From: Candidatus Nomurabacteria bacterium
GTDB taxonomy: Bacteria; Patescibacteriota; Minisyncoccia; Phycocordibacterales; UBA9973
NCBI GenBank assembly: GCA_021413905.1
Contig: JAIOPO010000004.1
Coordinates: 1,597 to 65,596, forward strand
Length of the DNA: 64,000 nucleotides
Direction: 5' to 3'
Made by a program: the position numbers and the translations under genes. This document shows positions 1 to 64,000 of this stretch, one piece after another; position 1 is the first letter of the stretch, and the number at the start of each line of letters is the position of its first letter. The notes under the pieces were generated by a model. The model saw only the letters and a program-made list of their open reading frames with translations. It did no database searches and had not been told where the DNA came from.

Positions 1-522
1 AAGTAAATTTTTACCTAGCAACACACTGTCTTGATCTGTGCTATTCAAATACGAACCGCGAATTATGAATTTTGAAATACCGGAAAACTTTTCTTCTTGT
101 ACAGGATCAATACCCAAAAGAGAACCACCAACACCGTCATTTTTTTCTCCCGGTTTTATGGTTTTACGATAGTCAGACTCCACAAAAGCACTACCAGTGT
201 ATCTTGTAGTATGATCTCTGTATCCCGGTATTGTTTTTATTATTTCTTCAACTTTTGGAGTTTGTTGTATCTCTGATCTATTTAAAAAAGGAGAAATCAC
301 AATATCACCAATAGCGTATTTTTTCTGTGCATCTTCGGAACCTTGAATAAGACCGATCAAAATACCAGACACAACTATCAAATTCAAAAAGGTCAATGTC
401 ATTACAAAAACAATCAAAGCGGTAGTCCATTTGTTAGCGTGTTTTATATCTCGCCAAGCCAAAAACCAACCAACGGATATATTTTGCGAAAAAGAATTTT
501 CTATTTTTATTTTATCCTTCAT
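1..522 (-). CDS. ABC transporter permease, FtsX/MacB-like (N-terminal part; gene runs off the window start)
   Basis: My own reverse-strand translation from the ATG at 522-520 gives MKDKIKIENSFSQNISVGWFLAWRDIKHANKWTTALIVFVMTLTFLNLIVVSGILIGLIQGSEDAQKKYAIGDI. That is an N-terminal TM helix followed by a loop, as in FtsX-like permeases. The start overlaps the stop of the upstream adaptor gene (TAATG coupling). Confidence 0.65.
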   Translation of the reverse strand, partial: MKDKIKIENSFSQNISVGWFLAWRDIKHANKWTTALIVFVMTLTFLNLIVVSGILIGLIQGSEDAQKKYAIGDIVISPFLNRSEIQQTPKVEEIIKTIPGYRDHTTRYTGSAFVESDYRKTIKPGEKNDGVGGSLLGIDPVQEEKFSGISKFIIRGSYLNSTDQDSVLLGKNLL

Positions 523-2063
523 TATTTATTTTGAATCAAAGCTATTTGATCATTCTCAGAAAGTCCAGAAACAATTTCTATCATATTATTATCTCCAATA
601 AAACCAGTCTGAACTTCTCTTTCTATGTATTTTTTACTTTTTATATTAGTTATAAAATCAACAAAATATTTTCCATCTTTTTGTATTATGCCGACATTTG
701 GTATAGCTAAAACATTATTCTTTTCTCCTGCTAAAATATTAACATTTGCATTCATGCCTGGACGAATGGTTTCATCTTTTTCATTTATTAATATTTTTAT
801 TTTATAATTAACCACTCCATTATTAGTCTCCGCAGAAGGATCTATTTGTGAAACAACACCAGTAAATGATTTATCTTTACCAAAAGCATCAAAAGTAATA
901 GAAACATTTTGACCTATTTTCAAATTTGCAATATTGGCTTCATTTATCAAAGCTTCAATGTATAAATTAGAAATATCTTGCAATGAAATAACAGCCTTTC
1001 CAACTTGAGATATTTCACCGTATTTTATATCAATTTTTGTAATAGTGCCGTCTGCTGGAGCACGAATAATAGTATCTTCATAAGCTGATTGCGCAGATTC
1101 TAAATTCCCTTCTGCTGACAAAATATCTGCATTCGCTAAATCAATATCAGATTGTCGTGCATTTGCTTTTTTTAAATTTAGTTCAGCTTGCTTTTGATCG
1201 ACTAAAGATTGCGCAGATGACAATGCTGACGTTTGAGTTTTCAATGCATTTTGATAAGCATTATAATTTGTTAAATAATTTGAAGCCTGTTTGTTTGGAA
1301 TAGAAACAACCCAGCTGTCTTGCACAGAATAATTTGTGGGAAATTGTATATATAAACCCGAATCTCCCAATGCTTGTGGAGAAGAATAACTTATTGATCC
1401 TGAAGTATTAAAAACACCTGAAGTATTAAAATAACCTCCATTACCACTTTGATATAAAGATATTTTTATATCTCCTTCTTTACCTAAAATATAAGTTCCT
1501 GATATGGTCGGAGATATTGCATTTGTAAATGAGCTGGTTGGATATGCTTGCAAATTTGAATTTAATAAATTTTGATATGCATTTGAAACTAAAACATTTT
1601 GAGCATTTTTAACATTTTCAAAGTCATTTTGAGAATTTTTCAAAGCAATCTCAGCTAAAACTATTTCTTCATTTGAAGCTCCTTGTAAAATTTTATTATA
1701 TTTTGCTTTAGCGGCGAGTAATGCTCCTTTTGCTTGTGTTAATACTGCTCCAGCTTGACCCTGATCAAGAGTCGCCAAGATTTGTCCTGTTTTTACAATA
1801 TCTCCAACATTAACTTTTACAGACTTTACAGTGCCTGTTTTATTAAAAGATAAATTTAAATCTGTTTTAGAAATAACTTGACCAGTGGCTTGTATATTTT
1901 TACTTAAATCTGAAAATTTAACTTGAGAAATTTGGATATTGTCACTCTTATCTCCTGAAAACATAAAAAAACCAACAATAGCGACAACTAAAAAACCAGC
2001 AATATACAAATTTCTTTTTTTAAATAAAAAACTTTTTATATTTTCAAGATTTATTTTATTCAT
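522..2063 (-). CDS. Efflux transporter periplasmic adaptor (HlyD/MacA family)
   Basis: The ORF track gives 522..2117. It has an N-terminal TM anchor, a lipoyl-like motif (VKSVKVNVGDIVKTGQILATLD), long coiled-coil segments and a C-terminal beta-barrel (TITKIDIKYGE). I prefer the start at Met19 (MNKINLENIK, 2063), which leaves the hairpin at about 2097-2126 intergenic. Confidence 0.75.
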   Translation of the reverse strand: MNKINLENIKSFLFKKRNLYIAGFLVVAIVGFFMFSGDKSDNIQISQVKFSDLSKNIQATGQVISKTDLNLSFNKTGTVKSVKVNVGDIVKTGQILATLDQGQAGAVLTQAKGALLAAKAKYNKILQGASNEEIVLAEIALKNSQNDFENVKNAQNVLVSNAYQNLLNSNLQAYPTSSFTNAISPTISGTYILGKEGDIKISLYQSGNGGYFNTSGVFNTSGSISYSSPQALGDSGLYIQFPTNYSVQDSWVVSIPNKQASNYLTNYNAYQNALKTQTSALSSAQSLVDQKQAELNLKKANARQSDIDLANADILSAEGNLESAQSAYEDTIIRAPADGTITKIDIKYGEISQVGKAVISLQDISNLYIEALINEANIANLKIGQNVSITFDAFGKDKSFTGVVSQIDPSAETNNGVVNYKIKILINEKDETIRPGMNANVNILAGEKNNVLAIPNVGIIQKDGKYFVDFITNIKSKKYIEREVQTGFIGDNNMIEIVSGLSENDQIALIQNK

Positions 2064-2151
2064 TATAAATTTATAATAACATATAAATATAAAACAAAAA
2101 AGGGCTCCTGAGAGCACCTTTTTTGAATCTTATTTTATTAAAAAATAAAAA

Positions 2152-2847
2152 TTATTTATGAGACATATCTTGTTTCAAATTAGACAAAAATTCACTAACA
2201 GAATCTTTTGCGCCTAATCCTAAAGCCAAAGCACCTCCGACAGCAAGCATACCGATGATGCCAGTGAAAAGGATACTCATATATGTATCAGCTACACCGA
2301 GTTGGCCCAATGCAATTATGAAAGCAAAAGTCCAAACAGCATACTTTGCGATAACACCAAGCATATTTGCTGAACGAAGATTCATAGCTTTTGAACCAGC
2401 TGTGATGAATTTTGACAAAGCATCAGCTACGATAGTAGCGATGATCAAAATAAATGCTGCAATAATAACTCTAGGCAAGAACATCAATACACCTTGTGTC
2501 AAAAATACAGAAACAGTATCAAGTCCTCCTACTAATTTCAAAGAAGGTAAAAGGAAAAGAACAATGATAAACCATTTAACAACTTGTCCAATAAAATAAC
2601 CTGAATTTAAATTCATTCCAGCCTTCTTGAAAAAATCACCGAAGCCTGCAGATTCTAAAAGTTTATCTACTTTTAACAAACCAAAAACATGTTCAAATGC
2701 TTTTGCAACAAGATTGCCAACCAACCAACCAATTATAAAAAGTACAACAGCCAAAATAAGTTTTGGAGCAAATTGTACAAAACCAAACCACAAATCTACG
2801 AGTGAAGAATTAAAAACATCACCCCATGTATACCAAATAGTATTCAT
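2152..2847 (-). CDS. Integral membrane protein with repeated TM-helix modules (MscS-N-terminal-like / conserved TM helix family)
   Basis: 231 aa with several hydrophobic helices and a repeated pattern (LILAVVLFIIGWLVGNLVAKAF ... VVKWFIIVLFLLPSLKLVG). The family assignment comes from pattern memory only. Confidence 0.45.
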   Translation of the reverse strand: MNTIWYTWGDVFNSSLVDLWFGFVQFAPKLILAVVLFIIGWLVGNLVAKAFEHVFGLLKVDKLLESAGFGDFFKKAGMNLNSGYFIGQVVKWFIIVLFLLPSLKLVGGLDTVSVFLTQGVLMFLPRVIIAAFILIIATIVADALSKFITAGSKAMNLRSANMLGVIAKYAVWTFAFIIALGQLGVADTYMSILFTGIIGMLAVGGALALGLGAKDSVSEFLSNLKQDMSHK

Positions 2848-2951
2848 AATAATAAATTTCGCTTTTGAGGCGAACAGCTAATAGCTGAAATTAATAATAA
2901 AACTTTTCTAAGTTCGACCTTATTAAAGCTCTAGTATTATTATATCAAATT

Positions 2952-3533
2952 CTACAACTTTTTTAAGATTTGTGTGGATAACTCTTTTGCTTGCAAAATA
3001 ATCTCATGAGGAAAATCTAGGATATCACGCACGAGCTTGTCATACATATTTAGTCTATATATAAAGTCTTTTGTTTCAAATACAGCATATACCAACTCTT
3101 TACCGATCTCAGCTTCCATTTTTTTTATATTATCTTCAATTTTTGATTTATTCAATTTATCACCAACCAATAACAAATCTACCCTGCTTTCCTTGTCTTT
3201 AATGAAAAAACCTGAAATAACCATAAATTTCAATTTTCCAACTTTTTTAAACATATCTAAAATAACATTATGTTCAAAAGTATCAGACTTTATTAAAAGA
3301 CTCTCGAATTCATTTGCATATCTAAAATTCATATCAAAATACCAATCATCATTGCGTTTTTTAACAAAACCCACAGAGCTCAAAAGACGTATTTCTCTAC
3401 GAACTGAATCTATCGCAACACGACTTCTTTTTGCCACATCTAAAGGAGTAAAAGCTTTGCTTTTATTTGATAAAAACAATCTCATAATCTTAACTCTAGC
3501 TTGATTTCCTAACAATTTTGCCAATATATCCAT
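2952..3533 (-). CDS. Winged-helix (ArsR/MarR-like) DNA-binding protein with uncharacterised C-terminal domain
   Basis: The N-terminus, LLGNQARVKIMRLFLSNKSKAFTPLDVAKRSRVAIDSVRREIRLLSSVGFVKKR, looks like a wHTH domain. Confidence 0.45.
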   Translation of the reverse strand: MDILAKLLGNQARVKIMRLFLSNKSKAFTPLDVAKRSRVAIDSVRREIRLLSSVGFVKKRNDDWYFDMNFRYANEFESLLIKSDTFEHNVILDMFKKVGKLKFMVISGFFIKDKESRVDLLLVGDKLNKSKIEDNIKKMEAEIGKELVYAVFETKDFIYRLNMYDKLVRDILDFPHEIILQAKELSTQILKKL

Positions 3534-3611
3534 GAATCATTTATAAACCTTTTTAAACAAAAAAACAAGCCTCCATAAGAAAACTTGTCTGTGTTCCAAT
3601 ATTTTTTTAAA

Positions 3612-4040
3612 TCATACTCTTCTTAACGGTTTAAACAAAAAAACTGTATCGAAAGTGAAGCAACTATTTGTATTTCCGAAACAAGTAGTAATCTCCAAAT
3701 TCCCTGATTCAGAAATAAAAATCTCTGCAAAAAGACAAGTCATGGCATCCTTATTTTCTTTAGTAAAACCAATCGGACTAAAACCAATTTTTACATTTTT
3801 GCCTGAAAAAATTTTTCTTAATTTTTCCTGATTTTTACCATTCAAAGTATCGAGAATATCATTCAATGATTCTTCTCTAAAGAAATCAATAGACTGAACC
3901 TCAAAAGCTTTCTTATAAATCTCTTCATAAGTAAAAGCTTGTTTATATCCAAGCTTTTTAGCTAAATTGAAAATAAAAAACTCTACTTCTGTCGTTTCCA
4001 TATTCTTTTGGTTTAAATGAAATAAACAATTAAAGGACAA
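3612..4040 (-). CDS. Hypothetical protein
   Basis: 142-aa ORF in a gap between supported genes. I recognise no motif. The start could be Met14 (4001). Confidence 0.35.
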   Translation of the reverse strand: MSFNCLFHLNQKNMETTEVEFFIFNLAKKLGYKQAFTYEEIYKKAFEVQSIDFFREESLNDILDTLNGKNQEKLRKIFSGKNVKIGFSPIGFTKENKDAMTCLFAEIFISESGNLEITTCFGNTNSCFTFDTVFLFKPLRRV

Positions 4041-4085
4041 CCCTATCCTGAGATGATATTAACTTTTTTTAAAAAAACACAAGTA

Positions 4086-4121
4086 AAAAGAAAAAGCCAC
4101 AATATATATTGTGGCTTTTTC
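4086..4121 (-). terminator. Rho-independent terminator downstream of rplL (bidirectional shape)
   Basis: Hairpin AGCCAC-aatatatatt-GTGGCT (4095-4116), flanked by an A-run on one side and a T-run on the other. Confidence 0.7.
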
Positions 4122-4140
4122 TAAATATTTGAAATTAAAT

Positions 4141-4506
4141 TTATTTAAGTTCAATTTTACCTCCTGCTTCTTCGATTTTCTTTTTCAATTCTTCAGCTTC
4201 AGCTTTCTTCATACCATCTTTCAATGTCGCTGGAGCGCCGTCTACCAAGTCTTTAGCTTCTTTCAAGCCAAGACCTAGAACTTCTTTTACGACTTTCATA
4301 ACAGCGATTTTTTGTTCACCTGCAGCCGCTAATACAACTGTAAATGAATCTTTTTCTTCAACTGCGTCTGCACCTGCTGCAGGACCAGCCACTGCTACTG
4401 CAGCAGCAGAAACTCCGAATTTTTCTTCAATAGCCTTTACTAAATCGTTAAGATCTAATACAGACATACCTTCTATTTTTTCTAACAAATCTTTAAATTT
4501 TTCCAT
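4141..4506 (-). CDS. rplL: 50S ribosomal protein L7/L12
   Basis: The sequence [45 protein letters not shown]...[41 protein letters not shown] is canonical L7/L12. Confidence 0.96.
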
Positions 4507-4532
4507 AATATTTTATTAATTAATATTTATAA

Positions 4533-5012
4533 TTATTTCTTTTTAGCAACCTCATTCAAACCTAATGCCAATCTTTGCATAGGAGATTTGAGCAAGAAAG
4601 CCAATCTTGAAAGCAACACTTCTCTGCCCGGGATAGTAGCGATTTCCATCATTCTACCACCATCTACGAATTTACCTTCAAAAATACCTCCCAAAATATT
4701 TAACATATTTTTATGAGTTTTTTGAAAATTGTAAATCTCACGAGCTGGAGCTATCTCATCTGCGGAATATGCCATTGCGACTTCTCCGCCAAGCTCTGGG
4801 ATTTCCCCTTCCGCTTTGCCAGTCAATGCGCGTTTCAACAAAGTCTTTCTTGAAACTTTATAAGAAACACCTTGATTTCTCAAGTCACGACGAAGAGATG
4901 TCTCATCTCCTGCTGTCATGCCATGAAAATTCACAAAGACAACAGATTTTGAACCGGAAACATTTGTCTCCAAATCCTTTATCATTTCTTCTTTTCTATT
5001 TTTTGTAAGCAT
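4533..5012 (-). CDS. rplJ: 50S ribosomal protein L10
   Basis: It lies directly upstream of rplL. The length and the sequence (VVFVNFHGMTAGDETSLRRDLRNQGVSYKVSRKTL) are typical of L10. Confidence 0.93.
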   Translation of the reverse strand: MLTKNRKEEMIKDLETNVSGSKSVVFVNFHGMTAGDETSLRRDLRNQGVSYKVSRKTLLKRALTGKAEGEIPELGGEVAMAYSADEIAPAREIYNFQKTHKNMLNILGGIFEGKFVDGGRMMEIATIPGREVLLSRLAFLLKSPMQRLALGLNEVAKKK

Positions 5013-5029
5013 AATTGATTTTATTTTTT

Positions 5030-5170
5030 AAATTAAAAAACGGCCTTTCAGCCGCAAATTTATACACCTAAATGTATCGACCCCTAGATAGGACCTCTTC
5101 CCTCGATAAACTCGGGATGCCTACCTTCATTGCGGTATTTAAAGTATAACACAAAACTATATTTTTGCAA
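5030..5170 (-). promoter_or_regulatory. Candidate rplJ promoter plus structured leader/attenuator
   Basis: On the minus strand: TTGCAA, 16 nt, then an extended -10 gTGtTATACT (about 5170-5142). A roughly 100-nt stretch follows that is more GC-rich than its surroundings. Its ends can pair (CCGCAA...TTGCGG). A small hairpin CGGC-tgaaag-GCCG and TTTTTT sit about 25 nt before the rplJ ATG. Confidence 0.35.
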
Positions 5171-5367
5171 ATGATTTTATTACAAACAAATCATCCAAAA
5201 TAATCAGTCAGAAAATAAGCAGTTAAACCTAAAATCAAAAGAAATAAAAAAATCAAAAGTGTCTTAAAAAAATGTTTATTTACCATCTTTTTATTATATA
5301 TGAAAATATAATATATTAAAAATATATAAAGCTTTATTTTAAAAATATTTTATGTATACTAATCTAT

Positions 5368-6651
5368 ATGGACAGATCAAGGAAAATGATACTTTTTGCG
5401 GGTGATATATCTATGTTATATATTGCAGGCTATTTAACACTCCTTATTCGTTTTGGTATTAAACAAGCTTCTAACGAAATACCGACTCATATTTTACCTT
5501 TTATTATTTGGACAATACTATTATCTATTATTTTTTATATTTTTAATCTTTACGAAACGACATCTGTAAAATTAACTTTTAAAAACTTAAAACAATTTTT
5601 ATTTGCATTATCTACGAGCATAGTCTCAGGTATAATGTTATTTTATTTATTTCCCTTTTCCATAACTCCAAAAACAAACTTATTATTGACTCAAATATTA
5701 TTTTCCTTATTTATTTTAATTTGGCGTAGATTTTACTACAATATTTTTTCAAAAAAATTTAAAAATCAAATTGCTTTCATTGGAAAAACAACACCTGAAT
5801 CAGAAATATTAATAAAAAATATAATTGAAAATCCACATATAGGATATTCATTTATTGGAAATTTTAAAAATTTCTCAGATTTACAAACAAGTAAAATAAA
5901 AATAAATACAATAGTTTATACTGAAAAAGATAATTCTATAAATTTGGAAGAGCTAAGCAAATCAGATTATGATTATCTAAACATAACAAAAGCATTTCAA
6001 ATCATTTTAAATAAAATACCGGTCAGTCTTATGGATAACGAAATTGCTTTAAATATTTTAGAAAACAAAAAGAACATTGTTTTTAACAGTATCAAAAGAT
6101 TAACTGATATAATATTTTCAATAACAATACTTATAATCACCTTACCAGTAACCATAATAACCGCACTTTTAATATTCATAGAAGACAGAAAAAATATATT
6201 TTATAAACAAATTCGTGTTGGTTACAAGAAAAAAAAATTTAATATAATAAAATTTCGTTCAATGAATATAAATGCCGAAAAAAATGGTGCTGTTTGGGCA
6301 ATAGAAAAAGATCCACGCACAACTTTTGTCGGAAAAATAATAAGAAAATTACATATAGATGAAATACCACAAATGATAAATATACTCAAAGGAGATATTT
6401 CACTAATAGGTCCCCGACCTGAAAGACCTGAATTTGTTGAAATTCTAGAAAAAGAAATTCCTTTTTACTTTTTACGTCAAACAATAAAACCTGGTTTCAC
6501 AGGCTGGGCACAAATAAAATTTCGATATGCACGATCAGTGGTAGACAGTAGAGAAAAATTTGAATACGATTTATATTATATCAACAATTGGAATTTGTTT
6601 TTAGACTTAGGAATTTTAATAAAAACAATTCAAATAATTTTTAGTCATTAA
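5368..6651 (+). CDS. Polyprenyl-phosphate glycosyl-1-phosphate transferase (WbaP/bacterial sugar transferase family)
   Basis: The C-terminal domain is KRLTDIIFSITILIITLPV...KFRSMNINAEKNGAVWAIEKDPRTTFVGKIIRKLHIDEIPQMINILKGDISLIGPRPERPEF. This is the Bac_transf signature. Confidence 0.9.
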   Translation: MDRSRKMILFAGDISMLYIAGYLTLLIRFGIKQASNEIPTHILPFIIWTILLSIIFYIFNLYETTSVKLTFKNLKQFLFALSTSIVSGIMLFYLFPFSITPKTNLLLTQILFSLFILIWRRFYYNIFSKKFKNQIAFIGKTTPESEILIKNIIENPHIGYSFIGNFKNFSDLQTSKIKINTIVYTEKDNSINLEELSKSDYDYLNITKAFQIILNKIPVSLMDNEIALNILENKKNIVFNSIKRLTDIIFSITILIITLPVTIITALLIFIEDRKNIFYKQIRVGYKKKKFNIIKFRSMNINAEKNGAVWAIEKDPRTTFVGKIIRKLHIDEIPQMINILKGDISLIGPRPERPEFVEILEKEIPFYFLRQTIKPGFTGWAQIKFRYARSVVDSREKFEYDLYYINNWNLFLDLGILIKTIQIIFSH

Positions 6652-7741
6652 TAATCTCTTTATAAATTTGTATTGTTTCTTGAATCATTTTTTCTAAAGA
6701 GAAATTATTTTTTGCTCGCAAAAAAGCATTTTGACTCATGCAAGTCAAAATATTTGGATTTTTATATAAATATTCAATATATTCAGCTAATTCTTGTGCT
6801 GTATTCTTTTTTAACAAAAAACCAATATCTGATGTTACTATTTCGGAAACACCTCCAACGTCACTTGCAATGACCGGCAAACCTTTAGAAATTGCTTCTA
6901 ATATAGAACGAGGTAATCCTTCTTGTTTAGTAGGTAAAATAAATAAGTCATTTTTTTCCAAAAAAGATAAAATTTCCAATCTAGATAAAGCACCCATAAA
7001 AATAACTTTTTCATTTAAATCATTTTGAATAACCAAAGAATTCAATTTGTCATAATTAGGACCATCACCCACAATATAAACAATAATATTATTTATAATA
7101 TCTTTAGGTAAAATATTTAAAGCATTTAAAAGTAATTCTGGTTTCTTTTGATTAGACAATCTACCCACAAATATTATAGATTTCAAACTTTCACGAATTA
7201 AAGGTTTTTCACTTGGTATCTCCGCTCCATTGTGTATATTTATTAATTTATAAAGAGGAGCAACTTTTAATTTAATAGCTAAATTTAAATCATATTTTGA
7301 AACACATATTATCTTTTTACAAAAATGAGAAGCCAATAATTCAGAAGGATATGTAATAATTTTTTGCAAAAAAGGTGAACCTTGTCCAAATGACCAACCA
7401 TGCGCAGTAAATATTGTTGGTTTTTTATTTAAAATAGACAATCTACCAAAAATTCCAGCAATACCACTATGGCAAGACACGATGTCTGGATCAAAACTAT
7501 CCACAGTATTTAAAATTATTTTTTTTGATTTTAAAAAATTTAAAAAACTATAAGAATTTTTAAAATAATCATTTGAAATAAAAATTCCACCCAAATCTTT
7601 TATCGCAAATTCCAACCATCCGCCAGGACTACTCATTACGGCCACATCGTGTCCTTCTTTTTTCAAAGCTCGACACAATTGAAATATATGTGTCTGTGCT
7701 CCCCCTTCTGTTGATTTAGTTATTAAAAAAAGTATTCTCAT
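6641..7741 (-). CDS. Glycosyltransferase family 4
   Basis: GT-B fold pattern: an N-terminal GGAQTH motif and a C-terminal EGLPRSILEAISKGLPVIASDVGGVSEIV (E-x7-E type). Confidence 0.85.
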   Translation of the reverse strand: MRILFLITKSTEGGAQTHIFQLCRALKKEGHDVAVMSSPGGWLEFAIKDLGGIFISNDYFKNSYSFLNFLKSKKIILNTVDSFDPDIVSCHSGIAGIFGRLSILNKKPTIFTAHGWSFGQGSPFLQKIITYPSELLASHFCKKIICVSKYDLNLAIKLKVAPLYKLINIHNGAEIPSEKPLIRESLKSIIFVGRLSNQKKPELLLNALNILPKDIINNIIVYIVGDGPNYDKLNSLVIQNDLNEKVIFMGALSRLEILSFLEKNDLFILPTKQEGLPRSILEAISKGLPVIASDVGGVSEIVTSDIGFLLKKNTAQELAEYIEYLYKNPNILTCMSQNAFLRAKNNFSLEKMIQETIQIYKEIIND

Positions 7742-7750
7742 AGATTAAAT

Positions 7751-8884
7751 TTAATTAAAAAGATTTTTAATTTTCAAAACAAGATTTTCCCATTTATAAT
7801 TTTCATAAACAAAATCCTTAGCTTCTTTTATTAAATTATTTTTTAAATTTAAATCTTGTAACATTAAAATCTTTTCTGCTATATCATTAGGATTAAATGG
7901 ATCACAAAACAAACCAGTTTTTTTATCAAATAGAAAATCTACAATACCGCCAACTTTTGTGCCAATAATAGGTAGACCAAAAGACATGGCTTCAATAAAA
8001 GAATTTCCTAATCCTTCTGAAAAAGAAGGCCTGATGAATATGTCAGCATATTTAAAATAACTTGGTATTTTTTTATGTTCCACATCACCAATAAAAAAAA
8101 CTCTATCATTTAATTTATGATCGAAAACTATTTTTTTTAATTTATTTTCAAGAAACCCTGAGCCAATAATTAATAATTTGTAATTATCAGATAAATAATT
8201 TAAAGACAAAATACAATTTGCTATATTATTTTTTTCAACTAACCTAGAGGTGGTTATTAAATAAATATCATCTTGTTTCTTGTTTAAAACAATATCAGAA
8301 TTCTGTTTTACATCAGAAGAAAAAATATTTATATCTACACCGTTAGGTATTATTTCAATTTTTTTTGCTCCCATTTCAACGGCAAAAAATGCCAAATAAT
8401 TAGAAATAACATGAACTATTTTAGCTCTTTTAAATATCAATTTATAAAAAGGCATTATGAAAAAAAATTTTCTTTTAATAATTTCTACAGATTTTCCTTC
8501 TTGAATAGTTAAAATATATGGAATTTTTGAATATAAAAAATTAAAAAACAAAACGGCAAACCCTGCATAACTTGCCATTAAAGACCAAGTGAAATCGTAT
8601 CTTTTTTTATTATTCAATTGAATTGCTTTAAATAAAGCAAGCAGAGGAAATATTATTTTTTGAAAAGAAAAAAATATTTCATTTTTTGTACACCAACCTA
8701 CATTATACACATTGATGTTTCCTATTTTTTTAAATAAAGAATTATTTTTTCTTAAAGTTATCATATCAAAAACAAAACCGTCATCCATACGATCAGTAAA
8801 TTCTTTTATTGCTATTTCTGCTCCACCGACAAATTCAGGCAAAAAAACAACAGAAAATATTAAAATTTTTTTACTATTTTTCAT
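7751..8884 (-). CDS. Glycosyltransferase family 4
   Basis: The C-terminal motif SFSEGLGNSFIEAMSFGLPIIGTKVGGIVDFL supports the call. I prefer the start at MKNSKKILIFS (8884), which overlaps the stop of the upstream gene by 11 nt. Confidence 0.8.
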   Translation of the reverse strand: MKNSKKILIFSVVFLPEFVGGAEIAIKEFTDRMDDGFVFDMITLRKNNSLFKKIGNINVYNVGWCTKNEIFFSFQKIIFPLLALFKAIQLNNKKRYDFTWSLMASYAGFAVLFFNFLYSKIPYILTIQEGKSVEIIKRKFFFIMPFYKLIFKRAKIVHVISNYLAFFAVEMGAKKIEIIPNGVDINIFSSDVKQNSDIVLNKKQDDIYLITTSRLVEKNNIANCILSLNYLSDNYKLLIIGSGFLENKLKKIVFDHKLNDRVFFIGDVEHKKIPSYFKYADIFIRPSFSEGLGNSFIEAMSFGLPIIGTKVGGIVDFLFDKKTGLFCDPFNPNDIAEKILMLQDLNLKNNLIKEAKDFVYENYKWENLVLKIKNLFN

Positions 8885-9671
8885 CTTTAAACAAGATACT
8901 TGGTTTAATAAAATCAAAGCCTAATTCTTGGGCATAATCGACTATTTCTAAAAATATTTTTTTATTTTCTTCGGACATCATGTGTAAATGATTCACCAAT
9001 ATGAAATTTCCATTGATTTTTTTTGCATACAATAAACCCTTTTTTAATATATCTAAACCCAGCTCAACACGAAAAGAATATGCTTCTTGATGCTTACCAC
9101 AATCAACAATATAAGGATAAGCTGGCATTTCCAAAGAAGATAAATTAAAAAAATTTAATTTATGTAAAATCATTTTAAGAATAACAAAAACATATTCTAT
9201 TCTAAATAAAAAATTTTTTGAACCCTTGCTTCTAATTATATTCATACGAGCATTTTCTATTGCTATTATGCCATTATTGGATATTTGATCATGTGGAGGA
9301 ACAAAAATATCAACTTTTCTTTTAAAAGTTTTTTCTAACTCTTCTTTACCTCTTAATGTTTCAATTTTTAAATTCTTATTTTGTAAATATTCAAAGACAT
9401 TATTTATTTTTTCATGAGTACAACCATGTTGAAAAATATCAATATTGATATTACTGTTTATATAATTTACCAAATCAATATTTTCTGACACTAAATACTC
9501 TTTTTTTTCTTCTGAAATATTCCAAGGATATACATCACTCAACGAAGAAACAAAAGGAATAACGGAAAGTCCAACTGATATATTTCTTTTAAAAATAGAA
9601 GAATACAGATTTTCAATATCTTGAGGTTTAGTAAAAAAATTCGTATCATCATCTCTTATAATAAATTTCAT
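8874..9671 (-). CDS. Polysaccharide deacetylase-like protein (DUF2334-type)
   Basis: The pattern MKFIIRDDDTNFF...GLSVIPFV...QHGCTHE...DIFVPPHD matches the RxDD / HG-x-H / fvPP pattern I associate with DUF2334/carbohydrate esterase folds. This is memory-based. Confidence 0.45.
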   Translation of the reverse strand: MKFIIRDDDTNFFTKPQDIENLYSSIFKRNISVGLSVIPFVSSLSDVYPWNISEEKKEYLVSENIDLVNYINSNINIDIFQHGCTHEKINNVFEYLQNKNLKIETLRGKEELEKTFKRKVDIFVPPHDQISNNGIIAIENARMNIIRSKGSKNFLFRIEYVFVILKMILHKLNFFNLSSLEMPAYPYIVDCGKHQEAYSFRVELGLDILKKGLLYAKKINGNFILVNHLHMMSEENKKIFLEIVDYAQELGFDFIKPSILFKDEK

Positions 9672-9672
9672 T

Positions 9673-10833
9673 TTATTTTATATTTTCTATTTTTAATATA
9701 TTTTCGTAAATACAAAAAACTTTCTCGTTAAAACATTCTTTTTTTAAAACCGCTTCTCTGCTCGCAACACCCATATCAATACATTCTTCTTTATTTGAAT
9801 ATAAATAATTTAATGCTTTTAAAATATCATCTGATTCACCTTCACGAACAATAATACCATGTTTTCTATCTTGAAAAAAATTCTCTGTATCTGTTGCATT
9901 TTTTGTGGTAATAACAGGCACACCGCAAGACATAGACTCCGCAACTGAACGACTAAAACCTTCGGTAAAAGAAGGTAATATGGTTACATCCGAAGAGCCT
10001 AAAATAAATTCCGGATTATTCACTATTCCCAATTCTTTTATTGAAATATCTTTTTTTATTATTTTTTCGTATTTTTCTTTCATCTCAATCGGCCAAAGAT
10101 TTTTTTTACCAAGAATAATTAATTTTTTATTAGGTATATCAAATTCTTGCCACGCATCTAAAACATATTGCAAACCTTTTAATATTCCAATATTAGAAGC
10201 AGGAAAAACAACAGTAAAGTAATTCTCATTTTTTTTTAATGGAACAAATCTTTCGGTATTAATATCCAAATTAGCAACAAAAATTTTATTTTCAGGGTAG
10301 CCATTTTCTACATATGTTTTTTTTGAAAAAGGAGACAAAGCAATTAAATAATCCATATTAAAAGCATAGTCTGCTTCAATAGTGTTTTTAGGGATTATTT
10401 TTATATTATTTTTTTCTAATTCTTTTTTCATTAAACTTTCGGTATGCAAAGGATGAGAGTTTACAGCAATACCAATACATAAATTATTATTTGTTTTGTT
10501 TATATTTATAGTCTTTGGAAATTTAGGAGGATGAAAAAAAACAATTTTATCTTTTAAAATAAATTTACTTGCAAAAAAATCAAAAAAATATTCTTCTATT
10601 TTCCTTGAAGGAAAATCTTTAAAGAATTTACCAAAACCTGCAATCAAAAAATGTAAAAATAATGGTAATGCTGAATACTGATAAAAATCTTTTTTTTTAT
10701 CAGTACCAATACGAGAAATGACCCCAAATATAGCTTTTTTATTTTCAAAATAATCAATCACTCCTGCAATATCCTCAGTTTTCAAATTTCTATATTTTCC
10801 CCTATCTGCATAAGTAACAAATAATGATTTCAT
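9673..10833 (-). CDS. Glycosyltransferase family 4
   Basis: The C-terminal motif PSFTEGFSRSVAESMSCGVPVITTKNATDTENF supports the call. I prefer the start at MKSLFVTYADRG (10833), which avoids overlap with the divergent flippase gene. Confidence 0.75.
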   Translation of the reverse strand: MKSLFVTYADRGKYRNLKTEDIAGVIDYFENKKAIFGVISRIGTDKKKDFYQYSALPLFLHFLIAGFGKFFKDFPSRKIEEYFFDFFASKFILKDKIVFFHPPKFPKTININKTNNNLCIGIAVNSHPLHTESLMKKELEKNNIKIIPKNTIEADYAFNMDYLIALSPFSKKTYVENGYPENKIFVANLDINTERFVPLKKNENYFTVVFPASNIGILKGLQYVLDAWQEFDIPNKKLIILGKKNLWPIEMKEKYEKIIKKDISIKELGIVNNPEFILGSSDVTILPSFTEGFSRSVAESMSCGVPVITTKNATDTENFFQDRKHGIIVREGESDDILKALNYLYSNKEECIDMGVASREAVLKKECFNEKVFCIYENILKIENIK

Positions 10834-10891
10834 AAATATGATATAGTATATCATATAAATACTCTTATTTAAAAAGTATTTATATATAAAA

Positions 10892-12130
10892 ATGTCTTTA
10901 AAAATCAACCTAAAATCCATACTAAGAGATAATTCAATAAATTACACCTTAAAGAATACCTCTCTGGCAATAGTTGGTAAAACTATAATTTTTATTTTTG
11001 GTTTTCTTTTAATGAAAGCTTTTTCTCATTTTACCAGCAAAGAAACAATTGGATTATATAATTATGTTATTGCTGTACTTACAATAATAAGTATAACCAC
11101 ATTACCAGGGACAACATCGGCTCTAGTGCGCGCAATATCTAATGGTAAAGAAGGTAGTTTTTTGCATATGACCAATGCGCGTTTACGTGGTGGAATATTT
11201 GCCTTCATTTTATCTTTTTGTATTGGTATTTTTTATATAATAAAGGGAAATAATACAATTGGTTATGTCTTTTTTGTCGGCGCTTTATGCACCCCTTTCA
11301 TAGACACCCTAAGCGAAATGGCATTTGCTTATTGGCAAGGTAAAAAAAATTTCAAAAAAAGTATCTATCTTTCTATAATTTATCAAATATTATTCACAAT
11401 ACCTTCAATTCTTGTTTTAATTTTTATAAAAAAAACAATCCTATTAATTAGCTTAATATTTTTATTTCAAGCATTAAGTGGTTTTTTGATTTATAAAACA
11501 ATATCTACGGAGAACAAAGAACGCGACATTGAATCAGAAAATTTTAGCCTGCATCTTACAATAGTAAACGGATTGCATACAATAGGTATGACAATAGACA
11601 GAATAATAATCTGGCATCTTTTTGGTAGCATATCATTGGCAATATATACATTTGCAATAATACCCATAACAAAATTAGAACAACTTATTCCTATTGAATT
11701 TTTATCTTTACCTCATTTAAGCAATCAAATAAAAATAACAAATAATAAAAAAGATATCAATGAAAAAACATTACTGCTTTTTATAATACTAATCCCGTTT
11801 ATTTTATTTGGCTGGTTTATTGCACCGCTTTTTTATAAAATAATTTTTCCAAATTTTCCTGAATCAATACATCTATTTAGGATCCTTCTTTTGTTACCAT
11901 TATGTGCTTTTTTTAGTTTACCAAAAACAGCATTAATAGCGTGGAAACAACAAGAAAAATTATATTATTTAGAATTTTTTTCAATACTCATAAAAATACC
12001 GACACTTATATTTTTTGGTTTAAAATTCGGCATGACTGGTATAGCAGAAGGTTTGGTTATATCTCGAATAATTGAAGGTATAATGATTGTATATTTATTC
12101 AATAAAGTAAAAATAAAAAATGAAAACTAG
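10892..12130 (+). CDS. Oligosaccharide/polysaccharide flippase (Wzx, MOP superfamily)
   Basis: 412 aa and polytopic (roughly 12 hydrophobic segments). It sits inside a glycan gene cluster. Confidence 0.7.
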   Translation: MSLKINLKSILRDNSINYTLKNTSLAIVGKTIIFIFGFLLMKAFSHFTSKETIGLYNYVIAVLTIISITTLPGTTSALVRAISNGKEGSFLHMTNARLRGGIFAFILSFCIGIFYIIKGNNTIGYVFFVGALCTPFIDTLSEMAFAYWQGKKNFKKSIYLSIIYQILFTIPSILVLIFIKKTILLISLIFLFQALSGFLIYKTISTENKERDIESENFSLHLTIVNGLHTIGMTIDRIIIWHLFGSISLAIYTFAIIPITKLEQLIPIEFLSLPHLSNQIKITNNKKDINEKTLLLFIILIPFILFGWFIAPLFYKIIFPNFPESIHLFRILLLLPLCAFFSLPKTALIAWKQQEKLYYLEFFSILIKIPTLIFFGLKFGMTGIAEGLVISRIIEGIMIVYLFNKVKIKNEN

Positions 12131-13097
12131 AAATTTTAAAAAACCTAAAACAATAATAGTAACGGGTTGTGCTGGTTTTATAGGAAGTAATTTTGTAAAA
12201 GTTTTCAAAAAAGAATTTCCAAAAACAAATATAGTTGGAATTGATGATTTGTCTACAGGAAAAATTGAAAATATAAGCAATCAAATAAAATTTTACAAAA
12301 AATCTATTTTAAATGAAAAAGAAATGGAAAAAATATTCAAAGAACATAAACCAGAATACATTTTTCATTTCGCAGCATTACCAAGAGTTTCATATTCAAT
12401 AGAAAATCCAATAAAAACAAGTGAAATCAATATCACAGGAACAATAATTCTTTTAGAAAAATCAAAAAAATACAAAATAAAAAGATTTATATTATCATCG
12501 TCATCATCTATTTACGGTGGAGCAAAAAAAATGCCAACAAGTGAAAACAATAATCAACCAAATCCAAAAAGCCCTTACGCTCTTCAAAAATATGTAGACG
12601 AACAATTTTGTAAATTATTTAGTGATTTATTTGAAATGGAAACAATCGCATTAAGATATTTTAATGTTTTTGGACCTGGTCAATATGGAAAATCTGCATA
12701 CACTACGGTTATTTCTGGATGGCTGGAATCAATATATTTTCCAAAAAACAAAAAAGGATTTATCGAAGGTGATGGTAGCCAAACTCGTGATTTTTGTTTT
12801 GTTGAAAATATAGTTTTTGCAAACATATGTGCAATGAAAGCCACTGGAGTATTTAAAGGTGAAATTTTTAATATCGGTAATAATATAAGAATTAGTTTAA
12901 AAGAAGTAAAAGAAAAAATAGAAAAATATACAAATAAAAAATTGGAGCTTGAGAAAAGACCAAGTAGATTCGGTGATGTTAAACATACACACGCTGACAT
13001 TAAAAAAGCAATGAAATATTTAAAATATAAACCATTAATTAGTTTCTCAGATGGACTAAAAAAGACAATAGAATGGTTTGAGATGAGAAGAAAATAA
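12120..13097 (+). CDS. NAD-dependent nucleotide-sugar epimerase/dehydratase (extended SDR)
   Basis: It has the Rossmann motif TGCAGFIGSNF, the catalytic YALQK (YxxxK) and SSSSIYG. Confidence 0.9.
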   Translation: MKTRNFKKPKTIIVTGCAGFIGSNFVKVFKKEFPKTNIVGIDDLSTGKIENISNQIKFYKKSILNEKEMEKIFKEHKPEYIFHFAALPRVSYSIENPIKTSEINITGTIILLEKSKKYKIKRFILSSSSSIYGGAKKMPTSENNNQPNPKSPYALQKYVDEQFCKLFSDLFEMETIALRYFNVFGPGQYGKSAYTTVISGWLESIYFPKNKKGFIEGDGSQTRDFCFVENIVFANICAMKATGVFKGEIFNIGNNIRISLKEVKEKIEKYTNKKLELEKRPSRFGDVKHTHADIKKAMKYLKYKPLISFSDGLKKTIEWFEMRRK

Positions 13098-13106
13098 AAA
13101 ATTATA

Positions 13107-13973
13107 TTATTCTGCAATAATATTTATTAATGGTATTGAATTATATTTTTCAATATAATCAGTAACTTTGTTTAAAACCTCAATCTGTTCTGGTTCTAAT
13201 ATTTTCATTCTTTTTGTAGCAATATAAAAATTGTCCTTATCCCCTTCTAAATAAAAAGTGTTAAAAAAACGTTCGTATATTTTCTTGGTAAAATCAGGAC
13301 TTGGATTAACATTTTGATTTAAACTAAATTCAAAATAATCTAACGCTGATTTATATTTTTCAGGACTAGTTGTAGCCAAAACCAAACCCATATAATAATG
13401 ACCTTCTGGAATTGAATTATTTTTATTTAAAGAATTATTCAACAAATCAATTGCTTCTTTTTTCATACCCCTATTACTCAAATTAAAAGCATAAGCGTAG
13501 ATCACGTCTTGTCTTTCTGGTGCCAAAGCAAAAGCTTGCTTGTAGTATTTTAAAGCTTTTTCATACATACTTTTATCATTATATAAATATCCATTTTGAT
13601 CATAAGCTTTTCCTAAAGAAAGATAATAATTATAATAAGCTGGTTTTTCTTTATCTAAATAATCAGAAAATTTATCAATAGCAAAATCAAATAAAGGATT
13701 TGATTGAGTCAAATCTCCGTTTTTATATTTGTTAAAAAATTCATTTACCATTGTATACCTGATCTGTCCTTGTATATAAGTATCAGGTGAAAATATAAAA
13801 GTTTTTTTAGTAAATTTCAAAGGATCATTTAATAAAATTGAAGTAAAATGTTTTGAAAACGTAACTGTTTGTATAAAAGGTATAAATGTCCAAAAAACAA
13901 AAAAAGAAGAAATAACAAAAGTGAAAAAATAACTAAATATTAATAATAAAATCTCTGTATTATTTTTTTTCAT
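13107..13973 (-). CDS. Membrane-anchored TPR-repeat protein
   Basis: It has an N-terminal TM helix and TPR-like repeats (LSLGKAYDQNGYLYNDKSMYEKALKYYKQAFALAPERQDVIYAYAFNLSNRGMKKEAIDLL). I prefer Met12 as the start. The gene overlaps the upstream Wzy_C gene. Confidence 0.6.
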   Translation of the reverse strand: MKKNNTEILLLIFSYFFTFVISSFFVFWTFIPFIQTVTFSKHFTSILLNDPLKFTKKTFIFSPDTYIQGQIRYTMVNEFFNKYKNGDLTQSNPLFDFAIDKFSDYLDKEKPAYYNYYLSLGKAYDQNGYLYNDKSMYEKALKYYKQAFALAPERQDVIYAYAFNLSNRGMKKEAIDLLNNSLNKNNSIPEGHYYMGLVLATTSPEKYKSALDYFEFSLNQNVNPSPDFTKKIYERFFNTFYLEGDKDNFYIATKRMKILEPEQIEVLNKVTDYIEKYNSIPLINIIAE

Positions 13974-15267
13974 AAAATTCTTGTACATTAAAAATAATAA
14001 ATCCAATAATTACATAAAAAAATAAATAAGAAGTAATAGTATCCATTGCAAATAAACCTTGAACAAAGAAAGCTGACAATAAAAACAAAACAAATGATAT
14101 TTCTATTCTAGATAAATTTTTTATTTTAAAAAGTTCCTTAAAAAGAAAAAACCATAAAGATAAATAAGCAAAAAGACCGAGTAGTCCATTCATTGACCAT
14201 ATATCCAACAACTTGTTATGAGTTCTATCAAATATTCCCCTATCAAAAGAAAACAATTCAGCTGGATATATTTTTTGCCATAAAAAAGAATAATTATCCC
14301 AACCCCAACCAAGTAAATTATTTTTAAAACTATTCAATTTAGGACTTAAGGACTGAACAGTTGTTTTAGCTAAAAGTAAACGAGCCTGTGTATTACCATC
14401 AGAGGTATCAAAATCTGCTAAACGAGAAAATCCAGGTATTTTTTGCCAGAACATAAAATGCCTGGTCATAAAAAATAAGGCACTAAAAGAAACGATTAGA
14501 ACAAGTATTCCAACAGATATTTTTTGTAAAGAATACTTATTTAAAAAATAAATATTTTTCCCTTTAAATACCAAATAAAAGAGAGCAAGAATTACACCTA
14601 AAAATATTCCCAACATCACCCCTCTTGATTCTGTAATCAAAATACCTAAAACAGAAAAGAGTCCGGCAAATATTCCAATAAACTTAAACCAATTATTATT
14701 CTCTTTTACACCTCTTGACCAAAACAAAAGACTAAAAAATAAAATAAAAAGCAAATAGACTGCCAAAAAAATAGGGTTATCTACCAAAGAACCAGGGCGT
14801 AAAGTTCCATTAAACTTCTCTACCATTTCAACTATAAATAAAATAAAACCTGAAAAAATACTAATTTGAAAAAAATCATACCAATCTTTTTTTTCAAAAA
14901 TTAAAATAAATAGAAAAAAGATAATATATAAAAAAGACAAACCGACAAGCCCTTCCCCGCGCTCCATTGTGCCAGTAAAAGCCACAGAAGGACTATAAGC
15001 AAAAATCGTACTTAAAACTAAAATAACATAAGAAAACAAAACACACCAAACAACTTTATTATTTTTAAATATTTGTATTTTTTCTATTATTTTTTTTCTA
15101 AATTTTAAATCAAGAGATATTAAAACAGTAAATAAAAATAGAGCTAAAAAAACCAAAGTTCTAAAAAAGAATACTTTTGGTGTAGTATATGGAATCAATA
15201 TGCTTTTCCAAAACACAACTGGAGTCAAAGCAGTAGCAAATAAAGACAATTTAAGTAAATTCTTCAT
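13960..15267 (-). CDS. O-antigen ligase/polymerase family (Wzy_C) membrane protein; possible O-oligosaccharyltransferase
   Basis: 435 aa and polytopic, with a central loop SRGVMLGIFLGVILALFYL typical of the Wzy_C region. It sits in the glycan cluster. Confidence 0.7.
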   Translation of the reverse strand: MKNLLKLSLFATALTPVVFWKSILIPYTTPKVFFFRTLVFLALFLFTVLISLDLKFRKKIIEKIQIFKNNKVVWCVLFSYVILVLSTIFAYSPSVAFTGTMERGEGLVGLSFLYIIFFLFILIFEKKDWYDFFQISIFSGFILFIVEMVEKFNGTLRPGSLVDNPIFLAVYLLFILFFSLLFWSRGVKENNNWFKFIGIFAGLFSVLGILITESRGVMLGIFLGVILALFYLVFKGKNIYFLNKYSLQKISVGILVLIVSFSALFFMTRHFMFWQKIPGFSRLADFDTSDGNTQARLLLAKTTVQSLSPKLNSFKNNLLGWGWDNYSFLWQKIYPAELFSFDRGIFDRTHNKLLDIWSMNGLLGLFAYLSLWFFLFKELFKIKNLSRIEISFVLFLLSAFFVQGLFAMDTITSYLFFYVIIGFIIFNVQEFYEKK

Positions 15268-15292
15268 ACTACTATATTAACAAATACAAAAC

Positions 15293-15324
15293 AAAAAACC
15301 ACCCCTTTCGGAGTGGTTTTTTGT
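15293..15324 (-). terminator. Rho-independent terminator after the large surface-protein gene
   Basis: Minus-strand hairpin CCACTCC-gaaa-GGGGTGG (15299-16), flanked by A and T runs. Confidence 0.75.
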
Positions 15325-15379
15325 TTCGATTACGATTCGAAAACGTTTCTACTGTCCTTAGACATTTAGATCAGATCTA

Positions 15380-18300
15380 CTAATTGTAGATTGTTGAACT
15401 GAATGTGTTAGGGAAGTTGTAGATATTAGCAGTACCAGTCAATGAACCACCAGCACCTGCAACGTCTGTCCAACTAAATGCTGAACCTGTCGCAAGAGAT
15501 GTTGTCATAGAAGCACCGTTAACACCTGTACCTGTAACAGCAGTTGGAGTTACATAGACACGGAATGTCTTTGAAGTTCCAGCTGGGATCAAGTATGAAC
15601 TACCAAAAGTAATTGTACTTGAACCTCCTGTTGTAGCAGAGAAAGCTGAGTTTGATACAGATACTGTTTGACCATCAGAAGTTACAACTGAAATGTTACT
15701 TGTTGATGTTGTACTTACAGTAGCAGCATTAAGAGCAACAGTTATTGGGAAAGCATCAAGAGAAATATCTCCTTTTGAATCCGCAGCGATTGTTACGTCT
15801 ATAGCTTCTGTAGCAGCTGCAGCAAGAGTTGCTGTAGGTTTAGAAGCAGTTACTGTAGGTTTAGAACCAACGAGTGTCATTGTTGTTGTTGAAGCAACTG
15901 GTGTTATAGCACCTGATGTTGTTGTACCACCGATTGTGTATTTTCTGTAAGTCAATTCAATGATTGAAGTTGAGCCAGAAGATACACCGTTTGTACCAAC
16001 ATGGTTGTAAGAAACATAAACATCAGTTTGTAGACCTGAACCACCGTTAGGAACAGTTAGGTTAACACCTGACAAATATGCCATACCGTAAGTTGTTACA
16101 GCAGCACTATTTGAGTGAGTAGCAGCAGATGTACTGTTAACACCACGAGTTACTGTCAAAGTTGTTCCAGAAACTGCTGTTACCAACATTTCTTCAGAAT
16201 CAACTAAGAATACAGAACCAACATCCATACCAGCAGCTGAAGTAACAGAAACTGAAGTAGCTGTTGTTGTTGTTATCGCAGCACTAAGAGTAGTAGCAGC
16301 AGGAGTTACTACTGGAGCTGTTAGAGATCCTACGCGGATTGATCCAACTGTACCAGCTGTACCTCTTGTTACAAATTTCAATTCAGAAACTGTAGCTGTA
16401 CCATTTGTAGCTGAGAATTTGAATGTTTGTTTTACAGCATCTGTAGCACCACCGTTTGCTGCAACGTATTGAGCAACTGTTGATGAAGAAGCAGTAAATG
16501 TAGGTGAACCGAATGTACCACTTGACATAGTGATTGTTTGACCTGTAGTAAATGCACTAGGAGTCAAAGTAACACTTGAAGAAGTACCGACTGCTGTAGG
16601 TTTTAACTTAGCAATCACTGTAGGAGAACCTGTTGTTGAACCAATATCAGCAAATACATCAACTGTCTTTGTTGCACCTGGAGCAAGCTCGAAGTTAACA
16701 GAGAAGTTGTTTACTGAATCTTGACCAGCCGCTGCTGTTGCAGGGTTGATTGGAGTTGAACCTGAACCTGAAGTTTCAGATGTTCTCAAATTTGCGTAGT
16801 TTGTAGATGCAGCTGTAGTAAGACTAAGAGTTACTGCAAGATTAGTTACGCGAATTGATTCAGAGGTACCTTGGTTTTGAAGAACGAAAGATCCGATCTT
16901 TGCACCAGTAGCATTTGGACTCAATGTGTAATCAGCATAACCAGTATTTTTTGATACTGATAATGTACCTGTTTGAATTGTCAAACCTGAAGTAGTAACA
17001 GAAGTAGCAGGAACATTAACTGAATAAAGTGATGTCATACCTTGTGCATTATTTGAACCAGTTGAGAGTGCTACAGTAATAGATCCATCAGAGTAGTTAA
17101 GGTTTGTACTATATGTTGTAAGATCTGCACGAACTTCAAGAATTGAATCAACTCCTGCAGGAACGATCAAAGATGAACCAAGTGTAAATGTAAGTGCTTG
17201 TGTAGTAGCACTTGTCATATTTGTACTTGAACCAACTTGTGAACCATTAAAGAATAAAGTCACATTATTAAGACCTGCAGCAGTAACTGCTGATTGTCCT
17301 GACAATGTAGGTGTAACTGTAAGAGTTTGAATCTTTACATCTTCACCATATCCATGAAGTTTGAATTTCGCAATAGCAGTATTTGTAGCACCACCAGTTA
17401 CGTTACTCATAAGTTGGAAAGCAGGGTCAACATTTGCAGTTACTGAACCGTAACTAACACTAATTTTACCTGCAGTATTTGAAGCAAATGCTGTTGGACA
17501 AGTACCTGAACAAGCAGCAATATTAATACCAAGTTGTGAATCAGTAACCATTAGATCAGCCGCATTTTGAATTGAAAATGTGAAATCTCTATTAGAACCT
17601 TTTTGAACATCTCCACGAACATCAATTGTATGTGTACCTGTGTTCAATGAAAGTGGGTTTGAACCAAAATCAAAGAAAGCATAGTTGTTAGATCCAACAG
17701 TTGTTGCTGAACCTATAGCTGTACCGTCTACATAAAGTTTGATGTTTTGAACAGCGTCAATTGGAGCAGATCCAACGACACGGAAGTTAGCACCTTTTAA
17801 GAATGCTGAACGTCCACTAACTGTCAAAGGAGCTGACCATACTGTGTATCCAGGAGAACCAGCATTAATAGTTGCTACTGGTACAGTGTTTGCACCAAGA
17901 GCAATCTGACTACTGTTACTTGGTATTGCAGAAACATAGAAAACATTAGCAGCAACATTAGCAGTATTTGCTGTTGTTGAACCTGTTACCATGTAACTTG
18001 TCAAAGTAACACCAAGAGATACTGATGAAACTGGTGACGCCATATCAACTTTAACAGAAAGAGTCTTTGAACCATTAACAGCGATATTTAAACCACTGAA
18101 AACGATTTGACCATTTGTGTTAACACTTGCTCCGTCAGTTAGACGCATATTTCCATCAAAAAGGTAGACACTAGAAATGTCAGCACTTGTTGAAAGACCT
18201 GTGCGTTGTAATGTTACGTTTGAAAGTGTTCCAGAACCTGTGAAAGTAAAGTGCGCAAGATCAGCCAAAGCTTGACTTGAAAGCACAGTTCCTGCAGCAG

Positions 18301-18661
18301 GATTATCTGTAGACAACATTACTGACAATGGGCCAGTAGGAGTTGGTGTTGGATTAGGAGTTGGAGTTGTTGTTCCAGCTACTTTTCCAAGAGTCATCTT
18401 TCCAGCGATACCATCAGCTTTTAAGCCGTTAGCTGTTTGGAAAGCCATAACTGCAGCTTTTGTTAATTTACCGAAGTATCCAGTTGCTGGAGTTACTCCG
18501 AGAGCTGTTTGGAGACATGTGACTCCAGAACTTCTCATACCGAACTTAAGAGTTGTAGTACCACAATCTGTCGCAGCACTTGCTACTGTAGCAACGCCTA
18601 CGAACATAACCATAGCAACCATAACTCCAAGAAGGAATTTTGATTTGAATAATTTATTCAT
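15380..18661 (-). CDS. Large secreted cell-surface protein: signal peptide, PG_binding_1-like domain, then about 950 aa of Thr/Ser/Ala/Gly/Val-rich beta-repeat region (S-layer-like candidate)
   Basis: Signal peptide MNKLFKSKFLLGVMVAMVMFVGVATVASA. A peptidoglycan-binding-like segment follows (CLQTALGVTPATGYFGKLTKAAVMAFQTANGLKADGIAGKMTLGKV), then a TTPTPNPTPTPTG linker. The remainder has low-complexity composition without charged runs. Confidence 0.85.
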   Translation of the reverse strand: MNKLFKSKFLLGVMVAMVMFVGVATVASAATDCGTTTLKFGMRSSGVTCLQTALGVTPATGYFGKLTKAAVMAFQTANGLKADGIAGKMTLGKVAGTTTPTPNPTPTPTGPLSVMLSTDNPAAGTVLSSQALADLAHFTFTGSGTLSNVTLQRTGLSTSADISSVYLFDGNMRLTDGASVNTNGQIVFSGLNIAVNGSKTLSVKVDMASPVSSVSLGVTLTSYMVTGSTTANTANVAANVFYVSAIPSNSSQIALGANTVPVATINAGSPGYTVWSAPLTVSGRSAFLKGANFRVVGSAPIDAVQNIKLYVDGTAIGSATTVGSNNYAFFDFGSNPLSLNTGTHTIDVRGDVQKGSNRDFTFSIQNAADLMVTDSQLGINIAACSGTCPTAFASNTAGKISVSYGSVTANVDPAFQLMSNVTGGATNTAIAKFKLHGYGEDVKIQTLTVTPTLSGQSAVTAAGLNNVTLFFNGSQVGSSTNMTSATTQALTFTLGSSLIVPAGVDSILEVRADLTTYSTNLNYSDGSITVALSTGSNNAQGMTSLYSVNVPATSVTTSGLTIQTGTLSVSKNTGYADYTLSPNATGAKIGSFVLQNQGTSESIRVTNLAVTLSLTTAASTNYANLRTSETSGSGSTPINPATAAAGQDSVNNFSVNFELAPGATKTVDVFADIGSTTGSPTVIAKLKPTAVGTSSSVTLTPSAFTTGQTITMSSGTFGSPTFTASSSTVAQYVAANGGATDAVKQTFKFSATNGTATVSELKFVTRGTAGTVGSIRVGSLTAPVVTPAATTLSAAITTTTATSVSVTSAAGMDVGSVFLVDSEEMLVTAVSGTTLTVTRGVNSTSAATHSNSAAVTTYGMAYLSGVNLTVPNGGSGLQTDVYVSYNHVGTNGVSSGSTSIIELTYRKYTIGGTTTSGAITPVASTTTMTLVGSKPTVTASKPTATLAAAATEAIDVTIAADSKGDISLDAFPITVALNAATVSTTSTSNISVVTSDGQTVSVSNSAFSATTGGSSTITFGSSYLIPAGTSKTFRVYVTPTAVTGTGVNGASMTTSLATGSAFSWTDVAGAGGSLTGTANIYNFPNTFSSTIYN

Positions 18662-19160
18662 AATATTATTTTTAATGTCCGCTTATCGGCTTCCGTCTCA
18701 GCTTTTTACGCTGAGAAAAATTTCCAAGGCGAACGATATGCCGTTAATTAGTTTCGACTTGCTCAATGTATTTTAATTACACGAGCAAAACTAAAAGCAT
18801 ATTTTTCTAATCACTATATTTTTAATTATAGTGAACAGATGAACTTTAATTGAAAACAAACACGTCTTGTTTTACAGAATATTATTCCGTAAAACTTTCG
18901 ATATTTAGTTTTCAATGATCTTGCCTTTGCTGTTTTTATTTAGAAACTTTTAAAGCAATTTCCAAACAAAAACAAGACAATTTTTGCAATGCACATACAA
19001 ACATAAATGTTTTCATATGCATCACAATATAAGTATAATACTTGCTGTAAATTACAGCAAATTATATGTGGATAAACAGCCTTTTCAGGCAATAATAACC
19101 ACTTGTTTATCTTAGCATTTTTTATACAAAAAAGCAATAAATTATTTAGATGATAAATAA

Positions 19161-20027
19161 TTAATTGATTGAATATTTTGACCAGCGTTTCTCTCCTGCT
19201 TTCTTAAGGACACCGGAGTTTACCATGGCGACTAATTCTCTTTGTAATGTCTTTTCTCCGCACGTAGAAAGATGTCCGTTAGAAGATTTAACAATGTCCT
19301 TTATCTCTGCAATAGTAGCGTCTTTTTTACCTTGTCCTTTAGATAAATCTTTTAAAATATTAACTATTTCGGATTGTCTGTCCTTTTTCAATTTATCAAA
19401 ATTATTAATTGGTTTTATTAGTGGCATCTTGTCCGTTAAAGCTTTCAACAAAGTGCTTCCCTTTTGGACACCGAGACGAGTAGTCTGATGGTTTACCGGA
19501 GCTGGAATCTGTATCGGATATTTCACAAAAAGCTGTCCTTTATTTTGATCTTTTTTATCTACAGAGTAATTATTTTTATTTTCAGTATTTAAAGAATTTT
19601 CAATATCTTTATCTTGCAAAAGAGTATCTAAAAATATATGTGTTTTATCTTGAGAAAATTCAATCAAAGAATCGTGTAATTTTACAAATTCTCTTTTTAA
19701 AATATCATGATTCATTTCAGAAATTAAATGCACTGTAAAGGCAATGTCCAATAGAGACAAAATCTGCTTAACATTACGGACACCATTATTTTTAAAGGTA
19801 GAAAATGTGTCTGATATAATTTCTACAGCCAATGTCCTTAATTGAATCCTGATAGGTTCATCAGTGTCCATTATGTCCGTAACCATGTATAAAGCGCTTA
19901 TAAGTTTATTTGTTTTTGAATAGGACCCGGAACCAAAACCTTCAGCTTGGTATGGGGCAGGTATTGACGTGGTGTCTTTTATAGAATTAGTCTTGGAAGT
20001 TTTATTTTCTTCAAACATATTGTCCAT
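19161..20027 (-). CDS. Hypothetical protein with C-terminal winged-helix-like domain
   Basis: 288 aa. The C-terminus, ATIAEIKDIVKSSNGHLSTCGEKTLQRELVAMVNSGVLKKAGEKRWSKYSI, resembles a wHTH. Confidence 0.45.
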   Translation of the reverse strand: MDNMFEENKTSKTNSIKDTTSIPAPYQAEGFGSGSYSKTNKLISALYMVTDIMDTDEPIRIQLRTLAVEIISDTFSTFKNNGVRNVKQILSLLDIAFTVHLISEMNHDILKREFVKLHDSLIEFSQDKTHIFLDTLLQDKDIENSLNTENKNNYSVDKKDQNKGQLFVKYPIQIPAPVNHQTTRLGVQKGSTLLKALTDKMPLIKPINNFDKLKKDRQSEIVNILKDLSKGQGKKDATIAEIKDIVKSSNGHLSTCGEKTLQRELVAMVNSGVLKKAGEKRWSKYSIN

Positions 20028-20124
20028 TATATATAAAGGACAAATAAATGCAAGATTATTATTTTCTATTTATACAAAATTAGACTTATCCACAATATTT
20101 TTTTTATGTTAAAATATAATCTAT

Positions 20125-22377
20125 ATGGCAAAAAAAGAAAAAAATTCTAATAAAAAAAATGGGGATAAAAGTGGACGTGTAAATAAAGATTATTCAATGA
20201 AAATATCTACACCAAAAGTAAACTTAAAATCTGAAACAAAACACACGATTGCTTCTATCGCGTGTTTCTTGTTAGCATTATTTTTAATAATGTCCGTATT
20301 TGATATGACAGGTATGGCGGGCAGATTTATTTATAAAGTTTTTCACTATTTATTTGGCTTAGGTTATGCATTATTACCCACTCTTTTTATTTTGCTCGGA
20401 TCTTCTTTTATAAAATCTGAATATCCTCACATAGGATGGGAACGCGCATTCAGTGGATTTTTATTTTTAATTTCAGGACTCGGTATCATAGATATCGCTT
20501 CTATGAAACATGCCGGTGGTATTTTAGGCGAAATCTCTGGAGCACCATTGGTGTATTTATTTGACCCAACAGCGAGTATTTTAATACTCGGTGCAATTCT
20601 AATAATTTCTATTTTAATAATGTTTGATACTCGTCCAGAATTTATTCCTTTCTTTAAAAAATTATGGGCAATAATCACAAGAAAAAAATCTACAGATATG
20701 GCAGAAGAAATAGACACTATACCAACAACAATAGAAAATAAAGAAGAGAAAGAAAAAGAAGAAGACAAAAAAGAAAACACTAGTGAGAAAATAAAAAAAG
20801 CGTTAGGTGTAAATAAGAAAATTTCAAAAGAAGACGAAGAGGAAGAAATGCCGATTAAAAAAATGCGAGCATTGCCATCTACCTACACCCCGCCTCCTTT
20901 GTCTCTACTTGAAGAAGACAAAGGTAAACCAAATACAGGAGATATAAAAGCAAATGCAAATATAATAAAACGCACACTTGCGAATTTCGGTATTGAAGTG
21001 GAAATGGATGAGATAACAGTCGGCCCGACTGTCACACGTTATGCTTTGAAACCTGCCGAAGGAGTAAAACTCTCTCGTATAGTCGGACTTCAAAGTGATT
21101 TGGCTTTAGCACTCGCAGCGCACCCTATCCGTATCGAAGCTCCAATCCCCGGCAAATCACTCGTAGGTATAGAAATTCCAAACAAAGTAAAATCAACAGT
21201 CGGACTCGCTACTCTTTTGGCTGATGACAAATTTAAAAATTCTCCAAAGCCCCTCAATATAGCACTCGGTCGTGGAATATCCGGAAAAGCTGTATTTGAT
21301 GATTTGGCAAAAATGCCACACGCGCTAATCGCAGGAACTACAGGTTCCGGAAAATCTGTCACCATACACTCTGTCATCACTTCCCTTTTATACAGAAATG
21401 GACCAGACGATTTGAAATTTATCATGGTTGACCCAAAAAGAGTGGAGCTGACTCTTTACAATAAAATTCCCCACCTGCTGACGCCTGTTATCACTGACGC
21501 AAAGAAAACAATTCTTGCTTTGAAATGGGCAGCAAAAGAAATGGATAGACGTTATGACATATTGGGAGCTGAATCTGTCCGCGACATTGAGTCATATCAC
21601 AGTACTATATTCAACAAAAATCAAAAGAAAACAAAAATAAATGAAAATGGCGAAGAAGTATCAGATGCACCAGAACGTATGCCATATATAGTCATTATCA
21701 TAGATGAATTGGCGGATATTATGATTGCATATCCTCGTGAACTTGAGAGCGCAATAGTGCGCCTCGCTCAAATGTCTCGTGCTGTTGGTATTCACCTCAT
21801 ACTTTCCACTCAACGTCCGGAAGTAAATGTCATTACAGGTCTGATCAAAGCTAATGTCCCCGCTCGTGTAGCCCTCAAAGTATCTTCTCAAATAGATTCT
21901 CGTACTATACTCGATGCCGGAGGAGCGGAAAAACTTTTGGGTGCCGGAGACATGCTTTATTCTTCAGGCAAAGCTCAACCAGAACGTTTGCAATCAGCAT
22001 ACATAACCGAAGGTGAAGTTAAAAAAGTTGTAAAATATTTATCTGATGCTTATGCTGATGAAATATTGGAAGAAATATCATTAACATCAGGTTCTATTTC
22101 AGCTGATAAAAGTATTTTTGAAAGTACTTTAGATGATGAAAACAGTGATGATGATGAACTTTATGAAGATGCTCGTGCTTGTATCATAGAAGCAGGCAAA
22201 GCTTCTACGTCATATTTGCAAAGAAAACTCAAAGTCGGTTATGCTCGTGCAGCGAGACTCATGGATATGCTCGAAGAGCGTGGAGTGATAGGTCCGGGTG
22301 ATGGCGCAAAACCTAGAGAAGTTTTGGAAAGAATAGAAAGAGATGAGACAGGCAATAATGTAAACACGATGGAATAA
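20125..22377 (+). CDS. ftsK: DNA translocase FtsK/SpoIIIE
   Basis: It has N-terminal TM helices, Walker A (GTTGSGKSV), IIIDELADIM, and a C-terminal gamma domain (ASTSYLQRKLKVGYARAARLMDMLEERGVIGP). Confidence 0.96.
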   Translation: MAKKEKNSNKKNGDKSGRVNKDYSMKISTPKVNLKSETKHTIASIACFLLALFLIMSVFDMTGMAGRFIYKVFHYLFGLGYALLPTLFILLGSSFIKSEYPHIGWERAFSGFLFLISGLGIIDIASMKHAGGILGEISGAPLVYLFDPTASILILGAILIISILIMFDTRPEFIPFFKKLWAIITRKKSTDMAEEIDTIPTTIENKEEKEKEEDKKENTSEKIKKALGVNKKISKEDEEEEMPIKKMRALPSTYTPPPLSLLEEDKGKPNTGDIKANANIIKRTLANFGIEVEMDEITVGPTVTRYALKPAEGVKLSRIVGLQSDLALALAAHPIRIEAPIPGKSLVGIEIPNKVKSTVGLATLLADDKFKNSPKPLNIALGRGISGKAVFDDLAKMPHALIAGTTGSGKSVTIHSVITSLLYRNGPDDLKFIMVDPKRVELTLYNKIPHLLTPVITDAKKTILALKWAAKEMDRRYDILGAESVRDIESYHSTIFNKNQKKTKINENGEEVSDAPERMPYIVIIIDELADIMIAYPRELESAIVRLAQMSRAVGIHLILSTQRPEVNVITGLIKANVPARVALKVSSQIDSRTILDAGGAEKLLGAGDMLYSSGKAQPERLQSAYITEGEVKKVVKYLSDAYADEILEEISLTSGSISADKSIFESTLDDENSDDDELYEDARACIIEAGKASTSYLQRKLKVGYARAARLMDMLEERGVIGPGDGAKPREVLERIERDETGNNVNTME

Positions 22378-22378
22378 A

Positions 22379-22735
22379 ATGAATAGAGATGCTAAAAAAA
22401 TATTCAGTATTGCTTCCCTCTCAGTATTGTTTTTAACAATACTTGTCTATGCTTTTTTCAGCTCAAGATCTTTAATCTTTGGAGTAAAAATTAAAAATGT
22501 AAATATAACAGACGGTGCAAAAGTAGAAAAAAATATTCTAGAAATTAAAGGAAATGCTAAAAATGCAATAAATATAACACTAAATGGACGTGAAATATCC
22601 ATAAATCAACAAGGTGATTTCGATGAGACAATTATATTACTTTCGGGGTATAATGTAATAGACATAAAAGCCAAAGACAAATTTGGCAAAGAAGATGAAA
22701 AAATTTTTCGCCTCATCGGCGAATTCGCCAAATAG
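22379..22735 (+). CDS. Small membrane-anchored protein with beta-sandwich-like ectodomain (hypothetical)
   Basis: 118 aa with a TM helix (IFSIASLSVLFLTILVYAFF). It starts 1 nt after the ftsK stop. Confidence 0.45.
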   Translation: MNRDAKKIFSIASLSVLFLTILVYAFFSSRSLIFGVKIKNVNITDGAKVEKNILEIKGNAKNAINITLNGREISINQQGDFDETIILLSGYNVIDIKAKDKFGKEDEKIFRLIGEFAK

Positions 22736-22768
22736 GCGAAATAATTATTAATAGTTTAAAAAAACAAT

Positions 22769-23824
22769 ATGATTAAAAAAGCAAAAAAAGCGGGCAATAG
22801 TGAAACAATGAATGACAGAGGTTTAGAAGATACACTAAAATCAATCCAAACTAAATTTGGAGAAGGAGCCATAATGAAACTTGGCGAAAAACCAAAAGTA
22901 GATGTGGACGTCGTCCCTACTGGTTCACTTGGTCTAGATATGGCCCTCGGTATCGGAGGTGTTCCTCGTGGCAGAATTATTGAAATATTCGGACCGGAAT
23001 CAAGTGGTAAAACTACTTTAGCTTTGCATATAGTCTCCGAAGCACAGAAAAAAGGTGGTGTGTGTGCATATATTGATGCCGAACATGCGATGGATCCTGT
23101 ATACGCAAAAGCTCTCGGAGTAAAAATAGACGATTTGTTGATTTCTCAACCAGACACAGGAGAACAAGGTCTTGAAATCACAGAGTCTCTCGTCCGTTCA
23201 GGGAAAATAGATGTCATTGTCATAGACTCTGTCGCAGCATTGACTCCAAAAGACGAAATCGAAGGTGATATGGGCCAAGCGCATGTCGGTCGCCAAGCTC
23301 GCCTTATGTCTCAAGCATTACGTAAACTCACAGCCATAGTCGCTCGCTCAAAGACTATTGTTATTTTCATTAACCAAATCCGTATGCAAATCGGTGTAAT
23401 GTTTGGTAATCCAGAAACAACAACCGGAGGTAAAGCTTTGAAATTCTACACTTCTATTCGCCTGGACATTCGCAGAATTGCACAAATTAAAAAAGGAGAA
23501 GAAGTAGTCGGAGGACGCACACGCGTAAAAGTCGTAAAAAACAAAGTTGCAGCTCCATTTAAACAAACTGAATTTGATATTATTTATGGTGAAGGTATTT
23601 CACACGAAGGTGAACTCATGGCTCTCGGAGAAAAACTCGGCATAATAGAAAAATCCGGAGCTTCATATTCAATGAAAGACAAAGAAGGAACTAAAGTTTC
23701 TATGGGACGTGGTTATGATGCTACTCGCACATGGCTAAAAGAAAATCCAAAAGTCGCAAAAGAAATTGAAAAAGAAGTAAAAAATCGCTTTAGTGAAATA
23801 CAAGTGGCGAGTTCGGGAGAATAA
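22769..23824 (+). CDS. recA: Recombinase RecA
   Basis: The motifs [47 protein letters not shown] and others are canonical RecA. Confidence 0.98.
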
Positions 23825-23866
23825 ATATTTAGTTGATTTTATAAAATATTTTGTTAATATAAATTT

Positions 23867-24445
23867 ATGGCAACATTAGAATACAGTGAAATACGAGAAA
23901 AGAAAATAATATTACATGATGATGAACCTTGTGAAGTTGTAGAAAGCCATGTAGCTCGCACACAACAACGCAAACCTCAAAACCAAGTAAAACTTAAAAG
24001 TTTAATAACTGGTAAGACATTTGCAGCGACATTTCATGTTTCTGACAAAGCAGACGAAGCAGAAATAGAGAAAAGAGATGTTAAATTCTTGTACCATAAC
24101 AAAGGTGAATATTGGTTCTGTGATCCAGCTGATCCTAAAAACAGATTCAAACTTGATGAAATGATGCTCGGTAATACCGTTAAATTCTTAAAAGCAAATG
24201 AAAATGTTTCTGCTTTGGTTTGGGATAATGATGGAGAAGAAAAAATAATAGGACTTAAATTACCTATCAAAATGCAATTCAAAGTAAAAGAAGCTCCCCC
24301 TGCAGTACGTGGAGACACTTCAAAAGGTGGTAATAAATTTATTGTCCTTGAAAATGGTGCATCTATCACTGCTCCGATGTTCATAAATGAAGGCGACACC
24401 GTGATAGTAAATACCGAAAACGGCGAATATTACGAAAGAGCGTAA
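23867..24445 (+). CDS. efp: Translation elongation factor P
   Basis: 192 aa with the three-domain EF-P pattern (HVARTQQRKPQNQVKLKSLITGK ... VKEAPPAVRGDTSKGGNK). Confidence 0.93.
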   Translation: MATLEYSEIREKKIILHDDEPCEVVESHVARTQQRKPQNQVKLKSLITGKTFAATFHVSDKADEAEIEKRDVKFLYHNKGEYWFCDPADPKNRFKLDEMMLGNTVKFLKANENVSALVWDNDGEEKIIGLKLPIKMQFKVKEAPPAVRGDTSKGGNKFIVLENGASITAPMFINEGDTVIVNTENGEYYERA

Positions 24446-24477
24446 ACATTTGACTAAAAATATAAAAAATGTAAACT

Positions 24478-24509
24478 AAAAACACCTACTAATTAGTAGG
24501 TGTTTTTAG
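24478..24509 (+). terminator. Rho-independent terminator after efp
   Basis: Hairpin ACACCTACT-aatt-AGTAGGTGT (24482-24503) followed by TTTTT. Confidence 0.8.
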
Positions 24510-24620
24510 TTCTTTTACATAGTGCTCCCCTGTTTTGAGTTTATTTAATAAAATAATTTCAAAACAGGGGAAGCCGAAAACCTGTTCCAGAGTAGGCACG
24601 ATCAAAAAAAATGAACAAAA

Positions 24621-25259
24621 ATGAAAAATCAAAAAAGTGATCAAAATTTACTTGAGCAAGAAATCTCACAAGAACTTGCCAATGCAGAAAAAATTGCAAA
24701 ACAAGTAATAGCTAAAAAAAACAGAGCTAATTCTTTAAAAGAAGAATTGGACAAAGCAAAAAAAATAAAAGTATCTAGCGTCGTTCATAAATATCAAAAC
24801 CATGCGACTACTGTTACATGGAAAGATATAGAGGAATTCAATATTAAAACCGATAAACTTCTCCTTGATATAATAGAAGAAGTTTTTCAAAAAAACAAAA
24901 CAGTTCACTCTCCAAAACAGACTTATTTTCATTCGAAAATAGAAGAGTACTCAACAGACTTTGAGGTAATCAAAAACCTTAAAATAAATACTTTTCTGAG
25001 TATTGAGGAAATAATAATACTCTGTTATGATCTTATTTTAACAGAAAGATCCGGTAGTGGGCCATTGTATAACTCGGATTTTAAAAAATCAAAAATCCTT
25101 AATCTTGGCTATATAAATCACCCAGATTTAGGACTTGCATCAATCAGACTGGAAAGAAAAAGACTAAACCATTCTGAAGGCGAAGCAAGAGAGTATCACT
25201 TGCATTTTTACAGTGAAACAAGGCGATATTACGCGGGAAATGAATTTCTCGTTAAATAA
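24621..25259 (+). CDS. Hypothetical protein
   Basis: 212-aa ORF bounded by strong terminators on both sides. It has an N-terminal coiled coil and no motif I recognise. Confidence 0.45.
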   Translation: MKNQKSDQNLLEQEISQELANAEKIAKQVIAKKNRANSLKEELDKAKKIKVSSVVHKYQNHATTVTWKDIEEFNIKTDKLLLDIIEEVFQKNKTVHSPKQTYFHSKIEEYSTDFEVIKNLKINTFLSIEEIIILCYDLILTERSGSGPLYNSDFKKSKILNLGYINHPDLGLASIRLERKRLNHSEGEAREYHLHFYSETRRYYAGNEFLVK

Positions 25260-25267
25260 AACAAAGC

Positions 25268-25298
25268 AAAAGCCCCCGACGAAGTCGGGGGCTTTTTT
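25268..25298. terminator. Terminator between the convergent hypothetical gene and rpsR
   Basis: Hairpin AGCCCCCGAC-gaa-GTCGGGGGCT (25271-25293) followed by TTTTTT. Confidence 0.8.
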
Positions 25299-25309
25299 AA
25301 TTGCATTTT

Positions 25310-25510
25310 TTATTTAGCTACGAAAGGCAATAATCCTAGAAATCTTGCTCTTTTGACTGCTGTCGATAGAGCGCGTTGATTTTTAGAAGTCACACCTGTG
25401 CGCTTGTGATTCATTATCTTTCCATTTGGATTCAAAAACTTTTTCAAGATTTCAATATCTTTATAGTCGATAAATTTTATGTTATTTGATGAGAAATAAT
25501 CTTGTTTCAT
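25310..25510 (-). CDS. rpsR: 30S ribosomal protein S18
   Basis: The sequence [50 protein letters not shown] is canonical S18. Confidence 0.95.
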
Positions 25511-25526
25511 AATTTTATATTAACTT

Positions 25527-25982
25527 TTAAAAAGGAATATCTTCAGGGTTTATATCTTCTTCAGGATATTCGATCATATCTGCTTCAGCTTCTTCCCCTT
25601 TTGGTCCGGAAGTCATCCCCGGAGCTGTTTGAGTACCACCACTAGAACCTGCATTACCCTTTGGGCCAAATTGAGTTCTGTCAGCGATAATTTCTGTGCG
25701 ATATTTCTTTGAACCGTCTTTATCGTCCCAACTTCTTGTTTGCATTCTGCCTTCCACTAACATTGAATTTCCTTTCTTCATATATTGAGCGACAGTCTCA
25801 GCTTGTCTACCGAAAACCACAACATTGTGATAATCAGCGGATTCTTGTTTAGCTCCATTTTTGTCTTTCCAAACACGATTTGTAGCCAAAGAAAACGAAC
25901 AAACTTTTATACCAGATGGTAATGCGCGAAGTTCCGGATCGCGAGTAAGATTTCCTATAACGATTGCTTTATTTAGATACAT
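25527..25982 (-). CDS. ssb: Single-stranded DNA-binding protein
   Basis: It has an OB fold (MYLNKAIVIGNLTRDPELR...), a Gly-rich tail and an acidic C-terminal tip (EDIPF). Confidence 0.95.
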   Translation of the reverse strand: MYLNKAIVIGNLTRDPELRALPSGIKVCSFSLATNRVWKDKNGAKQESADYHNVVVFGRQAETVAQYMKKGNSMLVEGRMQTRSWDDKDGSKKYRTEIIADRTQFGPKGNAGSSGGTQTAPGMTSGPKGEEAEADMIEYPEEDINPEDIPF

Positions 25983-26022
25983 AATTTATTTTTGGTTTTT
26001 TAAAAAACCTATTAATTAATAA

Positions 26023-26508
26023 TTAAGCCTCTACCATAGCATCGATTTCTTTATCGATTTCTTCTTTGTTTATTTCAACTGGAGTCTCTTCCCCTTCTTT
26101 CTTTGGAGAATGTTTGTATTTACCCATATCAGCACGGACAAATTTCTTTGTTGCGATAGTATTTTCTTTTACAGTTTTAGTTGTCAAAAATCTGATAACT
26201 TTAGGATCCAAGTCCATTTTCTTTTTCAAGTCAGCGACTTTTTCAGGATTCATTTCAAATTTAATCCAACCAAAATATGCAGTGTCAAATTTATTTCTGA
26301 TATTTTGCACAACTTTAAGCATTTGATATGCAAGGTTGATTTGTTTTGGCATTTCATCAGCAATAACTTCCCCACCCAAAGATGAGATAAGTTCTTTTAG
26401 ATTTCCATAAACAGCAGGCACTTCATCACCTGGAATTGTGGGAACCAAAAGATAACCGACTTCATACACGCGAGCATCAGAATCTGTATTTTTTATATTT
26501 TCTTCCAT
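26023..26508 (-). CDS. rpsF: 30S ribosomal protein S6 (with C-terminal extension)
   Basis: YEVGYLLVP...INLAYQM is S6-like and the gene sits in the conserved rpsF-ssb-rpsR order. At 161 aa it is longer than the roughly 100-aa core. Confidence 0.88.
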   Translation of the reverse strand: MEENIKNTDSDARVYEVGYLLVPTIPGDEVPAVYGNLKELISSLGGEVIADEMPKQINLAYQMLKVVQNIRNKFDTAYFGWIKFEMNPEKVADLKKKMDLDPKVIRFLTTKTVKENTIATKKFVRADMGKYKHSPKKEGEETPVEINKEEIDKEIDAMVEA

Positions 26509-26630
26509 TTTGTTTAAATTTTAAATTAATTAATATATGTCATGGCCATTGTCACATAAGGACAAATGCAGTACAGACGACCTGCTGTATTGAACATATA
26601 AGCTCATATTAGCGAAAAATAGCCTTGTTG

Positions 26631-27422
26631 TCAAACACTAAACACTCTTTTGGCATTTTTGATGATAGCTTCAGCCACTTCGTTCTCAGGAAGTTCTTTT
26701 ATGCGAGCAATGGCTTTCACAATTTCACACACCATATATGGTTCACAAGTTTTACCCCTATAAGGCACAGGGGCTGCGAAAGGCGCATCGGTCTCGGACA
26801 TTATATATTCCAAAGGCAAAAATCTAATAACTTCATCATAATCTGACGTGAAAGTAATAGGCCCATCAAAAGACATCGTAAAATCTATATTCATCGCGCG
26901 TTTTGCGATATTTATATCACCGACAAAAAAATGAAAATTGCCGGACAAAATAGAACCATGTTCTTTTTTATAATTTTCTAAAATATCGAGAGCGTCTTCA
27001 TATGCATCCATGCTCCCCTTTGATGGACGTGCGTGTATCATGAGAGGTTTTTTCATTTTAATTGCAAGCTCGATATGTTTCTTGAAAATTTCTTTTTGTT
27101 TTTCTTTTATATTTTCATCTGCTCCACGAAAATAATCCAATCCGCATTCTCCAACACAAACGACTTTTTTATCTTGCGCCAATATTTCATATTTTTCAAT
27201 ATTAAAAATTTCATTTGTATTATCTGTCGGATGAAGCCCAACTCCAGCCCAAACAAAATCATATTTATTGGCTATTTTTATAGCTTGTTTTGATGTCTCG
27301 TAATCCACACCGATAGTTATAGTGCTCACATTATTTTCTACCATGCGAGCAATAACCCCTTCATGGTCAGCATTGAGAGGTTCTAAATTCAAATGTGAAT
27401 GTATATCTATGTATTTCTGCAT
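26631..27422 (-). CDS. tatD: TatD-family metal-dependent hydrolase/DNase
   Basis: Motifs YIDIHSHLN, GECGLDY, PLMIHARP and ETDAPF. Confidence 0.9.
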   Translation of the reverse strand: MQKYIDIHSHLNLEPLNADHEGVIARMVENNVSTITIGVDYETSKQAIKIANKYDFVWAGVGLHPTDNTNEIFNIEKYEILAQDKKVVCVGECGLDYFRGADENIKEKQKEIFKKHIELAIKMKKPLMIHARPSKGSMDAYEDALDILENYKKEHGSILSGNFHFFVGDINIAKRAMNIDFTMSFDGPITFTSDYDEVIRFLPLEYIMSETDAPFAAPVPYRGKTCEPYMVCEIVKAIARIKELPENEVAEAIIKNAKRVFSV

Positions 27423-28897
27423 TAATCTTTTCGTAAAAACAAAGGCTCAATGGGCATTTTACCTGACTTCACTATTTCAATAATTTTTTTACTGGTTTCC
27501 GGAAGAACGGGCGTCAACATCTGACCTATATTATGCAATTTTATTACCAAATTTTTTATTATTTCCAACGCTTCTTCTTTGTTAGTTTTAACAAGTTTAA
27601 ACGGTTGTTTACTTTGAATTGTTTCATCTAATTCTGTAACATGTTCAAATACAATATTCATTGCTTCTGTAATATTAAAATTATTCATTGCAATCAATGC
27701 AGGCGTCCAGTCTTCAGACAATTGCATTTGTGGAATTTCTACAGGTTTTTCAAAATTCGTCTCCGCCATTTTCATAATTCTACTTGTTAAATTTCCCAAA
27801 CCATTCGCCAATTTTGCATTGTAACAATCTTTAAAACGCTCCATTGTCACAGGAGAATCTTCGAAAGAAGAAATTTCGGAAAGAAGAAAAAATCGCAAAG
27901 CGTCTGTACCATATTCATCCACGATATCTTTCGGATTTATAACATTACCCAAAGATTTTGACATTTTTACACCTCCTCCACCCATAATAAAACCATTGAT
28001 TATTATCTGATGAGAATTTGGCAAATCAGCTGCCATTAGCATCGCTTGCCACATTGCAGACTGAAAACGCAAATTGTCTTTTCCGCAATACTGCGTAGGG
28101 TTTCCATTTACCCAGTATTTTTGAAATTTCTCACTTGCGACAAGACTCTCCAAAGTATCCACACCTTCATCCGCCAATGTAGAAATATAATTCGTCAAAG
28201 CATCAAACCACACATACATCACATGTTCGCTATCGTTGGGCACTTCTATTCCCCACGGCATTTTATTTTTCAACCTTGAGATTGAAAAATCTTGCAAACC
28301 TCTTTCTACAAAAGATTTTATTTCATTAAATCTAAAATCAGGCACGACAAAATCCGGACGTTCTGCATAAAATTTATTCAATTTTTCTGTAAATGCACTA
28401 TATTTGAAAAAATAATTTTCTTCTTTGATTATTTCGAGCTTTGAACCCGGATGATCCGGACATTCGCCATTTTCATTTAATTCAGAATCGGTTTTTTCAC
28501 TTTCACAACCCACGCAATATTTTGTCTCATAATTTTTCTTGTAAATGTAGCCGTTGTTAAAACATTTCATCCAAAAATCTTTAGCAATGTTTTCATGTTT
28601 TTTATCTGTAGTGCGAATAAAATTCAAATCGTCGCTCATTCCAAAAATCTTCACGGATTCTTTGAAATTTAAAAAACTCTGATCTACAAATTCTTGCACG
28701 GAAATATTTTGCCCTTTTGCTTTTTCAAAAATCTTCATACCATGTTCATCCGTGCCAGTGTTAAAATAAACATCAAAATCTGCAAGCTTTTTATAACGAG
28801 CAATACTGTCAGCACGCACAAATTCAAGAGCATGACCCAAATGAAGATCTGCGTTCACATATGGCAAAGTTGTAGTAATGTAAAAACTATTTTTCAT
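27422..28897 (-). CDS. metG: Methionyl-tRNA synthetase
   Basis: It has a HIGH-type motif (PYVNADLHLGHA), KMSKS, and the zinc-knuckle region CVGCESEK...CPDH. Confidence 0.96.
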   Translation of the reverse strand: MKNSFYITTTLPYVNADLHLGHALEFVRADSIARYKKLADFDVYFNTGTDEHGMKIFEKAKGQNISVQEFVDQSFLNFKESVKIFGMSDDLNFIRTTDKKHENIAKDFWMKCFNNGYIYKKNYETKYCVGCESEKTDSELNENGECPDHPGSKLEIIKEENYFFKYSAFTEKLNKFYAERPDFVVPDFRFNEIKSFVERGLQDFSISRLKNKMPWGIEVPNDSEHVMYVWFDALTNYISTLADEGVDTLESLVASEKFQKYWVNGNPTQYCGKDNLRFQSAMWQAMLMAADLPNSHQIIINGFIMGGGGVKMSKSLGNVINPKDIVDEYGTDALRFFLLSEISSFEDSPVTMERFKDCYNAKLANGLGNLTSRIMKMAETNFEKPVEIPQMQLSEDWTPALIAMNNFNITEAMNIVFEHVTELDETIQSKQPFKLVKTNKEEALEIIKNLVIKLHNIGQMLTPVLPETSKKIIEIVKSGKMPIEPLFLRKD

Positions 28898-29963
28898 GGC
28901 TCATTCTGGCAAAAATCTTATCTTTTTCAATATCATTCAAAAATTCCATTATACAAACAGCAAAAGGAATAGCGAGTATTAAGCCCCACACTCCACCCAA
29001 ATCAAAACCGATCAACACTGCCAAAATCACAACCAAAGGAGACAAGCCGATAACTTTTCGCACTATTAAAGGAGCTAAAAGATAAACTTCAAATTGATGA
29101 ATTATTAAATATGCTCCGGCAACCATCAATGAACTGGACAATCCTCCGGACAAATACGCCAAAGCTATTGCAGGAATCATTGCTATTAAAAATCCATAAG
29201 GGACGAGTTCCACAATACCTGTCAAAATTGCAAGTAAAAATGCATATTGTATGCCAAGCAAAGACAAAACCAAATAAACCAAAATACCCACAAGTAAACC
29301 AAGCAACATTTGTCCCTTTATCCAAAGGGCTATCTTTCTGCGTGAGCGTTCCCACAAATCCACTGCATAATTTTCATGTTTAGCCGGCACAACAATACGT
29401 AAGAAATTCTCTATACCCTTTTCTTGAATAGATAAATAAAAAGAAATTATTATAATCATACCGACATTGAACAAACTTCCGAAAGCAACGGACAATGTTT
29501 GGAAAAATCCTCCGGAAAGATTTGAAATGAAAGCTTTTGAAGTTGCAAGCAATGTGCCAAGAGAAAAATTATGAGAAAGAGTATTTACAATATTTTTTGC
29601 TCCGGAGAAAGCATCATTTTGAAAGAAATCCAAGAAATTCGCATCTGGAATATATGATTCTAAAAATACTGAAAAATTATATATTTCAGTTATGAGCAAT
29701 GGAGCGAAAAGATAAAACAAACCCGCTAAAAATAAAATGGAAATAACATACAAAATAACAACAGTGGAAACTCTGCCAATACCTATCTTTTTAAATCTTG
29801 AAACAGCAGATTCCATAAAAGAAGCTATAACTATCGAGGTCAAAAAGACTAAAACAATATCTCTCAAGAAATATATTAAAAAGAAACCCAAACCCACTAA
29901 TACAGCACGAATCATTGTATTGGTAGATATGGACACATTTATATTTTTGTCTTTTTCTTGCAT
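28887..29963 (-). CDS. AI-2E family transporter (PerM-like permease)
   Basis: 358 aa and polytopic, with the characteristic C-terminal region LVELVPYGFLIAMIPAIALA...PLVVILAVLIG. Confidence 0.82.
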   Translation of the reverse strand: MQEKDKNINVSISTNTMIRAVLVGLGFFLIYFLRDIVLVFLTSIVIASFMESAVSRFKKIGIGRVSTVVILYVISILFLAGLFYLFAPLLITEIYNFSVFLESYIPDANFLDFFQNDAFSGAKNIVNTLSHNFSLGTLLATSKAFISNLSGGFFQTLSVAFGSLFNVGMIIIISFYLSIQEKGIENFLRIVVPAKHENYAVDLWERSRRKIALWIKGQMLLGLLVGILVYLVLSLLGIQYAFLLAILTGIVELVPYGFLIAMIPAIALAYLSGGLSSSLMVAGAYLIIHQFEVYLLAPLIVRKVIGLSPLVVILAVLIGFDLGGVWGLILAIPFAVCIMEFLNDIEKDKIFARMSHEK

Positions 29964-29985
29964 TTATACATTGTAACACTAAACA

Positions 29986-31254
29986 CTAAACTTTCAAAAA
30001 AGGCAGAAATTCTTTACTGTCATTAAATGGACCAATAAGAGCAAGATTTAATTTGTCATTTTTAAATATTTCTCTAGCCATATCACGCACTTGTTTTGGG
30101 GTCACCATCTTTATTTTTTTTGCTTTTTCTTCAGCTGATTCTATTTTCTTTAAAAGTATTTCTTGTCCTCCGTAAAAATTGGCAATATCATCTGTGGCTT
30201 CCAAACCCATTTTCATACCGGAAATAAAAATCTCTTTTACTTTATTTAATTCTTTTTCTGAAACAAGTTCATCTTTTAATTTTGAACATTCTTCCAATAT
30301 CGCAGTGATGACTTCTTTGACACGCTTATTGTCCACACCAGAAGAAATCTGAAATACTCCGTGGTCAGTATACGGGTCTGTATTTGCGCGAACATAATAA
30401 CAAACTCCCATTTCTTCGCGAAGTTTATAAAAAAGTCTGGAGCTCATCCCTGCACCCAAAACACCGGACAATACGGACAGTATTGCATTTTTTTTGTTAA
30501 AAATATCAAATGCGCGAAAACCTAAAACAAAATGTGTTTGATCTGTGGCTTTATGTTTTATTTTAATATTTGGCTTATCTTGTTTTTCAATTGTCTTTAT
30601 TTTTCCAAATTTTTTATCATTCTTTAAATCACCAAAAGCTTTTTTAATTTCCTGCATCATTTCTTTTTCAGATACTCCCCCTGCGACGACCACCGTTGTG
30701 GCTTTTGGAACATATTGTTCTTTTTTATATTTAACAAAATCATCGCGTTTCATTTTTTTAATATTCTCAATCGGACCGGCAATATTCCAACCCGCAGGCT
30801 GATCTCCATACAATACTTCCATAAGCATGTCTTGCACATGACGCATTGGTAAATCTTCATACATATTTATTTCTTCTATTATCACTCCTTTTTCTTTTTC
30901 CATTTCAGTTTCTGGAAAAGTGGAATTCAAATAAATATCAGAAACTACATCAAAAATTTTCTTGAAATGTTTCACATCACTTTTTGCATAATAACCTGTA
31001 TATTCTTGGCCGGTAAAAGCATTGTATTGCGCTCCCATAGTGTCTAACTCTGTAGAAATATCACGCGCAGTCGGACGCTTTACAGTACCCTTGAAACACA
31101 TATGTTCCAAAAAATGTGATAAACCGTTTAACTCTCGAGTCTCATATTTGGAACCTGTTTCCACCAACACCAAAGCTGTCACCGTCGGGCTTTCTTTCAT
31201 TGGTATTGTAATAACTCGTAACCCATTCTTTAAAATTGTTTTTTTAGCTTTCAT
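29986..31254 (-). CDS. M16-family zinc peptidase (insulinase/pitrilysin-like)
   Basis: It carries the inverted zinc motif HFLEHMCFKG (HxxEH) near the N-terminus. The 422-aa length is typical. Confidence 0.9.
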   Translation of the reverse strand: MKAKKTILKNGLRVITIPMKESPTVTALVLVETGSKYETRELNGLSHFLEHMCFKGTVKRPTARDISTELDTMGAQYNAFTGQEYTGYYAKSDVKHFKKIFDVVSDIYLNSTFPETEMEKEKGVIIEEINMYEDLPMRHVQDMLMEVLYGDQPAGWNIAGPIENIKKMKRDDFVKYKKEQYVPKATTVVVAGGVSEKEMMQEIKKAFGDLKNDKKFGKIKTIEKQDKPNIKIKHKATDQTHFVLGFRAFDIFNKKNAILSVLSGVLGAGMSSRLFYKLREEMGVCYYVRANTDPYTDHGVFQISSGVDNKRVKEVITAILEECSKLKDELVSEKELNKVKEIFISGMKMGLEATDDIANFYGGQEILLKKIESAEEKAKKIKMVTPKQVRDMAREIFKNDKLNLALIGPFNDSKEFLPFLKV

Positions 31255-31264
31255 GCCTTTTATA

Positions 31265-31762
31265 TTAGCACATTTTTGAAAGTGTTTCTTTTATCTCTTT
31301 ATTATTATGAACAATGAAAACTTGTTTTGTATCTTTATAGCTTTCAGCTAAGACAAGCATTTCTTTGTTTGGCCATAGGAGAATGTATTTTATTAAATCA
31401 AAACTAATCTTTTGTTTTGCTCCATCTGGTTTATCAAATGGCTTATCTGTATTAAAAATTCTTACAAAAGCTCTCCATACACATCTCCACTTTGGAAAAT
31501 CAAAAAATATAATTACATCAGCTCTTTCTAATCTACTAGGAAGAGTTTTTTTATAATTACCATCAATAATCCATTTGTCTTGTTTTACAAATGGCTCTAC
31601 TGCATTTTTAAATTCCATTTTTGTGGAATATACTTCTTTCCAGTCTTTAGTCCAGTACAATTTATCAAGATGCACCACTGGTAAATCTAATTTCTTTCCA
31701 AGCTCATTTGCCAATGTAGACTTCCCTGATCCAGATACTCCAAAAATAGTTATTCGATCCAT
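31265..31762 (-). CDS. P-loop NMP-kinase-like protein (adenylate kinase / topology-modulation FlaR-like family)
   Basis: It has Walker A (IFGVSGSGKSTLA) and a length of about 165 aa. Confidence 0.65.
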   Translation of the reverse strand: MDRITIFGVSGSGKSTLANELGKKLDLPVVHLDKLYWTKDWKEVYSTKMEFKNAVEPFVKQDKWIIDGNYKKTLPSRLERADVIIFFDFPKWRCVWRAFVRIFNTDKPFDKPDGAKQKISFDLIKYILLWPNKEMLVLAESYKDTKQVFIVHNNKEIKETLSKMC

Positions 31763-31795
31763 AAAATTATTCTATCACAGAATTCCAATAACTCA

Positions 31796-31815
31796 ATCTA
31801 CGCCATGGCGTAGAT
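31796..31815. repeat. Perfect 20-bp palindrome ATCTACGCCATGGCGTAGAT (copy 1)
   Basis: The sequence is self-complementary as read. It lies between the Cas2-like gene stop (31823) and the kinase-like gene promoter. Confidence 0.9.
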
Positions 31816-31822
31816 ATAAAAT

Positions 31823-32200
31823 CTACATACTACTCTTTTTTGTATCATAAGGTTTAGCTAATTTAAAAGTTTTAAAGTTATCCCCTATTTTTATTTCTTT
31901 CAAATAGCTCGTAAAATCTTTCGGTAAGGGTGAAGGTCCTACCCAAACACTTTTTTGAATCATTACATAACCGAACTTAATTAAATGCCTACGAAACCAA
32001 TCGCGTTCTTTCTTTTGCTCACTAGGAATGTCGTACATGATGATTAAATTTTTTACAGAATCTTTTTGAAAAGGTGACAAAAAAGAGCCAAGATAAAGCC
32101 GCTTTGGATTTTTTATTATTGAATTTTTCTTTTCGCTAATTAAAATGGGTAAACCAAAAGAATTTACTTTTACACCTTTATAATATTTAGACATGAACAT
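31823..32200 (-). CDS. Small Cas2-like / PaaX-central-domain-like protein (orphan)
   Basis: The segment NLIIMYDIPSEQKKERDWFRRHLIKFGYVMIQKSVWVG follows the Cas2 ferredoxin-fold pattern (hydrophobic-YDI ... helix ... G-x-x-x-Q-x-SV). The window holds no CRISPR array and no other cas gene. The start may be the second ATG (32194). Confidence 0.4.
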   Translation of the reverse strand: MFMSKYYKGVKVNSFGLPILISEKKNSIIKNPKRLYLGSFLSPFQKDSVKNLIIMYDIPSEQKKERDWFRRHLIKFGYVMIQKSVWVGPSPLPKDFTSYLKEIKIGDNFKTFKLAKPYDTKKSSM

Positions 32201-32218
32201 ATTATACCACCAAAATTC

Positions 32219-32238
32219 ATCTACGCCATGGCTGAGAT
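32219..32238. repeat. Near-identical copy of the 20-bp palindrome (ATCTACGCCATGGCTGAGAT; GT to TG swap)
   Basis: Direct comparison with 31796-31815. This copy sits immediately upstream of the extended -10 (TGGTATAAT, 32209-32201) of the Cas2-like gene. Confidence 0.85.
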
Positions 32239-32288
32239 GTAAGAAAAGTTATTCTTTCTATTCGAAATAAAAGCTTTTAGTTGATTAT

Positions 32289-32933
32289 TTAATAACTAAA
32301 GTCTTGTATCTTTAAAAATACAAGATTATCTTTTTTATTATCGTCATAAAAACCATTTATAAATTTCTCGAAAACATCCCATTCTTTATGGTATCCATAA
32401 ATAAATTTATTATATTGTTTTAAATATTTTGGCAAAAATTTCATAAACGCAAATTCAGAAAGAATATAATGAGTTCCAATTTGAATATCACTTAATTCAA
32501 TACTTTTCTTTTTAAAAGGATTTTCTATCAAAACATTTTTTGTTGCTTGATTTATATCTTTTTCAAAGTCTTTATTTGTAAAATATAAATTTTTAACGTA
32601 ATTATATTCTTTTTTATAATCATTATTATTTTCAATATTTTCTTTTTGCCAATCAAAAACTAGAATATGACTTTCATTAAGATTTTGATTTTTAATAGAT
32701 CTTTTTACTCTATTTTTAAAATTATTACCTTGAGGAATTGCTTTTTTACCACGTGCAATATTTTCTGAATAACCAAGAGCTAGGTATGTTGAAATTGCTG
32801 GAACATCTGGAATAAATATTCCTAAATTTAAATACTCATCTGAATATTTTTTTAATATCCTATCAATAACCTCTTGTTTAAAGTAGCCATTACCAGGACT
32901 CATCCCTATAACTAAAAAATCTTCTACGTTCAT
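32289..32933 (-). CDS. tRNA-dependent cyclodipeptide synthase (CDPS), NYH-type
   Basis: FLVIGMSPGNGYF matches the CDPS catalytic-Ser motif (G-[IM]-S-P-x-N-x-[YF]-F). HYILSEFAFM matches the Y-x-x-x-E motif. YGYHKEW matches the Y-H pair of the NYH subfamily. The roughly 215-aa length is typical. Confidence 0.8.
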   Translation of the reverse strand: MNVEDFLVIGMSPGNGYFKQEVIDRILKKYSDEYLNLGIFIPDVPAISTYLALGYSENIARGKKAIPQGNNFKNRVKRSIKNQNLNESHILVFDWQKENIENNNDYKKEYNYVKNLYFTNKDFEKDINQATKNVLIENPFKKKSIELSDIQIGTHYILSEFAFMKFLPKYLKQYNKFIYGYHKEWDVFEKFINGFYDDNKKDNLVFLKIQDFSY

Positions 32934-32935
32934 TT

Positions 32936-34264
32936 CTAATTCAATTTATTTTTTATATAAGAAATTAATTCAGAAATTTTTATTCTTTCTTGGTTTCCGG
33001 TATCTCGATCGCGGATAGTCACAGTATCCAAAAGCTCTGGATTTTCACCAAGGGTGTCGAAGTCGATGACGATGCACCACGGCGTGCCGATTTCGTCTTG
33101 TCGGCGATAACGCTTGCCGATGTTGCCATTGTCATCCCAAGCCACACGGCCGAATTCTTTTTTTAACATAGAAAATACTTCCCTACTTTTTGATACTAAT
33201 TCTGGTTTATTTTTCAACAGTGGAGACACAGCACAAAGCACAGGGGCAATTTGTGGACGAAGTTTTAAATATATACGAACTTCTCCACCCATTTCATCTT
33301 CAGTATATGCAGATAATAATATAGCTAATAATGCCCTCTCTACACCAAATGAAGGCTCTATCACATGTGGAGTAATCTTTTCGCTGTTCTCCTCGTCTAC
33401 ATATTCAAGCTTGTGTATCTTCAAATCAAAATCTCCTCGATATGCAAGACCGAAAAGCTCTTTTCGGCCAAAAGGATAATCAAACTCAAAATCTACTGTG
33501 CGTTTTGAGTAGTGTGCCAAATCTTCTGATACTACTTCAAGCTCGTGTACTTTATTCATATCAATACCCACGCTACTCATCCATAAATGCATTTCATTTT
33601 TCAATTCATTAAAAGCATTTTCCCAATTATTTTCTCGTACAAAATATTCTATTTCCATTTGCTCAAATTCACGAGAACGAAAAATAAAATCTCTGGGTGT
33701 AATTTCATTTCTAAAAGCTTTACCAATTTGAGCAATACCAAATGGAATCTTTGGATGATGTGTGTCCACAATGTTTTTAAAATTCACAAATATTCCTTGT
33801 GCAGTCTCTGGGCGAAGATATGAAATAGCAGAGGAATCTTCTGAGGCTCCCACTTTTGTTTGAAACATCATATTGAATTGGCGAGCTTCCCCTAGTTTGC
33901 CTCCACAATCAGCACAATTATTTTTATCTTCAATTTGATCTATTCGAAAACGATGCTGACATTTTTCACATTCTACCATTGGATCTGCAAAATGCTCCGC
34001 ATGTCCGGTAGCTTGCCACACTTCTTGACGCATCAAGATTGCAGCACGAATACCATACATATCTTCACGATTAGAAACAAATTTTTCCCACCAAGAATTT
34101 TTTATATTATTTAAAATTTCATTTCCAAAATGCCCATAATCCCAAGTGCCCGCAAATCCCCCGTAAATTTCAGAACCCGGAAAAATAAAACCGCGTCTCT
34201 TACAAAGACTCACTATTTTTTCCATTAACTCACTTTCTTCTTTTTTATTTTCTTTATTAGACAT
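32936..34264 (-). CDS. glyQS: Glycyl-tRNA synthetase (class II, homodimeric GlyQS type)
   Basis: Supporting segments are RRGFIFPGSEIYGGFAGTWDYG, the class II motifs (FRNEITPR, GVERALLAIL) and the C-terminal anticodon-binding domain. Confidence 0.95.
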   Translation of the reverse strand: MSNKENKKEESELMEKIVSLCKRRGFIFPGSEIYGGFAGTWDYGHFGNEILNNIKNSWWEKFVSNREDMYGIRAAILMRQEVWQATGHAEHFADPMVECEKCQHRFRIDQIEDKNNCADCGGKLGEARQFNMMFQTKVGASEDSSAISYLRPETAQGIFVNFKNIVDTHHPKIPFGIAQIGKAFRNEITPRDFIFRSREFEQMEIEYFVRENNWENAFNELKNEMHLWMSSVGIDMNKVHELEVVSEDLAHYSKRTVDFEFDYPFGRKELFGLAYRGDFDLKIHKLEYVDEENSEKITPHVIEPSFGVERALLAILLSAYTEDEMGGEVRIYLKLRPQIAPVLCAVSPLLKNKPELVSKSREVFSMLKKEFGRVAWDDNGNIGKRYRRQDEIGTPWCIVIDFDTLGENPELLDTVTIRDRDTGNQERIKISELISYIKNKLN

Positions 34265-34276
34265 ATTTATATTAAA

Positions 34277-36217
34277 TTATTGTATAACAGTATTGGACCC
34301 TGCCGAAGCATTCGAATCATTTGATAAACTTATATTAAGCGTGCCTTTATTGACCTGTATATTCACATTAGCAAAATCATCGTGTCCCGTCAAAACGAGA
34401 TTATTTACCAATGTCGGAGATGTAGCCACTTGAGAAGAAGAAGGAGTAAATGCTAATTGAAAAGATATTTCTCTATCGGCTTCTGTAATACCAGTTCCGC
34501 GTGGAATACCGCCGATATTCCAAACTAAATCATGAGTTGAAGGATTGTAATTCAAATCTTCATTTGCCGGAGAAATACTTCCGACAAATCTGACCCATGG
34601 TGGCAATGTCGTCATGAGTTGAGCTTTGGAAATATTGTTGGCTGTATTTGAAAGAGTCCAGACTACTGTATAGGTAGTCTCTTGTCCGACTTTCGGAGGA
34701 ATGGGTCCATTATTTTTAAATGAACCGGAATAATACAAAATTTTATTTGCAATACCTAAATCAGAAGTGATACGAATTATTTTTGATTCAGAATTATTTA
34801 ATTGTTGCAATACATTGCCTTCTACAGCTTGTTTGCCATTTATAGAAACATCGATATTTACAGTGGGTGAATTTGCAATACTCCCTGCAGAAAATAAAGA
34901 TATTGGAGAAAATGAAAAAGACAAAGCACCAGACGCTCCGGGTTCTACTTCAGACAAAGTACTATCAGCATTTTTATCCCAAATAATAGTATTTTGATTT
35001 GAATCATAAAATCCACCTTGTGTATTTATGGTTTTCCTATTCACAGCATTGCCGGAAATCTTTGCGACAATTTGCAAATCATTTACTTTTGTAGGTAAAT
35101 TATTTACCCAATTTATTTGTCCTTGTATTGGTGTTTTAGAATCCACTGCGTATTCTCTTTGGTATACTCCATTTATAAAAAGCTGAGCATCGATAAATGG
35201 TTTTTTGATATTTATAGTATGACCTAAAGAATTAAATACAATACCTATCAAAGTCTTGTCATTGTCAGCTTGTGAACCACTCCAAACATGAAAAGTTTTA
35301 TCTTCACCATCGGAAACATCGGACATTTTGCCTAAAATTGTAATATTGCTTTCTGCTCCTGGAGCCAAATCACCCAAAGACCAAACGTTATTACCAAAAG
35401 AAGGCATCGGTATTGCTTTATCAAATTGAAAACCAATAGGATAATCCACTCTTAACAACATTTTATTTACTGTTTTTGTTGAATTGAGAGTCGCTTTTAT
35501 ATTCAAAGTAATATCTTGATTCGGACTTGCTTCTGTCGGCGCATCTATGGATAAATTAATCGGGGCTGAACTTATAGACACAGGATAATCTTTTTCTTTT
35601 ACGAAAATAGCATTGGAGCCTTCGACCCTGTATTCAATTGAAATCTTTACTGGTTGAATACTGTCTTGTTCTCCAAACAAAACTATTTTTGTATTTTCAG
35701 TATGAACAGATCCGGCTGATACCGTTCCGATTGATTGACGCAAATGCGACATATTTCCGGAAGCATCACTGGAGCCTTTTGGATAATCAATAACGAGATC
35801 CACTAATTGCAAATCGGCATTATTTCTATTTGTTATTTCTATTTGCAAAGGCAATTCTTCCCCACCGGCAGTAAAAGTATTTCCCAAAACAGCAATATCT
35901 ATATTGTCATTCGACACTGTATTTCCGCCAAAGAAAAAAGAATACGAAGCAAATAACATAGCCAATATAAAAAAACCTATCGAGAACATAAAGAATTTCT
36001 TGAACATTGAAGTTTTCATAAAAAATTTATTCATAGTATTTTCTTGTTTTTCCGTAGCCCAAACATCAGGCACGTCTATTTCTTTTGATTCTGAAAAACT
36101 CGTATGATATGGGTCGTGCACTTTATAACCCTTGCTAAACAATCTGACTTTCATCTCTTCAAGTCTATTTAATTTACCTTTATCATTTTCTAACATCTGA
36201 TAATTATACCATTTCAA
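34277..36217 (-). CDS. Large membrane-anchored protein with repeated beta-sandwich ectodomains (hypothetical)
   Basis: 646 aa. A short cytoplasmic N-terminus is followed by one TM helix (FFMFSIGFFILAMLFASYSFFF) and a long extracytoplasmic region with CARDB/DUF11-like character. Confidence 0.55.
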   Translation of the reverse strand: MKWYNYQMLENDKGKLNRLEEMKVRLFSKGYKVHDPYHTSFSESKEIDVPDVWATEKQENTMNKFFMKTSMFKKFFMFSIGFFILAMLFASYSFFFGGNTVSNDNIDIAVLGNTFTAGGEELPLQIEITNRNNADLQLVDLVIDYPKGSSDASGNMSHLRQSIGTVSAGSVHTENTKIVLFGEQDSIQPVKISIEYRVEGSNAIFVKEKDYPVSISSAPINLSIDAPTEASPNQDITLNIKATLNSTKTVNKMLLRVDYPIGFQFDKAIPMPSFGNNVWSLGDLAPGAESNITILGKMSDVSDGEDKTFHVWSGSQADNDKTLIGIVFNSLGHTINIKKPFIDAQLFINGVYQREYAVDSKTPIQGQINWVNNLPTKVNDLQIVAKISGNAVNRKTINTQGGFYDSNQNTIIWDKNADSTLSEVEPGASGALSFSFSPISLFSAGSIANSPTVNIDVSINGKQAVEGNVLQQLNNSESKIIRITSDLGIANKILYYSGSFKNNGPIPPKVGQETTYTVVWTLSNTANNISKAQLMTTLPPWVRFVGSISPANEDLNYNPSTHDLVWNIGGIPRGTGITEADREISFQLAFTPSSSQVATSPTLVNNLVLTGHDDFANVNIQVNKGTLNISLSNDSNASAGSNTVIQ

Positions 36218-36238
36218 ACAAAATTTTAAAATGTCTTT

Positions 36239-36820
36239 TTACAAATGTGTTTCTTTTAAAGCACGATTTATTTCATTTAATATTTTCAAACGATTTTTAC
36301 CCATTTCAAAAATCAAATCTTCTTCAAATGGTGATTTTGTGAATTTTCCAAAATCATCCCCCGCTCCGACATAACCTAAATTATTTAGAATACGCAATAC
36401 CATGACAGATTCTATATTTTTTATTTCTTCTTTATTTTCAGCTTTTTCCAAAACCGAAAAACCTGAAATCAAATCGGTAAACAAAATATCATTTTTTTCT
36501 TCTCCCGCCAACAGGCGTTTCAGTAAACGCGCAATATTAAAAATTATTGCGAAAGTATCCGGATTTCTAGAAAGATTCTCTAGAGCATTTGTTTTCGATG
36601 CACTAGTCAAACGCCAAAAATCTTTACCCCGCACGAGGTCGAGTTTGATATAAGAAAAATCCTGCAAAACATAACGAAGTTTCGAAGACATTTTTCGCAC
36701 ACCTTGCGCAGATGCAAAAATCATCCCTAAATCACGCGTAAAAATGTAATAACATTTCCCCGCCTCGCCATAATTCTTGCTTCCCAATATTATTCCCTCC
36801 GTGTGATAAATGTGATGCAT
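36239..36820 (-). CDS. recO: DNA repair protein RecO (short form)
   Basis: The N-terminal OB-fold pattern TEGIILGSKNYGEAGKCYYIFTRDLGMIFASAQGVRK is typical of RecO. Confidence 0.75.
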   Translation of the reverse strand: MHHIYHTEGIILGSKNYGEAGKCYYIFTRDLGMIFASAQGVRKMSSKLRYVLQDFSYIKLDLVRGKDFWRLTSASKTNALENLSRNPDTFAIIFNIARLLKRLLAGEEKNDILFTDLISGFSVLEKAENKEEIKNIESVMVLRILNNLGYVGAGDDFGKFTKSPFEEDLIFEMGKNRLKILNEINRALKETHL

Positions 36821-36864
36821 AAAATTAAACTAAACCTTTCCTAAAGGGAAAGATTTTCATACCT

Positions 36865-39800
36865 TTATTCTATCACAACCTTAAATACCAATTCGTTGAT
36901 TTTTATTTCATTGCCGTCATTTTTTGTAAAATCAATTTGTTTAACGCCGACAATCTTCAAAAATTCATCTTTGAATTTATTTATTATTTCTTTGCCTTTT
37001 TCATCAGTATCAATTTTCAACACTATCAAATCACTAGGCATCAAACCTTTTGTTTTCCGCATATCTTGCACAGCTCGCACTAGCTCGCGATAATTGCCTT
37101 CTATTTTTAATTCTGGTGTGATTTCTGTATCTAATTTTATAACATCTTCTACATTTTCAGATTTAATAAATTCAACATTTTTTATATTCAATTCTTCTTT
37201 TAGAATCTCTATATAATTTATATTAAATTCATGATAAAAAATTTGAATATTACTCAAAGGCTGTCTTACGGGAATTCCTGATTTTTGTCTTTCTTTTAAA
37301 CCAGATGAAACAATTTCTCTGACTTGTTTCATATTTTCTAAAATTTCATCATTAAAATTTAAAATATTTACTTCCGGCCATTCTGCCAAATGTACAGATT
37401 CTACATCATTTTTATTTTTTAATTTTTGCCAAATATCTTCGGACGCAAAAGGCGCAAATGGGGCCATAATTTTCACTAAATTTTTCAACACAAAATACAG
37501 AGTTTGTTTTGCTTCGATATCTCCATTTTTAATTCTCTCTCTTGAACGACGCAAATACCAAGTAGAAAGATCATCGATAAAATCACGAACAGCACGCACT
37601 GGTTCCAATGTTCTATAATTGTCTAAATTATCTGTTACAGTTTTATTCAATTCATTTAAACGCGCCAAAATCCATTGATCTAAAATATTTTCAGATTTTA
37701 ATTCTGTGAATACTTCTAATTGTGGATCTCTATAGAGTTCATAAAAAGCGACGACGTTATAAAGCAAACCAAAAAATTGACGATGAATTTCCATGACAGT
37801 TCTCTCATCAAAATTCTTTGATTCACCCGGTTGATTTACGGAATACATCCAAAGACGAATAGTGTCCGCGCCATATTTTTCAAACATAAGCCAAGGGTCC
37901 ACGACATTTCCTTTTGACTTTGACATTTTTTGTCCATTTGCGTCTAAGATATGCCCCAAACAAACGACATTTTTATAAGCATTACCAGGTTCATCAGAAA
38001 GTAAATTTATAACTGCATGCAAAGTATAAAACCATCCGCGAGTCTGATCTATCGCTTCAGAAATATAATCCGCTTTTATCGGATTAAAATCAATCTCTTT
38101 ACCCAGAATATGATTTTGAGCATAAGGCATAGCCCCAGAATCAAACCACACATCCATCACTTCTCCCGTGCGAATCATTTTTTGACCATTATCTTCCAAA
38201 ACTATCTCATCAATATATGGCTTATGAAAATCCAATTCGTAATTTGCATTATGAGGTAATGGCACAAAATCTAATTCCTTGATTTCAGCATTTTGAAAAA
38301 AATGAAAATCTTTTTTATCTAAAATCATTTTTAATGTTTCTTTTACATTTTTTCCTTCAATACCTGCACACAACAACCAAGCAGGACCACCATGAGTCAC
38401 AAATAAAATATTTTTGTCTTTGTATTTTTCTTCAACATCATACAAAAATGCTGTCATACGATTTTTCACATCTTGATATGATTCATCATCCTCTACATGC
38501 AAATTAAAATTTGCTTCCGTTTTTATGTGATATTTATGATATTCTTCCCAATTCTTTCCATCAAAAGAATACGCTCCTATTTCTCGCAGTCTTTCATCTT
38601 TGATAATATTTTCTTTATTCAATCCCAATTTTTGAGCGACGATTTCCGCAGTTTCAATAGTACGAGTAAAATCAGAAGTAAATATCAAATCAATTTTTTT
38701 ATCTTTCAGAAATTCTGCGGAAATTTCCACTTGCTCTTTACCGTCTTTATCTAAATGCCATTTACCTGAAGGTTGTGTGCAAATTATATTTTTTTTATTT
38801 GCTTCTGTTTCTCCATGTCTCATTACAAAATATTTATTGCCTGATTTTTTAGTATATTTTTTCAAATCAGCCAAAGAACCGACAACTTTATAAGAGCCAT
38901 CTTCTTTTTGCCAAACAGGTATCGGTGTACCCCAATATCTATCTCTGGATATAGCCCAATCTTTTATACCATCAAGCCATTCACCAAAACGTCCTTTTTT
39001 AATATATTCCGGCTCCCAATTTATTTTTTCATTTCCTGCGAGCAATTGTTCGCGAAGCGCACTCATGCGGAAATACCAAGAAGAACGTGCGTAATAAATG
39101 AGCGGTGTATCACAACGCCAACAATGCGGATAGCTATGCATATAATTTTCTTTTTTAAACAAAAGACTTCGTTCTGTTAAATGATTTATTATATCCACAG
39201 CCAAAGTAGGTTTACCGTTCTCATCTGTTTCTTTTACATATCTACCTGCTAAGAAATCCGTACCGATGACGAATTTTCCTTCTTCATTTACTGTATGATA
39301 TTTAGGCAAACCGACTTTTGTACCAAGCTCAAAATCATCTGCTCCATACATAACAGCGGTATGCACTATACCCGTACCGTCAGTAGTCGTAACAAAATCC
39401 GCTCCGTAAATTTTAAAAGCATTTTTTATTTTTTCATCATCTTTAGCCAAATCTTTTAAATATGGGAACAATGGTTCGTATTCCATACCAATCATTTCAC
39501 TGCCTTTATGTTCAGCAATAATTTCATACGGCTGATTTAATATTTCCAATCTTTCTTTTGCCAACACTAAAATCTCATCACCGACTTTTGCCTCAACGTA
39601 AATAAAATCATTACCAACTGCAAGTCCGACATTTCCCGGTAAAGTCCAAGGCGTTGTCGTCCATGCCAAAAAATATGCGTGATCGAAATTTTTAATTTTA
39701 AATTTTATATATACGGACAAATCTTTCACATCCTTATATGCTCCCGGTTGTGAGAGTTCATGACTTGAGAGGGCCGTACCACAACGTGTACACCAAGGCA

Positions 39801-40344
39801 AAACCTTAAAATCTTTATATAAAAATCCTCTATCATTTATTTTCTTTACAACACCCCACAATGCTTCTATATAACTGTTTTCATATGTCACATATGGATT
39901 TTCTTGGTCAATCCAATAACCCATTCTTTCTGTAAATTTATTCCAAAATTCCAAATATTCCCAAACATTCTCTTTACACTTTTGATTAAAAAGTTTTACA
40001 CCATAATTTTCTATTTCTTTTTTTGATTTTAAACCAAGAGCTTTTTCCACAGCCAATTCAACAGGCAAACCATGTGTATCCCAACCCCCTTTTCTACCAA
40101 CATGAAAACCTTGCATTGTTTTGTAACGAGGAACAACATCTTTGAAAGAACGAGCTTCTAAATGATGAATACCTGGTTTACCATTTGCTGTCGGTGGTCC
40201 TTCATAAAAAATATAATCTCCTTTTGGATTATCTTTTCGATTTATCGTCTTTTCAAAAATTTTATTTTCTTTCCAGAATTCTAAAACTTTTTCCTCACGC
40301 AAAGCTGTCTCACTTTTTGTAATATTTTCTTTATTTTCAGACAT
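36865..40344 (-). CDS. ileS: Isoleucyl-tRNA synthetase (type 2) carrying an inserted histidine-phosphatase (PGAM-like) domain
   Basis: IleRS features are the HIGH region (PPTANGKPGIHHLEA), the editing-domain motif WTTTPWTLP, DVWFDSG and KMSKS. Between PIPVW and DFHKPYID there is a segment of about 190 aa with RHGETEAN, FTSDFTRTIETA, REIGAYSFDG and VTHGG. Confidence 0.95.
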   Translation of the reverse strand: MSENKENITKSETALREEKVLEFWKENKIFEKTINRKDNPKGDYIFYEGPPTANGKPGIHHLEARSFKDVVPRYKTMQGFHVGRKGGWDTHGLPVELAVEKALGLKSKKEIENYGVKLFNQKCKENVWEYLEFWNKFTERMGYWIDQENPYVTYENSYIEALWGVVKKINDRGFLYKDFKVLPWCTRCGTALSSHELSQPGAYKDVKDLSVYIKFKIKNFDHAYFLAWTTTPWTLPGNVGLAVGNDFIYVEAKVGDEILVLAKERLEILNQPYEIIAEHKGSEMIGMEYEPLFPYLKDLAKDDEKIKNAFKIYGADFVTTTDGTGIVHTAVMYGADDFELGTKVGLPKYHTVNEEGKFVIGTDFLAGRYVKETDENGKPTLAVDIINHLTERSLLFKKENYMHSYPHCWRCDTPLIYYARSSWYFRMSALREQLLAGNEKINWEPEYIKKGRFGEWLDGIKDWAISRDRYWGTPIPVWQKEDGSYKVVGSLADLKKYTKKSGNKYFVMRHGETEANKKNIICTQPSGKWHLDKDGKEQVEISAEFLKDKKIDLIFTSDFTRTIETAEIVAQKLGLNKENIIKDERLREIGAYSFDGKNWEEYHKYHIKTEANFNLHVEDDESYQDVKNRMTAFLYDVEEKYKDKNILFVTHGGPAWLLCAGIEGKNVKETLKMILDKKDFHFFQNAEIKELDFVPLPHNANYELDFHKPYIDEIVLEDNGQKMIRTGEVMDVWFDSGAMPYAQNHILGKEIDFNPIKADYISEAIDQTRGWFYTLHAVINLLSDEPGNAYKNVVCLGHILDANGQKMSKSKGNVVDPWLMFEKYGADTIRLWMYSVNQPGESKNFDERTVMEIHRQFFGLLYNVVAFYELYRDPQLEVFTELKSENILDQWILARLNELNKTVTDNLDNYRTLEPVRAVRDFIDDLSTWYLRRSRERIKNGDIEAKQTLYFVLKNLVKIMAPFAPFASEDIWQKLKNKNDVESVHLAEWPEVNILNFNDEILENMKQVREIVSSGLKERQKSGIPVRQPLSNIQIFYHEFNINYIEILKEELNIKNVEFIKSENVEDVIKLDTEITPELKIEGNYRELVRAVQDMRKTKGLMPSDLIVLKIDTDEKGKEIINKFKDEFLKIVGVKQIDFTKNDGNEIKINELVFKVVIE
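38266..38835 (-). other. Histidine phosphatase superfamily (branch 1) domain embedded in ileS
   Basis: My hand mapping places the RHG codons at 38820-38812. The domain ends at ...KELDF (38266). Confidence 0.75.
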
Positions 40345-40388
40345 AATAGGATTTTAGCATAAATTGAACTTTTTTCCAGCCCAAAAAA

Positions 40389-41738
40389 TTAAAAAGAATT
40401 CAAATAATTTTTGTGCATCTTTTGAGTTTCTTCTTTTGAGAGTTTACCGAAAACTTTCACCGCTTCGGAAGATTGATCTTTGAAAAAAATATCTTTTTCT
40501 AAAATATCTGGATGCACTTTAAAAGCTCTATCATTTATGCCGAGCAAATACAAACCCGACAATCTACGCACACGAGAAAGCGCCACATATCCTTGCCCGT
40601 ATTCAAAAACTTGTGACAAATCCATAATAGCCGAATCGAGCGACATTCCCTGGCTTTTATGCACTGTCATCGCCCATGCCAAACGCAAAGGCACTTGCGA
40701 AATCATCGCGCGCACTTTGCCATTTTCTTCGACAACCCAATCCAATGGTGAAACTGTAAAACTTTTTCCGTTTTTCTTTTTAATTATCGGGTAACCGGTA
40801 AACTCTTCAAAATCCTCCACTACACCGAGTGTGCCATTCACATAACCTTCTTTCGGATTGTTTTTCGTGCACATTACCACTGCACCGATTTTAAGCGTCA
40901 AAATTTCCGGTGACAAGCATCCTTTCTTGAGTGACATTACCAAAGGTTCACGCCCTTCGGAAACCATTTCAAAAATTCTTTTCTCTTCACTTATTTTTTC
41001 AAGCTCAATATTATTTATCTGATCCACATTATAATTGTGCGAAAAAAGTTTCGTGACATCGTCTGGCACATCGTCTAAAATGGTTTGCCTAGCTGTGACG
41101 TATTCCATATGCTCGTCATTTATTTTATCTGCGCGTATTGCCGAAAGTAAATTTAAAAAATCCGGATCATCCTGACGATGTTGTTCTGTCAGATAGCAAA
41201 TGACCAAGCCCGCCCTACCCCAAGACACTGCGTCATATGCAAAAATACTTTTCTTTTTTTCTATCAAAAGACTATTTTGTTTTTCTTCTGTATTGCTACG
41301 CACTATCGGTGGCAATTGAAAAAAATCTCCAACTAAAATTATTTGTATTCCGCCAAAAGCTTCACTGTTTTGTTTTACTTCTCTGCACACTGCGTCTATC
41401 ATATCGAGCATATTTGCCGTTAGCATTGATATCTCATCAATTATCAAAACACGCGTTTTCCTAATGCGTCTTGAAATATATTCAGTGCTCGCTATTTTGT
41501 CCAATTCGTATTTATCAAGTTTCGTGCGTATACCTATGCCACTCCAAGAGTGTATCGTCATCCCGCCTATATGCGTCGCGGCTATACCTGTTGATGCGGT
41601 TATCGCGGGCTCCACGCCATTGTTACGCAAATAATTCACAAAAGAATTGATAGTATAACTTTTACCTGCCCCCGGCTCGCCAGTCAAAAAAACATTCGCT
41701 CCCGTTTTTAAAATATTTAGCGCTTGCTCTTGGGTCAT
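40389..41738 (-). CDS. PIF1/RecD-family 5'-3' DNA helicase
   Basis: It has Walker A (GEPGAGKSYT), DEISML, the QLPPI motif, and a C-terminal TVHKSQG ... ALSRV. Confidence 0.85.
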   Translation of the reverse strand: MTQEQALNILKTGANVFLTGEPGAGKSYTINSFVNYLRNNGVEPAITASTGIAATHIGGMTIHSWSGIGIRTKLDKYELDKIASTEYISRRIRKTRVLIIDEISMLTANMLDMIDAVCREVKQNSEAFGGIQIILVGDFFQLPPIVRSNTEEKQNSLLIEKKKSIFAYDAVSWGRAGLVICYLTEQHRQDDPDFLNLLSAIRADKINDEHMEYVTARQTILDDVPDDVTKLFSHNYNVDQINNIELEKISEEKRIFEMVSEGREPLVMSLKKGCLSPEILTLKIGAVVMCTKNNPKEGYVNGTLGVVEDFEEFTGYPIIKKKNGKSFTVSPLDWVVEENGKVRAMISQVPLRLAWAMTVHKSQGMSLDSAIMDLSQVFEYGQGYVALSRVRRLSGLYLLGINDRAFKVHPDILEKDIFFKDQSSEAVKVFGKLSKEETQKMHKNYLNSF

Positions 41739-41779
41739 TAAACTATTCTACTACATACGCACGAGTAAAGAAACGAAAA

Positions 41780-42409
41780 TTATTCTACTTTCCAAGAATT
41801 CTCATCAAAATATAACTTTGATGCATCCATATCCTTCTTATAAAAGAGAACACTGTAACTTTTTCCATTATAATCGTAAAAAACAAACTTAATCTCTTCA
41901 AAATTAAGAACTAATTTAAAATCTGTTGATTTTTCTTTTTCAACAACAAAACTAACATAATAAGAATTAGCTTTATCTTGTTTTAAATAAGTTATAAACA
42001 AAAGATCTTTATCTGATGGAATTCTCAAGATATTTTTTTTACCATTGTTAAATTTATATTCAACATCGTCAGATTTATAAGCTTTAGCAGAATAATACTT
42101 TTCATCTCCTGGGTATTTTACAAATACATCAAAATCTTTTATATTTATTGCTTTCTTTAGAACTGTTAAAGAAACCTGTAAAGTATACCCAAAACCATTT
42201 ATAGTTTTATTTTCTAAGTTAATATCTGTATGTGTATAAGAGATACTTGGACTCCCAGTAAGACTTATAATTCTACCATTAATTTCTGGCTTAATTGGCC
42301 AATAAGGCCTACTAGCAATGATTAAAGCTAAAATAGAAATTACTATAGTTGCCCAATCTTTAAAAGAAAAAGATTCACAATTATTTACCATAAAATTTAT
42401 TATACACAT
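41780..42409 (-). CDS. Hypothetical membrane-anchored protein
   Basis: 209 aa with one N-terminal TM helix (WATIVISILALIIA). I recognise no motif. Confidence 0.4.
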   Translation of the reverse strand: MCIINFMVNNCESFSFKDWATIVISILALIIASRPYWPIKPEINGRIISLTGSPSISYTHTDINLENKTINGFGYTLQVSLTVLKKAINIKDFDVFVKYPGDEKYYSAKAYKSDDVEYKFNNGKKNILRIPSDKDLLFITYLKQDKANSYYVSFVVEKEKSTDFKLVLNFEEIKFVFYDYNGKSYSVLFYKKDMDASKLYFDENSWKVE

Positions 42410-42420
42410 AATATTAATTA

Positions 42421-44136
42421 CTACATTCTCTCCGGCAATTTAATGCCCAAAAGCCAAAGACCATTTTGCATTGTGGTTAGGAATGATTTTGTGAGAGAAA
42501 TATAATACGGAGAATATTTGTCTTCCGAATTTAAGATTTGTGTTTGTGCGTAAAAAGAATTGAAGCTGGAAGCCAAAGCTGTCAGATATGTGGCAATGTG
42601 ATGCGGTTCTAGTTCTTCATATGAGTGAACGACGACTTCCGGGAAACGATAAATTATTTTTTCTAATTCAGAAATTTGTTCAGGAATTTCTGAAGCTTTT
42701 TTTATTTCACCAGCTTTCACGAGGATTGATTTCGCGCGCATTGCGGAATATTGTAAATATGGACCGGAATCCCCTTCAAAAGAAATTGATTTTTCAAAAT
42801 CATAAATAATATCAGAACCCAAAGATGAGCGAAGAATAGAATATTTCAAAGCAGACACGCCAACAATTTCTGAAACTTTCTTTTTTTCTTCTTCGGTGAA
42901 ATCTCTGTCTTGGATTTTCTCCAATACTACATCCATAGAATCCCGCAACAAAGATTCCCCTGTTATGACATTGCCTTTTCGTGAAGACATCTTGCCGGAA
43001 GCAAGGCGCATCATACCGTGCGTGATATGTTTCATTCTTTTTTCAAGTTCCGGATGCATCAATGCAATCGCTTGCTGGACGACTTTCATATATTCTCCTT
43101 GCTCGATGGCTGTATCAACTATAGAAATATCCGGATTTTCTTTTTCAAACTTTATCATTGTCAGTCCTATTTCTTTCGTCTCATAAAGCGGTATGCCTTG
43201 AGAAGTCAAAAATACTCGCGTATGAAGTTTCGGATTATATTTTTCTGCGTGAAAAACTATAGCGCCTTCTGATTCTTCAAAGACATTTGGCACATTTGCG
43301 CGGACAATTTTCTCACCTATAGGCGCCATCTCACTTTCAAAAAAATAATAATCAAATTTTGTGCCAAGAATTTTATAAATTTCTTCAAATGCTTCAAGAG
43401 TAACTTTCCTACCCCAATCATAAATTTTATTTATTTCCGCATCGCTCCTGTCGTAAACTTTTTTATTTATTATGTCGATTTCTTTTTTCGCTTCTTGGTC
43501 ATTGTCATACAAATCACTGCCTTTTGAATAGCACTCACCAATATATTGAGCAAGAACAGAAGCAGGCGCAGATTCATCTGCCGGAGCACCTGCTTTATAC
43601 ATCCCATAAATCGCTTTCGCAATATGCGGACCGACGTCGCCTTGATAATTTGCACGGATAGTTTTCGCTCCGGAGAATTCCACAATTCTCGAAACTGATT
43701 CCCCAATAGCATTACTCATCAAATGCCCAATATGAAAAGGCTTGAAAGGATTTGGCTGAGTGTATTCCACCATTACTTTTTTGCCAGACAATACTTCATT
43801 TTTCCCCCAATCTTCTCCTTTATGTAAAATATCTTTTACATAATCACTGAAAAATTCTCTTGTTAAATAAAAATTAATAAACCCTGCGCCGGCTATTTGA
43901 ATAGTGTCTACTCCTACTATTCCTTTTTCATTTGTATCTTCATAAAGTTCAGCAATTAGTTTCTCTGCTAAATCTATTGGTTTCATTTTTAATTTTTTCG
44001 CGCAAACCATAGCGACATTTGTAGAATAATCCCCATTCTTTAAATCTTCCGGATGCTCCACGACAAAATTCATCTCTTCGTTTATATCAAGTTTTTTTAA
44101 CGCCTCTTTTATTAAATTTTCTATTTGTTGTTTCAT
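42421..44136 (-). CDS. argS: Arginyl-tRNA synthetase
   Basis: It has a HIGH-type motif (PNPFKPFHIGHLMS), the MSSRKG (KMSKS-like) motif and the C-terminal DALR anticodon-binding domain. I prefer the start at MKQQIENL (44136), directly after the dut stop. Confidence 0.94.
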   Translation of the reverse strand: MKQQIENLIKEALKKLDINEEMNFVVEHPEDLKNGDYSTNVAMVCAKKLKMKPIDLAEKLIAELYEDTNEKGIVGVDTIQIAGAGFINFYLTREFFSDYVKDILHKGEDWGKNEVLSGKKVMVEYTQPNPFKPFHIGHLMSNAIGESVSRIVEFSGAKTIRANYQGDVGPHIAKAIYGMYKAGAPADESAPASVLAQYIGECYSKGSDLYDNDQEAKKEIDIINKKVYDRSDAEINKIYDWGRKVTLEAFEEIYKILGTKFDYYFFESEMAPIGEKIVRANVPNVFEESEGAIVFHAEKYNPKLHTRVFLTSQGIPLYETKEIGLTMIKFEKENPDISIVDTAIEQGEYMKVVQQAIALMHPELEKRMKHITHGMMRLASGKMSSRKGNVITGESLLRDSMDVVLEKIQDRDFTEEEKKKVSEIVGVSALKYSILRSSLGSDIIYDFEKSISFEGDSGPYLQYSAMRAKSILVKAGEIKKASEIPEQISELEKIIYRFPEVVVHSYEELEPHHIATYLTALASSFNSFYAQTQILNSEDKYSPYYISLTKSFLTTMQNGLWLLGIKLPERM

Positions 44137-44137
44137 T

Positions 44138-44566
44138 TTATTTATGTCCTGTGCTACCTTCCCTGCTATCACCACGCACCGTATCAGTCAAATCTTCCAC
44201 TTCTTCTACAATATCACAATGTTCGAATTTTTGTATCAACATCTGAGCAATTTTATTTCCTTTTTCCAAAGTCACTTCCTTATCAGAAGTATTTAGCATA
44301 CACATAATTATTTCTCCGCGATAACCAGCATCAATGACTCCACCCATAACTTTTAAACCCATATTAAAAGAAATACTGGATTTATCCCAAATCAAACCCA
44401 CATATCCTTCGGGTATTTCCACAGCCACACCAGTATGTATTTTCATTTGTTTTCCGGCAGGAATCGTAACATCATTCACAGTATAAAAATCCATACCCGC
44501 ATCCCCCGGATGTCCGTGTGTCAGCAATTTTGCATCATTATTTAATTTTTTTACTTTTAGTTGCAT
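44138..44566 (-). CDS. dut: dUTP diphosphatase
   Basis: Motifs GDAGMDF, GVIDAGYRGEI and RGDSREGSTG. Confidence 0.93.
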   Translation of the reverse strand: MQLKVKKLNNDAKLLTHGHPGDAGMDFYTVNDVTIPAGKQMKIHTGVAVEIPEGYVGLIWDKSSISFNMGLKVMGGVIDAGYRGEIIMCMLNTSDKEVTLEKGNKIAQMLIQKFEHCDIVEEVEDLTDTVRGDSREGSTGHK

Positions 44567-44582
44567 GAATTTTACTTAATTT

Positions 44583-45272
44583 TTATTTTACTACTTTTTT
44601 AACTATCTCATAAACCTCCTCGTGTATATCTTCTCGAGTGCAAATTTGATTTTTATTTGCGCAATTTATTTTTACAAAGTTTTTTAAATAAGAAGAAAGC
44701 CACAATGCACTTTTACGAGAATTTTCTAAAAAATCAACATCGCTCTCATGCACATCTTTTTTCTTTTTCAAATATTCTCTTTTCATTTTAGATTGACGTT
44801 CTTTCATTAAATCCAAACTAATACTAACAGGCAAAGATAAATACAATGTCATATCTGGACGAGGAATCTTAAAAACTTCGTATTCCATTTCATCTAACCA
44901 TTTTATAAATTCTGATCTTTTTTTAGCGTTTTTTATTTTACCCCCCTGGTGAATCTGATTCGCGGAAACGTATCTATTAGCTATGATTATTTTTCCTTGT
45001 TTTAACCATTTTACAATATTTTCTTTTGTCTCCCATCTATCAGCGGCATACAAAACAGAAGCTATCTTTGGATGCACATTTAAAAAATTATAATATTGTT
45101 CAGAAAGACAGTGTCCGATAAATTTACCAAAAAAATTATTATAGTATTCTGGAAAATCCAACATCTCTACTTTGTGTCCTTCTTTTTTCAAACGTTTGAT
45201 CAGTAAATCCACCTGTGTCGCTTTCCCCGACCCATCAGTGCCATCTATTACTATGAGTTTTCCTTTTTTCAT
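44583..45272 (-). CDS. tmk: Thymidylate kinase
   Basis: It has the P-loop (IVIDGTDGSGKATQ) and DRY-like (ANRYVSAN) motifs. I prefer MKKGKLIV as the start. Confidence 0.88.
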   Translation of the reverse strand: MKKGKLIVIDGTDGSGKATQVDLLIKRLKKEGHKVEMLDFPEYYNNFFGKFIGHCLSEQYYNFLNVHPKIASVLYAADRWETKENIVKWLKQGKIIIANRYVSANQIHQGGKIKNAKKRSEFIKWLDEMEYEVFKIPRPDMTLYLSLPVSISLDLMKERQSKMKREYLKKKKDVHESDVDFLENSRKSALWLSSYLKNFVKINCANKNQICTREDIHEEVYEIVKKVVK

Positions 45273-45279
45273 ATTATTT

Positions 45280-46524
45280 TTACACAAACTTTTTAGGTAT
45301 TGGGAATTTTTTGGCGAGTTGTTTTATCTTCTTTGCAATTTCTTCTTTTTTCTTTTTATTGTCTTTATTGCGTAATGTTTCAAGCAAAAGCTCTGCTACG
45401 AGTGCGCATTCTTTTTCTTTAAATCCGCGTGTTGTGATAGCTGGAGTGCCGAAACGAATTCCAGATGGATCAAGCGGTTTACGAGTATCCCCTGCAATAG
45501 AATTCATATTTAAAGTCATACCCACTTCATCCAAAACAGTCTGCGCTTCTTTACCAGTAACACCGAGAGAGCCGAAAACATCTGCAAGTATCAAATGATT
45601 ATCTGTGCCTCCGCCGATCATTCGCACTTTGTTTTTCTTCATAACCTTTTCCATCGCTTTCGCATTTTTCAAAACTTGTTTTGCGTATTTTTTAAATGCC
45701 GGAGTTAATGCTTCTCCGAAAGCCACAGCTTTAGCAGCGATAGTATGCATATGTGGACCACCTTGAATGCCAGGGAAAATAGCTTTATCTATTTTTTTCG
45801 CAATTTCTTCACTCTCGCGTGTCAAAATAATTCCTCCACGTGGTCCGCGCAAAGTCTTGTGTGTAGTGGAAGTAATAATATCAAAACCATCATCAAAAGG
45901 ATTTCGCAATACTCCGGCTGCGATGAGCCCTGCAATATGCGCCATATCCGCCATCGTGATAGCACCAACTTCTTTTGCAATACTGACAAACTTTTTATAA
46001 TCAAGAGTTCTGGAGTATGCAGAAAATCCGGCAATGATTAATTTTGGTTTAGTTTCTTTTGCAACTCGGAGCATGTCCTCATAATCAATTTCACCTGTCT
46101 CCGGATTTTTCATTTTGTAAGTGACAAATTTATAAATCTTTGCCGGCAATGTCATTGGATGTCCGTGTGTCAAATGCCCTCCATGAGAGAGATCCATACC
46201 GAGCACTGTGTCTCCTGGCTCAAGGAGCGCTGAATAAACAGCCAAGTTTGCCGGAGCGCCAGAATGTGGCTGAACATTTGCAAATTTACATTTGAAAAGT
46301 TTACATACACGTTCTATTGCAAGGCGTTCCACTGCGTCAGTCCAATCTTGCCCTCCATAGTACCGCCTACCCGGATAACCTTCAGAATATTTATTAGTAA
46401 AAATCGAGCCATTTGCAGTCAGCACATCAGCGGATACATAATTTTCAGATGGTATAAGTTCCAATCCTTCGGATTGTCTTTTAGCTTCGTTTTTAATAAA
46501 CTGCTCGATTTTTTTGTCTTTCAT
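45280..46524 (-). CDS. glyA: Serine hydroxymethyltransferase
   Basis: Supporting segments are LELIPSENYVS, the PLP-lysine motif TSTTHKTLRGPRGG, and others. Confidence 0.97.
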   Translation of the reverse strand: MKDKKIEQFIKNEAKRQSEGLELIPSENYVSADVLTANGSIFTNKYSEGYPGRRYYGGQDWTDAVERLAIERVCKLFKCKFANVQPHSGAPANLAVYSALLEPGDTVLGMDLSHGGHLTHGHPMTLPAKIYKFVTYKMKNPETGEIDYEDMLRVAKETKPKLIIAGFSAYSRTLDYKKFVSIAKEVGAITMADMAHIAGLIAAGVLRNPFDDGFDIITSTTHKTLRGPRGGIILTRESEEIAKKIDKAIFPGIQGGPHMHTIAAKAVAFGEALTPAFKKYAKQVLKNAKAMEKVMKKNKVRMIGGGTDNHLILADVFGSLGVTGKEAQTVLDEVGMTLNMNSIAGDTRKPLDPSGIRFGTPAITTRGFKEKECALVAELLLETLRNKDNKKKKEEIAKKIKQLAKKFPIPKKFV

Positions 46525-46588
46525 CAGTATTTAATATAATTAATTTTAATATACTCATTCTATCATATTATTAACACAACAAGGAAAG

Positions 46589-47458
46589 TTATTTTAAAAA
46601 AGAAAAATTAAAAGTTTTTCCGTTTGATTTCATCACTATTGTGCCTAATAAATCAGTACGAAAAACCTTTGCTTTAAACTGATTTAGAATATCCAGAGTT
46701 TCCTTGTGCGGATGTCCGTATTTATTATTTTTACCATCTGAAATCATCGCATATATAGGAGAAACAGCCTGCATAAATTCAGGTGAAGTGGAGGTATGCG
46801 AACCGTGATGCCCGACTTTTAAAATCGTCGATTTTAAAAGTCGGGCATCATTTTCCTTTAACACTATCCTCTCCGTCAATTTTGTCGCATCCCCCGTCAA
46901 CATCACCGAAGTTTCTCCGTACGACAAACGCGCAATCACCGATCCATCATTCGTCTCCCAGTTCGCAACATCTCTATCCGGAAATAAAATATCAATTACT
47001 GCTCCGCCACCAAGATTCAACCTCATTCCCTTTTTTACTAAAATGTCCGGAATATTTTGCCTTTTTATTTCTGCTTCTAAATTCTTATAAGTTTTCGAAT
47101 TATTAAATGTTCCCGGCTCAAAAACTTTTCCTACTTTATAATTTTTCAAAATATCTAAAAATCCTGCAATGTGATCTGCATCCGGATTAGTGATAACAAT
47201 AGCATCTATTTTTTTATCATATATCGGCATCACTTGAGAAAGCGGACTTAAAACTTTATGTGCTAGACCTGCATCAAACATCACCTGCACCCCAGCCGGC
47301 GATTCTATAAAAAGCCCGTCCCCTTGCCCGATATCAAGCATAGCAAAAGTCAGACCACGATGAACATTTTGTCTGTCTAAAGAAAAAATATAAATATTTA
47401 CACCTAAAAGCATCACTGCAAGAATCAACAAATAGTATTTTTTGCAATTTTCAAACAT
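46589..47458 (-). CDS. Membrane-anchored MBL-fold hydrolase (ComEC C-terminal beta-lactamase-like domain encoded as a separate gene)
   Basis: An N-terminal TM helix is followed by FAMLDIGQGDGLFIESPAG...VITNPDADHIAG...KVGHHGS. Confidence 0.8.
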   Translation of the reverse strand: MFENCKKYYLLILAVMLLGVNIYIFSLDRQNVHRGLTFAMLDIGQGDGLFIESPAGVQVMFDAGLAHKVLSPLSQVMPIYDKKIDAIVITNPDADHIAGFLDILKNYKVGKVFEPGTFNNSKTYKNLEAEIKRQNIPDILVKKGMRLNLGGGAVIDILFPDRDVANWETNDGSVIARLSYGETSVMLTGDATKLTERIVLKENDARLLKSTILKVGHHGSHTSTSPEFMQAVSPIYAMISDGKNNKYGHPHKETLDILNQFKAKVFRTDLLGTIVMKSNGKTFNFSFLK

Positions 47459-47472
47459 GCTATAATATTACC

Positions 47473-48066
47473 ATGCAACAATTTATACAAAAAGAATTTA
47501 ATTTAAAAGATTTAAAAGGAATTTCAAATAAAAACATTGAAGAGCATTTGAAGCTTTATGCAGGATACGTGAAAAGTGCAAACTTGATAGTGGAAAAAAT
47601 TAGCGAACTTATGGCTGACCCAGAGAAGAATACTTACACTATCGGCGAATTGCAAAGAAGATTTGGTTTTGAATTCAACGGAATGAGAAATCACGAATAC
47701 TATTTCAAGTCTTTGGAAGGCGGAGCGAAACCATTGCCAGAAAATTCTGAATTAAAAACTGCTATTGAAAAACAAGCGCCATCTTTTGATGCTTGGCTTA
47801 GTGGTTTTAAAATGCTCGCTATGACTCGCGGAGTCGGCTGGGCAGTTTTGTATTACGATAAACAAACAGACCAATTAATACATACTTGGGTAGACGAACA
47901 GCATTTAGGACAATTAAATGGCTTGCCATATATCCTCGGTATTGATATGTGGGAACACGCTTACGTTTATGATTACCCCACTTCTGAAAAGAAAAAATAT
48001 GTGGAAGCGTTTTTTGAAAATCTAAATTGGGAGGTTATTGAGCAGAATTTTTTAAACTCCCGCTAA
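47473..48066 (+). CDS. sodA: Fe/Mn-family superoxide dismutase
   Basis: Supporting segments are HLKLYAGYV, FNGMRNHEYYF, and the C-terminal DMWEHAYVYDY (D-x-W-E-H-A-Y). Confidence 0.88.
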   Translation: MQQFIQKEFNLKDLKGISNKNIEEHLKLYAGYVKSANLIVEKISELMADPEKNTYTIGELQRRFGFEFNGMRNHEYYFKSLEGGAKPLPENSELKTAIEKQAPSFDAWLSGFKMLAMTRGVGWAVLYYDKQTDQLIHTWVDEQHLGQLNGLPYILGIDMWEHAYVYDYPTSEKKKYVEAFFENLNWEVIEQNFLNSR

Positions 48067-49501
48067 ACAACCAATAAGCAAAATAAATATAAATAGCTAT
48101 TGTCAAAATCAACGGAAAATTTGGCACAGCGAAAGCAGCAAAAGGCAGATGCGAAAAGAAGCTTATAGTGCTGAGTTCATAGTGCAATAAAAGATAAGAA
48201 ATATATCCAAAAGGCAAAGCTAAAATATGCCAGATAAGTCCGGCAAAACCTGTAATAAAACCAAAAATCATAGTGATAGGAATAAAAGGCAAAATCATAA
48301 TATTTGCCGGCAATGCCACTATTGAAAGATTACCCATTTTGTAAAGTATAAATGGTAAAACGAAAACATAAGCAGAAAACGTGACACACACAACATCGCG
48401 CAAGCCCCATCTTTTTGTAATCCAATAAAAATATTTTTCCATTTTCGGCGAGACGAATATCACAGCCACTGTGGCAATAAAAGAAAGCTGAAAAGAAACA
48501 TCGTATACTAAAATATACGGATTAAATAAAATCATAATTACTCCTGCGAGGACTAATGCTCGCGCAATGTCATATGTGCGCCCTGTCGCGCGAGCTATGA
48601 GTGCCAAACTCGCCATCATTCCCGCTCGCACAGCCGTGGACTGCCCGCCCGCCATCACAACAAAAAGCAAAATACCAAGTATTCCCATTCCGAAACCAAA
48701 ATTCCTCGGCAGAAATGCAAAAGCTTTCATTATCCATTCGGCGACTATCGTGACATTGTATCCAGACAAAGCGACTATATGTATCGTGCCAGTATCAATA
48801 AATTTCTGCCTCATTGCTTGATCAAAAGAAGAACGCTCACCTAAAATCAGCCCGCCCATCAAAAGCGATTCTGGTTCTCGTATCGCCATATTCATTTTCT
48901 CCAAGAATTTTTCTTTCGCAGAAAATAAAATACTTTTTATAAAATTGCCATTATCTCGCGACAATATTTCAATCTTCGGATATTGCATCACATAAAAAAT
49001 CCCGTCTTTACGCAAATAATTTACATAATCAAATTCTTTACCTTGATCTGTCAAAAAATTCTCTGGTTTTTCTAAAATCCCTGAGAAATTTATTTCGTCG
49101 CCGTATTTATAATCTTCATCCAGCCCCGCAGATAATAGTATTTTTGTTTTGTATCCATTATCATCTGCCTTTATTGTCAGCTTCACATTGTTTTCTCTGC
49201 CATCTGGCTCGTCTATTATTTCTCCGTGAAGTGCCACTTTTTTGCCAAGCTGTGATTCGAAAACATACGGCGCAGGTTTATCTGCAATATGAAATCTAAA
49301 AATTCCAAAAGAAAATGCAATTATAAAAATACTCACTAATATGCCAATATTATTTTTAGAAATTAAATTAAAAAATATAAATAAAAATACAGATATCAAA
49401 CCGAGAAATAAAGCAAAGTATAAATTTATCTCAACCAAAGAACGTAAAAGAATTCCGAAAGCAAATCCGAAACATAATAAATAAAAAATTTTATCTCGCA
49501 T
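48035..49501 (-). CDS. comEC: ComEC/Rec2 competence channel protein (DUF4131 + competence domains, no MBL domain)
   Basis: 488 aa and polytopic. It has an OB-like N-terminal periplasmic segment and a competence-domain region (FIDTGTIHIVALSGYNVTIV). Confidence 0.83.
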   Translation of the reverse strand: MRDKIFYLLCFGFAFGILLRSLVEINLYFALFLGLISVFLFIFFNLISKNNIGILVSIFIIAFSFGIFRFHIADKPAPYVFESQLGKKVALHGEIIDEPDGRENNVKLTIKADDNGYKTKILLSAGLDEDYKYGDEINFSGILEKPENFLTDQGKEFDYVNYLRKDGIFYVMQYPKIEILSRDNGNFIKSILFSAKEKFLEKMNMAIREPESLLMGGLILGERSSFDQAMRQKFIDTGTIHIVALSGYNVTIVAEWIMKAFAFLPRNFGFGMGILGILLFVVMAGGQSTAVRAGMMASLALIARATGRTYDIARALVLAGVIMILFNPYILVYDVSFQLSFIATVAVIFVSPKMEKYFYWITKRWGLRDVVCVTFSAYVFVLPFILYKMGNLSIVALPANIMILPFIPITMIFGFITGFAGLIWHILALPFGYISYLLLHYELSTISFFSHLPFAAFAVPNFPLILTIAIYIYFAYWLFSGSLKNSAQ

Positions 49502-49502
49502 T

Positions 49503-49970
49503 TTAGTGAGTTATTAATTCTATTGGTTCCCCGTCTGCAAAGCTCGTCGCTATCACATCTGCGCGTTCATTGTATTTTATTCCTGAATGCCCTTCTACGT
49601 AAGTCCATTTTATTTTAAAATCTTTTACCAAATCATAAAGCTCTATCCAAAGCTCTTTGTTTAAAACAGGTTTTTTCGCCGTATTTCGCCAATTATTTTT
49701 TTGCCAATTAAAAATCCATTCTGTGATTCCCAATATCACATATTTTGAATCAGAACATATTTCAATGTCTCCATTAAACTTGATATGTTTTAAATATTTC
49801 AACGCTCCTATCGGCGCAGAAAGTTCCATTTGATTATTTGTAGCGTGGTCTGCCCTGCCTCCCAATTCATGTACCTTTTCACCCGAAATCACAATAGCCC
49901 CCCATCCGCCTTTCCCCGGATTCCCCCTCGCCGCCCCGTCTGTATAAATAATTACTTTTTCATTTTGCAT
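49503..49970 (-). CDS. rnhA: Ribonuclease HI
   Basis: Motifs IYTDGAARGNPGKGGWGAIV, TNNQMEL, SDSKYV and NERAD. Confidence 0.92.
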   Translation of the reverse strand: MQNEKVIIYTDGAARGNPGKGGWGAIVISGEKVHELGGRADHATNNQMELSAPIGALKYLKHIKFNGDIEICSDSKYVILGITEWIFNWQKNNWRNTAKKPVLNKELWIELYDLVKDFKIKWTYVEGHSGIKYNERADVIATSFADGEPIELITH

Positions 49971-49982
49971 ATTTATATTATA

Positions 49983-51758
49983 TTACATAATATCAACAAT
50001 CCTAAGCCTCAGCTCTTCACGACCGCGGAAACGAGATAAATCAAAAGTCGCCAGTAAGTTTACAGACAATCCTTCGGCTAAAGGAATTTTAAAGGAATCT
50101 AAGCCAGAGAAAAATGAAATCGCTGTGGCTTTTTTGTTATTATCGGAAAAAATAATTTCTAGATGTTCTTGTGAATTATTTTTTCCGAATTTTTTCAATT
50201 TTTCTATTTTCACATTTTCAAAAAGAAAAATAGGCTTTGGATTTTCACAACCAAATGGCGCCATTTTTTCTATTTCTTTCCAATTTTTCATATTTACGTC
50301 AGTGAGAGATAATTTTAAATCAAAAAGTGTGGGAGATTGCTTTTCTGTAGCCGAGGACTGTCTGAGCGTAGCGAGTTCCGCAGGCAAAGAAAAAATATCA
50401 CCTGCACTTTTTGCACGAATATTTACAAAAGAACTAGACAAAGCTTCCTCCAAAAAATGCACTTTTTCTGTATGCACTGTAAATCCTCCCGCGCCTTCGT
50501 GCCCGCCAAATTCCAAGAAATACTCACGTGTTTCTGTCATCAACTCAACAACAGACACTGAGCCATCTGACCGACAAGAACCTTTTATAAAATCATTCTC
50601 ATCTTTACCCCACACAAACACGGGCTTTTTATGTTCATCACAAATCTTACCCGCAACAAGACCGAGCACACCCACTTTCCATTCCGGATGCCCTATAACT
50701 ATCACTTCGTTCATTTCACGTTTCTCGAATTTTTTATTCACATCTTTCATAATACCAGCAACCATTTTTTTTCTTTCGTCATTTATTTTCGTCAAATGAT
50801 TTGCCAAAATTCCTGCCTCCGTTTCATCTTGCGTTGCCAACAATTCAAAAGCTCGGCGCGGATCATCCATACGCGATGCAGCATTAAGTCGAGGCGTCAC
50901 CATAAAACCAATATCGTCTTCAGAAATATATTTCTGATCTATGCTCATCTTTGCCAAAAGTTTTTGCAAACCCGGACGCGGAGATTTCCTAAAAACTTTC
51001 AAACCAAAATATGCAATCACTCTATTTTCTCCCAACAACGGCACCATGTCAGAAAGTGTCGCTAGCCCCGCCATATCAAGCAACCATTTCTCCCAAGAGA
51101 GAGGCGCGGGTATTGTGTTTTCTGTAGCCGAGGACTGTCTGAGCGTAGCGAGTTCCGCAGGCAAAGGAAACACAATACCCGCGCCTCCATACTTCTTCAA
51201 AAAACCTTGCACCAATTTAAAAACAACCCCAGACCCACATAACATTTTTTCCGAATATTCGTCTACTTTCGGATTCAAAATAGCATACGCTCGCGGAAGC
51301 TCTGCGTGCGGAATATGGTGATCTGTAATTATAACATCAATGCCGTACACAATAGCTTGAGCTACTTCTGCCACAGCTGTGATGCCTAAATCAATCGTGA
51401 TTAAAAGCTTCACACCGTCTGCGTCCATTTTTTTTACCATTTCCAAATTCAAACCATATCCTTCAGAATTTCTTTGCGGAATATATACTTCAAAATTTTT
51501 ATAATTTAATTTATTAAAAAAGTCATTCAATATCACCGCGCCTGGAATGCCGTCGCAATCATAATCCGCATATACCAATATTTTTTCTCCAGCTTCCATC
51601 GCTTCAAAAATCCGCACGCAAGCTTTTTCCATATCGCGCATTAAAAAAGGATCGTGCATATCGCGTTCATAATTTGGATTTAGGAAAATCTCTTTTTGCT
51701 CGGCTGTTGTAATGCCTCGTTTTTCCAATAATTCATTTAATAGGCTACTTGGTTGCAT
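49983..51758 (-). CDS. recJ: Single-stranded-DNA-specific exonuclease RecJ
   Basis: It has DHH motifs (YADYDCDG, ITIDLGI, ITDHH) and the DHHA1 motif GGHEGAGG. I prefer the start at MQPSSLLNELLEKRGI (51758). The ORF-track extension to 51908 would run across the HIT gene start. Confidence 0.9.
   Translation of the reverse strand: MQPSSLLNELLEKRGITTAEQKEIFLNPNYERDMHDPFLMRDMEKACVRIFEAMEAGEKILVYADYDCDGIPGAVILNDFFNKLNYKNFEVYIPQRNSEGYGLNLEMVKKMDADGVKLLITIDLGITAVAEVAQAIVYGIDVIITDHHIPHAELPRAYAILNPKVDEYSEKMLCGSGVVFKLVQGFLKKYGGAGIVFPLPAELATLRQSSATENTIPAPLSWEKWLLDMAGLATLSDMVPLLGENRVIAYFGLKVFRKSPRPGLQKLLAKMSIDQKYISEDDIGFMVTPRLNAASRMDDPRRAFELLATQDETEAGILANHLTKINDERKKMVAGIMKDVNKKFEKREMNEVIVIGHPEWKVGVLGLVAGKICDEHKKPVFVWGKDENDFIKGSCRSDGSVSVVELMTETREYFLEFGGHEGAGGFTVHTEKVHFLEEALSSSFVNIRAKSAGDIFSLPAELATLRQSSATEKQSPTLFDLKLSLTDVNMKNWKEIEKMAPFGCENPKPIFLFENVKIEKLKKFGKNNSQEHLEIIFSDNNKKATAISFFSGLDSFKIPLAEGLSVNLLATFDLSRFRGREELRLRIVDIM
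50321..50413 (-). repeat. In-frame GC-rich hairpin element inside recJ, copy A (93 bp)
   Basis: It shares a 49-bp core (50341-50389, ttttctgtagccgaggactgtctgagcgtagcgagttccgcaggcaaag) with copy B. The core is flanked by imperfect inverted arms whose outer 9 bp pair perfectly (caaaaagtg / cactttttg). Confidence 0.8.
51101..51187 (-). repeat. In-frame GC-rich hairpin element inside recJ, copy B (87 bp)
   Basis: It carries the same 49-bp core (51118-51166). The core is flanked by a perfect 20-bp inverted repeat: gaggcgcgggtattgtgttt (51101-20) and aaacacaatacccgcgcctc (51168-87). Confidence 0.85.
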
Positions 51759-51794
51759 AAAGACAATTTTAACACAGTTTGATATAATATTGAT

Positions 51795-52205
51795 ATGGAA
51801 GAGTGTATATTTTGTAAAATAATAAAAGGGCAAATCCCTAGCACGAAAATTTATGAGGATGATAAAACCCTCGCCTTTTTGGATATTGCGCCAGTAAACA
51901 TCGGGCACGCTTTAATAATACCTAAAGAACATTATGCAAATATATATGAAACTCCGGAAGACACTATGTCAGACATAATAAAAGTAGCTAAAAAAATATC
52001 TCTCGCTGTGAAAGAAGCAGTAAAAGCAGAAGGAGTAAATATTACAATGAACAATAACCACGCTGCCGGGCAAGTAATATTCCATTCACACATTCACGTC
52101 ATCCCCCGTTTCTCAAACGATGGCTTTGAACTCTGGCACGGTAAAAGAGCATACGAAGATGACGAAATGAAATCTGTTGCTGAAAATATTACTTCAAAGC
52201 TTTAA
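51795..52205 (+). CDS. HIT-family nucleotide hydrolase/transferase
   Basis: It has CIFCKII and the histidine triad HSHIHVIP. Confidence 0.9.
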   Translation: MEECIFCKIIKGQIPSTKIYEDDKTLAFLDIAPVNIGHALIIPKEHYANIYETPEDTMSDIIKVAKKISLAVKEAVKAEGVNITMNNNHAAGQVIFHSHIHVIPRFSNDGFELWHGKRAYEDDEMKSVAENITSKL

Positions 52206-53232
52206 TTAAATTTTTATCATTAAAAAATTTAGAAAGTTTATACCCCCTACAATGAGACAAAATTCCTAAATAAGAAAACTTTGACTCTTTGAATAAATTT
52301 TGTTTCACTTTTCGTAAAATTCTTTTTTTAGTGGAAGTTCGCAAAACTTTATAATGTGTAAGAACTACATAACCAAGAAAATCCACTCCTTGCGATACTT
52401 TTCTAATTTCAACTTTTTTGGGATGTAATTTTAATTTAAGTTTCTCTTCTAAAAATTCGGAAATTTTTGGTAAAAGTAATTCAAGAAAATATTTATCTTT
52501 TGAAACGCACACGAAATCGTCACAATATCTTGCATAATATTTTACTTTTAAAACATGTTTCATAAACTGATCAAAAACATTCATATAAACATTTGCAAAA
52601 AGTTGACTTGTCACATTACCAAGAGGAAGACCTTTGCCTTCTAATTTTTCAAAACTTTTTATAATATTTTCTAAAAGCCATTTGGTTTCCAAGCACTCAA
52701 TTTTTTCAAAAAGAATTTTCTTTAAAATTTCGTGATCTATTGAATCAAAAAATTTAGAAATATCACACTTTAATACCCAAGCATTATTTTTATAATTTTT
52801 TGTTTCTTTTCTTAAAAAACTTTCAAGACGCTCAACTCCCGCGTGAGTGCCTTTATTAAATCGGCAAGCATAAGAATCATAAATAAAAGATGGATCATAA
52901 ATTTTATAAAGTTGGCGAAAAACAGCTTGATGCACTACCCTGTCTCGAACCTGTGCTTTGTGTATATGTCTTATTTTGGGGTCGCAAACATAAAAAGGCA
53001 CATATGGCTCATTTATATATGTTTTTCTTCGTAGAGAAAAATGAATATCCAAGATATTTTTTTCTAAATTAAATTCAAATTTCTGTATATCAGTTTTTTT
53101 ATTTTTTCCACGACGAAACTCTCGCCACGCAGACAAAAGATTGGAAGTGGAAATAATATGATAGAATAAATCACTATGATGACCCCCCCACTTACTTCCA
53201 ATAAAATTATCGAGCTCCCTGTTATTCTCCAT
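52189..53232 (-). CDS. Diversity-generating retroelement reverse transcriptase
   Basis: RT motifs present include VRDRVVHQAV, SYACRFNKGTHAG and KCDISKFFDSIDH. It also has the DGR-diagnostic LPLGNVTSQLFANVY ([ILV]GxxxSQ) and YARYCDDFV (YxDD). A TR/VR pair lies adjacent. Confidence 0.9.
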   Translation of the reverse strand: MENNRELDNFIGSKWGGHHSDLFYHIISTSNLLSAWREFRRGKNKKTDIQKFEFNLEKNILDIHFSLRRKTYINEPYVPFYVCDPKIRHIHKAQVRDRVVHQAVFRQLYKIYDPSFIYDSYACRFNKGTHAGVERLESFLRKETKNYKNNAWVLKCDISKFFDSIDHEILKKILFEKIECLETKWLLENIIKSFEKLEGKGLPLGNVTSQLFANVYMNVFDQFMKHVLKVKYYARYCDDFVCVSKDKYFLELLLPKISEFLEEKLKLKLHPKKVEIRKVSQGVDFLGYVVLTHYKVLRTSTKKRILRKVKQNLFKESKFSYLGILSHCRGYKLSKFFNDKNLIKALK

Positions 53233-53562
53233 GTAAAGAGATTATATAAAATAATATATCAATTGGGAATAAAAATGCCGAAACAAAATAAATTGGGCAT
53301 ACATAAAGTGTTGGAAGAAAAAACATTACTAATACTTACTACATTAATTGATTCAGCACTTAGAAGTAGGCAAGACAAAATACAAACTCTAAATCAAGCT
53401 CGTAGAGATATTGAAGTCTTGAAACATCTTATTCGCCTAGAATATGAATTAAATATAATACAAGAGAAATCTTATATAAATTTATCAGCGATGCTTGAAA
53501 ATATCTCTATGATGACAACCGGTTGGATAAAGTCTCTCGGAACACAAAAGCCCCTCTATTGA
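53176..53562 (+). CDS. avd: Avd-like accessory variability determinant (four-helix-bundle protein)
   Basis: LYKIIYQLGIKMPKQNKLGIHKVLEEKTLLILTTLIDSA...LKHLIRLEYELNII...ISMMTTGWIKSL follows the four-helix-bundle/Avd pattern, and helix 1 needs the upstream residues. An extended -10 (TGATAGAAT, 53159-67) lies 8 nt before the ATG at 53176. The alternative start is 53275. The long form overlaps the RT 5' end by 57 nt on the opposite strand. Confidence 0.72.
   Translation: MMTPPLTSNKIIELPVILHVKRLYKIIYQLGIKMPKQNKLGIHKVLEEKTLLILTTLIDSALRSRQDKIQTLNQARRDIEVLKHLIRLEYELNIIQEKSYINLSAMLENISMMTTGWIKSLGTQKPLY
53241..53246 (-). promoter_or_regulatory. -10 box (TATAAT) 8 nt upstream of the RT start codon
   Basis: The minus strand reads ttTATAATctctttacATG. 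There is no SD, so the arrangement looks leaderless. Confidence 0.4.
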
Positions 53563-53865
53563 GGAGCTTTATGAGAAACTTCTGACGGAGACCGTTGTCG
53601 GAATTACGGTTGTCGCGATTGTCGTTGCTGATGTTGAACTGACCATTGTCGTTGCGGTTCATGTTCATCGCGTTACCGTCTGAATCGAGGGCTCTTTCTG
53701 TGAGTGTCCACCAATATCACCACATATCTTTTTCAAAATATGTTGAATTTTCCGGCACTAAAGCCGTCTCTGTTTGGAATCTAAATTCCCTAGACTCTCG
53801 CAGGCAGTTTCTATTGTTTGGCAAACTGTCATCACATTTTTTAAACGGATCAGCTTAACAGCCGA
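53545..53865 (-). ncRNA. Predicted DGR TR-containing RNA (promoter-proximal spacer, TR, 3' hairpin)
   Basis: The upstream bound is the extended -10 at 53870-53878. The downstream bound is the hairpin GCTCCTC-aata-GAGGGGC (53567-53550) followed by TTTT on the minus strand. The transcript limits are inferred, not observed. Confidence 0.45.
53583..53693 (-). repeat. DGR template repeat (TR), 111 bp
   Basis: It aligns colinearly with 53958-54068 at an offset of 375. In the VR reading frame it contains 11 AAY codons (8 AAC, 3 AAT, hand count). Confidence 0.88.
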
Positions 53866-53869
53866 GTTA

Positions 53870-53878
53870 ATTATAACA
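53870..53878 (-). promoter_or_regulatory. Extended -10 promoter (TGTTATAAT) for the TR RNA
   Basis: On the minus strand, ttTGtTATAATtaac follows the target-gene terminator directly. Confidence 0.45.
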
Positions 53879-53885
53879 AAATTGT

Positions 53886-53926
53886 AAAAAAAAGTTCCCC
53901 TTGAATTAAAAAATCCAAAGGGAACA
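53886..53926 (-). terminator. Rho-independent terminator of the DGR target gene
   Basis: Minus-strand hairpin GTTCCCTTTGG-attttttaatt-CAAGGGGAAC followed by TTTTTTTT. It may also serve as the hairpin that DGR homing often needs just 3' of the VR. Confidence 0.7.
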
Positions 53927-53944
53927 AGATAATAGTCAAGAGGT

Positions 53945-54691
53945 TTAGAAACCTACTTGACGGAGACCGTGGTCGGAAAGACGGCCGCCGCGATGGCCGC
54001 TGCCGATGTAGAACTGACCATAGTCGCGGCGGATCATGAACATCGCGTGCCCGCCTGAATCGAGGGCTGCAAAACGTGTGAGTCCTTTGACATCATACAT
54101 TTTACTAGTCTCAGTCCGATGACGAAAAGCGGCGATGATGCCTTCTTTCGGCACCATAAACTTGGTGCCGGCTTCGATACCGTCATCATAGCTTTTGCCT
54201 AGCATGTCGGGCTCGTCTCCGCCGACGTGGCACATGGGATAGTCGCCTTCGGGGCGCGCTTGCTGTTCGCGAATTGCATCGGTGATGCTGTCGTAATATT
54301 TCCATACAGCATCCTTTCCGAACTTTTTCGCATAGGCTTCAAGTGCCTGATCCTCGGTGATGTCGGAAAAAATAACCTCAAGGCGAGACATTTTTTCAGT
54401 TTTCACCGGCAAAGAAAGTTTCGTCCAGTCAACCTGACGGTTGAAGAATTTTTTGTAAAATATTTCTATCTTACGTTTTTCTTCAGTCCAGTGGTCAACT
54501 TTTACACCGAGAACTTCTTCGCAGAATTTCTCGGTCAGTTCTTCAAGCTCTTTTTTGTCACTCAAGACAAAGTGTTGCGCTTGGTCAAAACTGAAACCTC
54601 CATCGCCCAGCACACGAATAATGGTGCCGGCAATTTTAAAACCAATTGCAGACAACTGCCCCGTGGTTGCGGGTTTTTGCTGATTTGTCAT
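53945..54691 (-). CDS. DGR target (variable) protein, 248 aa, C-terminal VR
   Basis: It contains the VR in its last roughly 41 codons (...ALDSGGHAMFMIRRDYGQFYIGSGHRGGRLSDHGLRQVGF*). A strong SD (AAAGGAGGAGTCTT-ATG) precedes the start. Its GC content and codon usage differ sharply from those of its neighbours. Confidence 0.88.
   Translation of the reverse strand: MTNQQKPATTGQLSAIGFKIAGTIIRVLGDGGFSFDQAQHFVLSDKKELEELTEKFCEEVLGVKVDHWTEEKRKIEIFYKKFFNRQVDWTKLSLPVKTEKMSRLEVIFSDITEDQALEAYAKKFGKDAVWKYYDSITDAIREQQARPEGDYPMCHVGGDEPDMLGKSYDDGIEAGTKFMVPKEGIIAAFRHRTETSKMYDVKGLTRFAALDSGGHAMFMIRRDYGQFYIGSGHRGGRLSDHGLRQVGF
53958..54068 (-). repeat. DGR variable repeat (VR), 111 bp
   Basis: It has 20 hand-counted mismatches to the TR. 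Nineteen are at TR adenines (coding/minus strand) and one is at a TR thymine. It ends 10 nt before the stop codon. Confidence 0.88.
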
Positions 54692-54857
54692 AAGACTCCT
54701 CCTTTAAAAAGAACATTAATTTGTTGAGCCAAAAACCACAAAGGTTATCAAGGGTGCTCATACCCTTAATATCTAAAGTATACACCTTTTAGAGTAAAAA
54801 GTCAAGAGCTAAAAATAGCTGTAAAATAAAGCTTTTCCCTATGTCAGACATATGTAT

Positions 54858-55925
54858 TTATTTCAAAGCTTTAATTCCAGGCAAGGTGCCATTAGCGAGA
54901 AAGTCCAGTGTCGCCCCTCCGCCAGTGGAAACAAAAGAAAATTTGTCTTCCATTTTATTTTCAGAAATTAAAGATACCGTGTCTCCTCCACCAATAATGC
55001 TTTCAGCTTTAGAATTGGCAACCAACTTCAAAACACTTTTTGTGGCTCCACCATTCAATACTTCGTATTTCCCCAAAGGTCCGTTCCAGAGAATCATTTT
55101 AGCTTTCCTTATTATTAGTGCGAGATTTTTTATTGATTCAGACCCAACATCTAAAATGATTTCATCTTTTTGTACTTCAGTTACTTTTTTATTTATAAAA
55201 GTCCCATCAGTTTTTTTTACCACTACATCAGTAGGTAAAATAAGTTTTTTATTATTTATAAATTTATTAATCCCAAAGTCACTTTCATCAACAAGAGACT
55301 TACCCACTTCATAACCTTTCGCTTTCAAAAAGTCATTTACTAGAGCGCCCCCTATGAAAATATTATCAGCGAGATTTAAATACTTTTTAATCAAAGGCAT
55401 TTTAGTGGAAAACTTCGCTCCGCCTAGAATAAACAAAAATGGATGCTTTGGATTTTTCATAACCTTGGAAAGATTTTTCACTTCTTCTTCAAGCTGAAAG
55501 CCCGCATAGCTGGGCAAATATTTTGGAACGCCGACAACAGATGCATGCGCTCTATGAGAAACAGAAAATGCGTCATTCACATAAATGTCTGCGAGACTTG
55601 CCAAATGTTTCGCAAAATCTTTATCATTCTTTTCTTCACCGGGGAATTTACGAACATTTTCAAAAAATTCTATTTTGTTTTTAGGAATTTTAGAAAGAGT
55701 AAAAAAATTTTTAATCACTGGCTCAAGTGAAGCTGTACCGTCTTTACCTAAATGAGTTAGCAAAATTACTTGCGCACCTTTTTTTAATAAATAATTTATA
55801 GTTGGCAAAGATTTGCGAATACGAAAATCATCTTCAACCTTGCCATTTTTAATAGGCACATTGAAATCCACCCTCACGAGAACTCTTTTACCTTTTATGT
55901 TTTTTAATTTTTTGATTGATTGCAT
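54858..55925 (-). CDS. pgk: Phosphoglycerate kinase
   Basis: Supporting segments are RVDFNVP, LTHLG, AFSVSHRAHAS, GGAKFSTK and the C-terminal STGGGATLDFL. Confidence 0.95.
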   Translation of the reverse strand: MQSIKKLKNIKGKRVLVRVDFNVPIKNGKVEDDFRIRKSLPTINYLLKKGAQVILLTHLGKDGTASLEPVIKNFFTLSKIPKNKIEFFENVRKFPGEEKNDKDFAKHLASLADIYVNDAFSVSHRAHASVVGVPKYLPSYAGFQLEEEVKNLSKVMKNPKHPFLFILGGAKFSTKMPLIKKYLNLADNIFIGGALVNDFLKAKGYEVGKSLVDESDFGINKFINNKKLILPTDVVVKKTDGTFINKKVTEVQKDEIILDVGSESIKNLALIIRKAKMILWNGPLGKYEVLNGGATKSVLKLVANSKAESIIGGGDTVSLISENKMEDKFSFVSTGGGATLDFLANGTLPGIKALK

Positions 55926-55990
55926 TTTTTTATTATGAAGCAGAAACTTGTTTTTTAAAAGCCTTGGTAGGAGCGACGGCGACGGACAGA

Positions 55991-56014
55991 GAAAGTTTTC
56001 AACAGAAAACTTTC
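55991..56014. terminator. Perfect 10-bp-stem hairpin in the tpiA-pgk spacer (terminator or processing-site candidate)
   Basis: GAAAGTTTTC-aaca-GAAAACTTTC. No clean U-tract follows on the minus strand, so its function is uncertain. Confidence 0.3.
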
Positions 56015-56021
56015 GTGCTTT

Positions 56022-56798
56022 TTAAAAATTAGTTTCTGCGGAGCTTACTATTGATAAAAACTTCTTCACATCCAAACTATCCCTGCCGACTAAAAATCCA
56101 TCTGCGCCTTCCGCCAAAAAACCCTGCACATTTTCCGGATGCACAGAACCGCCATAAATTATTCTGGGCATATTTATTTTAATTCCAAATTTATCTGACA
56201 AAATTTTCTTTACATAAATACTCATCTCACGAAATTCCGCAGGAGTAGCTTCCCTTTTTGCATTCTTACCAATAGCCCAGATTGGTTCATACGCAATAAT
56301 CATTCTTGAAATATTTTCTTTTGATATTTTTTCTAAACATTCTTCGATTTGTTTTTTAATAAAAATCAAATATTCATGATTTTCATCTCTTTCATTTTCA
56401 CCAAAACAAAAAACAGGAACAAGGCTTGAATCTAATGCCATTTTTATTTTTTTATTTACATCTTGATTACTTTCCCCGCTTAGCGGGGCAAGCACCCCTG
56501 CGCGTCTTTCTGAATGCCCTAATATTACATATTTTGCTTTTATGTTTATCAACATTTCTGCTGACACTTCTCCGGTATAAGACCCAACACCATTTTCCAA
56601 ACAAATATTTTGTGCTCCTAAAGAAACTTTTTTTGATATTTTGCCCAACTTTTCCAAATATAAAAATGGCGGACAAATAGCCACTTCTGTTTTTTTATTT
56701 TTTAAATTTTTAGAAATTCCAGAAAAGATTTTCTCCGCTTCTTTCATAGTCAACGGATTCATTTTCCAATTACCAATAATTATTTTCTTTAAAATCAT
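56022..56798 (-). CDS. tpiA: Triosephosphate isomerase
   Basis: Motifs GNWKMN, ILGHSERR, AYEPIWAIG and YGGSV. Confidence 0.93.
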   Translation of the reverse strand: MILKKIIIGNWKMNPLTMKEAEKIFSGISKNLKNKKTEVAICPPFLYLEKLGKISKKVSLGAQNICLENGVGSYTGEVSAEMLINIKAKYVILGHSERRAGVLAPLSGESNQDVNKKIKMALDSSLVPVFCFGENERDENHEYLIFIKKQIEECLEKISKENISRMIIAYEPIWAIGKNAKREATPAEFREMSIYVKKILSDKFGIKINMPRIIYGGSVHPENVQGFLAEGADGFLVGRDSLDVKKFLSIVSSAETNF

Positions 56799-56801
56799 AA
56801 T

Positions 56802-56831
56802 ACTATTATAACAAAAAAATCCCCATTTGGG
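56802..56831 (-). terminator. Rho-independent terminator after the 617-aa secreted protein gene
   Basis: Hairpin ATCCCCA-tt-TGGGGAT (56809-24), flanked by A7 and T7 runs. Confidence 0.75.
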
Positions 56832-56857
56832 GATTTTTTTGTAAAGTTAAATTAAAT

Positions 56858-58711
56858 TTACTTAACACACATTTTCATAGGTCCAGCACTTGTTATATTA
56901 TATGAAGTGCCAGAGCTACCAGTAGTTAAACCCATTGTAGCAACACCAACACCAAGATCTTGTACTGTAAAACCAGTAGGACAAGAACACCCAGCAGTAA
57001 AAGTGTTTGATTTTAAACAAGTTGAATTATCAAAACCAACAATATAAGAACCTCCAAAACCATAAGTAGCTCCCCGAATAGTTGAAGTAGATCCAGCAAT
57101 AACAACATTCCCAGAATTTGTTAAAACTCCAAAAGAGTCTATACCGCCAGTAAGATAAGATTTACCATTTACAGTTAAAGCATGACCAGAAACTGGTGTT
57201 GTGCCTATAGCAACATTTCCACTTCCATAAGTAATATCATTTCCTGACACAGTCCAAGATGGTGATGGTAATGTTTGCCAACTTGCTAAACCATTAGCAT
57301 CAGAAGTTAAAACTTTTCCAGCTCCAGGTGAACCACCAGAAATTTTTATTTTTCCATTTACATCTAGATTTGTTGCAGGAGTTGAAGTACCAATACCTAC
57401 ATATTTATTATTTGTATTATAAATACTTGTATTACCAGTCTCTGGATCTGTTGCAGAAGCCCAAGGTGAAGTTACAGTTCCACCACCAGTAGCTGGTGTC
57501 TGCCAACTTGCCAAACCATTAGCATCAGAAGTCAAAACTTTTCCAGCTCCAGGTGAACCACCAGCAACAGTAAGTTGCCCAGGAATTTTAAAATTAGCCG
57601 GACCATAGACATTGCCTGTCGCTGTCGGAGTATTACCAGTGCCTAATATAAAAGTTTTTTCATTTGGATACCAAGATATATTTCCATGCGCAACGCCAGA
57701 TCCTCCAAAAAATATTCCTTGACTAGCTGTACCAGCACCACCCGCTGTACCATTCAAATAAAAACCACCATTTGAATTTAAAGTATTCGCTACACCTAAA
57801 TCACCGTTTACAGACAAAGTATTTGTCGGTGTATTTGTACCAATTCCAACTTTTCCTGCTGTGTAAAAAATATCATTTGTGGAACCGATGCCTGTTCCAG
57901 CAGACCAATAAGAACTAGCAGTGGAAGCAGAACCTATATCAGTCCAAGCTGTTCCATTACAAAACTGCATTTTCATTGGCATCAGTAAATTATTATATCT
58001 TTGAGTACCAGCTAATGCTGTAGTACAAGGAGCATTTGTATTACCAATTTTTACAGTACCAGAAACATCAGCATTTCCATTTATTTTTAAACCGGTAGCA
58101 GTAATCAAACCATCTGAAGTAAGTCCCGCATCAAAAATCGCAGAAGTCATACTACGAAGACCTCCTAAAACAATATTTGCTGACTGTAAAAAAGTAGGAC
58201 CTGCAACAGTCAATCCATCAGAAATCTGAACATCACCACGAACATCAAGACGAGAGGTTGGAGAAGTTGTACCAATACCAACACTTCCATTATCTTGGAA
58301 AGTCATTATTGAGCCAGTTGTACCAGTATTAAAAGCACCGTTTACTGTTTCTTTTAATCTGCCTATATGAAATTTCCATCCTGTTTTATCACCAAAACGC
58401 AAATAACCAGCATTTGGTGAAGAATCACTTTTATTCAACATAAAAGAACCCAGAGATAGATTGTCAGAAGTAACAGTACCAGACGAAGTAATCCCTTGAT
58501 CAAAAATAGAAGGACCAAAAGATCTAAAACCATTTACCAAAACAGATCCTGGTTTATATTGAGTAGAAGTACTTACATTCAAAGGAGCTGAGACATTAGC
58601 ATTTGGAGGTGTTCCTGTTGGATTTTGCCATACAGCCAAAGCTTGAACAGAAAAAGCAATAGCCAAAATAACAAATGCTGATTTAAATATTGTTTTGTTT
58701 ATATAATTCAT
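56858..58711 (-). CDS. Secreted Gly/Thr/Ser-rich repeat protein with tail-fibre-like GxxGxVLTSDxxGxxSW modules
   Basis: It has a signal peptide (FKSAFVILAIAFSVQALA). The module GGSPGAGKVLTSDANGLASWQT is duplicated and the C-terminus is Cys-containing. Confidence 0.7.
   Translation of the reverse strand: MNYINKTIFKSAFVILAIAFSVQALAVWQNPTGTPPNANVSAPLNVSTSTQYKPGSVLVNGFRSFGPSIFDQGITSSGTVTSDNLSLGSFMLNKSDSSPNAGYLRFGDKTGWKFHIGRLKETVNGAFNTGTTGSIMTFQDNGSVGIGTTSPTSRLDVRGDVQISDGLTVAGPTFLQSANIVLGGLRSMTSAIFDAGLTSDGLITATGLKINGNADVSGTVKIGNTNAPCTTALAGTQRYNNLLMPMKMQFCNGTAWTDIGSASTASSYWSAGTGIGSTNDIFYTAGKVGIGTNTPTNTLSVNGDLGVANTLNSNGGFYLNGTAGGAGTASQGIFFGGSGVAHGNISWYPNEKTFILGTGNTPTATGNVYGPANFKIPGQLTVAGGSPGAGKVLTSDANGLASWQTPATGGGTVTSPWASATDPETGNTSIYNTNNKYVGIGTSTPATNLDVNGKIKISGGSPGAGKVLTSDANGLASWQTLPSPSWTVSGNDITYGSGNVAIGTTPVSGHALTVNGKSYLTGGIDSFGVLTNSGNVVIAGSTSTIRGATYGFGGSYIVGFDNSTCLKSNTFTAGCSCPTGFTVQDLGVGVATMGLTTGSSGTSYNITSAGPMKMCVK
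57276..57339 (-). repeat. Intragenic 64-nt repeat, copy 1
   Basis: It matches 57501-57564 with 2 mismatches by eye. The period is 225 nt (75 aa). Confidence 0.85.
57501..57564 (-). repeat. Intragenic 64-nt repeat, copy 2
   Basis: See copy 1. Confidence 0.85.
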
Positions 58712-58762
58712 ATTTTTAATTTAATTAATAATTTATTCTAATAATTATAACATATATTACTT

Positions 58763-60061
58763 TTAATTCGCCGCGCCATCTGTTTTTATTTTGATATTTG
58801 GACTCAATCCTTGTCCTGGTTCAACATATTTTGGATCTCCAGGCTTTGGAGTAGTATCATTTGGATTTTTTATTCCACTAGATACAAATACCGGATTAGC
58901 ATCTATCTTAGAACCATCAACAGTATTAAAACAATACAAATCATATCTGGTAGGATTGTACAAGACATCAACTTTTTTTGAAGAAATAGAATCAGACAAA
59001 TTTCCATTCCAACCTTGTATAGTACTAGCATTGTTAGAACTGCTTGCCACACAACTTTTAATGGAAACATTTGAATTCCAATTCAAAGTGACAGTTGAAG
59101 GCAAAGAAGCTACAGAACCAGGAGTAGCATAAAATGTAATACTTGGAATATTTACACCGATTGAGACATTACTATTTGCTGTGGTGCCAGCAGTTAATCC
59201 ATCACAATTGATAGTATAAGTAATATTTTGAATCAAAGAAGAAGTCGTGAAAGTACCAGAAGGAGAAGGAACTTTTATTTTATCTGAATTCAAAGAATTA
59301 GCGATGACACATCCTTCTGCACTATTTACCAAATTCAAACCAGTCCAAGACAATGTAACTTTTGAATTTTTTGGAACAGAATATGAATTAGAACTCAAAC
59401 TAACAACAGGAACAGTAATAGGATCATAAGAAACACTATAAGGTATTTTTAAATCTGAAAAATTAATCCAACCAACAATATCAGAACCCCAAGCGTAACC
59501 ATTTATTTTTTTTGTTTCTTTATCAAAAGAAACTTTATAATCTTTACCATTAAGACTCACCCATCCATCCCAACCACCATTAGAAGTATTATTCCCAGCA
59601 AAACCTAAACAAGTATTTGTATTAGATGCAACAGAACAAAATCTTGCCCAACCTGTAACAATCCCAGTAGATAAATCAAGTTTTGCATTTTCTGATACAG
59701 TACCAGAGCCAATTGGAAAATCAGAGAGTCCTCCGAATTTCAACCAACCATAATTAGGAGACCAAGCATAACCGGAAATAATTCCAGTATCTGGGTTTAT
59801 ATTTACTCCATAAGAAGAACTTGCACAGGAATTATTGTCTTTACAATTAAAACTTAAAAAACCAACACCTCCAGTTTCTTCATTAGGAAAATCTTGAGTA
59901 TTATTATAAGGCAATAAATCCATCCAAGATCCACCCCAAGCATAACCGGAAACATTGTCTATATTACTAGAATTTACAAAACTAAAAAAACCCAAAAACA
60001 ATAAAAAGGAAGCAGTAATAAATACAGAAACCCACTTTTTTTTAAAATTATTTTTTTGCAT
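58763..60061 (-). CDS. Secreted protein with repeated GYAW-x-x-x-GW-[IL]-x-F modules and C-terminal Ig-like region
   Basis: It has a signal/anchor segment (WVSVFITASFLLFLGFFSFV). The motifs SGYAWGGSWMDL, SGYAWSPNYGWLKF, TGWARF and NGYAWGSDIVGWINF recur. Confidence 0.7.
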   Translation of the reverse strand: MQKNNFKKKWVSVFITASFLLFLGFFSFVNSSNIDNVSGYAWGGSWMDLLPYNNTQDFPNEETGGVGFLSFNCKDNNSCASSSYGVNINPDTGIISGYAWSPNYGWLKFGGLSDFPIGSGTVSENAKLDLSTGIVTGWARFCSVASNTNTCLGFAGNNTSNGGWDGWVSLNGKDYKVSFDKETKKINGYAWGSDIVGWINFSDLKIPYSVSYDPITVPVVSLSSNSYSVPKNSKVTLSWTGLNLVNSAEGCVIANSLNSDKIKVPSPSGTFTTSSLIQNITYTINCDGLTAGTTANSNVSIGVNIPSITFYATPGSVASLPSTVTLNWNSNVSIKSCVASSSNNASTIQGWNGNLSDSISSKKVDVLYNPTRYDLYCFNTVDGSKIDANPVFVSSGIKNPNDTTPKPGDPKYVEPGQGLSPNIKIKTDGAAN

Positions 60062-60063
60062 AT

Positions 60064-60351
60064 TTATTGTTTTTTAACAGAACCTAGTTCTTGTAATACT
60101 TTATCATTATCAATAGATTTTATTGATGGATTTGGAATAGAATTCAAATCTTTCAATATTTCTTCTGGATTTCTCATGTTATCGGAAGACTTATACTGCA
60201 TTAATTCTTTTGTAGCGGGATCTGTAATTTCAACATTTATATTTTGATTTAATTTTTGTGTATTTTTTGATTGAAAATATAAAAATCCAACAACCAACAA
60301 TACTAAAAAAATCAAAATAACTAAAAATAAAACTAAAGTTCTTTTAGACAT
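60064..60351 (-). CDS. Small membrane-anchored protein (hypothetical)
   Basis: It has a TM helix (LVLFLVILIFLVLLVVGFLYF). I prefer MSKRTLV as the start. Its stop lies 2 nt from the start of the downstream gene. Confidence 0.4.
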   Translation of the reverse strand: MSKRTLVLFLVILIFLVLLVVGFLYFQSKNTQKLNQNINVEITDPATKELMQYKSSDNMRNPEEILKDLNSIPNPSIKSIDNDKVLQELGSVKKQ

Positions 60352-60493
60352 ATACAATATTATACAACTAAAGCATATTAATTGAAACAAAATTTTGACT
60401 CTTGTGTGGATAAACGAAGTATGATATACTGCATTTCAGTAGAGTCCTGCGAAACAGGGCTTTTTATATTAAAAAATTAAATAAAATAGACAT

Positions 60494-61681
60494 ATGTTGG
60501 ACATAAAAACATTTAAATCAGCATTAGAACAACTTGAACAAGAAAGAAAAATACCCAAAGAAAAGGTATTGGATGCTATTGAACAAGCCATGGCTGCAGC
60601 TTATAAAAAAGATTACGGCAAAAAAGGGCAAATAGTCCGTGCTAAATTTGATATGGAAACAGGTAAAACTGACTTTTTTCAAATTAAAATAGTTGTCGAT
60701 GACACAATAGTCCGAATGGAAGAAAAAAGCGAAGAAAATAATGAAGAATACACAAAAGACGAAGACGAACGTCCATATTTCAATGATGAACATCATATTT
60801 TACTTGAAGATGCTAGAAAAATTAAAAAGGATGTTGAATTAAACGATGAAGTAGTATTCCCTCTTGAACCAAAAGAAGATTATGGACGTATTGCGGCTCA
60901 AACAGCAAAACAAGTCATTATTCAAAGAATTAGAGAAGCTGAACGTACATCTATAATAGACGAATACGGCATAAAAGAAGGTCAAATCATCTCTGGTGTT
61001 GTTCAAAAAGTTGAAAGAGGTAATGTTTATATAGATTTTAACCGTGCAACAGGTATTTTACCCGCTGAAGAACAAATTCCTGGTGAATTTTTCCAAAGAG
61101 GACAACGTGTACGTGTTTACCTATATTCAGTAGAAGATACACCAAGAGGCATAAATCTTCGTCTTTCTCGTACACATCCTAAATTCTTGCAAGAATTATT
61201 TACTGTTGAAGCTCCTGAAATCGCAAGTGGAGTAGTAGAAATAAAGTCCATTGCCCGCGAAGCAGGATCACGTTCCAAAATCACAGTGCATTCAAATGAT
61301 TCTCACATAGACCCAGTTGGATCTTGTGTTGGACAAAAAGGTGCTCGTGTAAATACTGTTACAACAGAGCTCGGTGGTGAAAAAATCGATATTATTCCAT
61401 GGTCAGAAGACCCTAAAGAATTTATTACAAATTCTCTTTCTCCAGCGAAAGTTCTTTCTATTGAAGTTGATGAAAAAGAACACAAAGCTGTGGTAGAAGT
61501 AGCAAATGATCAATTATCCCTGGCTATCGGTAAAGGCGGACAAAATGTGCGTTTGGCAGCGAAACTCACAGGCTGGAGAATCGACATAAAGGGCGACGGC
61601 ACAGAAGTGGCAAAAACAGATGGAAATAAAGTTGAAATTGCAGAAGATATAGCTCCTTCAGTTGAAGAATCAATGGAATAA
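60494..61681 (+). CDS. nusA: Transcription termination/antitermination factor NusA
   Basis: It has the N-terminal domain, an S1 domain (GQIISGVVQKVERGNVYIDF) and two KH domains (GSCVGQKGARV, AIGKGGQNVRLA). Confidence 0.95.
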   Translation: MLDIKTFKSALEQLEQERKIPKEKVLDAIEQAMAAAYKKDYGKKGQIVRAKFDMETGKTDFFQIKIVVDDTIVRMEEKSEENNEEYTKDEDERPYFNDEHHILLEDARKIKKDVELNDEVVFPLEPKEDYGRIAAQTAKQVIIQRIREAERTSIIDEYGIKEGQIISGVVQKVERGNVYIDFNRATGILPAEEQIPGEFFQRGQRVRVYLYSVEDTPRGINLRLSRTHPKFLQELFTVEAPEIASGVVEIKSIAREAGSRSKITVHSNDSHIDPVGSCVGQKGARVNTVTTELGGEKIDIIPWSEDPKEFITNSLSPAKVLSIEVDEKEHKAVVEVANDQLSLAIGKGGQNVRLAAKLTGWRIDIKGDGTEVAKTDGNKVEIAEDIAPSVEESME

Positions 61682-61722
61682 TATATAATTAATATATTAA
61701 AAAATAAATAAAAAATAAAAAC

Positions 61723-62259
61723 ATGAATCTTTGGCACGACATAACAATAGGAAAAAATTCTCCGGAAGAATTCAATTGCATAATTGAAATTCCAAAAGGG
61801 TCACACAATAAATACGAGATAGACAAAGAAACCGGTTTGATAAAACTCGATAGAGCCAACTACGGACCGGCGGCGTATCCTTTTGACTACGGCTTTGTCC
61901 CTCAAACTCTCTGGGAAGACGGCGATGCGCTAGATGTGATTTTACTTTCCACATTTCCTGTGAATACAGGAGTCTTGGTAAATGCCCGTCCTGTGGCTCT
62001 TTTAGAAATGACAGATTCAGGTGAATCAGATTACAAGATAATCGCTGTGCCTGTGGAAGACAGAAGATGGGAAGATGTGAAAGACTTGGCAGATTTAAAC
62101 AATCATTCCCTGCGCGAATTCCAGAATTTCTTTGAAACTATAAAGCAATTAAAGGGCAAGCCTGCTGTAGTCGAAATACACGGGTATAAAGGAAAAGCTG
62201 AAGCTATAGAAGCCATAGAAAAAGCGCAAAAACTTTACTCTGAAAAGTTTGGTAAATAA
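61723..62259 (+). CDS. ppa: Inorganic pyrophosphatase (family I)
   Basis: Motifs IEIPKGSHNKYEID, YPFDYGFVPQT and DGDALDV. Confidence 0.95.
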   Translation: MNLWHDITIGKNSPEEFNCIIEIPKGSHNKYEIDKETGLIKLDRANYGPAAYPFDYGFVPQTLWEDGDALDVILLSTFPVNTGVLVNARPVALLEMTDSGESDYKIIAVPVEDRRWEDVKDLADLNNHSLREFQNFFETIKQLKGKPAVVEIHGYKGKAEAIEAIEKAQKLYSEKFGK

Positions 62260-62321
62260 AATATTAGGTATATAATATTAGCAGGTCTAATTATTATAAG
62301 TTTTTTAATGTGCAAAATTTT

Positions 62322-63023
62322 ATGAAAAAATATTTAGGATTGTTTATAGTTTTAATTATGACTTTTAGTTTAGCGAATATAGCAAAAGCGGAAGATGGAG
62401 CAAGTGAAAATTCAGATGATTCATTAAAAACAGGATTGCAACAAGAAAGACAAGATATGCGTGAAGGTATCAAAGAAAACAGATTAAAAATGCGCGCGCA
62501 AATTTTAGGTGACAAACAAGGTTTAAAAGAAGATTTAAAAAATGAAAGAGATACTTTTCATGATGACCTAAAATCAAAAATGGATGCATTTAAAATTGAA
62601 GTAGAGAAACAAAAATCTGATTTTAAAACAAATATAAAAACAAAAAGAAGTGAATTTAGAAAAAATGCCGAAGAAGTAAAAACAACAAAATTCACTGGAG
62701 CAATCACAAGTATTGAAGCAATACAAACAAAACTCTCAGAGAGAATTGCAAAAATGACAACAGATGGAAAGGATACAAAAACAGCAAAAGAATATCTTGA
62801 TGCTTCTGTTAAAGATTTAGCTGACGCAAAAATAAAAATAGCAGAAATAAAAATTCCTACTACTGACACAGCATTAACAGCTGATGATTTTGCTCAAATA
62901 AAAATCACAGTACGTGATGCGAGAAATCTATTAGAAAAAGCAAAAAATGATTTGCAAAATGCTATTAAAAGTCTAAAAACTGCAAACACTGCAAAAACAT
63001 CTGCAGAAAATACAAATCAATAA
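62322..63023 (+). CDS. Secreted Lys/Glu-rich coiled-coil protein (hypothetical)
   Basis: It has a signal peptide (MKKYLGLFIVLIMTFSLANIAKA) followed by charged helical repeats. Confidence 0.45.
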   Translation: MKKYLGLFIVLIMTFSLANIAKAEDGASENSDDSLKTGLQQERQDMREGIKENRLKMRAQILGDKQGLKEDLKNERDTFHDDLKSKMDAFKIEVEKQKSDFKTNIKTKRSEFRKNAEEVKTTKFTGAITSIEAIQTKLSERIAKMTTDGKDTKTAKEYLDASVKDLADAKIKIAEIKIPTTDTALTADDFAQIKITVRDARNLLEKAKNDLQNAIKSLKTANTAKTSAENTNQ

Positions 63024-63054
63024 ATTATTATCAACATTAATTAATAAAAAAATT

Positions 63055-63267
63055 ATGGAACAAAAATCAAATGGTGCATTAATAAGTTTGATAATTATAG
63101 TTGCTTTGCTTGTTATTGGTGGATTTTATTTATATCAAAATAAAATGAAAGAAAATGCAAAAACAAAAGAAATTCAAATTCAACAACAAGTACAACAAGA
63201 TGATTTGTCAGACATTGAGACAGATTTAAACAACACAGATCTAGAAAGTATAGATAAAAATCTGTAA
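63055..63267 (+). CDS. Small single-pass membrane protein (hypothetical)
   Basis: 70 aa with a TM helix (ALISLIIIVALLVIGGFYL). A terminator follows. Confidence 0.4.
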   Translation: MEQKSNGALISLIIIVALLVIGGFYLYQNKMKENAKTKEIQIQQQVQQDDLSDIETDLNNTDLESIDKNL

Positions 63268-63285
63268 AAATAAAAAATAAAATTA

Positions 63286-63313
63286 AAATACACAGGATAT
63301 CCTGTGTATTTTA
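63286..63313 (+). terminator. Rho-independent terminator
   Basis: Hairpin ATACACAGG-atat-CCTGTGTAT followed by TTTT. Confidence 0.75.
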
Positions 63314-63351
63314 ATTTTGACAAAATGAGTCAATAAATATAATATGGAAAT

Positions 63352-64000
63352 ATGAATATAAAAATAAACAAATTACCAAAAAGTGAAGTGGAAATAGACG
63401 GCGAACTAAATGCTGATATTTTTGAAAGTTATTACGAAAAAGCTTTAAAACACTTAGGTGAACACGTAGAAATAGATGGATTCAGAAAAGGAAAAGCACC
63501 AGAAAATGTGTTAATTTCTAAAATACCTGAAATAAAAATATTGGAAGAAATGGCGGAAATGGCATTAGGTGAACATTACCCAAAAATATTGGAAGAAAAC
63601 AAAATAGATGCTATTGGCAATCCTCAAATTTCTATCATCAAACTTGCTCGCAAAAACCCTTTGGCTTTTAAAATAAAGACAGCTGTAATACCGGAAATAA
63701 AACTCCCTGAATACAAAAAACTCGCAAAAAAAATAATGTCTGAAAAAAACGAAGGAGGGAAAGATCTTGAAGTTACAGATGAAGATGTTGAAAATACTAT
63801 TATGGATATCCGTAAATCTCGCGCACCAAAGAAACACATGACTGAAGCTCACACCCATGAAGACGGCACAGTACACACACCCACTGAAGAAGAAAAAAAT
63901 ACCGAACCAGAACTTCCTGAATTCAATGACGAATTTGTGCAAGCGCTTGGACCCTTTGAAAATGTAGAAGATTTTAAAATAAAACTTCGCGAAAATATAA
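63352..64000 (+). CDS. tig: Trigger factor (N-terminal part; runs off the window end)
   Basis: My own translation gives MNIKINKLPKSEVEIDGELNADIFESYYEKALKHLGEHVEIDGFRKGKAPENVL... The GFRKGKAP signature is typical of the trigger-factor ribosome-binding domain. The frame stays open to 64000. Confidence 0.85.
   Translation, partial: MNIKINKLPKSEVEIDGELNADIFESYYEKALKHLGEHVEIDGFRKGKAPENVLISKIPEIKILEEMAEMALGEHYPKILEENKIDAIGNPQISIIKLARKNPLAFKIKTAVIPEIKLPEYKKLAKKIMSEKNEGGKDLEVTDEDVENTIMDIRKSRAPKKHMTEAHTHEDGTVHTPTEEEKNTEPELPEFNDEFVQALGPFENVEDFKIKLRENI

Follow-up and report, generated by a model that had tools for sequence, protein, structure and literature searches.

The analysed window is a stretch of 64,000 nucleotides from a Candidatus Nomurabacteria bacterium. 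Ten open reading frames of a glycan and surface-protein locus, together with their domains, were recovered by Pfam and NCBIfam searches at the positions given in the initial annotation. The locus has a GC content of 23-27%, compared with 33-39% in the flanks, and forms a low-GC island. Its first gene (5368-6651, plus strand; Bac_transf, E = 1e-63) encodes a predicted priming polyprenyl-phosphate hexose-1-phosphate transferase of the large WbaP/WcaJ type, which passes the curated NCBIfam cut-off of TIGR03025 (EPS polyprenyl glycosylphosphotransferase; 311.8 versus 295.6 bits). Three GT4 glycosyltransferases are encoded on the minus strand at 6641-7741 (Glycos_transf_1, E = 5e-37; Glyco_transf_4, E = 4e-19), 7751-8917 (Glycos_transf_1, E = 1e-33) and 9673-10920 (Glycos_transf_1, E = 1e-19), and on the same strand lies the gene for a DUF2334 protein (8874-9671; PF10096, E = 9e-8, above cut-off), putatively a deacetylase-like glycan-modifying enzyme. 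The plus strand carries the genes for a Wzx-type flippase (10892-12130; Polysacc_synt, E = 5e-10) and for an SDR nucleotide-sugar 4-epimerase/dehydratase (12120-13097; Epimerase, E = 2e-52), whose best NCBIfam matches, TviC and GalE, were both under cut-off. No ABC transporter (Wzm/Wzt) was found within the locus by Pfam, the Wzx-type protein being present instead. The Pfam search likewise gave no PCP/Wzz co-polymerase, LCP ligase or second Wzy within the locus (PCP genes may sit elsewhere), no pilin gene is located there, and the family profile detected only one Wzy_C-family gene in the window.

The secreted surface protein

The protein encoded at 15380-18661 (minus strand, 1093 aa) had been described as secreted and extremely rich in threonine and serine, and both properties were borne out. 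A signal peptide covers residues 1-29 and ends in VASA before an alanine, and the protein contains 16.6% Thr and 12.7% Ser (29.3% together), compared with 8-14% for both residues together in the neighbouring proteins. The signal peptide is followed by a PG_binding_1 domain (residues about 33-97, nt 18371-18565, minus strand; Pfam match at residues 57-92, E = 2.5e-11), a disordered Thr/Pro linker (residues 98-110, nt 18332-18370, minus strand; pLDDT <50) and about 980 aa of Ig-like beta-sandwich domains. The AF2 model (pLDDT 84) predicts an all-beta structure past residue 112, and the Foldseek matches were to multi-Ig proteins only, Sap of B. anthracis among them. The protein has no sortase motif, and instead of "PG-anchored", the earlier term, it is better described as carrying a non-covalent peptidoglycan-binding domain. 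More than 541 homologues were identified, and in a few of these SLH replaces PG_binding_1.

Between the surface-protein and Wzy_C genes there is a strong intrinsic terminator (15287-15328, minus strand) with a 19-bp stem and a U-tract (MFE -34.9 kcal/mol, z = -5.3), and of 25 related loci at least 13 have a comparable hairpin after the surface-protein gene. This indicated that the two genes are not simply co-transcribed. The surface-protein gene is separately terminated and probably highly expressed. As regards a possible S-layer role, the observations are the signal peptide, the anchor that is swapped for SLH in some homologues, the multi-Ig body and the gene's own strong terminator; the protein is a candidate S-layer or cell-wall protein. 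On the other side of the gene, a 288-aa protein without any Pfam match is encoded at 19161-20027 (minus strand). In most related loci a homologue precedes the surface-protein gene, and the counterparts in L009 and L093 gave faint or weak HTH_DeoR matches; it is a possible regulator whose link to the system is uncertain.

The Wzy_C enzyme and its split TPR partner

The gene at 13960-15267 (minus strand) encodes a 12-TM membrane glycosyltransferase of the WaaL fold that matches Wzy_C (PF04932; E = 1.3e-12, 48.2 bits against a cut-off of 31.7, residues 201-369). The fold is polytopic and WaaL-like, and a large extracytoplasmic loop contains conserved Arg and His; the fold comparison placed the protein with WaaL only. 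In the profile comparison called for at the outset, Wzy_C was matched and the PglL-specific PglL_A (PF15864) was not (Pfam, E <= 0.01), the latter model having been built from proteobacterial PglL (PMC3643930). No NCBIfam model matched the protein, and a sequence search of the PDB for its relationships gave no match. Given that sequence and fold reach only the WaaL/Wzy_C superfamily, roles as polymerase, ligase and oligosaccharyltransferase are inseparable at this level. The initial annotation had reasoned that cells lacking LPS offer an O-antigen ligase no obvious acceptor, which is a weak argument because PF04932 also covers Wzy polymerases.

The next gene (13107-13973, minus strand) encodes a bitopic TPR-like protein of 288 aa with a single N-terminal TM segment at residues 8-26, MKK being inside, followed by about 260 extracytoplasmic residues that form a TPR-like domain. 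A longer form of the reading frame (13107-14006, minus strand) gives weak TPR matches in Pfam. The start is the ATG at 13973, as in the NCBI call (a 288-aa hypothetical protein) and as in the homologues, and the overlap with the Wzy_C gene is therefore 14 nt (13960-13973); of the two overlaps initially offered, this one is retained and 13960-14006 is dropped. Its alignment with a fused homologue of 734 aa covers residues 459-734 of the latter (E = 1e-38), and it also aligns to the C-terminus of a second fused homologue (E = 3e-26). Among 134 representative clusters of homologues (E <= 1e-10), almost all were either stand-alone proteins of about 290 aa or the C-terminal end of proteins of about 720 aa, and the domain occurs only with this Wzy_C enzyme family, either fused to it or encoded by the neighbouring gene. 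The split with a stop/start overlap of 11-14 nt recurs in at least 15 independent assemblies. The proposal that the two genes are a split version of a fused Wzy_C-TPR protein was thus correct: the TPR reading frame is homologous to the C-terminal third of fused relatives of about 700 aa, and many assemblies share the split junction.

These properties bear on an alternative that we regard as unlikely, namely that the enzyme polymerises repeat units as the Wzy of an ordinary Wzx/Wzy-dependent capsule, EPS or wall-polysaccharide locus and that its adjacency to the surface protein reflects a neighbourhood shared by envelope genes, or an insertion hot spot located between rplJ and the gene for the surface protein. 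Besides the breadth of PF04932, this would fit a locus that contains all else of a Wzy-dependent pathway and no other polymerase candidate; the lack of PCP/Wzz and LCP genes in the locus argues against it. A TPR partner is not a known feature of Wzy. A dedicated extracytoplasmic partner of this kind does, on the other hand, characterise WsfB, PglL and WsaA/WsaB, which are protein O-oligosaccharyltransferases (PMC2943079).

Linkage to the surface protein and exchange of the glycan genes

Conservation of the gene pair was examined in 80 species-representative Patescibacteria loci with a Wzy_C(-TPR) gene. In 21 of these a secreted, Ser/Thr-rich (18-30%) PG_binding_1 protein of 600-1180 aa is encoded immediately upstream of this gene, or of a tandem run of such genes, on the same strand, and in 10 further loci such a PG_binding_1 Ser/Thr-rich protein is one to three open reading frames off, giving a total of 31. 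A different secreted S/T-rich protein (1260-1385 aa) occupies the same slot in five Uhrbacteria-type loci, bringing the total to 36/80. The FtsK/p288 backbone is absent in 14 of the 31 linked loci, so that about half represent unrelated contexts, which indicated that the pairing survives rearrangement (L009 also shows this); it recurs in both orientations as well. The linkage of Wzy_C with a PG-binding Ser/Thr-rich protein, for which conservation had been asked, is kept far more often than chance would give and in a variety of contexts, which speaks against a polymerase. In four loci with two paralogues (L006, L009, L029 and L035) it is the TPR-bearing Wzy_C that adjoins the surface protein and the second copy that heads a glycan cluster; such a second Wzy_C likewise disfavours the polymerase reading.

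The synteny is mainly one-directional, from Wzy_C to the surface protein. In the reverse direction, among 41 surface-protein homologues with enough downstream sequence, Wzy_C was found next door in 10 and within 3.6 kb in 13. Co-variation of the two proteins is weak (rho = 0.19), and in the closest relative of the surface protein (L034) the surface protein (BIG) is 58% identical and Wzy_C only 37%. Nearly all members of the Wzy_C family adjoin variable glycan clusters, and in a distant subgroup the gene lies within such a cluster and has no surface protein in its vicinity, so that position alone would also fit a polymerase.

The glycosyltransferase genes beside the pair are fully exchanged between relatives, while Wzy_C/TPR is kept. 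No orthologues of the window's glycosyltransferase genes were found in loci where FtsK is 60-73% and Wzy_C 34-42% identical, and three relatives (L001-3) carry GT11/GT2/GT17 in their place. The window Wzy_C is 34-42% identical to any relative and roughly equidistant from all of them; together with a unique glycosyltransferase set this is what a repeat-unit-specific enzyme would show. That relatives lack the island, or carry a different one, at the same position of the chromosome also suits the polymerase. True polymerases of unrelated repeat units in O-antigen and capsule loci are usually without recognisable similarity. Here, however, positional orthologues with 34-62% identity persist beside entirely different glycosyltransferase sets. 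In one relative (L093) the same backbone and surface protein are present and the island is absent; the transferase pair together with the low-GC cassette of glycan genes makes up an accessory, exchangeable island, and the surface-protein gene belongs to the core.

The same data were weighed against a second alternative, which appears improbable to us: that Wzy_C/TPR is a WaaL-like ligase acting on a non-protein acceptor (a membrane glycolipid or lipoglycan, or peptidoglycan) and that its product is a secondary cell-wall polymer, perhaps with a part in organising or anchoring the wall-binding protein encoded alongside. S-layer genes of Firmicutes are often clustered with those for the wall polymers that the S-layer proteins bind, and many homologues of the surface protein have additional PG_binding_1 proteins encoded after them, which marks the region as a cell-wall neighbourhood. 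However, PG_binding_1 binds peptidoglycan and not a secondary polymer according to the Pfam family description, an anchoring ligand should track the anchor domain, which is kept while the glycosyltransferase sets are fully exchanged, the relative without the island retains the surface protein, and a TPR domain points to a partner that is a protein.

A third alternative, of quite low probability in our judgement, is that the pair acts as an O-oligosaccharyltransferase of general range or is specific for some other substrate, type IV pilins for example, so that the surface protein would be only one of many targets or none. PglL-type enzymes are often general (PMC3643930), some homologues have no adjacent surface protein (L004/5, L028, L036 and L039), and tandem Wzy_C paralogues (L016 and L030) could differ in substrate; conversely, the locus has no pilin gene and the statistical association is with large S/T-rich proteins. 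A general enzyme would overlap with a transferase acting on the surface protein and does not exclude it.

Known systems and the proposed pathway

The parallel with S-layer O-glycosylation drawn in the initial annotation turned out to be closer than suggested there. Geobacillus stearothermophilus NRS 2004/3a (WsaA/WsaB, target SgsE) and Paenibacillus alvei (WsfB, target SpaA) both use a Wzy_C-domain transferase, as would be the case here. WsfB and PglL have a C-terminal TPR, and WsaB lacks one but lies next to wsaA, which encodes a TPR protein; slg clusters have a GC content below that of the genome, and the S-layer genes are monocistronic and, in Geobacillus, near the cluster (PMC2943079). The window locus has in common with them the WbaP-type priming enzyme, the low-GC cluster, the nearby monocistronic candidate target gene and a TPR that is split here and fused in relatives. 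It differs in exporting by a Wzx flippase and not by a Wzm/Wzt ABC transporter, in its TPR protein (288 aa with its own TM anchor, encoded downstream with an overlapping start, whereas WsaA has 168 aa and is encoded upstream), in a presumed target anchored by PG_binding_1 instead of SLH, and in its host, a Patescibacterium. The likeness to WsaB/WsfB is one of domains, gene layout and GC content.

In C. difficile SLCT-11, an accessory island beside slpA that is found in only some strains (orf2 PGT to orf19 ligase) encodes a priming PGT, glycosyltransferases and a "protein ligase", orf19, needed for the O-glycan on Thr38 of SlpA (PMC6254364). It resembles the window island, which is absent in L093, and differs in having an ABC transporter, a long glycan and an operon co-transcribed with neighbouring S-layer cassette genes. 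The genes for PglL, TfpO/PilO and PglL-ComP/PglS adjoin their protein target, as is the case for 21 of 31 PglL homologues beside a pilin (PMC3643930); a position beside the candidate target and outside LPS loci was found here in 31 (36 with the second protein family) of 80 loci. Like the window enzyme, these pilin-adjacent Wzy_C enzymes have a conserved Arg/Arg/His triad in an outside loop, and we also count as a likeness that their glycan is Wzx-flipped, Und-PP-linked and strain-variable. The window enzyme differs from them in lacking PglL_A, in its candidate target, a multi-Ig wall protein of about 1100 aa and not a pilin, and in having the TPR domain on a separate membrane-anchored polypeptide. 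Identity to the O-antigen ligase WaaL (PDB 7TPG/7TPJ) is only 12-13%; WaaL has no TPR partner, and no LPS context exists here.

On balance we lean slightly towards Wzy_C/TPR being an O-oligosaccharyltransferase dedicated to the surface protein encoded beside it, forming a candidate S-layer-type O-glycosylation module. The PGT would start the glycan on undecaprenyl phosphate and the three GT4 enzymes would extend it, with the SDR epimerase and the DUF2334 protein supplying or modifying sugars. Wzx would flip the lipid-linked oligosaccharide, the presumed donor, to the outer side of the membrane, where the Wzy_C enzyme, acting with its translationally coupled and membrane-tethered TPR-like partner, would attach the glycan en bloc to Ser/Thr residues of the surface protein; the TPR domain may have a role in recognising the acceptor. 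Likely sites of attachment are the Thr/Pro linker that comes after the PG-binding domain, or the Ig-like domains with their many Thr and Ser residues. The dedicated glycoprotein pathway proposed initially thus gains from the split architecture and the conserved linkage and loses from the unmatched PglL_A and a reverse linkage of about one third, leaving the surface protein as a candidate for glycosylation.

In Nomurabacteria-like genomes the PG_binding_1 multi-Ig family is a core gene at a fixed site. A broader and more doubtful extension is that Paceibacteria have this family as their S-layer or outer coat protein, and that coat protein, Wzy_C with its tethered TPR and exchangeable cassette are the CPR counterpart of O-antigen variation; the enzyme might then represent an O-oligosaccharyltransferase class of its own, with the TPR subunit choosing the coat protein as substrate, and the hypervariable glycan might set host attachment and phage susceptibility. 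The make-up of the cell envelope in CPR/Patescibacteria is an open question to which the locus speaks: the genome paper of a Parcubacterium stated that envelope formation and structure "remain unclear" and only speculated on a glycosylated S-layer (PMC5220378), and our literature search found no paper on a protein glycosylation system in these bacteria. The analysis names three parts that can be cloned, namely a candidate coat protein, a candidate O-oligosaccharyltransferase of two subunits and a small glycan cassette, and the idea is therefore testable in glyco-competent E. coli without culturing the organism. Should the enzyme be a polymerase, this would be an ordinary surface-polysaccharide locus; if the glycoprotein pathway is real, it would offer a handle on surface variation of episymbionts and a new type of O-oligosaccharyltransferase for glycoengineering.

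Composition of the glycan island

The initial annotation had placed a Wzx/Wzy-type glycan locus beside a Thr/Ser-rich surface protein; its ORF map agreed exactly with the coordinates that we obtained, and its domain assignments held in Pfam and NCBIfam. The locus comprises a large priming phosphoglycosyltransferase (PGT) of the WbaP/WcaJ type (scoring above the curated TIGR03025 threshold), three GT4 glycosyltransferases, a DUF2334 protein, a Wzx-type Polysacc_synt flippase and an SDR epimerase (together 5368-13097), followed by a weakly TPR-like 288-aa protein (13107-13973, minus strand), a Wzy_C protein (13960-15267, minus strand) and the 1093-aa surface protein (15380-18661, minus strand). 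The segment 5368-15267 forms a low-GC island, with 23-27% GC compared to 33-39% in the flanks and a GC3 of 0.14-0.19 compared to 0.23-0.34. Searches for tRNAs and repeats gave no sign of a mobile-element border, as the window contained no tRNA and the boundary repeats were AT-rich chance repeats only. Given that identical proteins are listed in NCBI under Candidatus Nomurabacteria bacterium, the assignment to the CPR was correct.

The remaining scanned part of the window carries housekeeping genes, and a family profile search across the 64 kb detected no Wzy_C gene other than that at 13960-15267. One of the encoded proteins is a 1159-aa class-I aminoacyl-tRNA synthetase (36865-40344, minus strand; IleRS-like, with tRNA-synt_1, Anticodon_1 and DUF5915) in which a histidine-phosphatase domain (His_Phos_1, E 5e-34) is inserted at residues 506-676, within the catalytic domain. 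Three sizeable ORFs on the minus strand (56858-58711, 34277-36217 and 58763-60061) had no Pfam match, and the one of 617 aa is Ser/Thr-rich with a very low GC3 (0.13), resembling the surface protein.

A split Wzy_C-TPR enzyme

The overlapping Wzy_C and TPR ORFs had been proposed to be a split version of a fused Wzy_C-TPR architecture, and this was proven by alignment to fused proteins and by the recurrence of the junction. Wzy_C homologues are either about 430 aa or about 700-735 aa long. The TPR ORF aligns to the last 276 residues of one of 734 aa (E 1e-38) and to a 731-aa Nomurabacteria protein (E 3e-26), so that the two ORFs correspond to the two halves of the fused form. With the TPR ORF as query, a word-indexed homologue search retrieved nothing but the TPR protein itself; an exhaustive HMMER scan yielded 134 representative clusters at E<=1e-10, nearly all of which were stand-alone proteins of about 290 aa or the C-terminus of proteins of about 720 aa. 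The junction contains a run of eight A residues, and one A fewer would join both ORFs. An error of sequencing or assembly was nevertheless ruled out as the cause, since the same split recurs with differing junction sequences in at least 15 independent assemblies and since some two thirds of the 150 top-scoring TPR-domain representatives are of the stand-alone form. In the relatives the ATG of the downstream ORF precedes the upstream stop by 11 or 14 nt (ATGAAAxxxTAA-type overlaps of varying sequence), and in the window the true start of the TPR partner is the ATG at 13973. Judging from this stop/start overlap, the two genes are probably translationally coupled.

The Wzy_C protein (435 aa) was modelled with high confidence by AlphaFold2 from an alignment of 27 homologues (pLDDT 90.2). 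Hydropathy, the helices of the model and the positive-inside rule gave 12 TM helices with both termini in the cytoplasm, the short loops containing 12 K+R inside and 3 outside. In the model, the invariant polar residues of the family (E105, R282, R296, G320-W-G322, D347-R-x-H350-N and D355) are all predicted to face outward, as are the near-invariant R157, R215 and D409; most of these residues sit in the 84-residue loop between TM9 and TM10. The Arg/Arg/His arrangement of the Wzy_C family is common to WaaL and PglL (PMC3643930). The TPR partner has a single N-terminal TM helix, corresponding to TM13 of fused relatives, with MKK on the inside, which would place its TPR-like domain outside the cytoplasm.

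The suggestion that the enzyme is PglL-like stood at the level of the superfamily and failed at that of specific models, as neither the Pfam model PglL_A nor any NCBIfam model matched the protein. The PDB gave no match to its sequence or to its family profile. Fold searches with the model returned WaaL and then the SEDS proteins RodA and FtsW, but such searches cannot tell ligase, polymerase and oligosaccharyltransferase apart, given that WaaL is the only solved member of these classes. Sequence and modelled fold assign the protein to the superfamily and are compatible with all three activities, among them that of a Wzy polymerase, which we regard as unlikely.

Linkage of the enzyme with a wall-anchored surface protein

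The neighbourhood of the enzyme was examined in 80 loci of genomes that represent GTDB species, all of them MAGs of Patescibacteria type, in which ORFs were called, PG-binding, Wzy_C-family and glycan genes were marked and a sample was checked with Pfam. A Ser/Thr-rich PG_binding_1 protein of 600-1180 aa was located immediately upstream of Wzy_C(-TPR) on the same strand in 21 loci, a count that includes loci with up to three tandem Wzy_C paralogues after the protein (L016, L017, L021 and L030), and at a distance of one to three ORFs in another 10. PG-binding proteins were nearly absent from the rest of the 80 neighbourhoods, so that chance alone would be expected to produce about one adjacent case. 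The backbone of the window, FtsK and a conserved 288-aa protein (p288) encoded at 19161-20027 (minus strand), was missing from 14 of the 31 linked loci, and in L009 the pair of surface protein and Wzy_C adjoins unrelated genes. The proposed linkage is real and conserved (31/80 species loci, varied contexts). A distant Wzy_C subgroup (25-29% identity) was found within glycan clusters, divergent from a PGT and with no such surface protein nearby.

In five further loci, of Uhrbacteria type, the upstream position before Wzy_C-TPR is occupied by an unrelated protein, secreted, S/T-rich and 1260-1385 aa in length (L074:1683-5462, L075:5851-9840, L081:5706-9863, L082:5571-9611 and L083:1569-5438). 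These proteins belong to a different family from the window surface protein. They lack Pfam domains, and a 'GDLIKASGPAVYYY..KRYVFPNEKTYFSWY' module is conserved at their N-terminus.

Seen from the surface protein, among 41 homologues for which 2 kb or more of sequence was available downstream, Wzy_C was the immediate neighbour in 10 (six co-directional, four convergent) and lay within 3.6 kb in three more. The remaining homologues had other genes downstream, often another protein with C-terminal PG_binding_1. Ten downstream genes of about 430-720 aa were Wzy_C/TPR-like by length, and six of them were rejected as other proteins with C-terminal PG_binding_1 (Pfam). The related locus L093 keeps the window backbone (RecA, a Glucodextran_B protein, FtsK, a small HTH protein and the surface protein, and then rplJ, rplL and MscS) and has small ORFs and transposases at the site of the 9.9-kb island. 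This census and L093 indicated that the surface protein is core, and the transferase and glycan cassette accessory.

Proteins of the C-terminal PG_binding_1 class that follow the surface-protein gene (L098:16071-16976, L109:7919-8809, L114:10448-12574, L130:3947-6115, L132:14405-16483 and L153:9540-11633) were seen in many relatives, with lengths of 296-722 aa and in one case a weak G8 match, which makes the region look like a cell-wall protein gene cluster. In L093:13069-17050, the counterpart of window 5012-15380, IS1595-type and Y1 transposase genes stand in place of the glycan island with Wzy_C/TPR.

The surface protein contains 29.3% Ser+Thr (8-14% in its neighbours) and combines a signal peptide with an N-terminal PG_binding_1 domain. 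Its AlphaFold2 model (pLDDT 84) shows four regions: the signal peptide is followed by a PG-binding domain that is small and helical (residues 33-97), then by the disordered linker TTTPTPNPTPTPTG (residues 98-110) and finally by about 980 residues of beta-sandwich domains. Fold matches were generic multi-Ig proteins including the B. anthracis S-layer protein Sap. The family is very large (>541 matches, mostly 1000-1250 aa), and a few members carry SLH instead of PG_binding_1, as is typical of wall and S-layer proteins, in which anchors are exchanged in this way. Most relatives have a Thr/Pro/Ser/Gly-rich linker after the anchor domain; of 12 linker residues, 8.5 were Thr/Ser/Pro with a neighbouring Wzy_C (n = 10) and 6.8 without (n = 13), a sample too small to interpret. 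A short motif bracketed by Cys, P-x-G-C-[TS]-S-x-x-G-[FY]-S-x-x-T-G-x-x-C, occurs once or twice in the linker of many homologues (e.g. L108, L118, L097, L119 and L130), within the N-terminal 100-200 aa or so, in the stretch that connects the PG-binding domain to the first beta domain. In the window protein this stretch is a simple Thr/Pro linker instead.

Behind the surface-protein gene, 20 nt ahead of the Wzy_C start codon, lies a strong intrinsic terminator (19-bp stem, -34.9 kcal/mol, z -5.3). Among 25 related loci, at least 13 have a comparable hairpin 3' of the gene. The GC3 of the surface-protein gene (0.16) is like that of the island and unlike that of the backbone, but it does not count as evidence for a joint cassette, since the values of another S/T-rich gene and of hlyD are just as low. 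In most related loci p288, without Pfam match, is encoded immediately 5' of the surface-protein gene, in some of them with FtsK missing; given the faint or weak HTH_DeoR matches of its L009 and L093 counterparts, p288 may regulate that gene.

Glycan-gene exchange and likely function

In related loci with FtsK 60-73% and RecA 73-93% identical to the window, Wzy_C (34-42%) and TPR (24-38%) are kept in position and the window glycosyltransferase genes have no orthologues; L001-3 carry GT11, GT2 and GT17 families instead. In four genomes with two Wzy_C genes (L006, L009, L029 and L035), the copy with TPR lies beside the surface protein, and the second copy stands at the head of the glycan cluster. 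A mirror-tree comparison of Wzy_C and the neighbouring protein gave a weak correlation (rho 0.19, permutation p = 0.0025), possibly inflated by low-complexity composition, and the nearest relative of the surface protein (L034, 58% identity) has a Wzy_C of 37% identity that is not the nearest Wzy_C.

On contig JBAXSP010000003.1 (L034 and L036) two split pairs flank one glycan cluster, a 444-aa plus ~295-aa pair adjoining the surface protein and a 426-aa plus 204-aa pair at the far end. A partner of the shorter type, about 200 aa long, is also found after the second copy of Wzy_C in L009, L029 and L035. These arrangements suggest that the enzyme exists as two paralogous types that differ in role. 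In L006 a mobile- or defence-like block (12369-17331; AAA_14/DUF4143, HicB-like antitoxin, Fic and MerR) separates the surface-protein/Wzy_C-TPR pair from the glycan cluster, whose first gene is the second Wzy_C.

The S-layer glycosylation systems reviewed in PMC2943079 have the same anatomy as the window locus. The S-layer O-oligosaccharyltransferases WsaB and WsfB carry Wzy_C; WsfB, like PglL, has a C-terminal TPR, whereas WsaB lacks it and the adjacent wsaA encodes a TPR protein. The slg clusters have a GC content below that of the genome, and S-layer genes are monocistronic and in Geobacillus near the cluster (PMC2943079). In C. difficile SLCT-11 an accessory island beside slpA contains the ligase orf19, needed for the Thr38 O-glycan (PMC6254364), and 21 of 31 PglL homologues adjoin their pilin target (PMC3643930). 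The window differs in its export (Wzx rather than an ABC-transporter), its 288-aa, TM-anchored TPR subunit encoded downstream with a coupled start, its PG_binding_1 target anchor and its host lineage. A literature search found no paper on protein glycosylation in Patescibacteria, and one Parcubacterium paper goes no further than speculating on a glycosylated S-layer (PMC5220378).

We consider a ligase acting on a non-protein acceptor improbable. The most likely reading, in which we place somewhat more belief than doubt, is a two-subunit O-oligosaccharyltransferase that would put a short, strain-variable glycan on the neighbouring wall protein. The locus would then represent a known kind of system, in varied form, in a lineage with a poorly understood envelope.

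Follow-up and report, generated by a model that had tools for sequence, protein, structure and literature searches.

The closest described relatives of the protein considered here are Cas2 and PaaX. The Cas2 dimer of Cas1-Cas2 complexes is aligned along the DNA duplex, and RNase activity has been reported for some Cas2 and VapD proteins; we know of no characterised case in which a Cas2 fold reads DNA sequence-specifically. PaaX is a phenylacetyl-CoA-responsive repressor with a winged helix (wHTH), a Cas2-like middle domain, and a C-terminal ligand domain. It binds an inverted-repeat operator and silences its own promoter, Px, through steric hindrance (PMC9493321). The window analysed here, a 64-kb (64,000-nucleotide) stretch of a Candidatus Nomurabacteria contig, encodes a small protein related to both, with one copy of a palindrome on either side of its gene (Table 1). 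The best explanation, to which we would give a probability of roughly 0.65, is that the product, a Cas2-fold, PaaX_M-like homodimer without a wHTH, itself binds this pair of sites, that the upstream site serves autoregulation, and that sites and gene together form a self-contained unit.

The middle domain of PaaX is the best Pfam match of the window protein (PaaX_M, PF20803; 1.6e-13, 50.9 bits vs a cut-off of 24), followed by CRISPR_Cas2 (1.5e-7, 31.9 bits vs a cut-off of 23.8), with the latter match limited to about half of the Cas2 model; apart from these two and FNIP, no Pfam family matches at E<=1. The protein also passes the TIGR01573 cut-off (31.7 bits vs 24.5), which accounts for the annotation as "Cas2", but falls far below that of TIGR02277 in the comparison with PaaX (19.6 bits vs 264.55). 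The Cas2-fold similarity proposed in the earlier note is thus borne out, with PaaX_M the stronger match. Homology to Cas2 extends over beta1-alpha1-beta2-beta3 and includes the conserved Asp at the end of beta-1 of Cas2, with which Asp55 is aligned; a PDB profile search likewise aligns YDIP of the window protein with FDLP/FDMP of Cas2. The AF2 core is b-a-b-b-a-b, the order of the ferredoxin-like Cas2 fold. For this short form the AF2 model has a pLDDT of 67, with residues 23-41 disordered, and a Foldseek search with it is uninformative, yielding weak Cas2 matches at E ~0.3; the model of a long form of about 160 aa is much better (pLDDT 91.7), and its top Foldseek match is E. coli PaaX (8a39). 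These relatives combine a wHTH with the Cas2-like domain, which is the N+M arrangement of PaaX, and in an alignment with them (A3) the window protein is without helix 1, the recognition helix, and the wing; it is a shortened form of these relatives that has lost the wHTH. It differs from PaaX in this respect, and its whole family differs in having no PaaX_C; no C-terminal effector domain was found anywhere in the family. Placing the window protein in a PaaX-N+M-like family, as a member without the wHTH, therefore describes it better than the name Cas2 does.

Homologs number at least about 1800, from Patescibacteria genomes and metagenomes, and among the matches listed the family is confined to Patescibacteria. 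No further member is encoded elsewhere in the window, a literature search found no published description of the family or of its palindromes, and searches of IMG/VR, INPHARED phages, and PLSDB plasmids gave no homolog, so that a phage or plasmid origin has no support. The suggestion that the Cas2-like protein acts outside a CRISPR context holds for the 64-kb window, which has no multi-copy direct-repeat array and no convincing cas gene; the sole match to a Cas1 model among the PADLOC (anti-phage defence) matches listed is a 347-aa stand-alone reverse transcriptase (RVT_1 only), and the genes next to homologs at loci L001, L167, and L170 are housekeeping or accessory. Unlike Cas2, the window protein apparently binds DNA sequence-specifically, at palindromes around its own gene.

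Table 1. Features of the locus, in order of position within the 64-kb window.
Feature	Position	Strand	Remarks
P-loop kinase-like gene, 165 aa	31265..31762	-	Best match "DNA topology modulation protein" PRK08118
Extended -10 box TGATAGAAT of the kinase-like gene	31769..31777	-	6 nt before ATG 31762; 21 nt after the downstream site
Putative self-contained module	31796-32238		443 bp; site, promoter, gene, site
Downstream putative cognate site	31796..31815	.	Perfect 20-bp palindrome ATCTACGCCATGGCGTAGAT; begins 7 nt past the stop codon
Half-site ATCTAC (GTAGAT on the gene strand)	31821..31826	.	Last codon, stop codon, and next AT (ATG TAG AT)
PaaX_M/Cas2-like protein gene, 123 aa	31823..32194	-	Mechanical ORF from 32200, 125 aa
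Codon of putative specificity residue Ser58	32023-32021		agt
Codon of Asp55	32032-32030		gac
Extended -10 box TGGTATAAT of the Cas2-like gene	32201..32209	-	6 nt before ATG 32194
Upstream putative cognate site	32219..32238	.	Gene strand ATCTCAGCCATGGCGTAGAT; CA variant in the promoter-distal half
Cyclodipeptide synthase (CDPS) gene	32289..32933	-	Pfam CDPS 2.1e-21; TIGR04539 3e-29

The perfect palindrome described in the earlier note, its second copy, and the additional half-site are all present. The second copy differs at two positions, through an adjacent GT-to-TG swap alone. At up to 3 mismatches the palindrome occurs exactly twice in 64 kb, compared with 0.00 occurrences expected from 100 shuffles, which excludes chance; the two copies lie one on each side of the ORF and nowhere else in the window. 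A covariance model trained on 149 related sites scores the upstream copy at 38.5 bits and the downstream copy at 37.1 bits; the third-ranked match in the window reaches 16 bits (E>1), and the model finds no further site in these 64 kb, within which the regulator would then control itself alone. The half-site overlaps the stop codon, and we infer that it is a relic right half-site; roughly one homolog in three has a complete site across the end of its ORF, where the site encodes ISAMA followed by the stop.

Extended -10 boxes had likewise been described before the Cas2-like and the kinase-like gene, and both were found. The 125-aa ORF of the earlier note is also there, its start being the part that does not stand: the -10 hexamer runs up to 32201 and leaves no gap before the first ATG of the mechanical ORF (32200), and we prefer the second ATG (32194) because the spacing from site to start, 24-27 nt, is conserved in 80 homologous loci. 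The resulting 123-aa product starts with MSKYYKG, as does NCBI model P0001 (residues 57, 60, 65, and 67 in the 125-aa numbering are Asp55, Ser58, Glu63, and Asp65 here). A TATAAT with at most one mismatch is present in 76 of the 80 homologous units, lies 12-13 nt downstream of the upstream site in 70, and ends 6-8 nt 5' of the start codon in 60, which implies that the mRNA of the Cas2-like gene would be leaderless and the dyad of the upstream site would lie at about -35. In the window this dyad is about 34.5 nt 5' of the predicted start, and the -35 region of the gene's own promoter lies within the site. The kinase-like gene's -10 box also ends 6 nt before the ATG, so its mRNA, too, would be leaderless; Shine-Dalgarno sequences are nearly absent from the window, SD-like motifs preceding 2 of 59 genes.

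Such conserved promoter geometry is a property of the upstream copy only, not of the downstream copy. The distance from the downstream site to the promoter of the next gene, 21 nt in the window, ranges from 21 to 104 nt across relatives, and for want of conservation of this spacing we reject a general role of the downstream site as the next gene's operator; control of two genes is therefore not a general property of the module. The earlier reading of the palindrome as an operator for a dimeric regulator of both genes accordingly divides: a regulator is retained, most likely the Cas2-like protein itself given the covariation described below, and control of both genes is given up as a general feature. 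The kinase-like gene lies outside the conserved module, and the downstream site possibly influences it. In this window alone the downstream site abuts the kinase-like gene's -35 region, a weak -35-like TTGAGT, with its dyad about 43.5 nt 5' of that gene's ATG.

The earlier note had proposed a search for the palindrome in other genomes, and the outcome ties it to this gene. Among 80 Paceibacteria/Nomurabacteria loci with a homologous gene of 120-130 aa, 79 carry the palindrome family on both sides, the sole exception being a locus cut by a contig end; the downstream copy in these 79 lies anywhere from 29 nt inside the end of the ORF to 51 nt beyond the stop. In 820 kb of related loci the covariance-model matches are at the units or near them, save for 2 outliers several kb away; with only 2 sites in the window and those of related loci at or near units, a generic genome-wide repeat is rejected. 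The two sites of a unit resemble each other, sharing position 3 in 78% of units vs 36% of random pairs and position 9 in 84% vs 50%, and in some genomes there are two family members, each flanked by its own site variant. Around long forms the palindromes are strongly enriched but not universal, and their extension to that subfamily is only partly confirmed: a GCNATNGC core (strict definition) was found upstream of 13 of 71 and downstream of 12 of 71, compared with 2 sites in 316 kb elsewhere.

The strongest evidence for a direct relation between protein and palindrome comes from covariation: the centre of the upstream site can be predicted from the residue that follows YDIP, and switches recur about 14 times on a neighbour-joining tree, which is a rough one for so short a protein. 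Specifically, i) where this residue is E or D, position 9 of the half-site is 0 times C, 50 times T, and 8 times G (58/58 CTATAG-type half-sites); ii) where it is non-acidic (H/S/F/A/K/Q/N), position 9 is 101 times C and 3 times T (CCATGG in 101/104), the difference having a Fisher p = 7e-41, ignoring phylogeny; iii) residue and centre differ together between proteins that are as much as 86% identical, as in L006 (E, CTATAG) and L004 (H, CCATGG); iv) in an independent set of long forms the CCATGG core is found with 0 of 73 E-type proteins, and the only two Q-type proteins both have GCCATGGC upstream; and v) the window itself agrees, with Ser58 in the protein and CCATGG at the centre of its upstream site. 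The rule is chemically coherent: a carboxylate would accept a hydrogen bond from the amino group that A or C presents on the partner strand, and His or Ser would donate one to G. Because the residue after YDIP covaries with the palindrome centre, the palindromes are most likely cognate double-stranded DNA sites of the encoded protein.

We propose the following mechanism. The Cas2-fold protein, resembling the PaaX middle domain, would bind both flanking palindromes as a homodimer, its two-fold axis placed on the dyad, as the covariation and the symmetry of the site suggest; the loop after strand beta-1 (YDIP-Ser58) would read the base pair 2 bp from the dyad in each half, and reading of the outer positions probably falls to the basic N-terminal linker. 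The upstream site would span about -45 to -25 of a leaderless promoter with a -10 element only, a geometry in which occupancy should hinder RNA polymerase and give negative autoregulation; the upstream site is most likely an autorepression operator. By its site geometry and the covariation the protein would thus resemble PaaX acting on its own inverted-repeat operator, but would differ from it in having sites on both flanks of its gene and in reading the core with the Cas2-like domain. The same protein would also bind the downstream site, which most likely closes the unit as a roadblock or a second operator; this is the weakest step. Site, promoter, gene, and site would together make up a self-contained module (Table 1) that in this lineage is inherited, gained, or lost as one. 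The controller (C) proteins and other small autoregulators are comparable as small dimers with a palindromic box over their own -35 and feedback, which is here a prediction; they differ in fold (HTH rather than Cas2-like), and the module also differs in that a second site follows at the gene's 3' end and that no target gene is consistently linked.

Several observations count against this explanation, among them the missing wHTH, the lack of a characterised precedent, the absence of further sites in the 64 kb, and the invariant acidic residues described below. The second site, at the stop codon, receives no explanation from spacing or phasing: 81 inter-site distances (378-496 bp) show no helical phasing (Rayleigh p 0.07 to 0.64), and DNA looping is accordingly unsupported. 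In addition, dyad symmetry often continues 4-6 bp past the 20-mer, and in long-form sites the symmetric arms reach up to 22 bp, in both cases with non-conserved sequence; a simple dimer operator does not require such symmetry.

An alternative we think unlikely is that the protein and its two sites have an architectural or a boundary function, for example as insulator, topological barrier, or pair of roadblocks, and act on neighbouring housekeeping operons rather than on the protein's own level. The protein is conserved like a housekeeping gene, the sites delimit the unit on both sides, some genomes have the two members with separate site variants mentioned above, and among the many housekeeping contexts of the unit certain core operon junctions recur (rpsG/fusA, smc, folD/secDF, htpX/gatCAB). 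The unphased inter-site distances and the variable spacing of the downstream site to the next gene speak against a boundary function, as do close relatives without the module at this locus; the idea also overlaps with autoregulation by a self-bound pair of sites.

It is likewise improbable that the palindromes are substrates, the Cas2-like dimer nicking or cutting their centre or recombining the copies, so that the unit would be a minimal mobile or self-excising cassette, comparable to a gene flanked by lox sites or to the REP-RAYT, IS200/IS605, and attC elements discussed below. The earlier note had suggested cassette boundaries and a comparison of synteny with relatives lacking the gene, and the comparison does show sharp edges. 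In the ortholog at L167 both sites are identical to those of the window and homology ends at their outer edges, whereas at L162, L164, and L165, from three closer relatives, the GlyRS...M16 interval is without the gene and without either site. Compared with L165, the window has an extra segment of about 1.17 kb, comprising the CDPS gene and the module, between GlyRS and the kinase gene; in L165 the kinase gene, 67% identical to its ortholog here, begins 5 nt after GlyRS and has no promoter. The CDPS gene is accessory, being missing from L162/L164/L165/L167. Since the three relatives that lack the gene also lack both sites, the module has been gained or lost as one unit at this locus.

Several further features would suit a substrate. 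The unit lies in many different housekeeping contexts, for instance between rpsG and fusA, and the genes adjoining it differ from locus to locus among the 80; arrays of 3-4 sites occur at about 12 of the 80 loci, and at six (L022, L041, L045, L059, L079, L080) extra sites bracket an added accessory ORF in the order site-ORF-site-gene-site; one copy of the site lies within the ORF at L078; the arms are symmetric past the conserved core; and Asp55, Glu63, and Asp65, homologous to the Cas2 metal site, are invariant in an alignment of 30 short-form homologs, which may leave room for catalysis beyond mere binding. On the other hand, the empty loci L162, L164, and L165 contain no palindrome, neither as a target site nor as a single-site scar of recombination; few copies occur, the paralogs have diverged, and no genome holds identical ones; contexts are the same across deep lineages, and the protein diverges at about the rate of the adjoining FolD, SMC, and GatA; the phage, plasmid, and IMG/VR collections hold no homolog; and Pfam detects no HUH/Y1 (Y1_Tnp) or other transposase or recombinase family in the protein. 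There is, in short, no sign of active transposition, and of the cassette proposal the edges stand and the mobility does not.

Two known kinds of element invite comparison on this point. As in REP-RAYT and IS200/IS605 systems, a gene for a small alpha/beta-sandwich protein lies between palindromes with covarying stems, but the alignment of 30 sequences has no invariant His, the palindromes are not dispersed within the 64 kb and 820 kb scanned and carry no strand-specific signature, and with conserved contexts inheritance is apparently vertical. As with integron attC sites, imperfect palindromes bound ORFs, variable cargo lies beside the unit, and there is an occasional site-ORF-site-ORF-site order with an ATG 8-15 nt after a site; the differences are that arrays of more than 3 sites are rare, that the gene has its own promoter, that empty loci are siteless, and that a sequence core is conserved, not structure alone; among the window proteins listed there is no integrase. 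A narrower version, which we regard as rather doubtful, has the dimer both read and cut or nick the palindrome, with the invariant Asp pair on the dyad beside the specificity residue, in a self-mobilising or self-excising cassette. If this were true, a Cas2-fold protein would natively recognise palindromic repeats around its own gene, the kind of repeat-recognising ancestor that could be postulated for the CRISPR adaptation module.

It is very unlikely that the palindromes act as RNA hairpins that insulate the gene's transcript by terminating, processing, or stabilising it, possibly as targets that the Cas2-like protein, as an RNase, cleaves or binds. Covariation of the stems is significant (342 double-change cells vs 165 +/- 14 in shuffles, 0/500), the downstream copy has a folding energy of -11.7 kcal/mol (z = -2.4), and some of the extra sites, just 8-15 nt before a downstream ATG, resemble intercistronic hairpins. 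Yet the upstream site is 5' of the conserved -10 box and hence outside the gene's own transcript; in the window shuffled sequence folds just as well as this copy (z = -0.95), and an extended stem is lacking from both copies. The stem mismatches show no G.U enrichment and no bias between sense and antisense, isolated ones comprising 13 sense wobble pairs, 9 antisense equivalents, and 35 others, and the bases at +/-2 would lie in the hairpin tetraloop, where a given mode of reading could apply to just one of the two, which fits poorly with a two-fold-symmetric rule for both half-sites. A canonical intrinsic terminator is rejected, as no consistent T-run (U-tract in the RNA) follows the stems and the genome's own terminators consist of an A-tract, a stem, and a T-tract; nor does Rfam 15 give any match at E<=1 within 31000-33000.

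Finally, that the palindromes serve some other, unlinked regulator as its operators, or are a generic intergenic repeat incidentally placed, might be argued from a window protein without a classical DNA-binding domain, but with chance excluded, the palindrome tied to this gene family in 64 kb plus 820 kb, and a residue of the Cas2-like protein itself covarying with the site, this is exceedingly improbable and close to refuted.

We wish to stress that named members of this family are labelled "CRISPR-associated endonuclease Cas2" or "PaaX" and are neither; because of the Cas2 label, CRISPR components are overcounted in these genomes. To judge from the sequences, the family appears to be a distinct one with DNA sites of its own. 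It comes with a predicted recognition code at +/-2 bp from the dyad, Ser/His for G:C and Glu/Asp for A:T or C:G, and a Cas2 fold that would read double-stranded DNA sequence-specifically without a helix-turn-helix bears on how the PaaX middle domain and Cas2 engage DNA. The modules may represent a small orthogonal set of protein/site pairs, each a compact unit of operator, leaderless promoter with only a -10 element, gene, and second operator set at core operon junctions, in ultra-small bacteria of the candidate phyla radiation, a group whose regulation is almost not understood.

The 20-bp palindrome ATCTACGCCATGGCGTAGAT downstream of the Cas2-like gene and its upstream copy, which differs solely by an adjacent GT to TG swap, both lie where an earlier note had put them, as do the -10 boxes TGGTATAAT and TGATAGAAT (see table). 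No other match was found in the 64 kb (2 matches at up to 3 mismatches; 0 expected from 100 shuffles), and the same two copies are the only matches in the window to a covariance model built from related sites. Palindromes and Cas2-like gene are conserved together: of 80 genome loci encoding homologs, 79 have members of the palindrome family both ahead of the start codon and at or past the stop codon, and the remaining one is cut by a contig end. Site variants retain dyad symmetry (ATATACGCCATGGCGTATAT, ATTTACGCCATGGCGTAAAT, ATGTGCGCCATGGCGCACAT, ATCTCCACCATGGTGGAGAT, AAGTTCGCCATGGCGAACTT, ATCTACGCTATAGCGTAGAT); covariation over a 14-pair "stem" is strong in 149 aligned sites (342 cells changed on both sides vs 165 ± 14 in shuffles, 0/500), with values far exceeding every slid control; and in 820 kb of related loci the covariance model matches at the units (site, promoter, gene, and second site) or no more than ~1.5 kb away, with two outliers at 3.6 and 4.5 kb. 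One locus (L078, 6062-6081) carries a third perfect copy of its unit's palindrome in frame inside the Cas2-like ORF, in the linker where longer relatives bear a winged helix.

Features of the window discussed here (positions are those of the window; an empty cell means no entry)
Feature	Position	Strand	Remark
P-loop kinase-like gene	31265-31762	-	best NCBIfam match "DNA topology modulation protein" PRK08118, 1.2e-43, below cut-off
-10 box of kinase-like gene	31777-31769		TGATAGAAT
Downstream palindrome	31796-31815		ATCTACGCCATGGCGTAGAT, perfect 20-bp palindrome
Cas2-like ORF from first ATG	31823-32200	-	between both palindrome copies
-10 box of Cas2-like gene	32209-32201		TGGTATAAT
Upstream palindrome copy	32219-32238		GT to TG swap
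tRNA-dependent cyclodipeptide synthase (CDPS) gene	32289-32933	-	
Glycyl-tRNA synthetase	32936-34264	-	
Isoleucyl-tRNA synthetase	36865-40344	-	1159 aa; His_Phos_1 (histidine-phosphatase) domain between tRNA-synt_1 matches
Metallo-beta-lactamase-fold ORF	46589-47458	-	contains the next feature
Perfect inverted repeat	46806-46850		22-nt arms, 1-nt spacer; unusual for coding sequence
Small ORF	51795-52205	+	divergent, beside reverse transcriptase
Stand-alone reverse transcriptase	52189-53232	-	347 aa; Pfam RVT_1 1.9e-25
Small ORF	53176-53562	+	divergent, beside reverse transcriptase
Intergenic 40-bp perfect palindrome	63279-63318		AAAATTAAAATACACAGGATATCCTGTGTATTTTAATTTT; unrelated to the Cas2-like gene's palindrome (covariance-model score 16 bits)

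The window protein matches Pfam PaaX_M ("PaaX central Cas2-like domain", 1.6e-13) and CRISPR_Cas2 (1.5e-7). It is publicly annotated as Cas2 because its 31.7 bits against TIGR01573 (cas2) pass the cut-off of 24.5; against the PaaX equivalog model it scores 19.6 bits, far below the cut-off of 264. A search at E<=1e-3 returned 1800 homologous proteins; those among the matches listed are 113-169 aa long and 64-81% identical, and the named ones, called Cas2 or PaaX, come from Nomurabacteria, Paceibacterota, or Staskawiczbacteria. An exhaustive profile search gave 1872 cluster representatives of the family, and many of the distant ones among those listed are ~160 aa long, with an N-terminal winged helix ahead of the Cas2-like domain. 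Aligned with these long forms, the window's short form lacks helix 1, the recognition helix, and the wing, and retains the YYKG..V..FGLP motif and the basic linker. The AlphaFold model of one long form is confident (pLDDT 91.7; wHTH + b-a-b-b-a-b), and Foldseek finds E. coli PaaX as its best PDB match (8a39, probability 0.98), with wHTH regulators and Cas2 ranking next; the model of the short form shares the b-a-b-b-a-b core despite a mediocre pLDDT of 67. The window holds a single family member, and no description of the family or its self-bracketing sites was found in the literature searched.

The upstream site has a conserved promoter geometry. A TATAAT box (up to 1 mismatch in 76/80 units) is fixed relative to this site, beginning 12-13 nt past the 20-mer in 70 of the 80 units and ending 6-8 nt ahead of the start codon in 60. 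In the window, the -10 hexamer abuts the first ATG of the ORF, and we place the start at the second ATG (32194) because this gives the 24-nt site-to-start spacing of the homologs and the 123-aa protein of the NCBI model. The leading gene of a transcription unit seems usually to be read from a leaderless mRNA here, since SD-like motifs precede only 2/59 window genes and 25/59 have a TATAAT-like box 5-9 nt ahead of the ATG. Given the fixed box and the leaderless start, the upstream dyad falls ~35 nt before the point where transcription and translation begin, over the -35 region of a promoter that lacks a -35 hexamer; long forms that bear a site mostly have the dyad 36-37 nt ahead of the ATG. No fixed geometry is seen for the downstream copy, which may lie as much as 29 nt within the ORF or as far as 51 nt past its end. 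About a third of units (L002, L005, L009, L014, and ~25 others) have it overlapping the end of the ORF, where the palindrome encodes a C-terminal ISAMA plus the stop codon, and 31821-31826 in the window is probably a relic of such an overlapping site.

Who reads the palindrome is suggested by the residue just after the invariant YDIP motif, which in the window protein is Ser58, 3 residues past the Asp aligned with the conserved Cas2 Asp. Specifically, i) the upstream site has a TATA, GATA, or TATC centre in 29/29 units with Glu or Asp, and a CATG centre in 49 of the 52 with His, Ser, Phe, Ala, Lys, Gln, or Asn, so that half-site position 9, 2 bp from the dyad, is C, T, or G in 0, 50, and 8 cases for acidic proteins and in 101, 3, and 0 for the others (Fisher p = 7e-41, ignoring phylogeny); ii) the association does not simply separate two clades, because the residue class switches ~14 times on a neighbour-joining tree, the closest mixed pairs (86%, 83%, and 76% identical) differ in both residue and centre (for example L076, E with ATCTACGCTATAGCGTAGAT, and L071, H with ATCTACGCCATGGCGTAGAT), and in an independent long-form set none of 73 Glu proteins has a CCATGG core while the only two Gln proteins both have GCCATGGC upstream; iii) variable positions are shared by the two sites of one unit more often than by sites of different units (78% vs 36%, 84% vs 50%), and in genomes with two family members the flanking site variant differs from member to member; iv) site positions 3/18 show a weaker association with a Lys/Arg position of the basic N-terminal linker; and v) asymmetric sites are oriented, with 26 cases of the TCAG variant in the promoter-distal half against 6 in the proximal one. 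In one contig (L044, 1165-3080) two complete units ~1.1 kb apart each have their own variant, the Asp-type protein going with a CTATAG centre and the His-type one with CCATGG. In the major groove of B-DNA the amino group of a partner-strand A or C can donate a hydrogen bond to a carboxylate, and G can receive one from His, Ser, Lys, Asn, and Gln; the residue-centre rule thus makes chemical sense for major-groove readout. We conclude from these comparisons that the encoded protein probably binds the palindromes in double-stranded form, its two-fold axis coinciding with their dyad, and that the Cas2-like domain itself would contribute base-specific contacts. The downstream site is predicted to be bound as well, since its centre obeys the same rule in ~24/29 acidic and ~46/50 non-acidic units.

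PaaX, the nearest characterised relative, binds the inverted-repeat operator TGATTC-N27-GAATCA and autorepresses, obstructing RNA polymerase at its own promoter (PMC9493321). By analogy and from the promoter geometry, the upstream site would be an operator for autorepression. The widely spaced PaaX half-sites may also explain the long arms around long-form genes: a related core, GC-N-AT-N-GC, adjoins genes for these ~160-aa metagenomic proteins (25 sites beside 71 genes vs 2 in 316 kb elsewhere), strongly enriched although not universal in the subfamily, within arms of up to 22 bp and quite different sequence, and the wHTH may contact DNA at a large distance from the dyad while the Cas2-like domain sits centrally. 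For the downstream site we favour a roadblock or a second operator that would close the unit; helical phasing of inter-site distances, which would argue for a loop, was not found. The earlier note's operator reading thus largely holds, with the Cas2-like protein itself as regulator, but not as an operator shared with the kinase gene in general. In the window 21 nt separate the downstream site from the kinase gene's TAGAAT, and the site adjoins a weak TTGAGT, so the protein may also affect that promoter; the distance to the next gene's -10 box is 21-104 nt, the window's being the shortest, and the arrangement is not conserved.

That the palindromes are instead nuclease or recombination sites is quite improbable, although the Cas2-homologous Asp and two more acidic residues are invariant among aligned short forms and the arm symmetry exceeds the needs of a dimer operator. 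RNA hairpins or terminators are made unlikely by an upstream site outside the gene's own transcript, stems without a U-tract (ordinary terminators of this genome are A-tract/stem/T-tract), wobble pairs that are not enriched, the lack of strand bias, a window upstream copy that folds no better than shuffled sequence, and the lack of an Rfam match. Nor is there a CRISPR context, in agreement with the earlier note: the 64-kb window holds no repeat array, and the single Cas1-model match among the PADLOC matches listed ("Cas1_IIIb", 3.7e-38) is the reverse transcriptase 20 kb away, presumably via the RT part of RT-Cas1 fusions. This gene also matches PADLOC RT/DRT models and may have a defence role of the retron or DRT kind.

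The unit recurs among housekeeping genes, at rpsL-rpsG-[unit]-fusA, nusB-rnc-smc-[unit], ftsW-folD-[unit]-PAP2-secDF, lemA-htpX-[unit]-gatCAB, and dut-argS-pif1-[unit], usually co-directional with its neighbours, and adjoining small ORFs often differ between loci. At a few loci a third site brackets an accessory ORF (HAD-like, P-loop kinase, or of unknown function), the ATG sometimes only 8-15 nt past the site. At the locus of the window the unit and both sites are absent from three close relatives (M16 peptidase 87% identical): between GlyRS and M16, L165 has only the kinase gene, 5 nt after GlyRS, L162 a 143-aa ORF, and L164 a NUDIX and a reverse-transcriptase-like gene. A more distant genome, L167 (M16 63%, Cas2-like protein 81% identical), has the unit in this interval with an identical site pair and different neighbours (a 122-aa ORF upstream, MazEF and a 128-aa ORF downstream), and similarity to the window stops at the outer edges of both sites. 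The interval (window 31265-34264) is a variable islet in this lineage; the kinase gene has acquired its own leaderless promoter in the window, and the CDPS gene, whose start overlaps the GlyRS stop (ATGA) and which is absent here from four related genomes, is thereby suggested to be accessory and translationally coupled to the synthetase.

We take the 443-bp module to be a discrete unit, gained or lost whole, because it is absent with both sites from three relatives and the L167 similarity ends at the site edges. Neither a target site nor a one-site scar is present at the three empty loci. In conserved contexts the Cas2-like protein diverges about as fast as the adjoining FolD, SMC, or GatA, and no homologs were found in viral, phage, or plasmid collections, which favours inheritance that is largely vertical, with the unit now and then lost or moved, over an active transposon. 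Thus, of the proposal that the palindromes bound a small inserted cassette, the discrete module survives and active mobility finds no evidence.

We rate the Cas2-like protein as a probable PaaX-like autoregulator reduced to a Cas2 fold that would read DNA, of interest both for an explicit predicted recognition code, from the residue after YDIP to the palindrome centre, and for its second site.

Follow-up and report, generated by a model that had tools for sequence, protein, structure and literature searches.

An NYH-type cyclodipeptide synthase beside glyQS in a Nomurabacteria genome, and a probably positional adjacency

A cyclodipeptide synthase gene in a housekeeping array

Directly after the glycyl-tRNA synthetase (GlyRS) gene glyQS in the window, by which we mean the whole 64-kb stretch of DNA that was analysed, lies an open reading frame (Table 1) that encodes a genuine cyclodipeptide synthase (CDPS) of the NYH type. 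An earlier note on this DNA had recognised the enzyme from the motifs GMSPGNGYF, HYILSEFAF and GYHKEW, all of them present in the translation, and profile searches bear out that reading: the protein scores 77.1 bits against Pfam PF16715 (E = 2e-21; gathering score 27) and 102.1 bits against the NCBIfam profile TIGR04539 (E = 3e-29; cut-off 45).

Table 1. Coordinates of the CDPS gene and of features around it in the window
Feature	Position	Strand	Description	Evidence
MetRS	27422..28897		within 12 kb of CDPS	
P-loop kinase-like protein	31265..31762	(-)	between CDPS and M16 peptidase gene	Pfam
Cas2-like/PaaX_M protein	31823..32200	(-)	between CDPS and M16 peptidase gene	Pfam
CDPS ORF	32289..32933	(-)	NYH-type cyclodipeptide synthase, 214 aa	Pfam and NCBIfam matches, AF2 model
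Spacer	32934..32935	(-)	exactly 2 nt between glyQS TAG stop and CDPS ATG	sequence
glyQS	32936..34264	(-)	dimeric-type glycine--tRNA ligase, 442 aa	NF003211, 557 bits (cut-off 312)
IleRS	36865..40344		within 12 kb of CDPS	
ArgRS	42421..44175		within 12 kb of CDPS	

The spacing described in the earlier note, with the CDPS starting 2 nt past the glyQS stop (TAG, 32936-32938), is exact. A gap of this size is too small for a promoter or terminator, so the two genes are, judging from their spacing, very probably co-transcribed, as had been proposed; and since no Shine-Dalgarno-like motif is visible upstream of the CDPS ATG on inspection of the sequence, translation of the CDPS is probably coupled to that of glyQS. 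Gaps of 1-22 nt are nonetheless the norm along this 22-kb co-directional housekeeping array, and tight gene spacing is also found at many other CDPS loci. Promoter-like sites number 50 against 49.9 expected, and both promoter and terminator counts are at or near shuffle expectation. Only one glyQS is found in the 64-kb window, and its place inside a conserved housekeeping array argues for its being the housekeeping copy; it is the probable upstream source of read-through transcription.

Three further aminoacyl-tRNA synthetase (aaRS) genes lie close by, as the note had pointed out (Table 1), and there are no tRNA genes in the 64-kb window. The Cas2-like/PaaX_M and P-loop kinase-like genes that follow the CDPS have a GC content of 29-30%, compared with 33-37% in the flanking genes, and are missing from the two syntenic relatives L058 and L076, where the M16 peptidase gene comes directly after the CDPS. 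The tailoring genes whose absence had been remarked on are indeed lacking: a Pfam scan of the genes from 19161 to 47458, about 13 kb on each side, found no cyclodipeptide oxidase, P450, methyltransferase or prenyltransferase domain, four ORFs in that scan having no significant Pfam match (34277..36217, 41780..42409, 24621..25259 and 19161..20027), and at about 70 homologous loci Pfam likewise found no tailoring enzyme in the genes directly flanking the CDPS. The locus therefore lacks the adjacent tailoring enzyme that marks a CDPS-dependent biosynthetic gene cluster, and the product is probably left unmodified. In this it differs from YvmC and AlbC, which have partner tailoring genes: yvmC is followed by that of the P450 CypX, and AlbC adjoins the oxidase AlbA/B.

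Catalytic residues, fold and substrate pockets

The catalytic residues are S12, N15, Y156, E160, Y181 and H182. S12, within GMSPGN, corresponds to AlbC S37 and is invariant in 33 aligned homologues and in all 83 aligned related loci; Y156, E160 and Y181 (AlbC Y178, E182 and Y202) are likewise invariant in the 33 homologues, and the full set of S, N, Y, E, Y and H is identical in the window protein and 80 of the 83 related loci. From work on AlbC, we take Y181 to act in the cyclisation step. The NYH signature (AlbC N40, Y202 and H203) is intact as N15, Y181 and H182, and the nearest solved structures, by profile search and Foldseek, are all NYH, so that both the type assigned in the note and its expectation that Ser, Tyr and Glu would survive proper alignment held. 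The residue register was verified on the published alignment of OGY85379.1.

The AF2 model of the protein is of very high confidence (pLDDT 96.7, pTM 0.92), and its top matches in the PDB are exclusively CDPSs (TM up to 0.83; 0.81 to YvmC and 0.77 to AlbC), which points to the Rossmann-type fold related to the catalytic domains of class Ic aaRSs. A profile search ranks BtCDPS, YvmC and the cLL synthase of Staphylococcus haemolyticus (Shae-CDPS) first among solved relatives; the first two we also take to be cLL synthases. Together with AlbC (cFL) and Rv2275 (cYY), these enzymes (YvmC being that of B. licheniformis) appear from the predicted structure to share their fold with the window protein (TM 0.73-0.83) and have the same catalytic Ser/Tyr/Glu/Tyr and N40/Y202/H203 signature, although their identity to it is only 15-19%. 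Compared with AlbC, the protein lacks about 25 residues at its N-terminus, hence Ser12 rather than Ser37; the conserved motif IPDxPAxSTYxxLGY sets the clade apart from the solved NYH CDPSs, and the host, unlike theirs, is a reduced CPR-type genome.

The ping-pong mechanism of CDPSs is established and was worked out for AlbC, and by analogy the same use of aminoacyl-tRNAs would be expected here. The predicted helix 57-82 is basic (R61, K63, K64, K73, R75, K77, R78 and K81) and may be an alpha4-type tRNA-binding patch like that of AlbC. The first aminoacyl-tRNA would be bound through this helix, its aminoacyl group entering pocket P1 and being transferred onto Ser12; a second aminoacyl-tRNA would then place its residue in pocket P2 to give a dipeptidyl-enzyme, whose cyclisation, aided by Tyr156, Glu160 and Tyr181, would release an unmodified 2,5-diketopiperazine. 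Conserved residues and predicted fold alike suggest that the enzyme is probably active.

Pocket positions were transferred via the published OGY85379.1 alignment and a family alignment. P1 is formed by V8, G10, F40, P42, W95, F163, M164 and Y179 (VGFPWFMY), and P2 by A130, N133, V134, E137, K183, W185 and D186 (ANVEKWD). The clade-wide P1 consensus across the 83 related loci is [IV]G[FLM][PA]WF[LM]Y. The nearest P1 motifs are those of CDPS 82 (LGFPWFMF, cPL), CDPS 83 (VGLPWFFF, cPR) and CDPS 77 (LGFPWLVF, cLV/cLL/cLI; PMC5816076, Suppl. Data Set 4), and on these grounds the first residue of the product would most likely be Pro or Leu, or another hydrophobic residue. CDPS 82 (Streptomyces varsoviensis) and the cPX group have a near-identical P1, but the P2 of CDPS 82 (LKAGQFE) is unrelated to that of the window enzyme and the two are not phylogenetically close. 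Gondry et al. (2018; PMC5816076) caution that enzymes of differing specificity (Pro, Leu, Phe and Trp) have P1 motifs of this kind and that P1 alone is an uncertain basis for a cPX prediction, and they report that many CDPSs from metagenomes showed no activity in E. coli. A glycine specificity read from the pockets was considered and rejected: P1 keeps Gly35 and is therefore open, and neither pocket motif resembles those of CDPSs that use Gly.

Two members of the same clade, OGY85379.1 (Kerfeldbacteria) and OGI43181.1 (Moranbacteria), have been listed as NYH enzymes with an unpredictable product (Gondry et al., 2018; PMC5816076, Suppl. Data Set 4). They are 37-47% identical to related loci, have similar P1 motifs (VGLAWFLY and IGFAWFLY), and share K204 and W206 of P2 with the window enzyme. 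Both are extended C-terminally by a domain of about 250 residues, termed an 'ABC transporter' domain in that study (PMC5816076), which we find to be SBP_bac_3 (PF00497); the window protein is without it, and tblastn found no separate SBP_bac_3 partner gene in the window (E 0.4 or worse). The clade is thus already known, its members being listed, uncharacterised, in Gondry et al. (2018), and the identical protein already carries a CDPS annotation in NCBI.

[quoted passage not shown] Like the window enzyme it comes from a CPR genome, but it belongs to the XYP subfamily, is remote (profile E 1e-9; TM 0.62; PDB 7QAT and related entries) and has unrelated pockets (GAYAWELY/FEWKYTR). Because it is XYP and remote, its product is uninformative for the window enzyme, and it was rejected as a guide to the product.

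Gene neighbourhoods and probable mobility across related loci

GlyRS directly precedes the CDPS in 2 of 68 other loci, L058 and L076, both of them close syntenic relatives that have in common with the window the array IleRS-RecO-646aa-GlyRS-CDPS-M16. The glyQS-CDPS junction is homologous in all three, with a gap of 1 nt in L076 and 8 nt in L058, and GlyRS identity to the window copy is 80% in L058 and 65% in L076. Within the same subclade the CDPS also lies between dnaK and dnaJ (L002, L004 and L084), behind lysS (L003), or alone (L078, L080, L082 and L085). All-vs-all clustering of ORFs within 6 kb at 72 CDPS loci, and Pfam searches of the immediate neighbours at about 70, revealed no conserved partner; the commonest upstream neighbours are MarR/AsnC-type regulators, in 6-7 loci and confined to loci mostly labelled archaeal.

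The earlier note had described the CDPS as 'hard-wired' to a tRNA synthetase, had thought the linkage possibly new and had seen in it a hint of a Gly-containing product; as functional readings these are not supported. In its fullest form this idea would have Gly-tRNA(Gly) channelled from GlyRS into a diketopiperazine such as cGG or cGX, which we consider very improbable. The 2-nt gap does imply co-transcription and probable translational coupling, the junction is kept in two relatives, and some NYH CDPSs do take Gly (CDPS 8, cGV; CDPS 78, cFG; CDPS 102, cCG). The adjacency is, however, limited to 3 of about 70 loci including the window, all in one syntenic lineage, whereas homologues that are just as close and share the P1 pocket are found in unrelated contexts behind dnaK or lysS, or alone, and gaps as short as this are usual. 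Nor are aaRSs enriched beside the CDPS relatives: the synteny survey counted 5 among 137 neighbours where 2.7-4.1 would be expected, and these differ in specificity (GlyRS, LysRS, SerRS and one class II D/K/N enzyme), so that the homologous loci do not show the aaRS co-occurrence that characterises an aaRS-linked natural-product locus. The pocket speaks the same way: the sole described Gly-specific P1, that of CDPS 87 (LFVAWIVI), is blocked by Phe35, while the motifs of Gly-using NYH enzymes (LGFMIIWF/ASIQDPL, LGLAWIGC/VAYHRLA and VGYPSIFF/SAIKDPT) are unlike VGFPWFMY/ANVEKWD, which matches Pro/Leu-type pockets. In the literature on CDPSs in CPR, Patescibacteria or DPANN, or with glycyl-tRNA synthetase, mostly abstracts, we found neither the clade's product nor a link to aaRS genes discussed.

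The CDPS has the lowest GC content of the 55 genes in the window (22.5%, GC3 11.6%, with neighbours at 33-37%), and in 68 of 83 related loci its GC is lower than that of its flanks. Its identity is 75% to L076 and 62% to L058, whereas RecO is 65% identical to L058 and 40% to L076; the host genes (GlyRS and RecO) thus place L058 closer and the CDPS places L076 closer. The low GC and this discordance fit a mobile accessory gene and are suggestive of horizontal transfer of the CDPS. Because a crude NJ tree gives L058 a near-basal place in the subclade, an ancestral position behind GlyRS followed by repeated relocation is also conceivable. The only plasmid matches are distant Legionella CDPSs (29-30% identity), and there is no match in the INPHARED GenBank phage records or IMG/VR.

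So low a GC and GC3, together with the lack of a visible upstream Shine-Dalgarno-like sequence, could also mean that the gene, once transferred horizontally, is now decaying or silent and has no current function. This we consider extremely improbable: the ORF is intact and full length, catalytic and pocket residues are all conserved, the structure is predicted at very high confidence, and the gene still occupies its place in relatives where the genes around it are by now 40-80% identical, which argues for long-term purifying selection.

Members of the clade, several hundred of which are present in metagenomes, occur in genomes labelled CPR bacteria, DPANN archaea, Melainabacteria, Dependentiae and Bdellovibrionota. 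About half of them are fused to SBP_bac_3, a domain that binds amino acids as ligands; the window protein is a short form and falls in a distinct subclade of such forms, marked by P67 and M186. The 33 aligned homologues have clade-specific invariant residues (D43-P45-A46-T49-Y50-G54-Y55). This breadth among reduced genomes, the clade-specific residues, the fusions and the consistent lack of tailoring genes alongside would all suit a protein that uses the CDPS fold for another aminoacyl-tRNA reaction, such as aminoacyl transfer to another acceptor, in the core physiology of ultra-small symbionts. That reading appears improbable, since 80 of the 83 related loci retain the residues of the full CDPS cycle, Y181 included, both pockets are present, and the gene is patchy and mobile rather than core, with varying contexts and atypical GC.

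We therefore consider it likely that the gene encodes an active, stand-alone NYH CDPS, that it is a mobile accessory gene, and that its adjacency to GlyRS is positional and does not reflect substrate supply. A horizontally mobile CDPS gene would have entered the ancestral genome of a narrow Nomurabacteria-like lineage between glyQS and the M16 peptidase gene, and would be expressed by read-through and translational coupling from the housekeeping array. Lodging inside a compact array with read-through expression would make the adjacency positional and inherited, which is what it looks like, confined as it is to that one lineage.

Implications for the clade

The main result is that a tempting over-interpretation of the tRNA-synthetase linkage is removed: with the linkage put down to genome compaction and shared ancestry, it gives no basis for guessing a Gly-containing product. 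A bolder proposal, that the clade makes one conserved, untailored diketopiperazine by which ultra-small or parasitic microbes interact with hosts or signal between cells, and that lodging behind glyQS, lysS or dnaK was selected because it ties output to translational activity or aminoacyl-tRNA supply, we regard as unlikely. What emerges is an uncharacterised NYH CDPS clade of reduced-genome bacteria and archaea, with a conserved first-substrate pocket and SBP_bac_3 fusions in about half of its members, which could yield new cyclodipeptides and show how diketopiperazines are used where secondary metabolism is almost absent.

An NYH-type cyclodipeptide synthase behind glyQS

The protein encoded directly downstream of glyQS starts with MNVEDFLVIGMSPGNGYF and also contains the motifs HYILSEFAF and GYHKEW. 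It scores far above threshold with the Pfam cyclodipeptide synthase (CDPS) model PF16715 (E 2e-21, 77 bits; gathering score 27) and with TIGR04539, 'tRNA-dependent cyclodipeptide synthase' (102 bits; cut-off 45), and NCBI already lists this very sequence (P0001, the window protein's record) as 'tRNA-dependent cyclodipeptide synthase [Candidatus Nomurabacteria bacterium]'. In an alignment of 33 homologues, G-M-S12-P-G-N15, Y156, E160, and Y181-H182 are invariant; these are the catalytic Ser, Tyr, Glu and Tyr of CDPSs (S12, Y156, E160, and Y181) together with the N/Y/H signature of the NYH subfamily. The enzyme belongs to a known family and subfamily, and is correctly annotated.

An AlphaFold2 model built on the same alignment (mean pLDDT 96.7) was compared with the PDB using Foldseek, and the top matches were all CDPSs: YvmC (TM 0.79-0.83), Shae-CDPS and BtCDPS (about 0.8), AlbC (0.77), and Rv2275 (0.73), with XYP enzymes below the NYH ones (0.62 for 7QAY, the Parcubacteria enzyme that has been characterised). 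When PDB sequences were searched with a profile, the solved CDPSs ranked in the same way, with BtCDPS, YvmC, and the S. haemolyticus cLL synthase at E 2e-20 to 6e-17 and ParcuCDPS at about 1e-9. Since NYH enzymes are nearest in both searches, the NYH assignment of the earlier note is right. The Parcubacteria CDPS that it mentioned is also real (CDPS 90, which makes cHP/cHE; PMC5816076), but it is an XYP enzyme and is uninformative on the product of the window CDPS.

What had been observed of the locus was borne out in every detail, including the 2 nt between the glyQS stop codon (TAG, 32936-32938) and the CDPS ATG, the presence of all three other aminoacyl-tRNA synthetase (aaRS) genes within about 12 kb, and the lack of oxidase, P450, methyltransferase or prenyltransferase domains in the genes scanned from 19161 to 47458.

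Several neighbouring genes also drew attention. The fourth gene downstream of the CDPS, within the same co-directional run, encodes an AI-2E family transporter, and a 347-aa gene follows the M16 peptidase gene at the equivalent position in L076, a syntenic relative; because no such transporter recurs beside other CDPS homologues, export of the CDPS product by it is pure speculation. Two genes between the CDPS and M16 peptidase genes, one for a Cas2-like/PaaX_M protein (125 aa) and one for a P-loop kinase-like protein (165 aa), are absent from L076 and from a second syntenic relative, L058. The sequence TGgTATAAT, an extended -10-like motif, abuts the ATG of the Cas2-like ORF, whose transcript may therefore be leaderless, and at five other loci, too, PaaX_M-like genes lie no more than a few kb from the CDPS. 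In the 1159-aa IleRS, residues 506-676 form a complete histidine-phosphatase domain (PF00300, 118 bits) with the RHG motif 'VMRHGETEAN'; this insertion interrupts the class I catalytic domain immediately ahead of the DVWFDSG region. The L058 IleRS is of similar length (61% identity), and PF00133 and PF00300 are combined in about a dozen database clusters, mostly short fragments.

Features of the window and of loci encoding CDPS relatives (L numbers)
Feature	Coordinates	Strand	Remarks
Low-GC block, ten genes	5368..15267		~10 kb
MetRS	27422..28897		<12 kb from CDPS
AI-2E family transporter	28887..29963	-	PF01594, 155 bits
Cas2-like and P-loop kinase-like genes	31265..32200	-	
CDPS, 214 aa	32289..32933	-	ORF list and sequence, PF16715, TIGR04539
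glyQS, glycine--tRNA ligase, 442 aa	32936..34264	-	NF003211, 557 bits
IleRS	36865..40344	-	<12 kb from CDPS
ArgRS	42421..44175		<12 kb from CDPS
248-aa ORF	53945..54691	-	
Fused CDPS	L045:10001-11326		
Fused CDPS	L037:5019-6458		
dnaK-CDPS-dnaJ	L084:1262-5165		
dnaK-CDPS-dnaJ	L002:2867-5421		
dnaK-CDPS-dnaJ	L004:8093-11564		

Substrate pockets and predicted product

The two substrate pockets have been defined by AlbC positions 33, 35, 65, 67, 119, 185, 186, and 200 (P1) and 152, 155, 156, 159, 204, 206, and 207 (P2) (Gondry et al. 2018, PMC5816076). The supplement of that study includes two members of the window-type clade, OGY85379.1 (P1/P2 VGLAWFLY/TAVGKWT) and OGI43181.1 (IGFAWFLY/TGVGKWE), and its alignment provides the register. 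When transferred, this gives VGFPWFMY for the window P1 (V8, G10, F40, P42, W95, F163, M164, Y179) and ANVEKWD for P2 (A130, N133, V134, E137, K183, W185, D186). Over 83 loci, P2 varies and P1 is nearly constant, [IV]G[FLM][PA]WF[LM]Y, so that the first substrate is probably the same throughout the clade.

Among characterised enzymes, the most similar P1 motifs belong to CDPS 82 (LGFPWFMF, cPL), CDPS 83 (VGLPWFFF, cPR), CDPS 77 (LGFPWLVF; cLV, cLL, and cLI), and Nvec2 (LGFPWYIF, cWL) (PMC5816076). In CDPS 87, the sole Gly-selective P1 described, Phe at position 35 blocks the pocket, whereas the window CDPS keeps Gly35. These comparisons argue against the Gly-containing product proposed earlier; our best guess, held with low confidence, is a cyclodipeptide with Pro, Leu or another hydrophobic first residue. 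Gondry et al. (PMC5816076) stress that a P1 motif of this type is not reliably predictive, hence our low confidence.

By analogy with the ping-pong cycle of AlbC, a first aminoacyl-tRNA would bind, possibly along a basic helix (57-82 of the model) bearing eight Arg/Lys residues, and its aminoacyl group would pass from P1 to Ser12; a second aminoacyl-tRNA would then supply the P2 residue, and the dipeptidyl-enzyme would cyclise. None of the genes scanned at the window locus, or next to the CDPS at homologous loci, encodes a tailoring enzyme, and so a bare diketopiperazine is the expected end product.

Genomic context of the CDPS genes

The earlier note had seen in the GlyRS junction a functional, possibly new, coupling to an aaRS. 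We surveyed 75 loci from species-representative genomes and 10 around close metagenomic homologues. When the window's neighbours were searched against the first 75 by tblastn, GlyRS lay beside the CDPS in L058 only; a second case, L076, whose CDPS is 75% identical, came from the metagenomic set, so the adjacency is rare. The order RecO, 630/646-aa protein, GlyRS, CDPS, M16 peptidase is common to all three, the synteny with L058 reaches upstream to IleRS, and homology is plain to see in the DNA of the junctions, where the gaps measure 1, 2, and 8 nt.

CDPSs as similar to that of the window as the GlyRS-linked ones occur elsewhere. In three relatives (P0016, L002, and L004) the gene is wedged between dnaK and dnaJ and splits what is normally a grpE-dnaK-dnaJ operon; in L003 it starts 5 nt after lysS; and four others (P0003, P0008, P0010, and P0012) have 122-600 nt of upstream non-coding DNA, are not coupled to a housekeeping gene, and have no aaRS among the genes called at their loci. 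The CDPS gene seemingly lodges repeatedly just behind housekeeping genes.

Pfam scans found aaRS domains in 4 of the 68 nearest upstream ORFs and 1 of the 69 downstream (two GlyRSs, in L058 and L076, one LysRS, one further class II D/K/N enzyme, and one SerRS), against 2.7-4.1 expected by chance on the assumption that 2-3% of the genes in such small genomes encode aaRSs. There is thus no enrichment. Moreover, Lys has never been observed in CDPS products (PMC5816076), yet LysRS adjoins one CDPS, and an aaRS neighbour is therefore clearly no guide to substrate. Nor is the tight spacing special: neighbouring genes are usually -38 to 64 nt apart in the co-directional run from 25527 to 47458, the genes flanking glyQS are 12 and 2 nt away, and many CDPS homologues abut whichever gene precedes them. 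The GlyRS adjacency is real and, given the 2-nt gap, probably implies co-transcription, as had been proposed; as a gene position it was inherited within a restricted lineage with a compacted genome and is best explained as incidental, and a functional link is not supported.

Possible exchange of the gene and spread of the clade

The CDPS has the lowest GC content of the 55 window genes (22.5%, GC3 11.6%; neighbours 33-37% and 25-29%). CDPS genes fall below their flanks in 68 of the 83 loci, by 8-15 points in the window's subclade. Identity to the window is higher in L058 than in L076 for GlyRS (80% and 65%), RecO (65% and 40%), and the 646-aa protein (54% and 43%), and the reverse for the CDPS (62% and 75%), a mismatch that points to exchange of the CDPS, or to its evolving at unequal rates, in an otherwise conserved syntenic position. 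In a neighbour-joining tree the three GlyRS-linked CDPSs belong to a single short-form subclade, and genes with other surroundings branch between them. Together, these sequence-based features would fit a gene that relocates or is exchanged. No copies were found on phage or viral contigs, and a plasmid search returned distant Legionella CDPSs only.

Two other regions of the window stand out in composition. The ten-gene low-GC block (GC 23-27%, GC3 14-19%; window mean 33%) may be a horizontally acquired island. The 248-aa ORF, at 48.6% GC and 52% GC3, far above all other window genes, has long non-coding flanks (712 and 166 nt) and may not encode a protein.

A 2018 catalogue lists the clade as 'NYH, unpredictable', with a C-terminal 'ABC transporter' domain noted in some members (PMC5816076); no paper that we found takes up its product or a link to an aaRS. 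A phmmer search of 1.84 billion cluster representatives returned 361 relatives at E <= 1e-3 and just 15 at <= 1e-30, and members occur in genomes labelled CPR, DPANN, Melainabacteria, Dependentiae, and Bdellovibrionota, MAG labels that should be taken with caution. About half of the clade carries a fused C-terminal domain of about 250 aa (examples lie among L006-L056, and further ones are proteins P0076, P0078, and P0087), with no N-terminal extension seen before the catalytic motif. The three database relatives with the fused architecture match PF00497 (SBP_bac_3), and GYGV and WPTPER are among the residues conserved; the window has neither such a fusion nor a separate gene of this kind. What is mildly interesting about the clade is its broad spread, its conserved first-substrate pocket, its SBP_bac_3 fusions, and its tendency to be sited right behind housekeeping genes.
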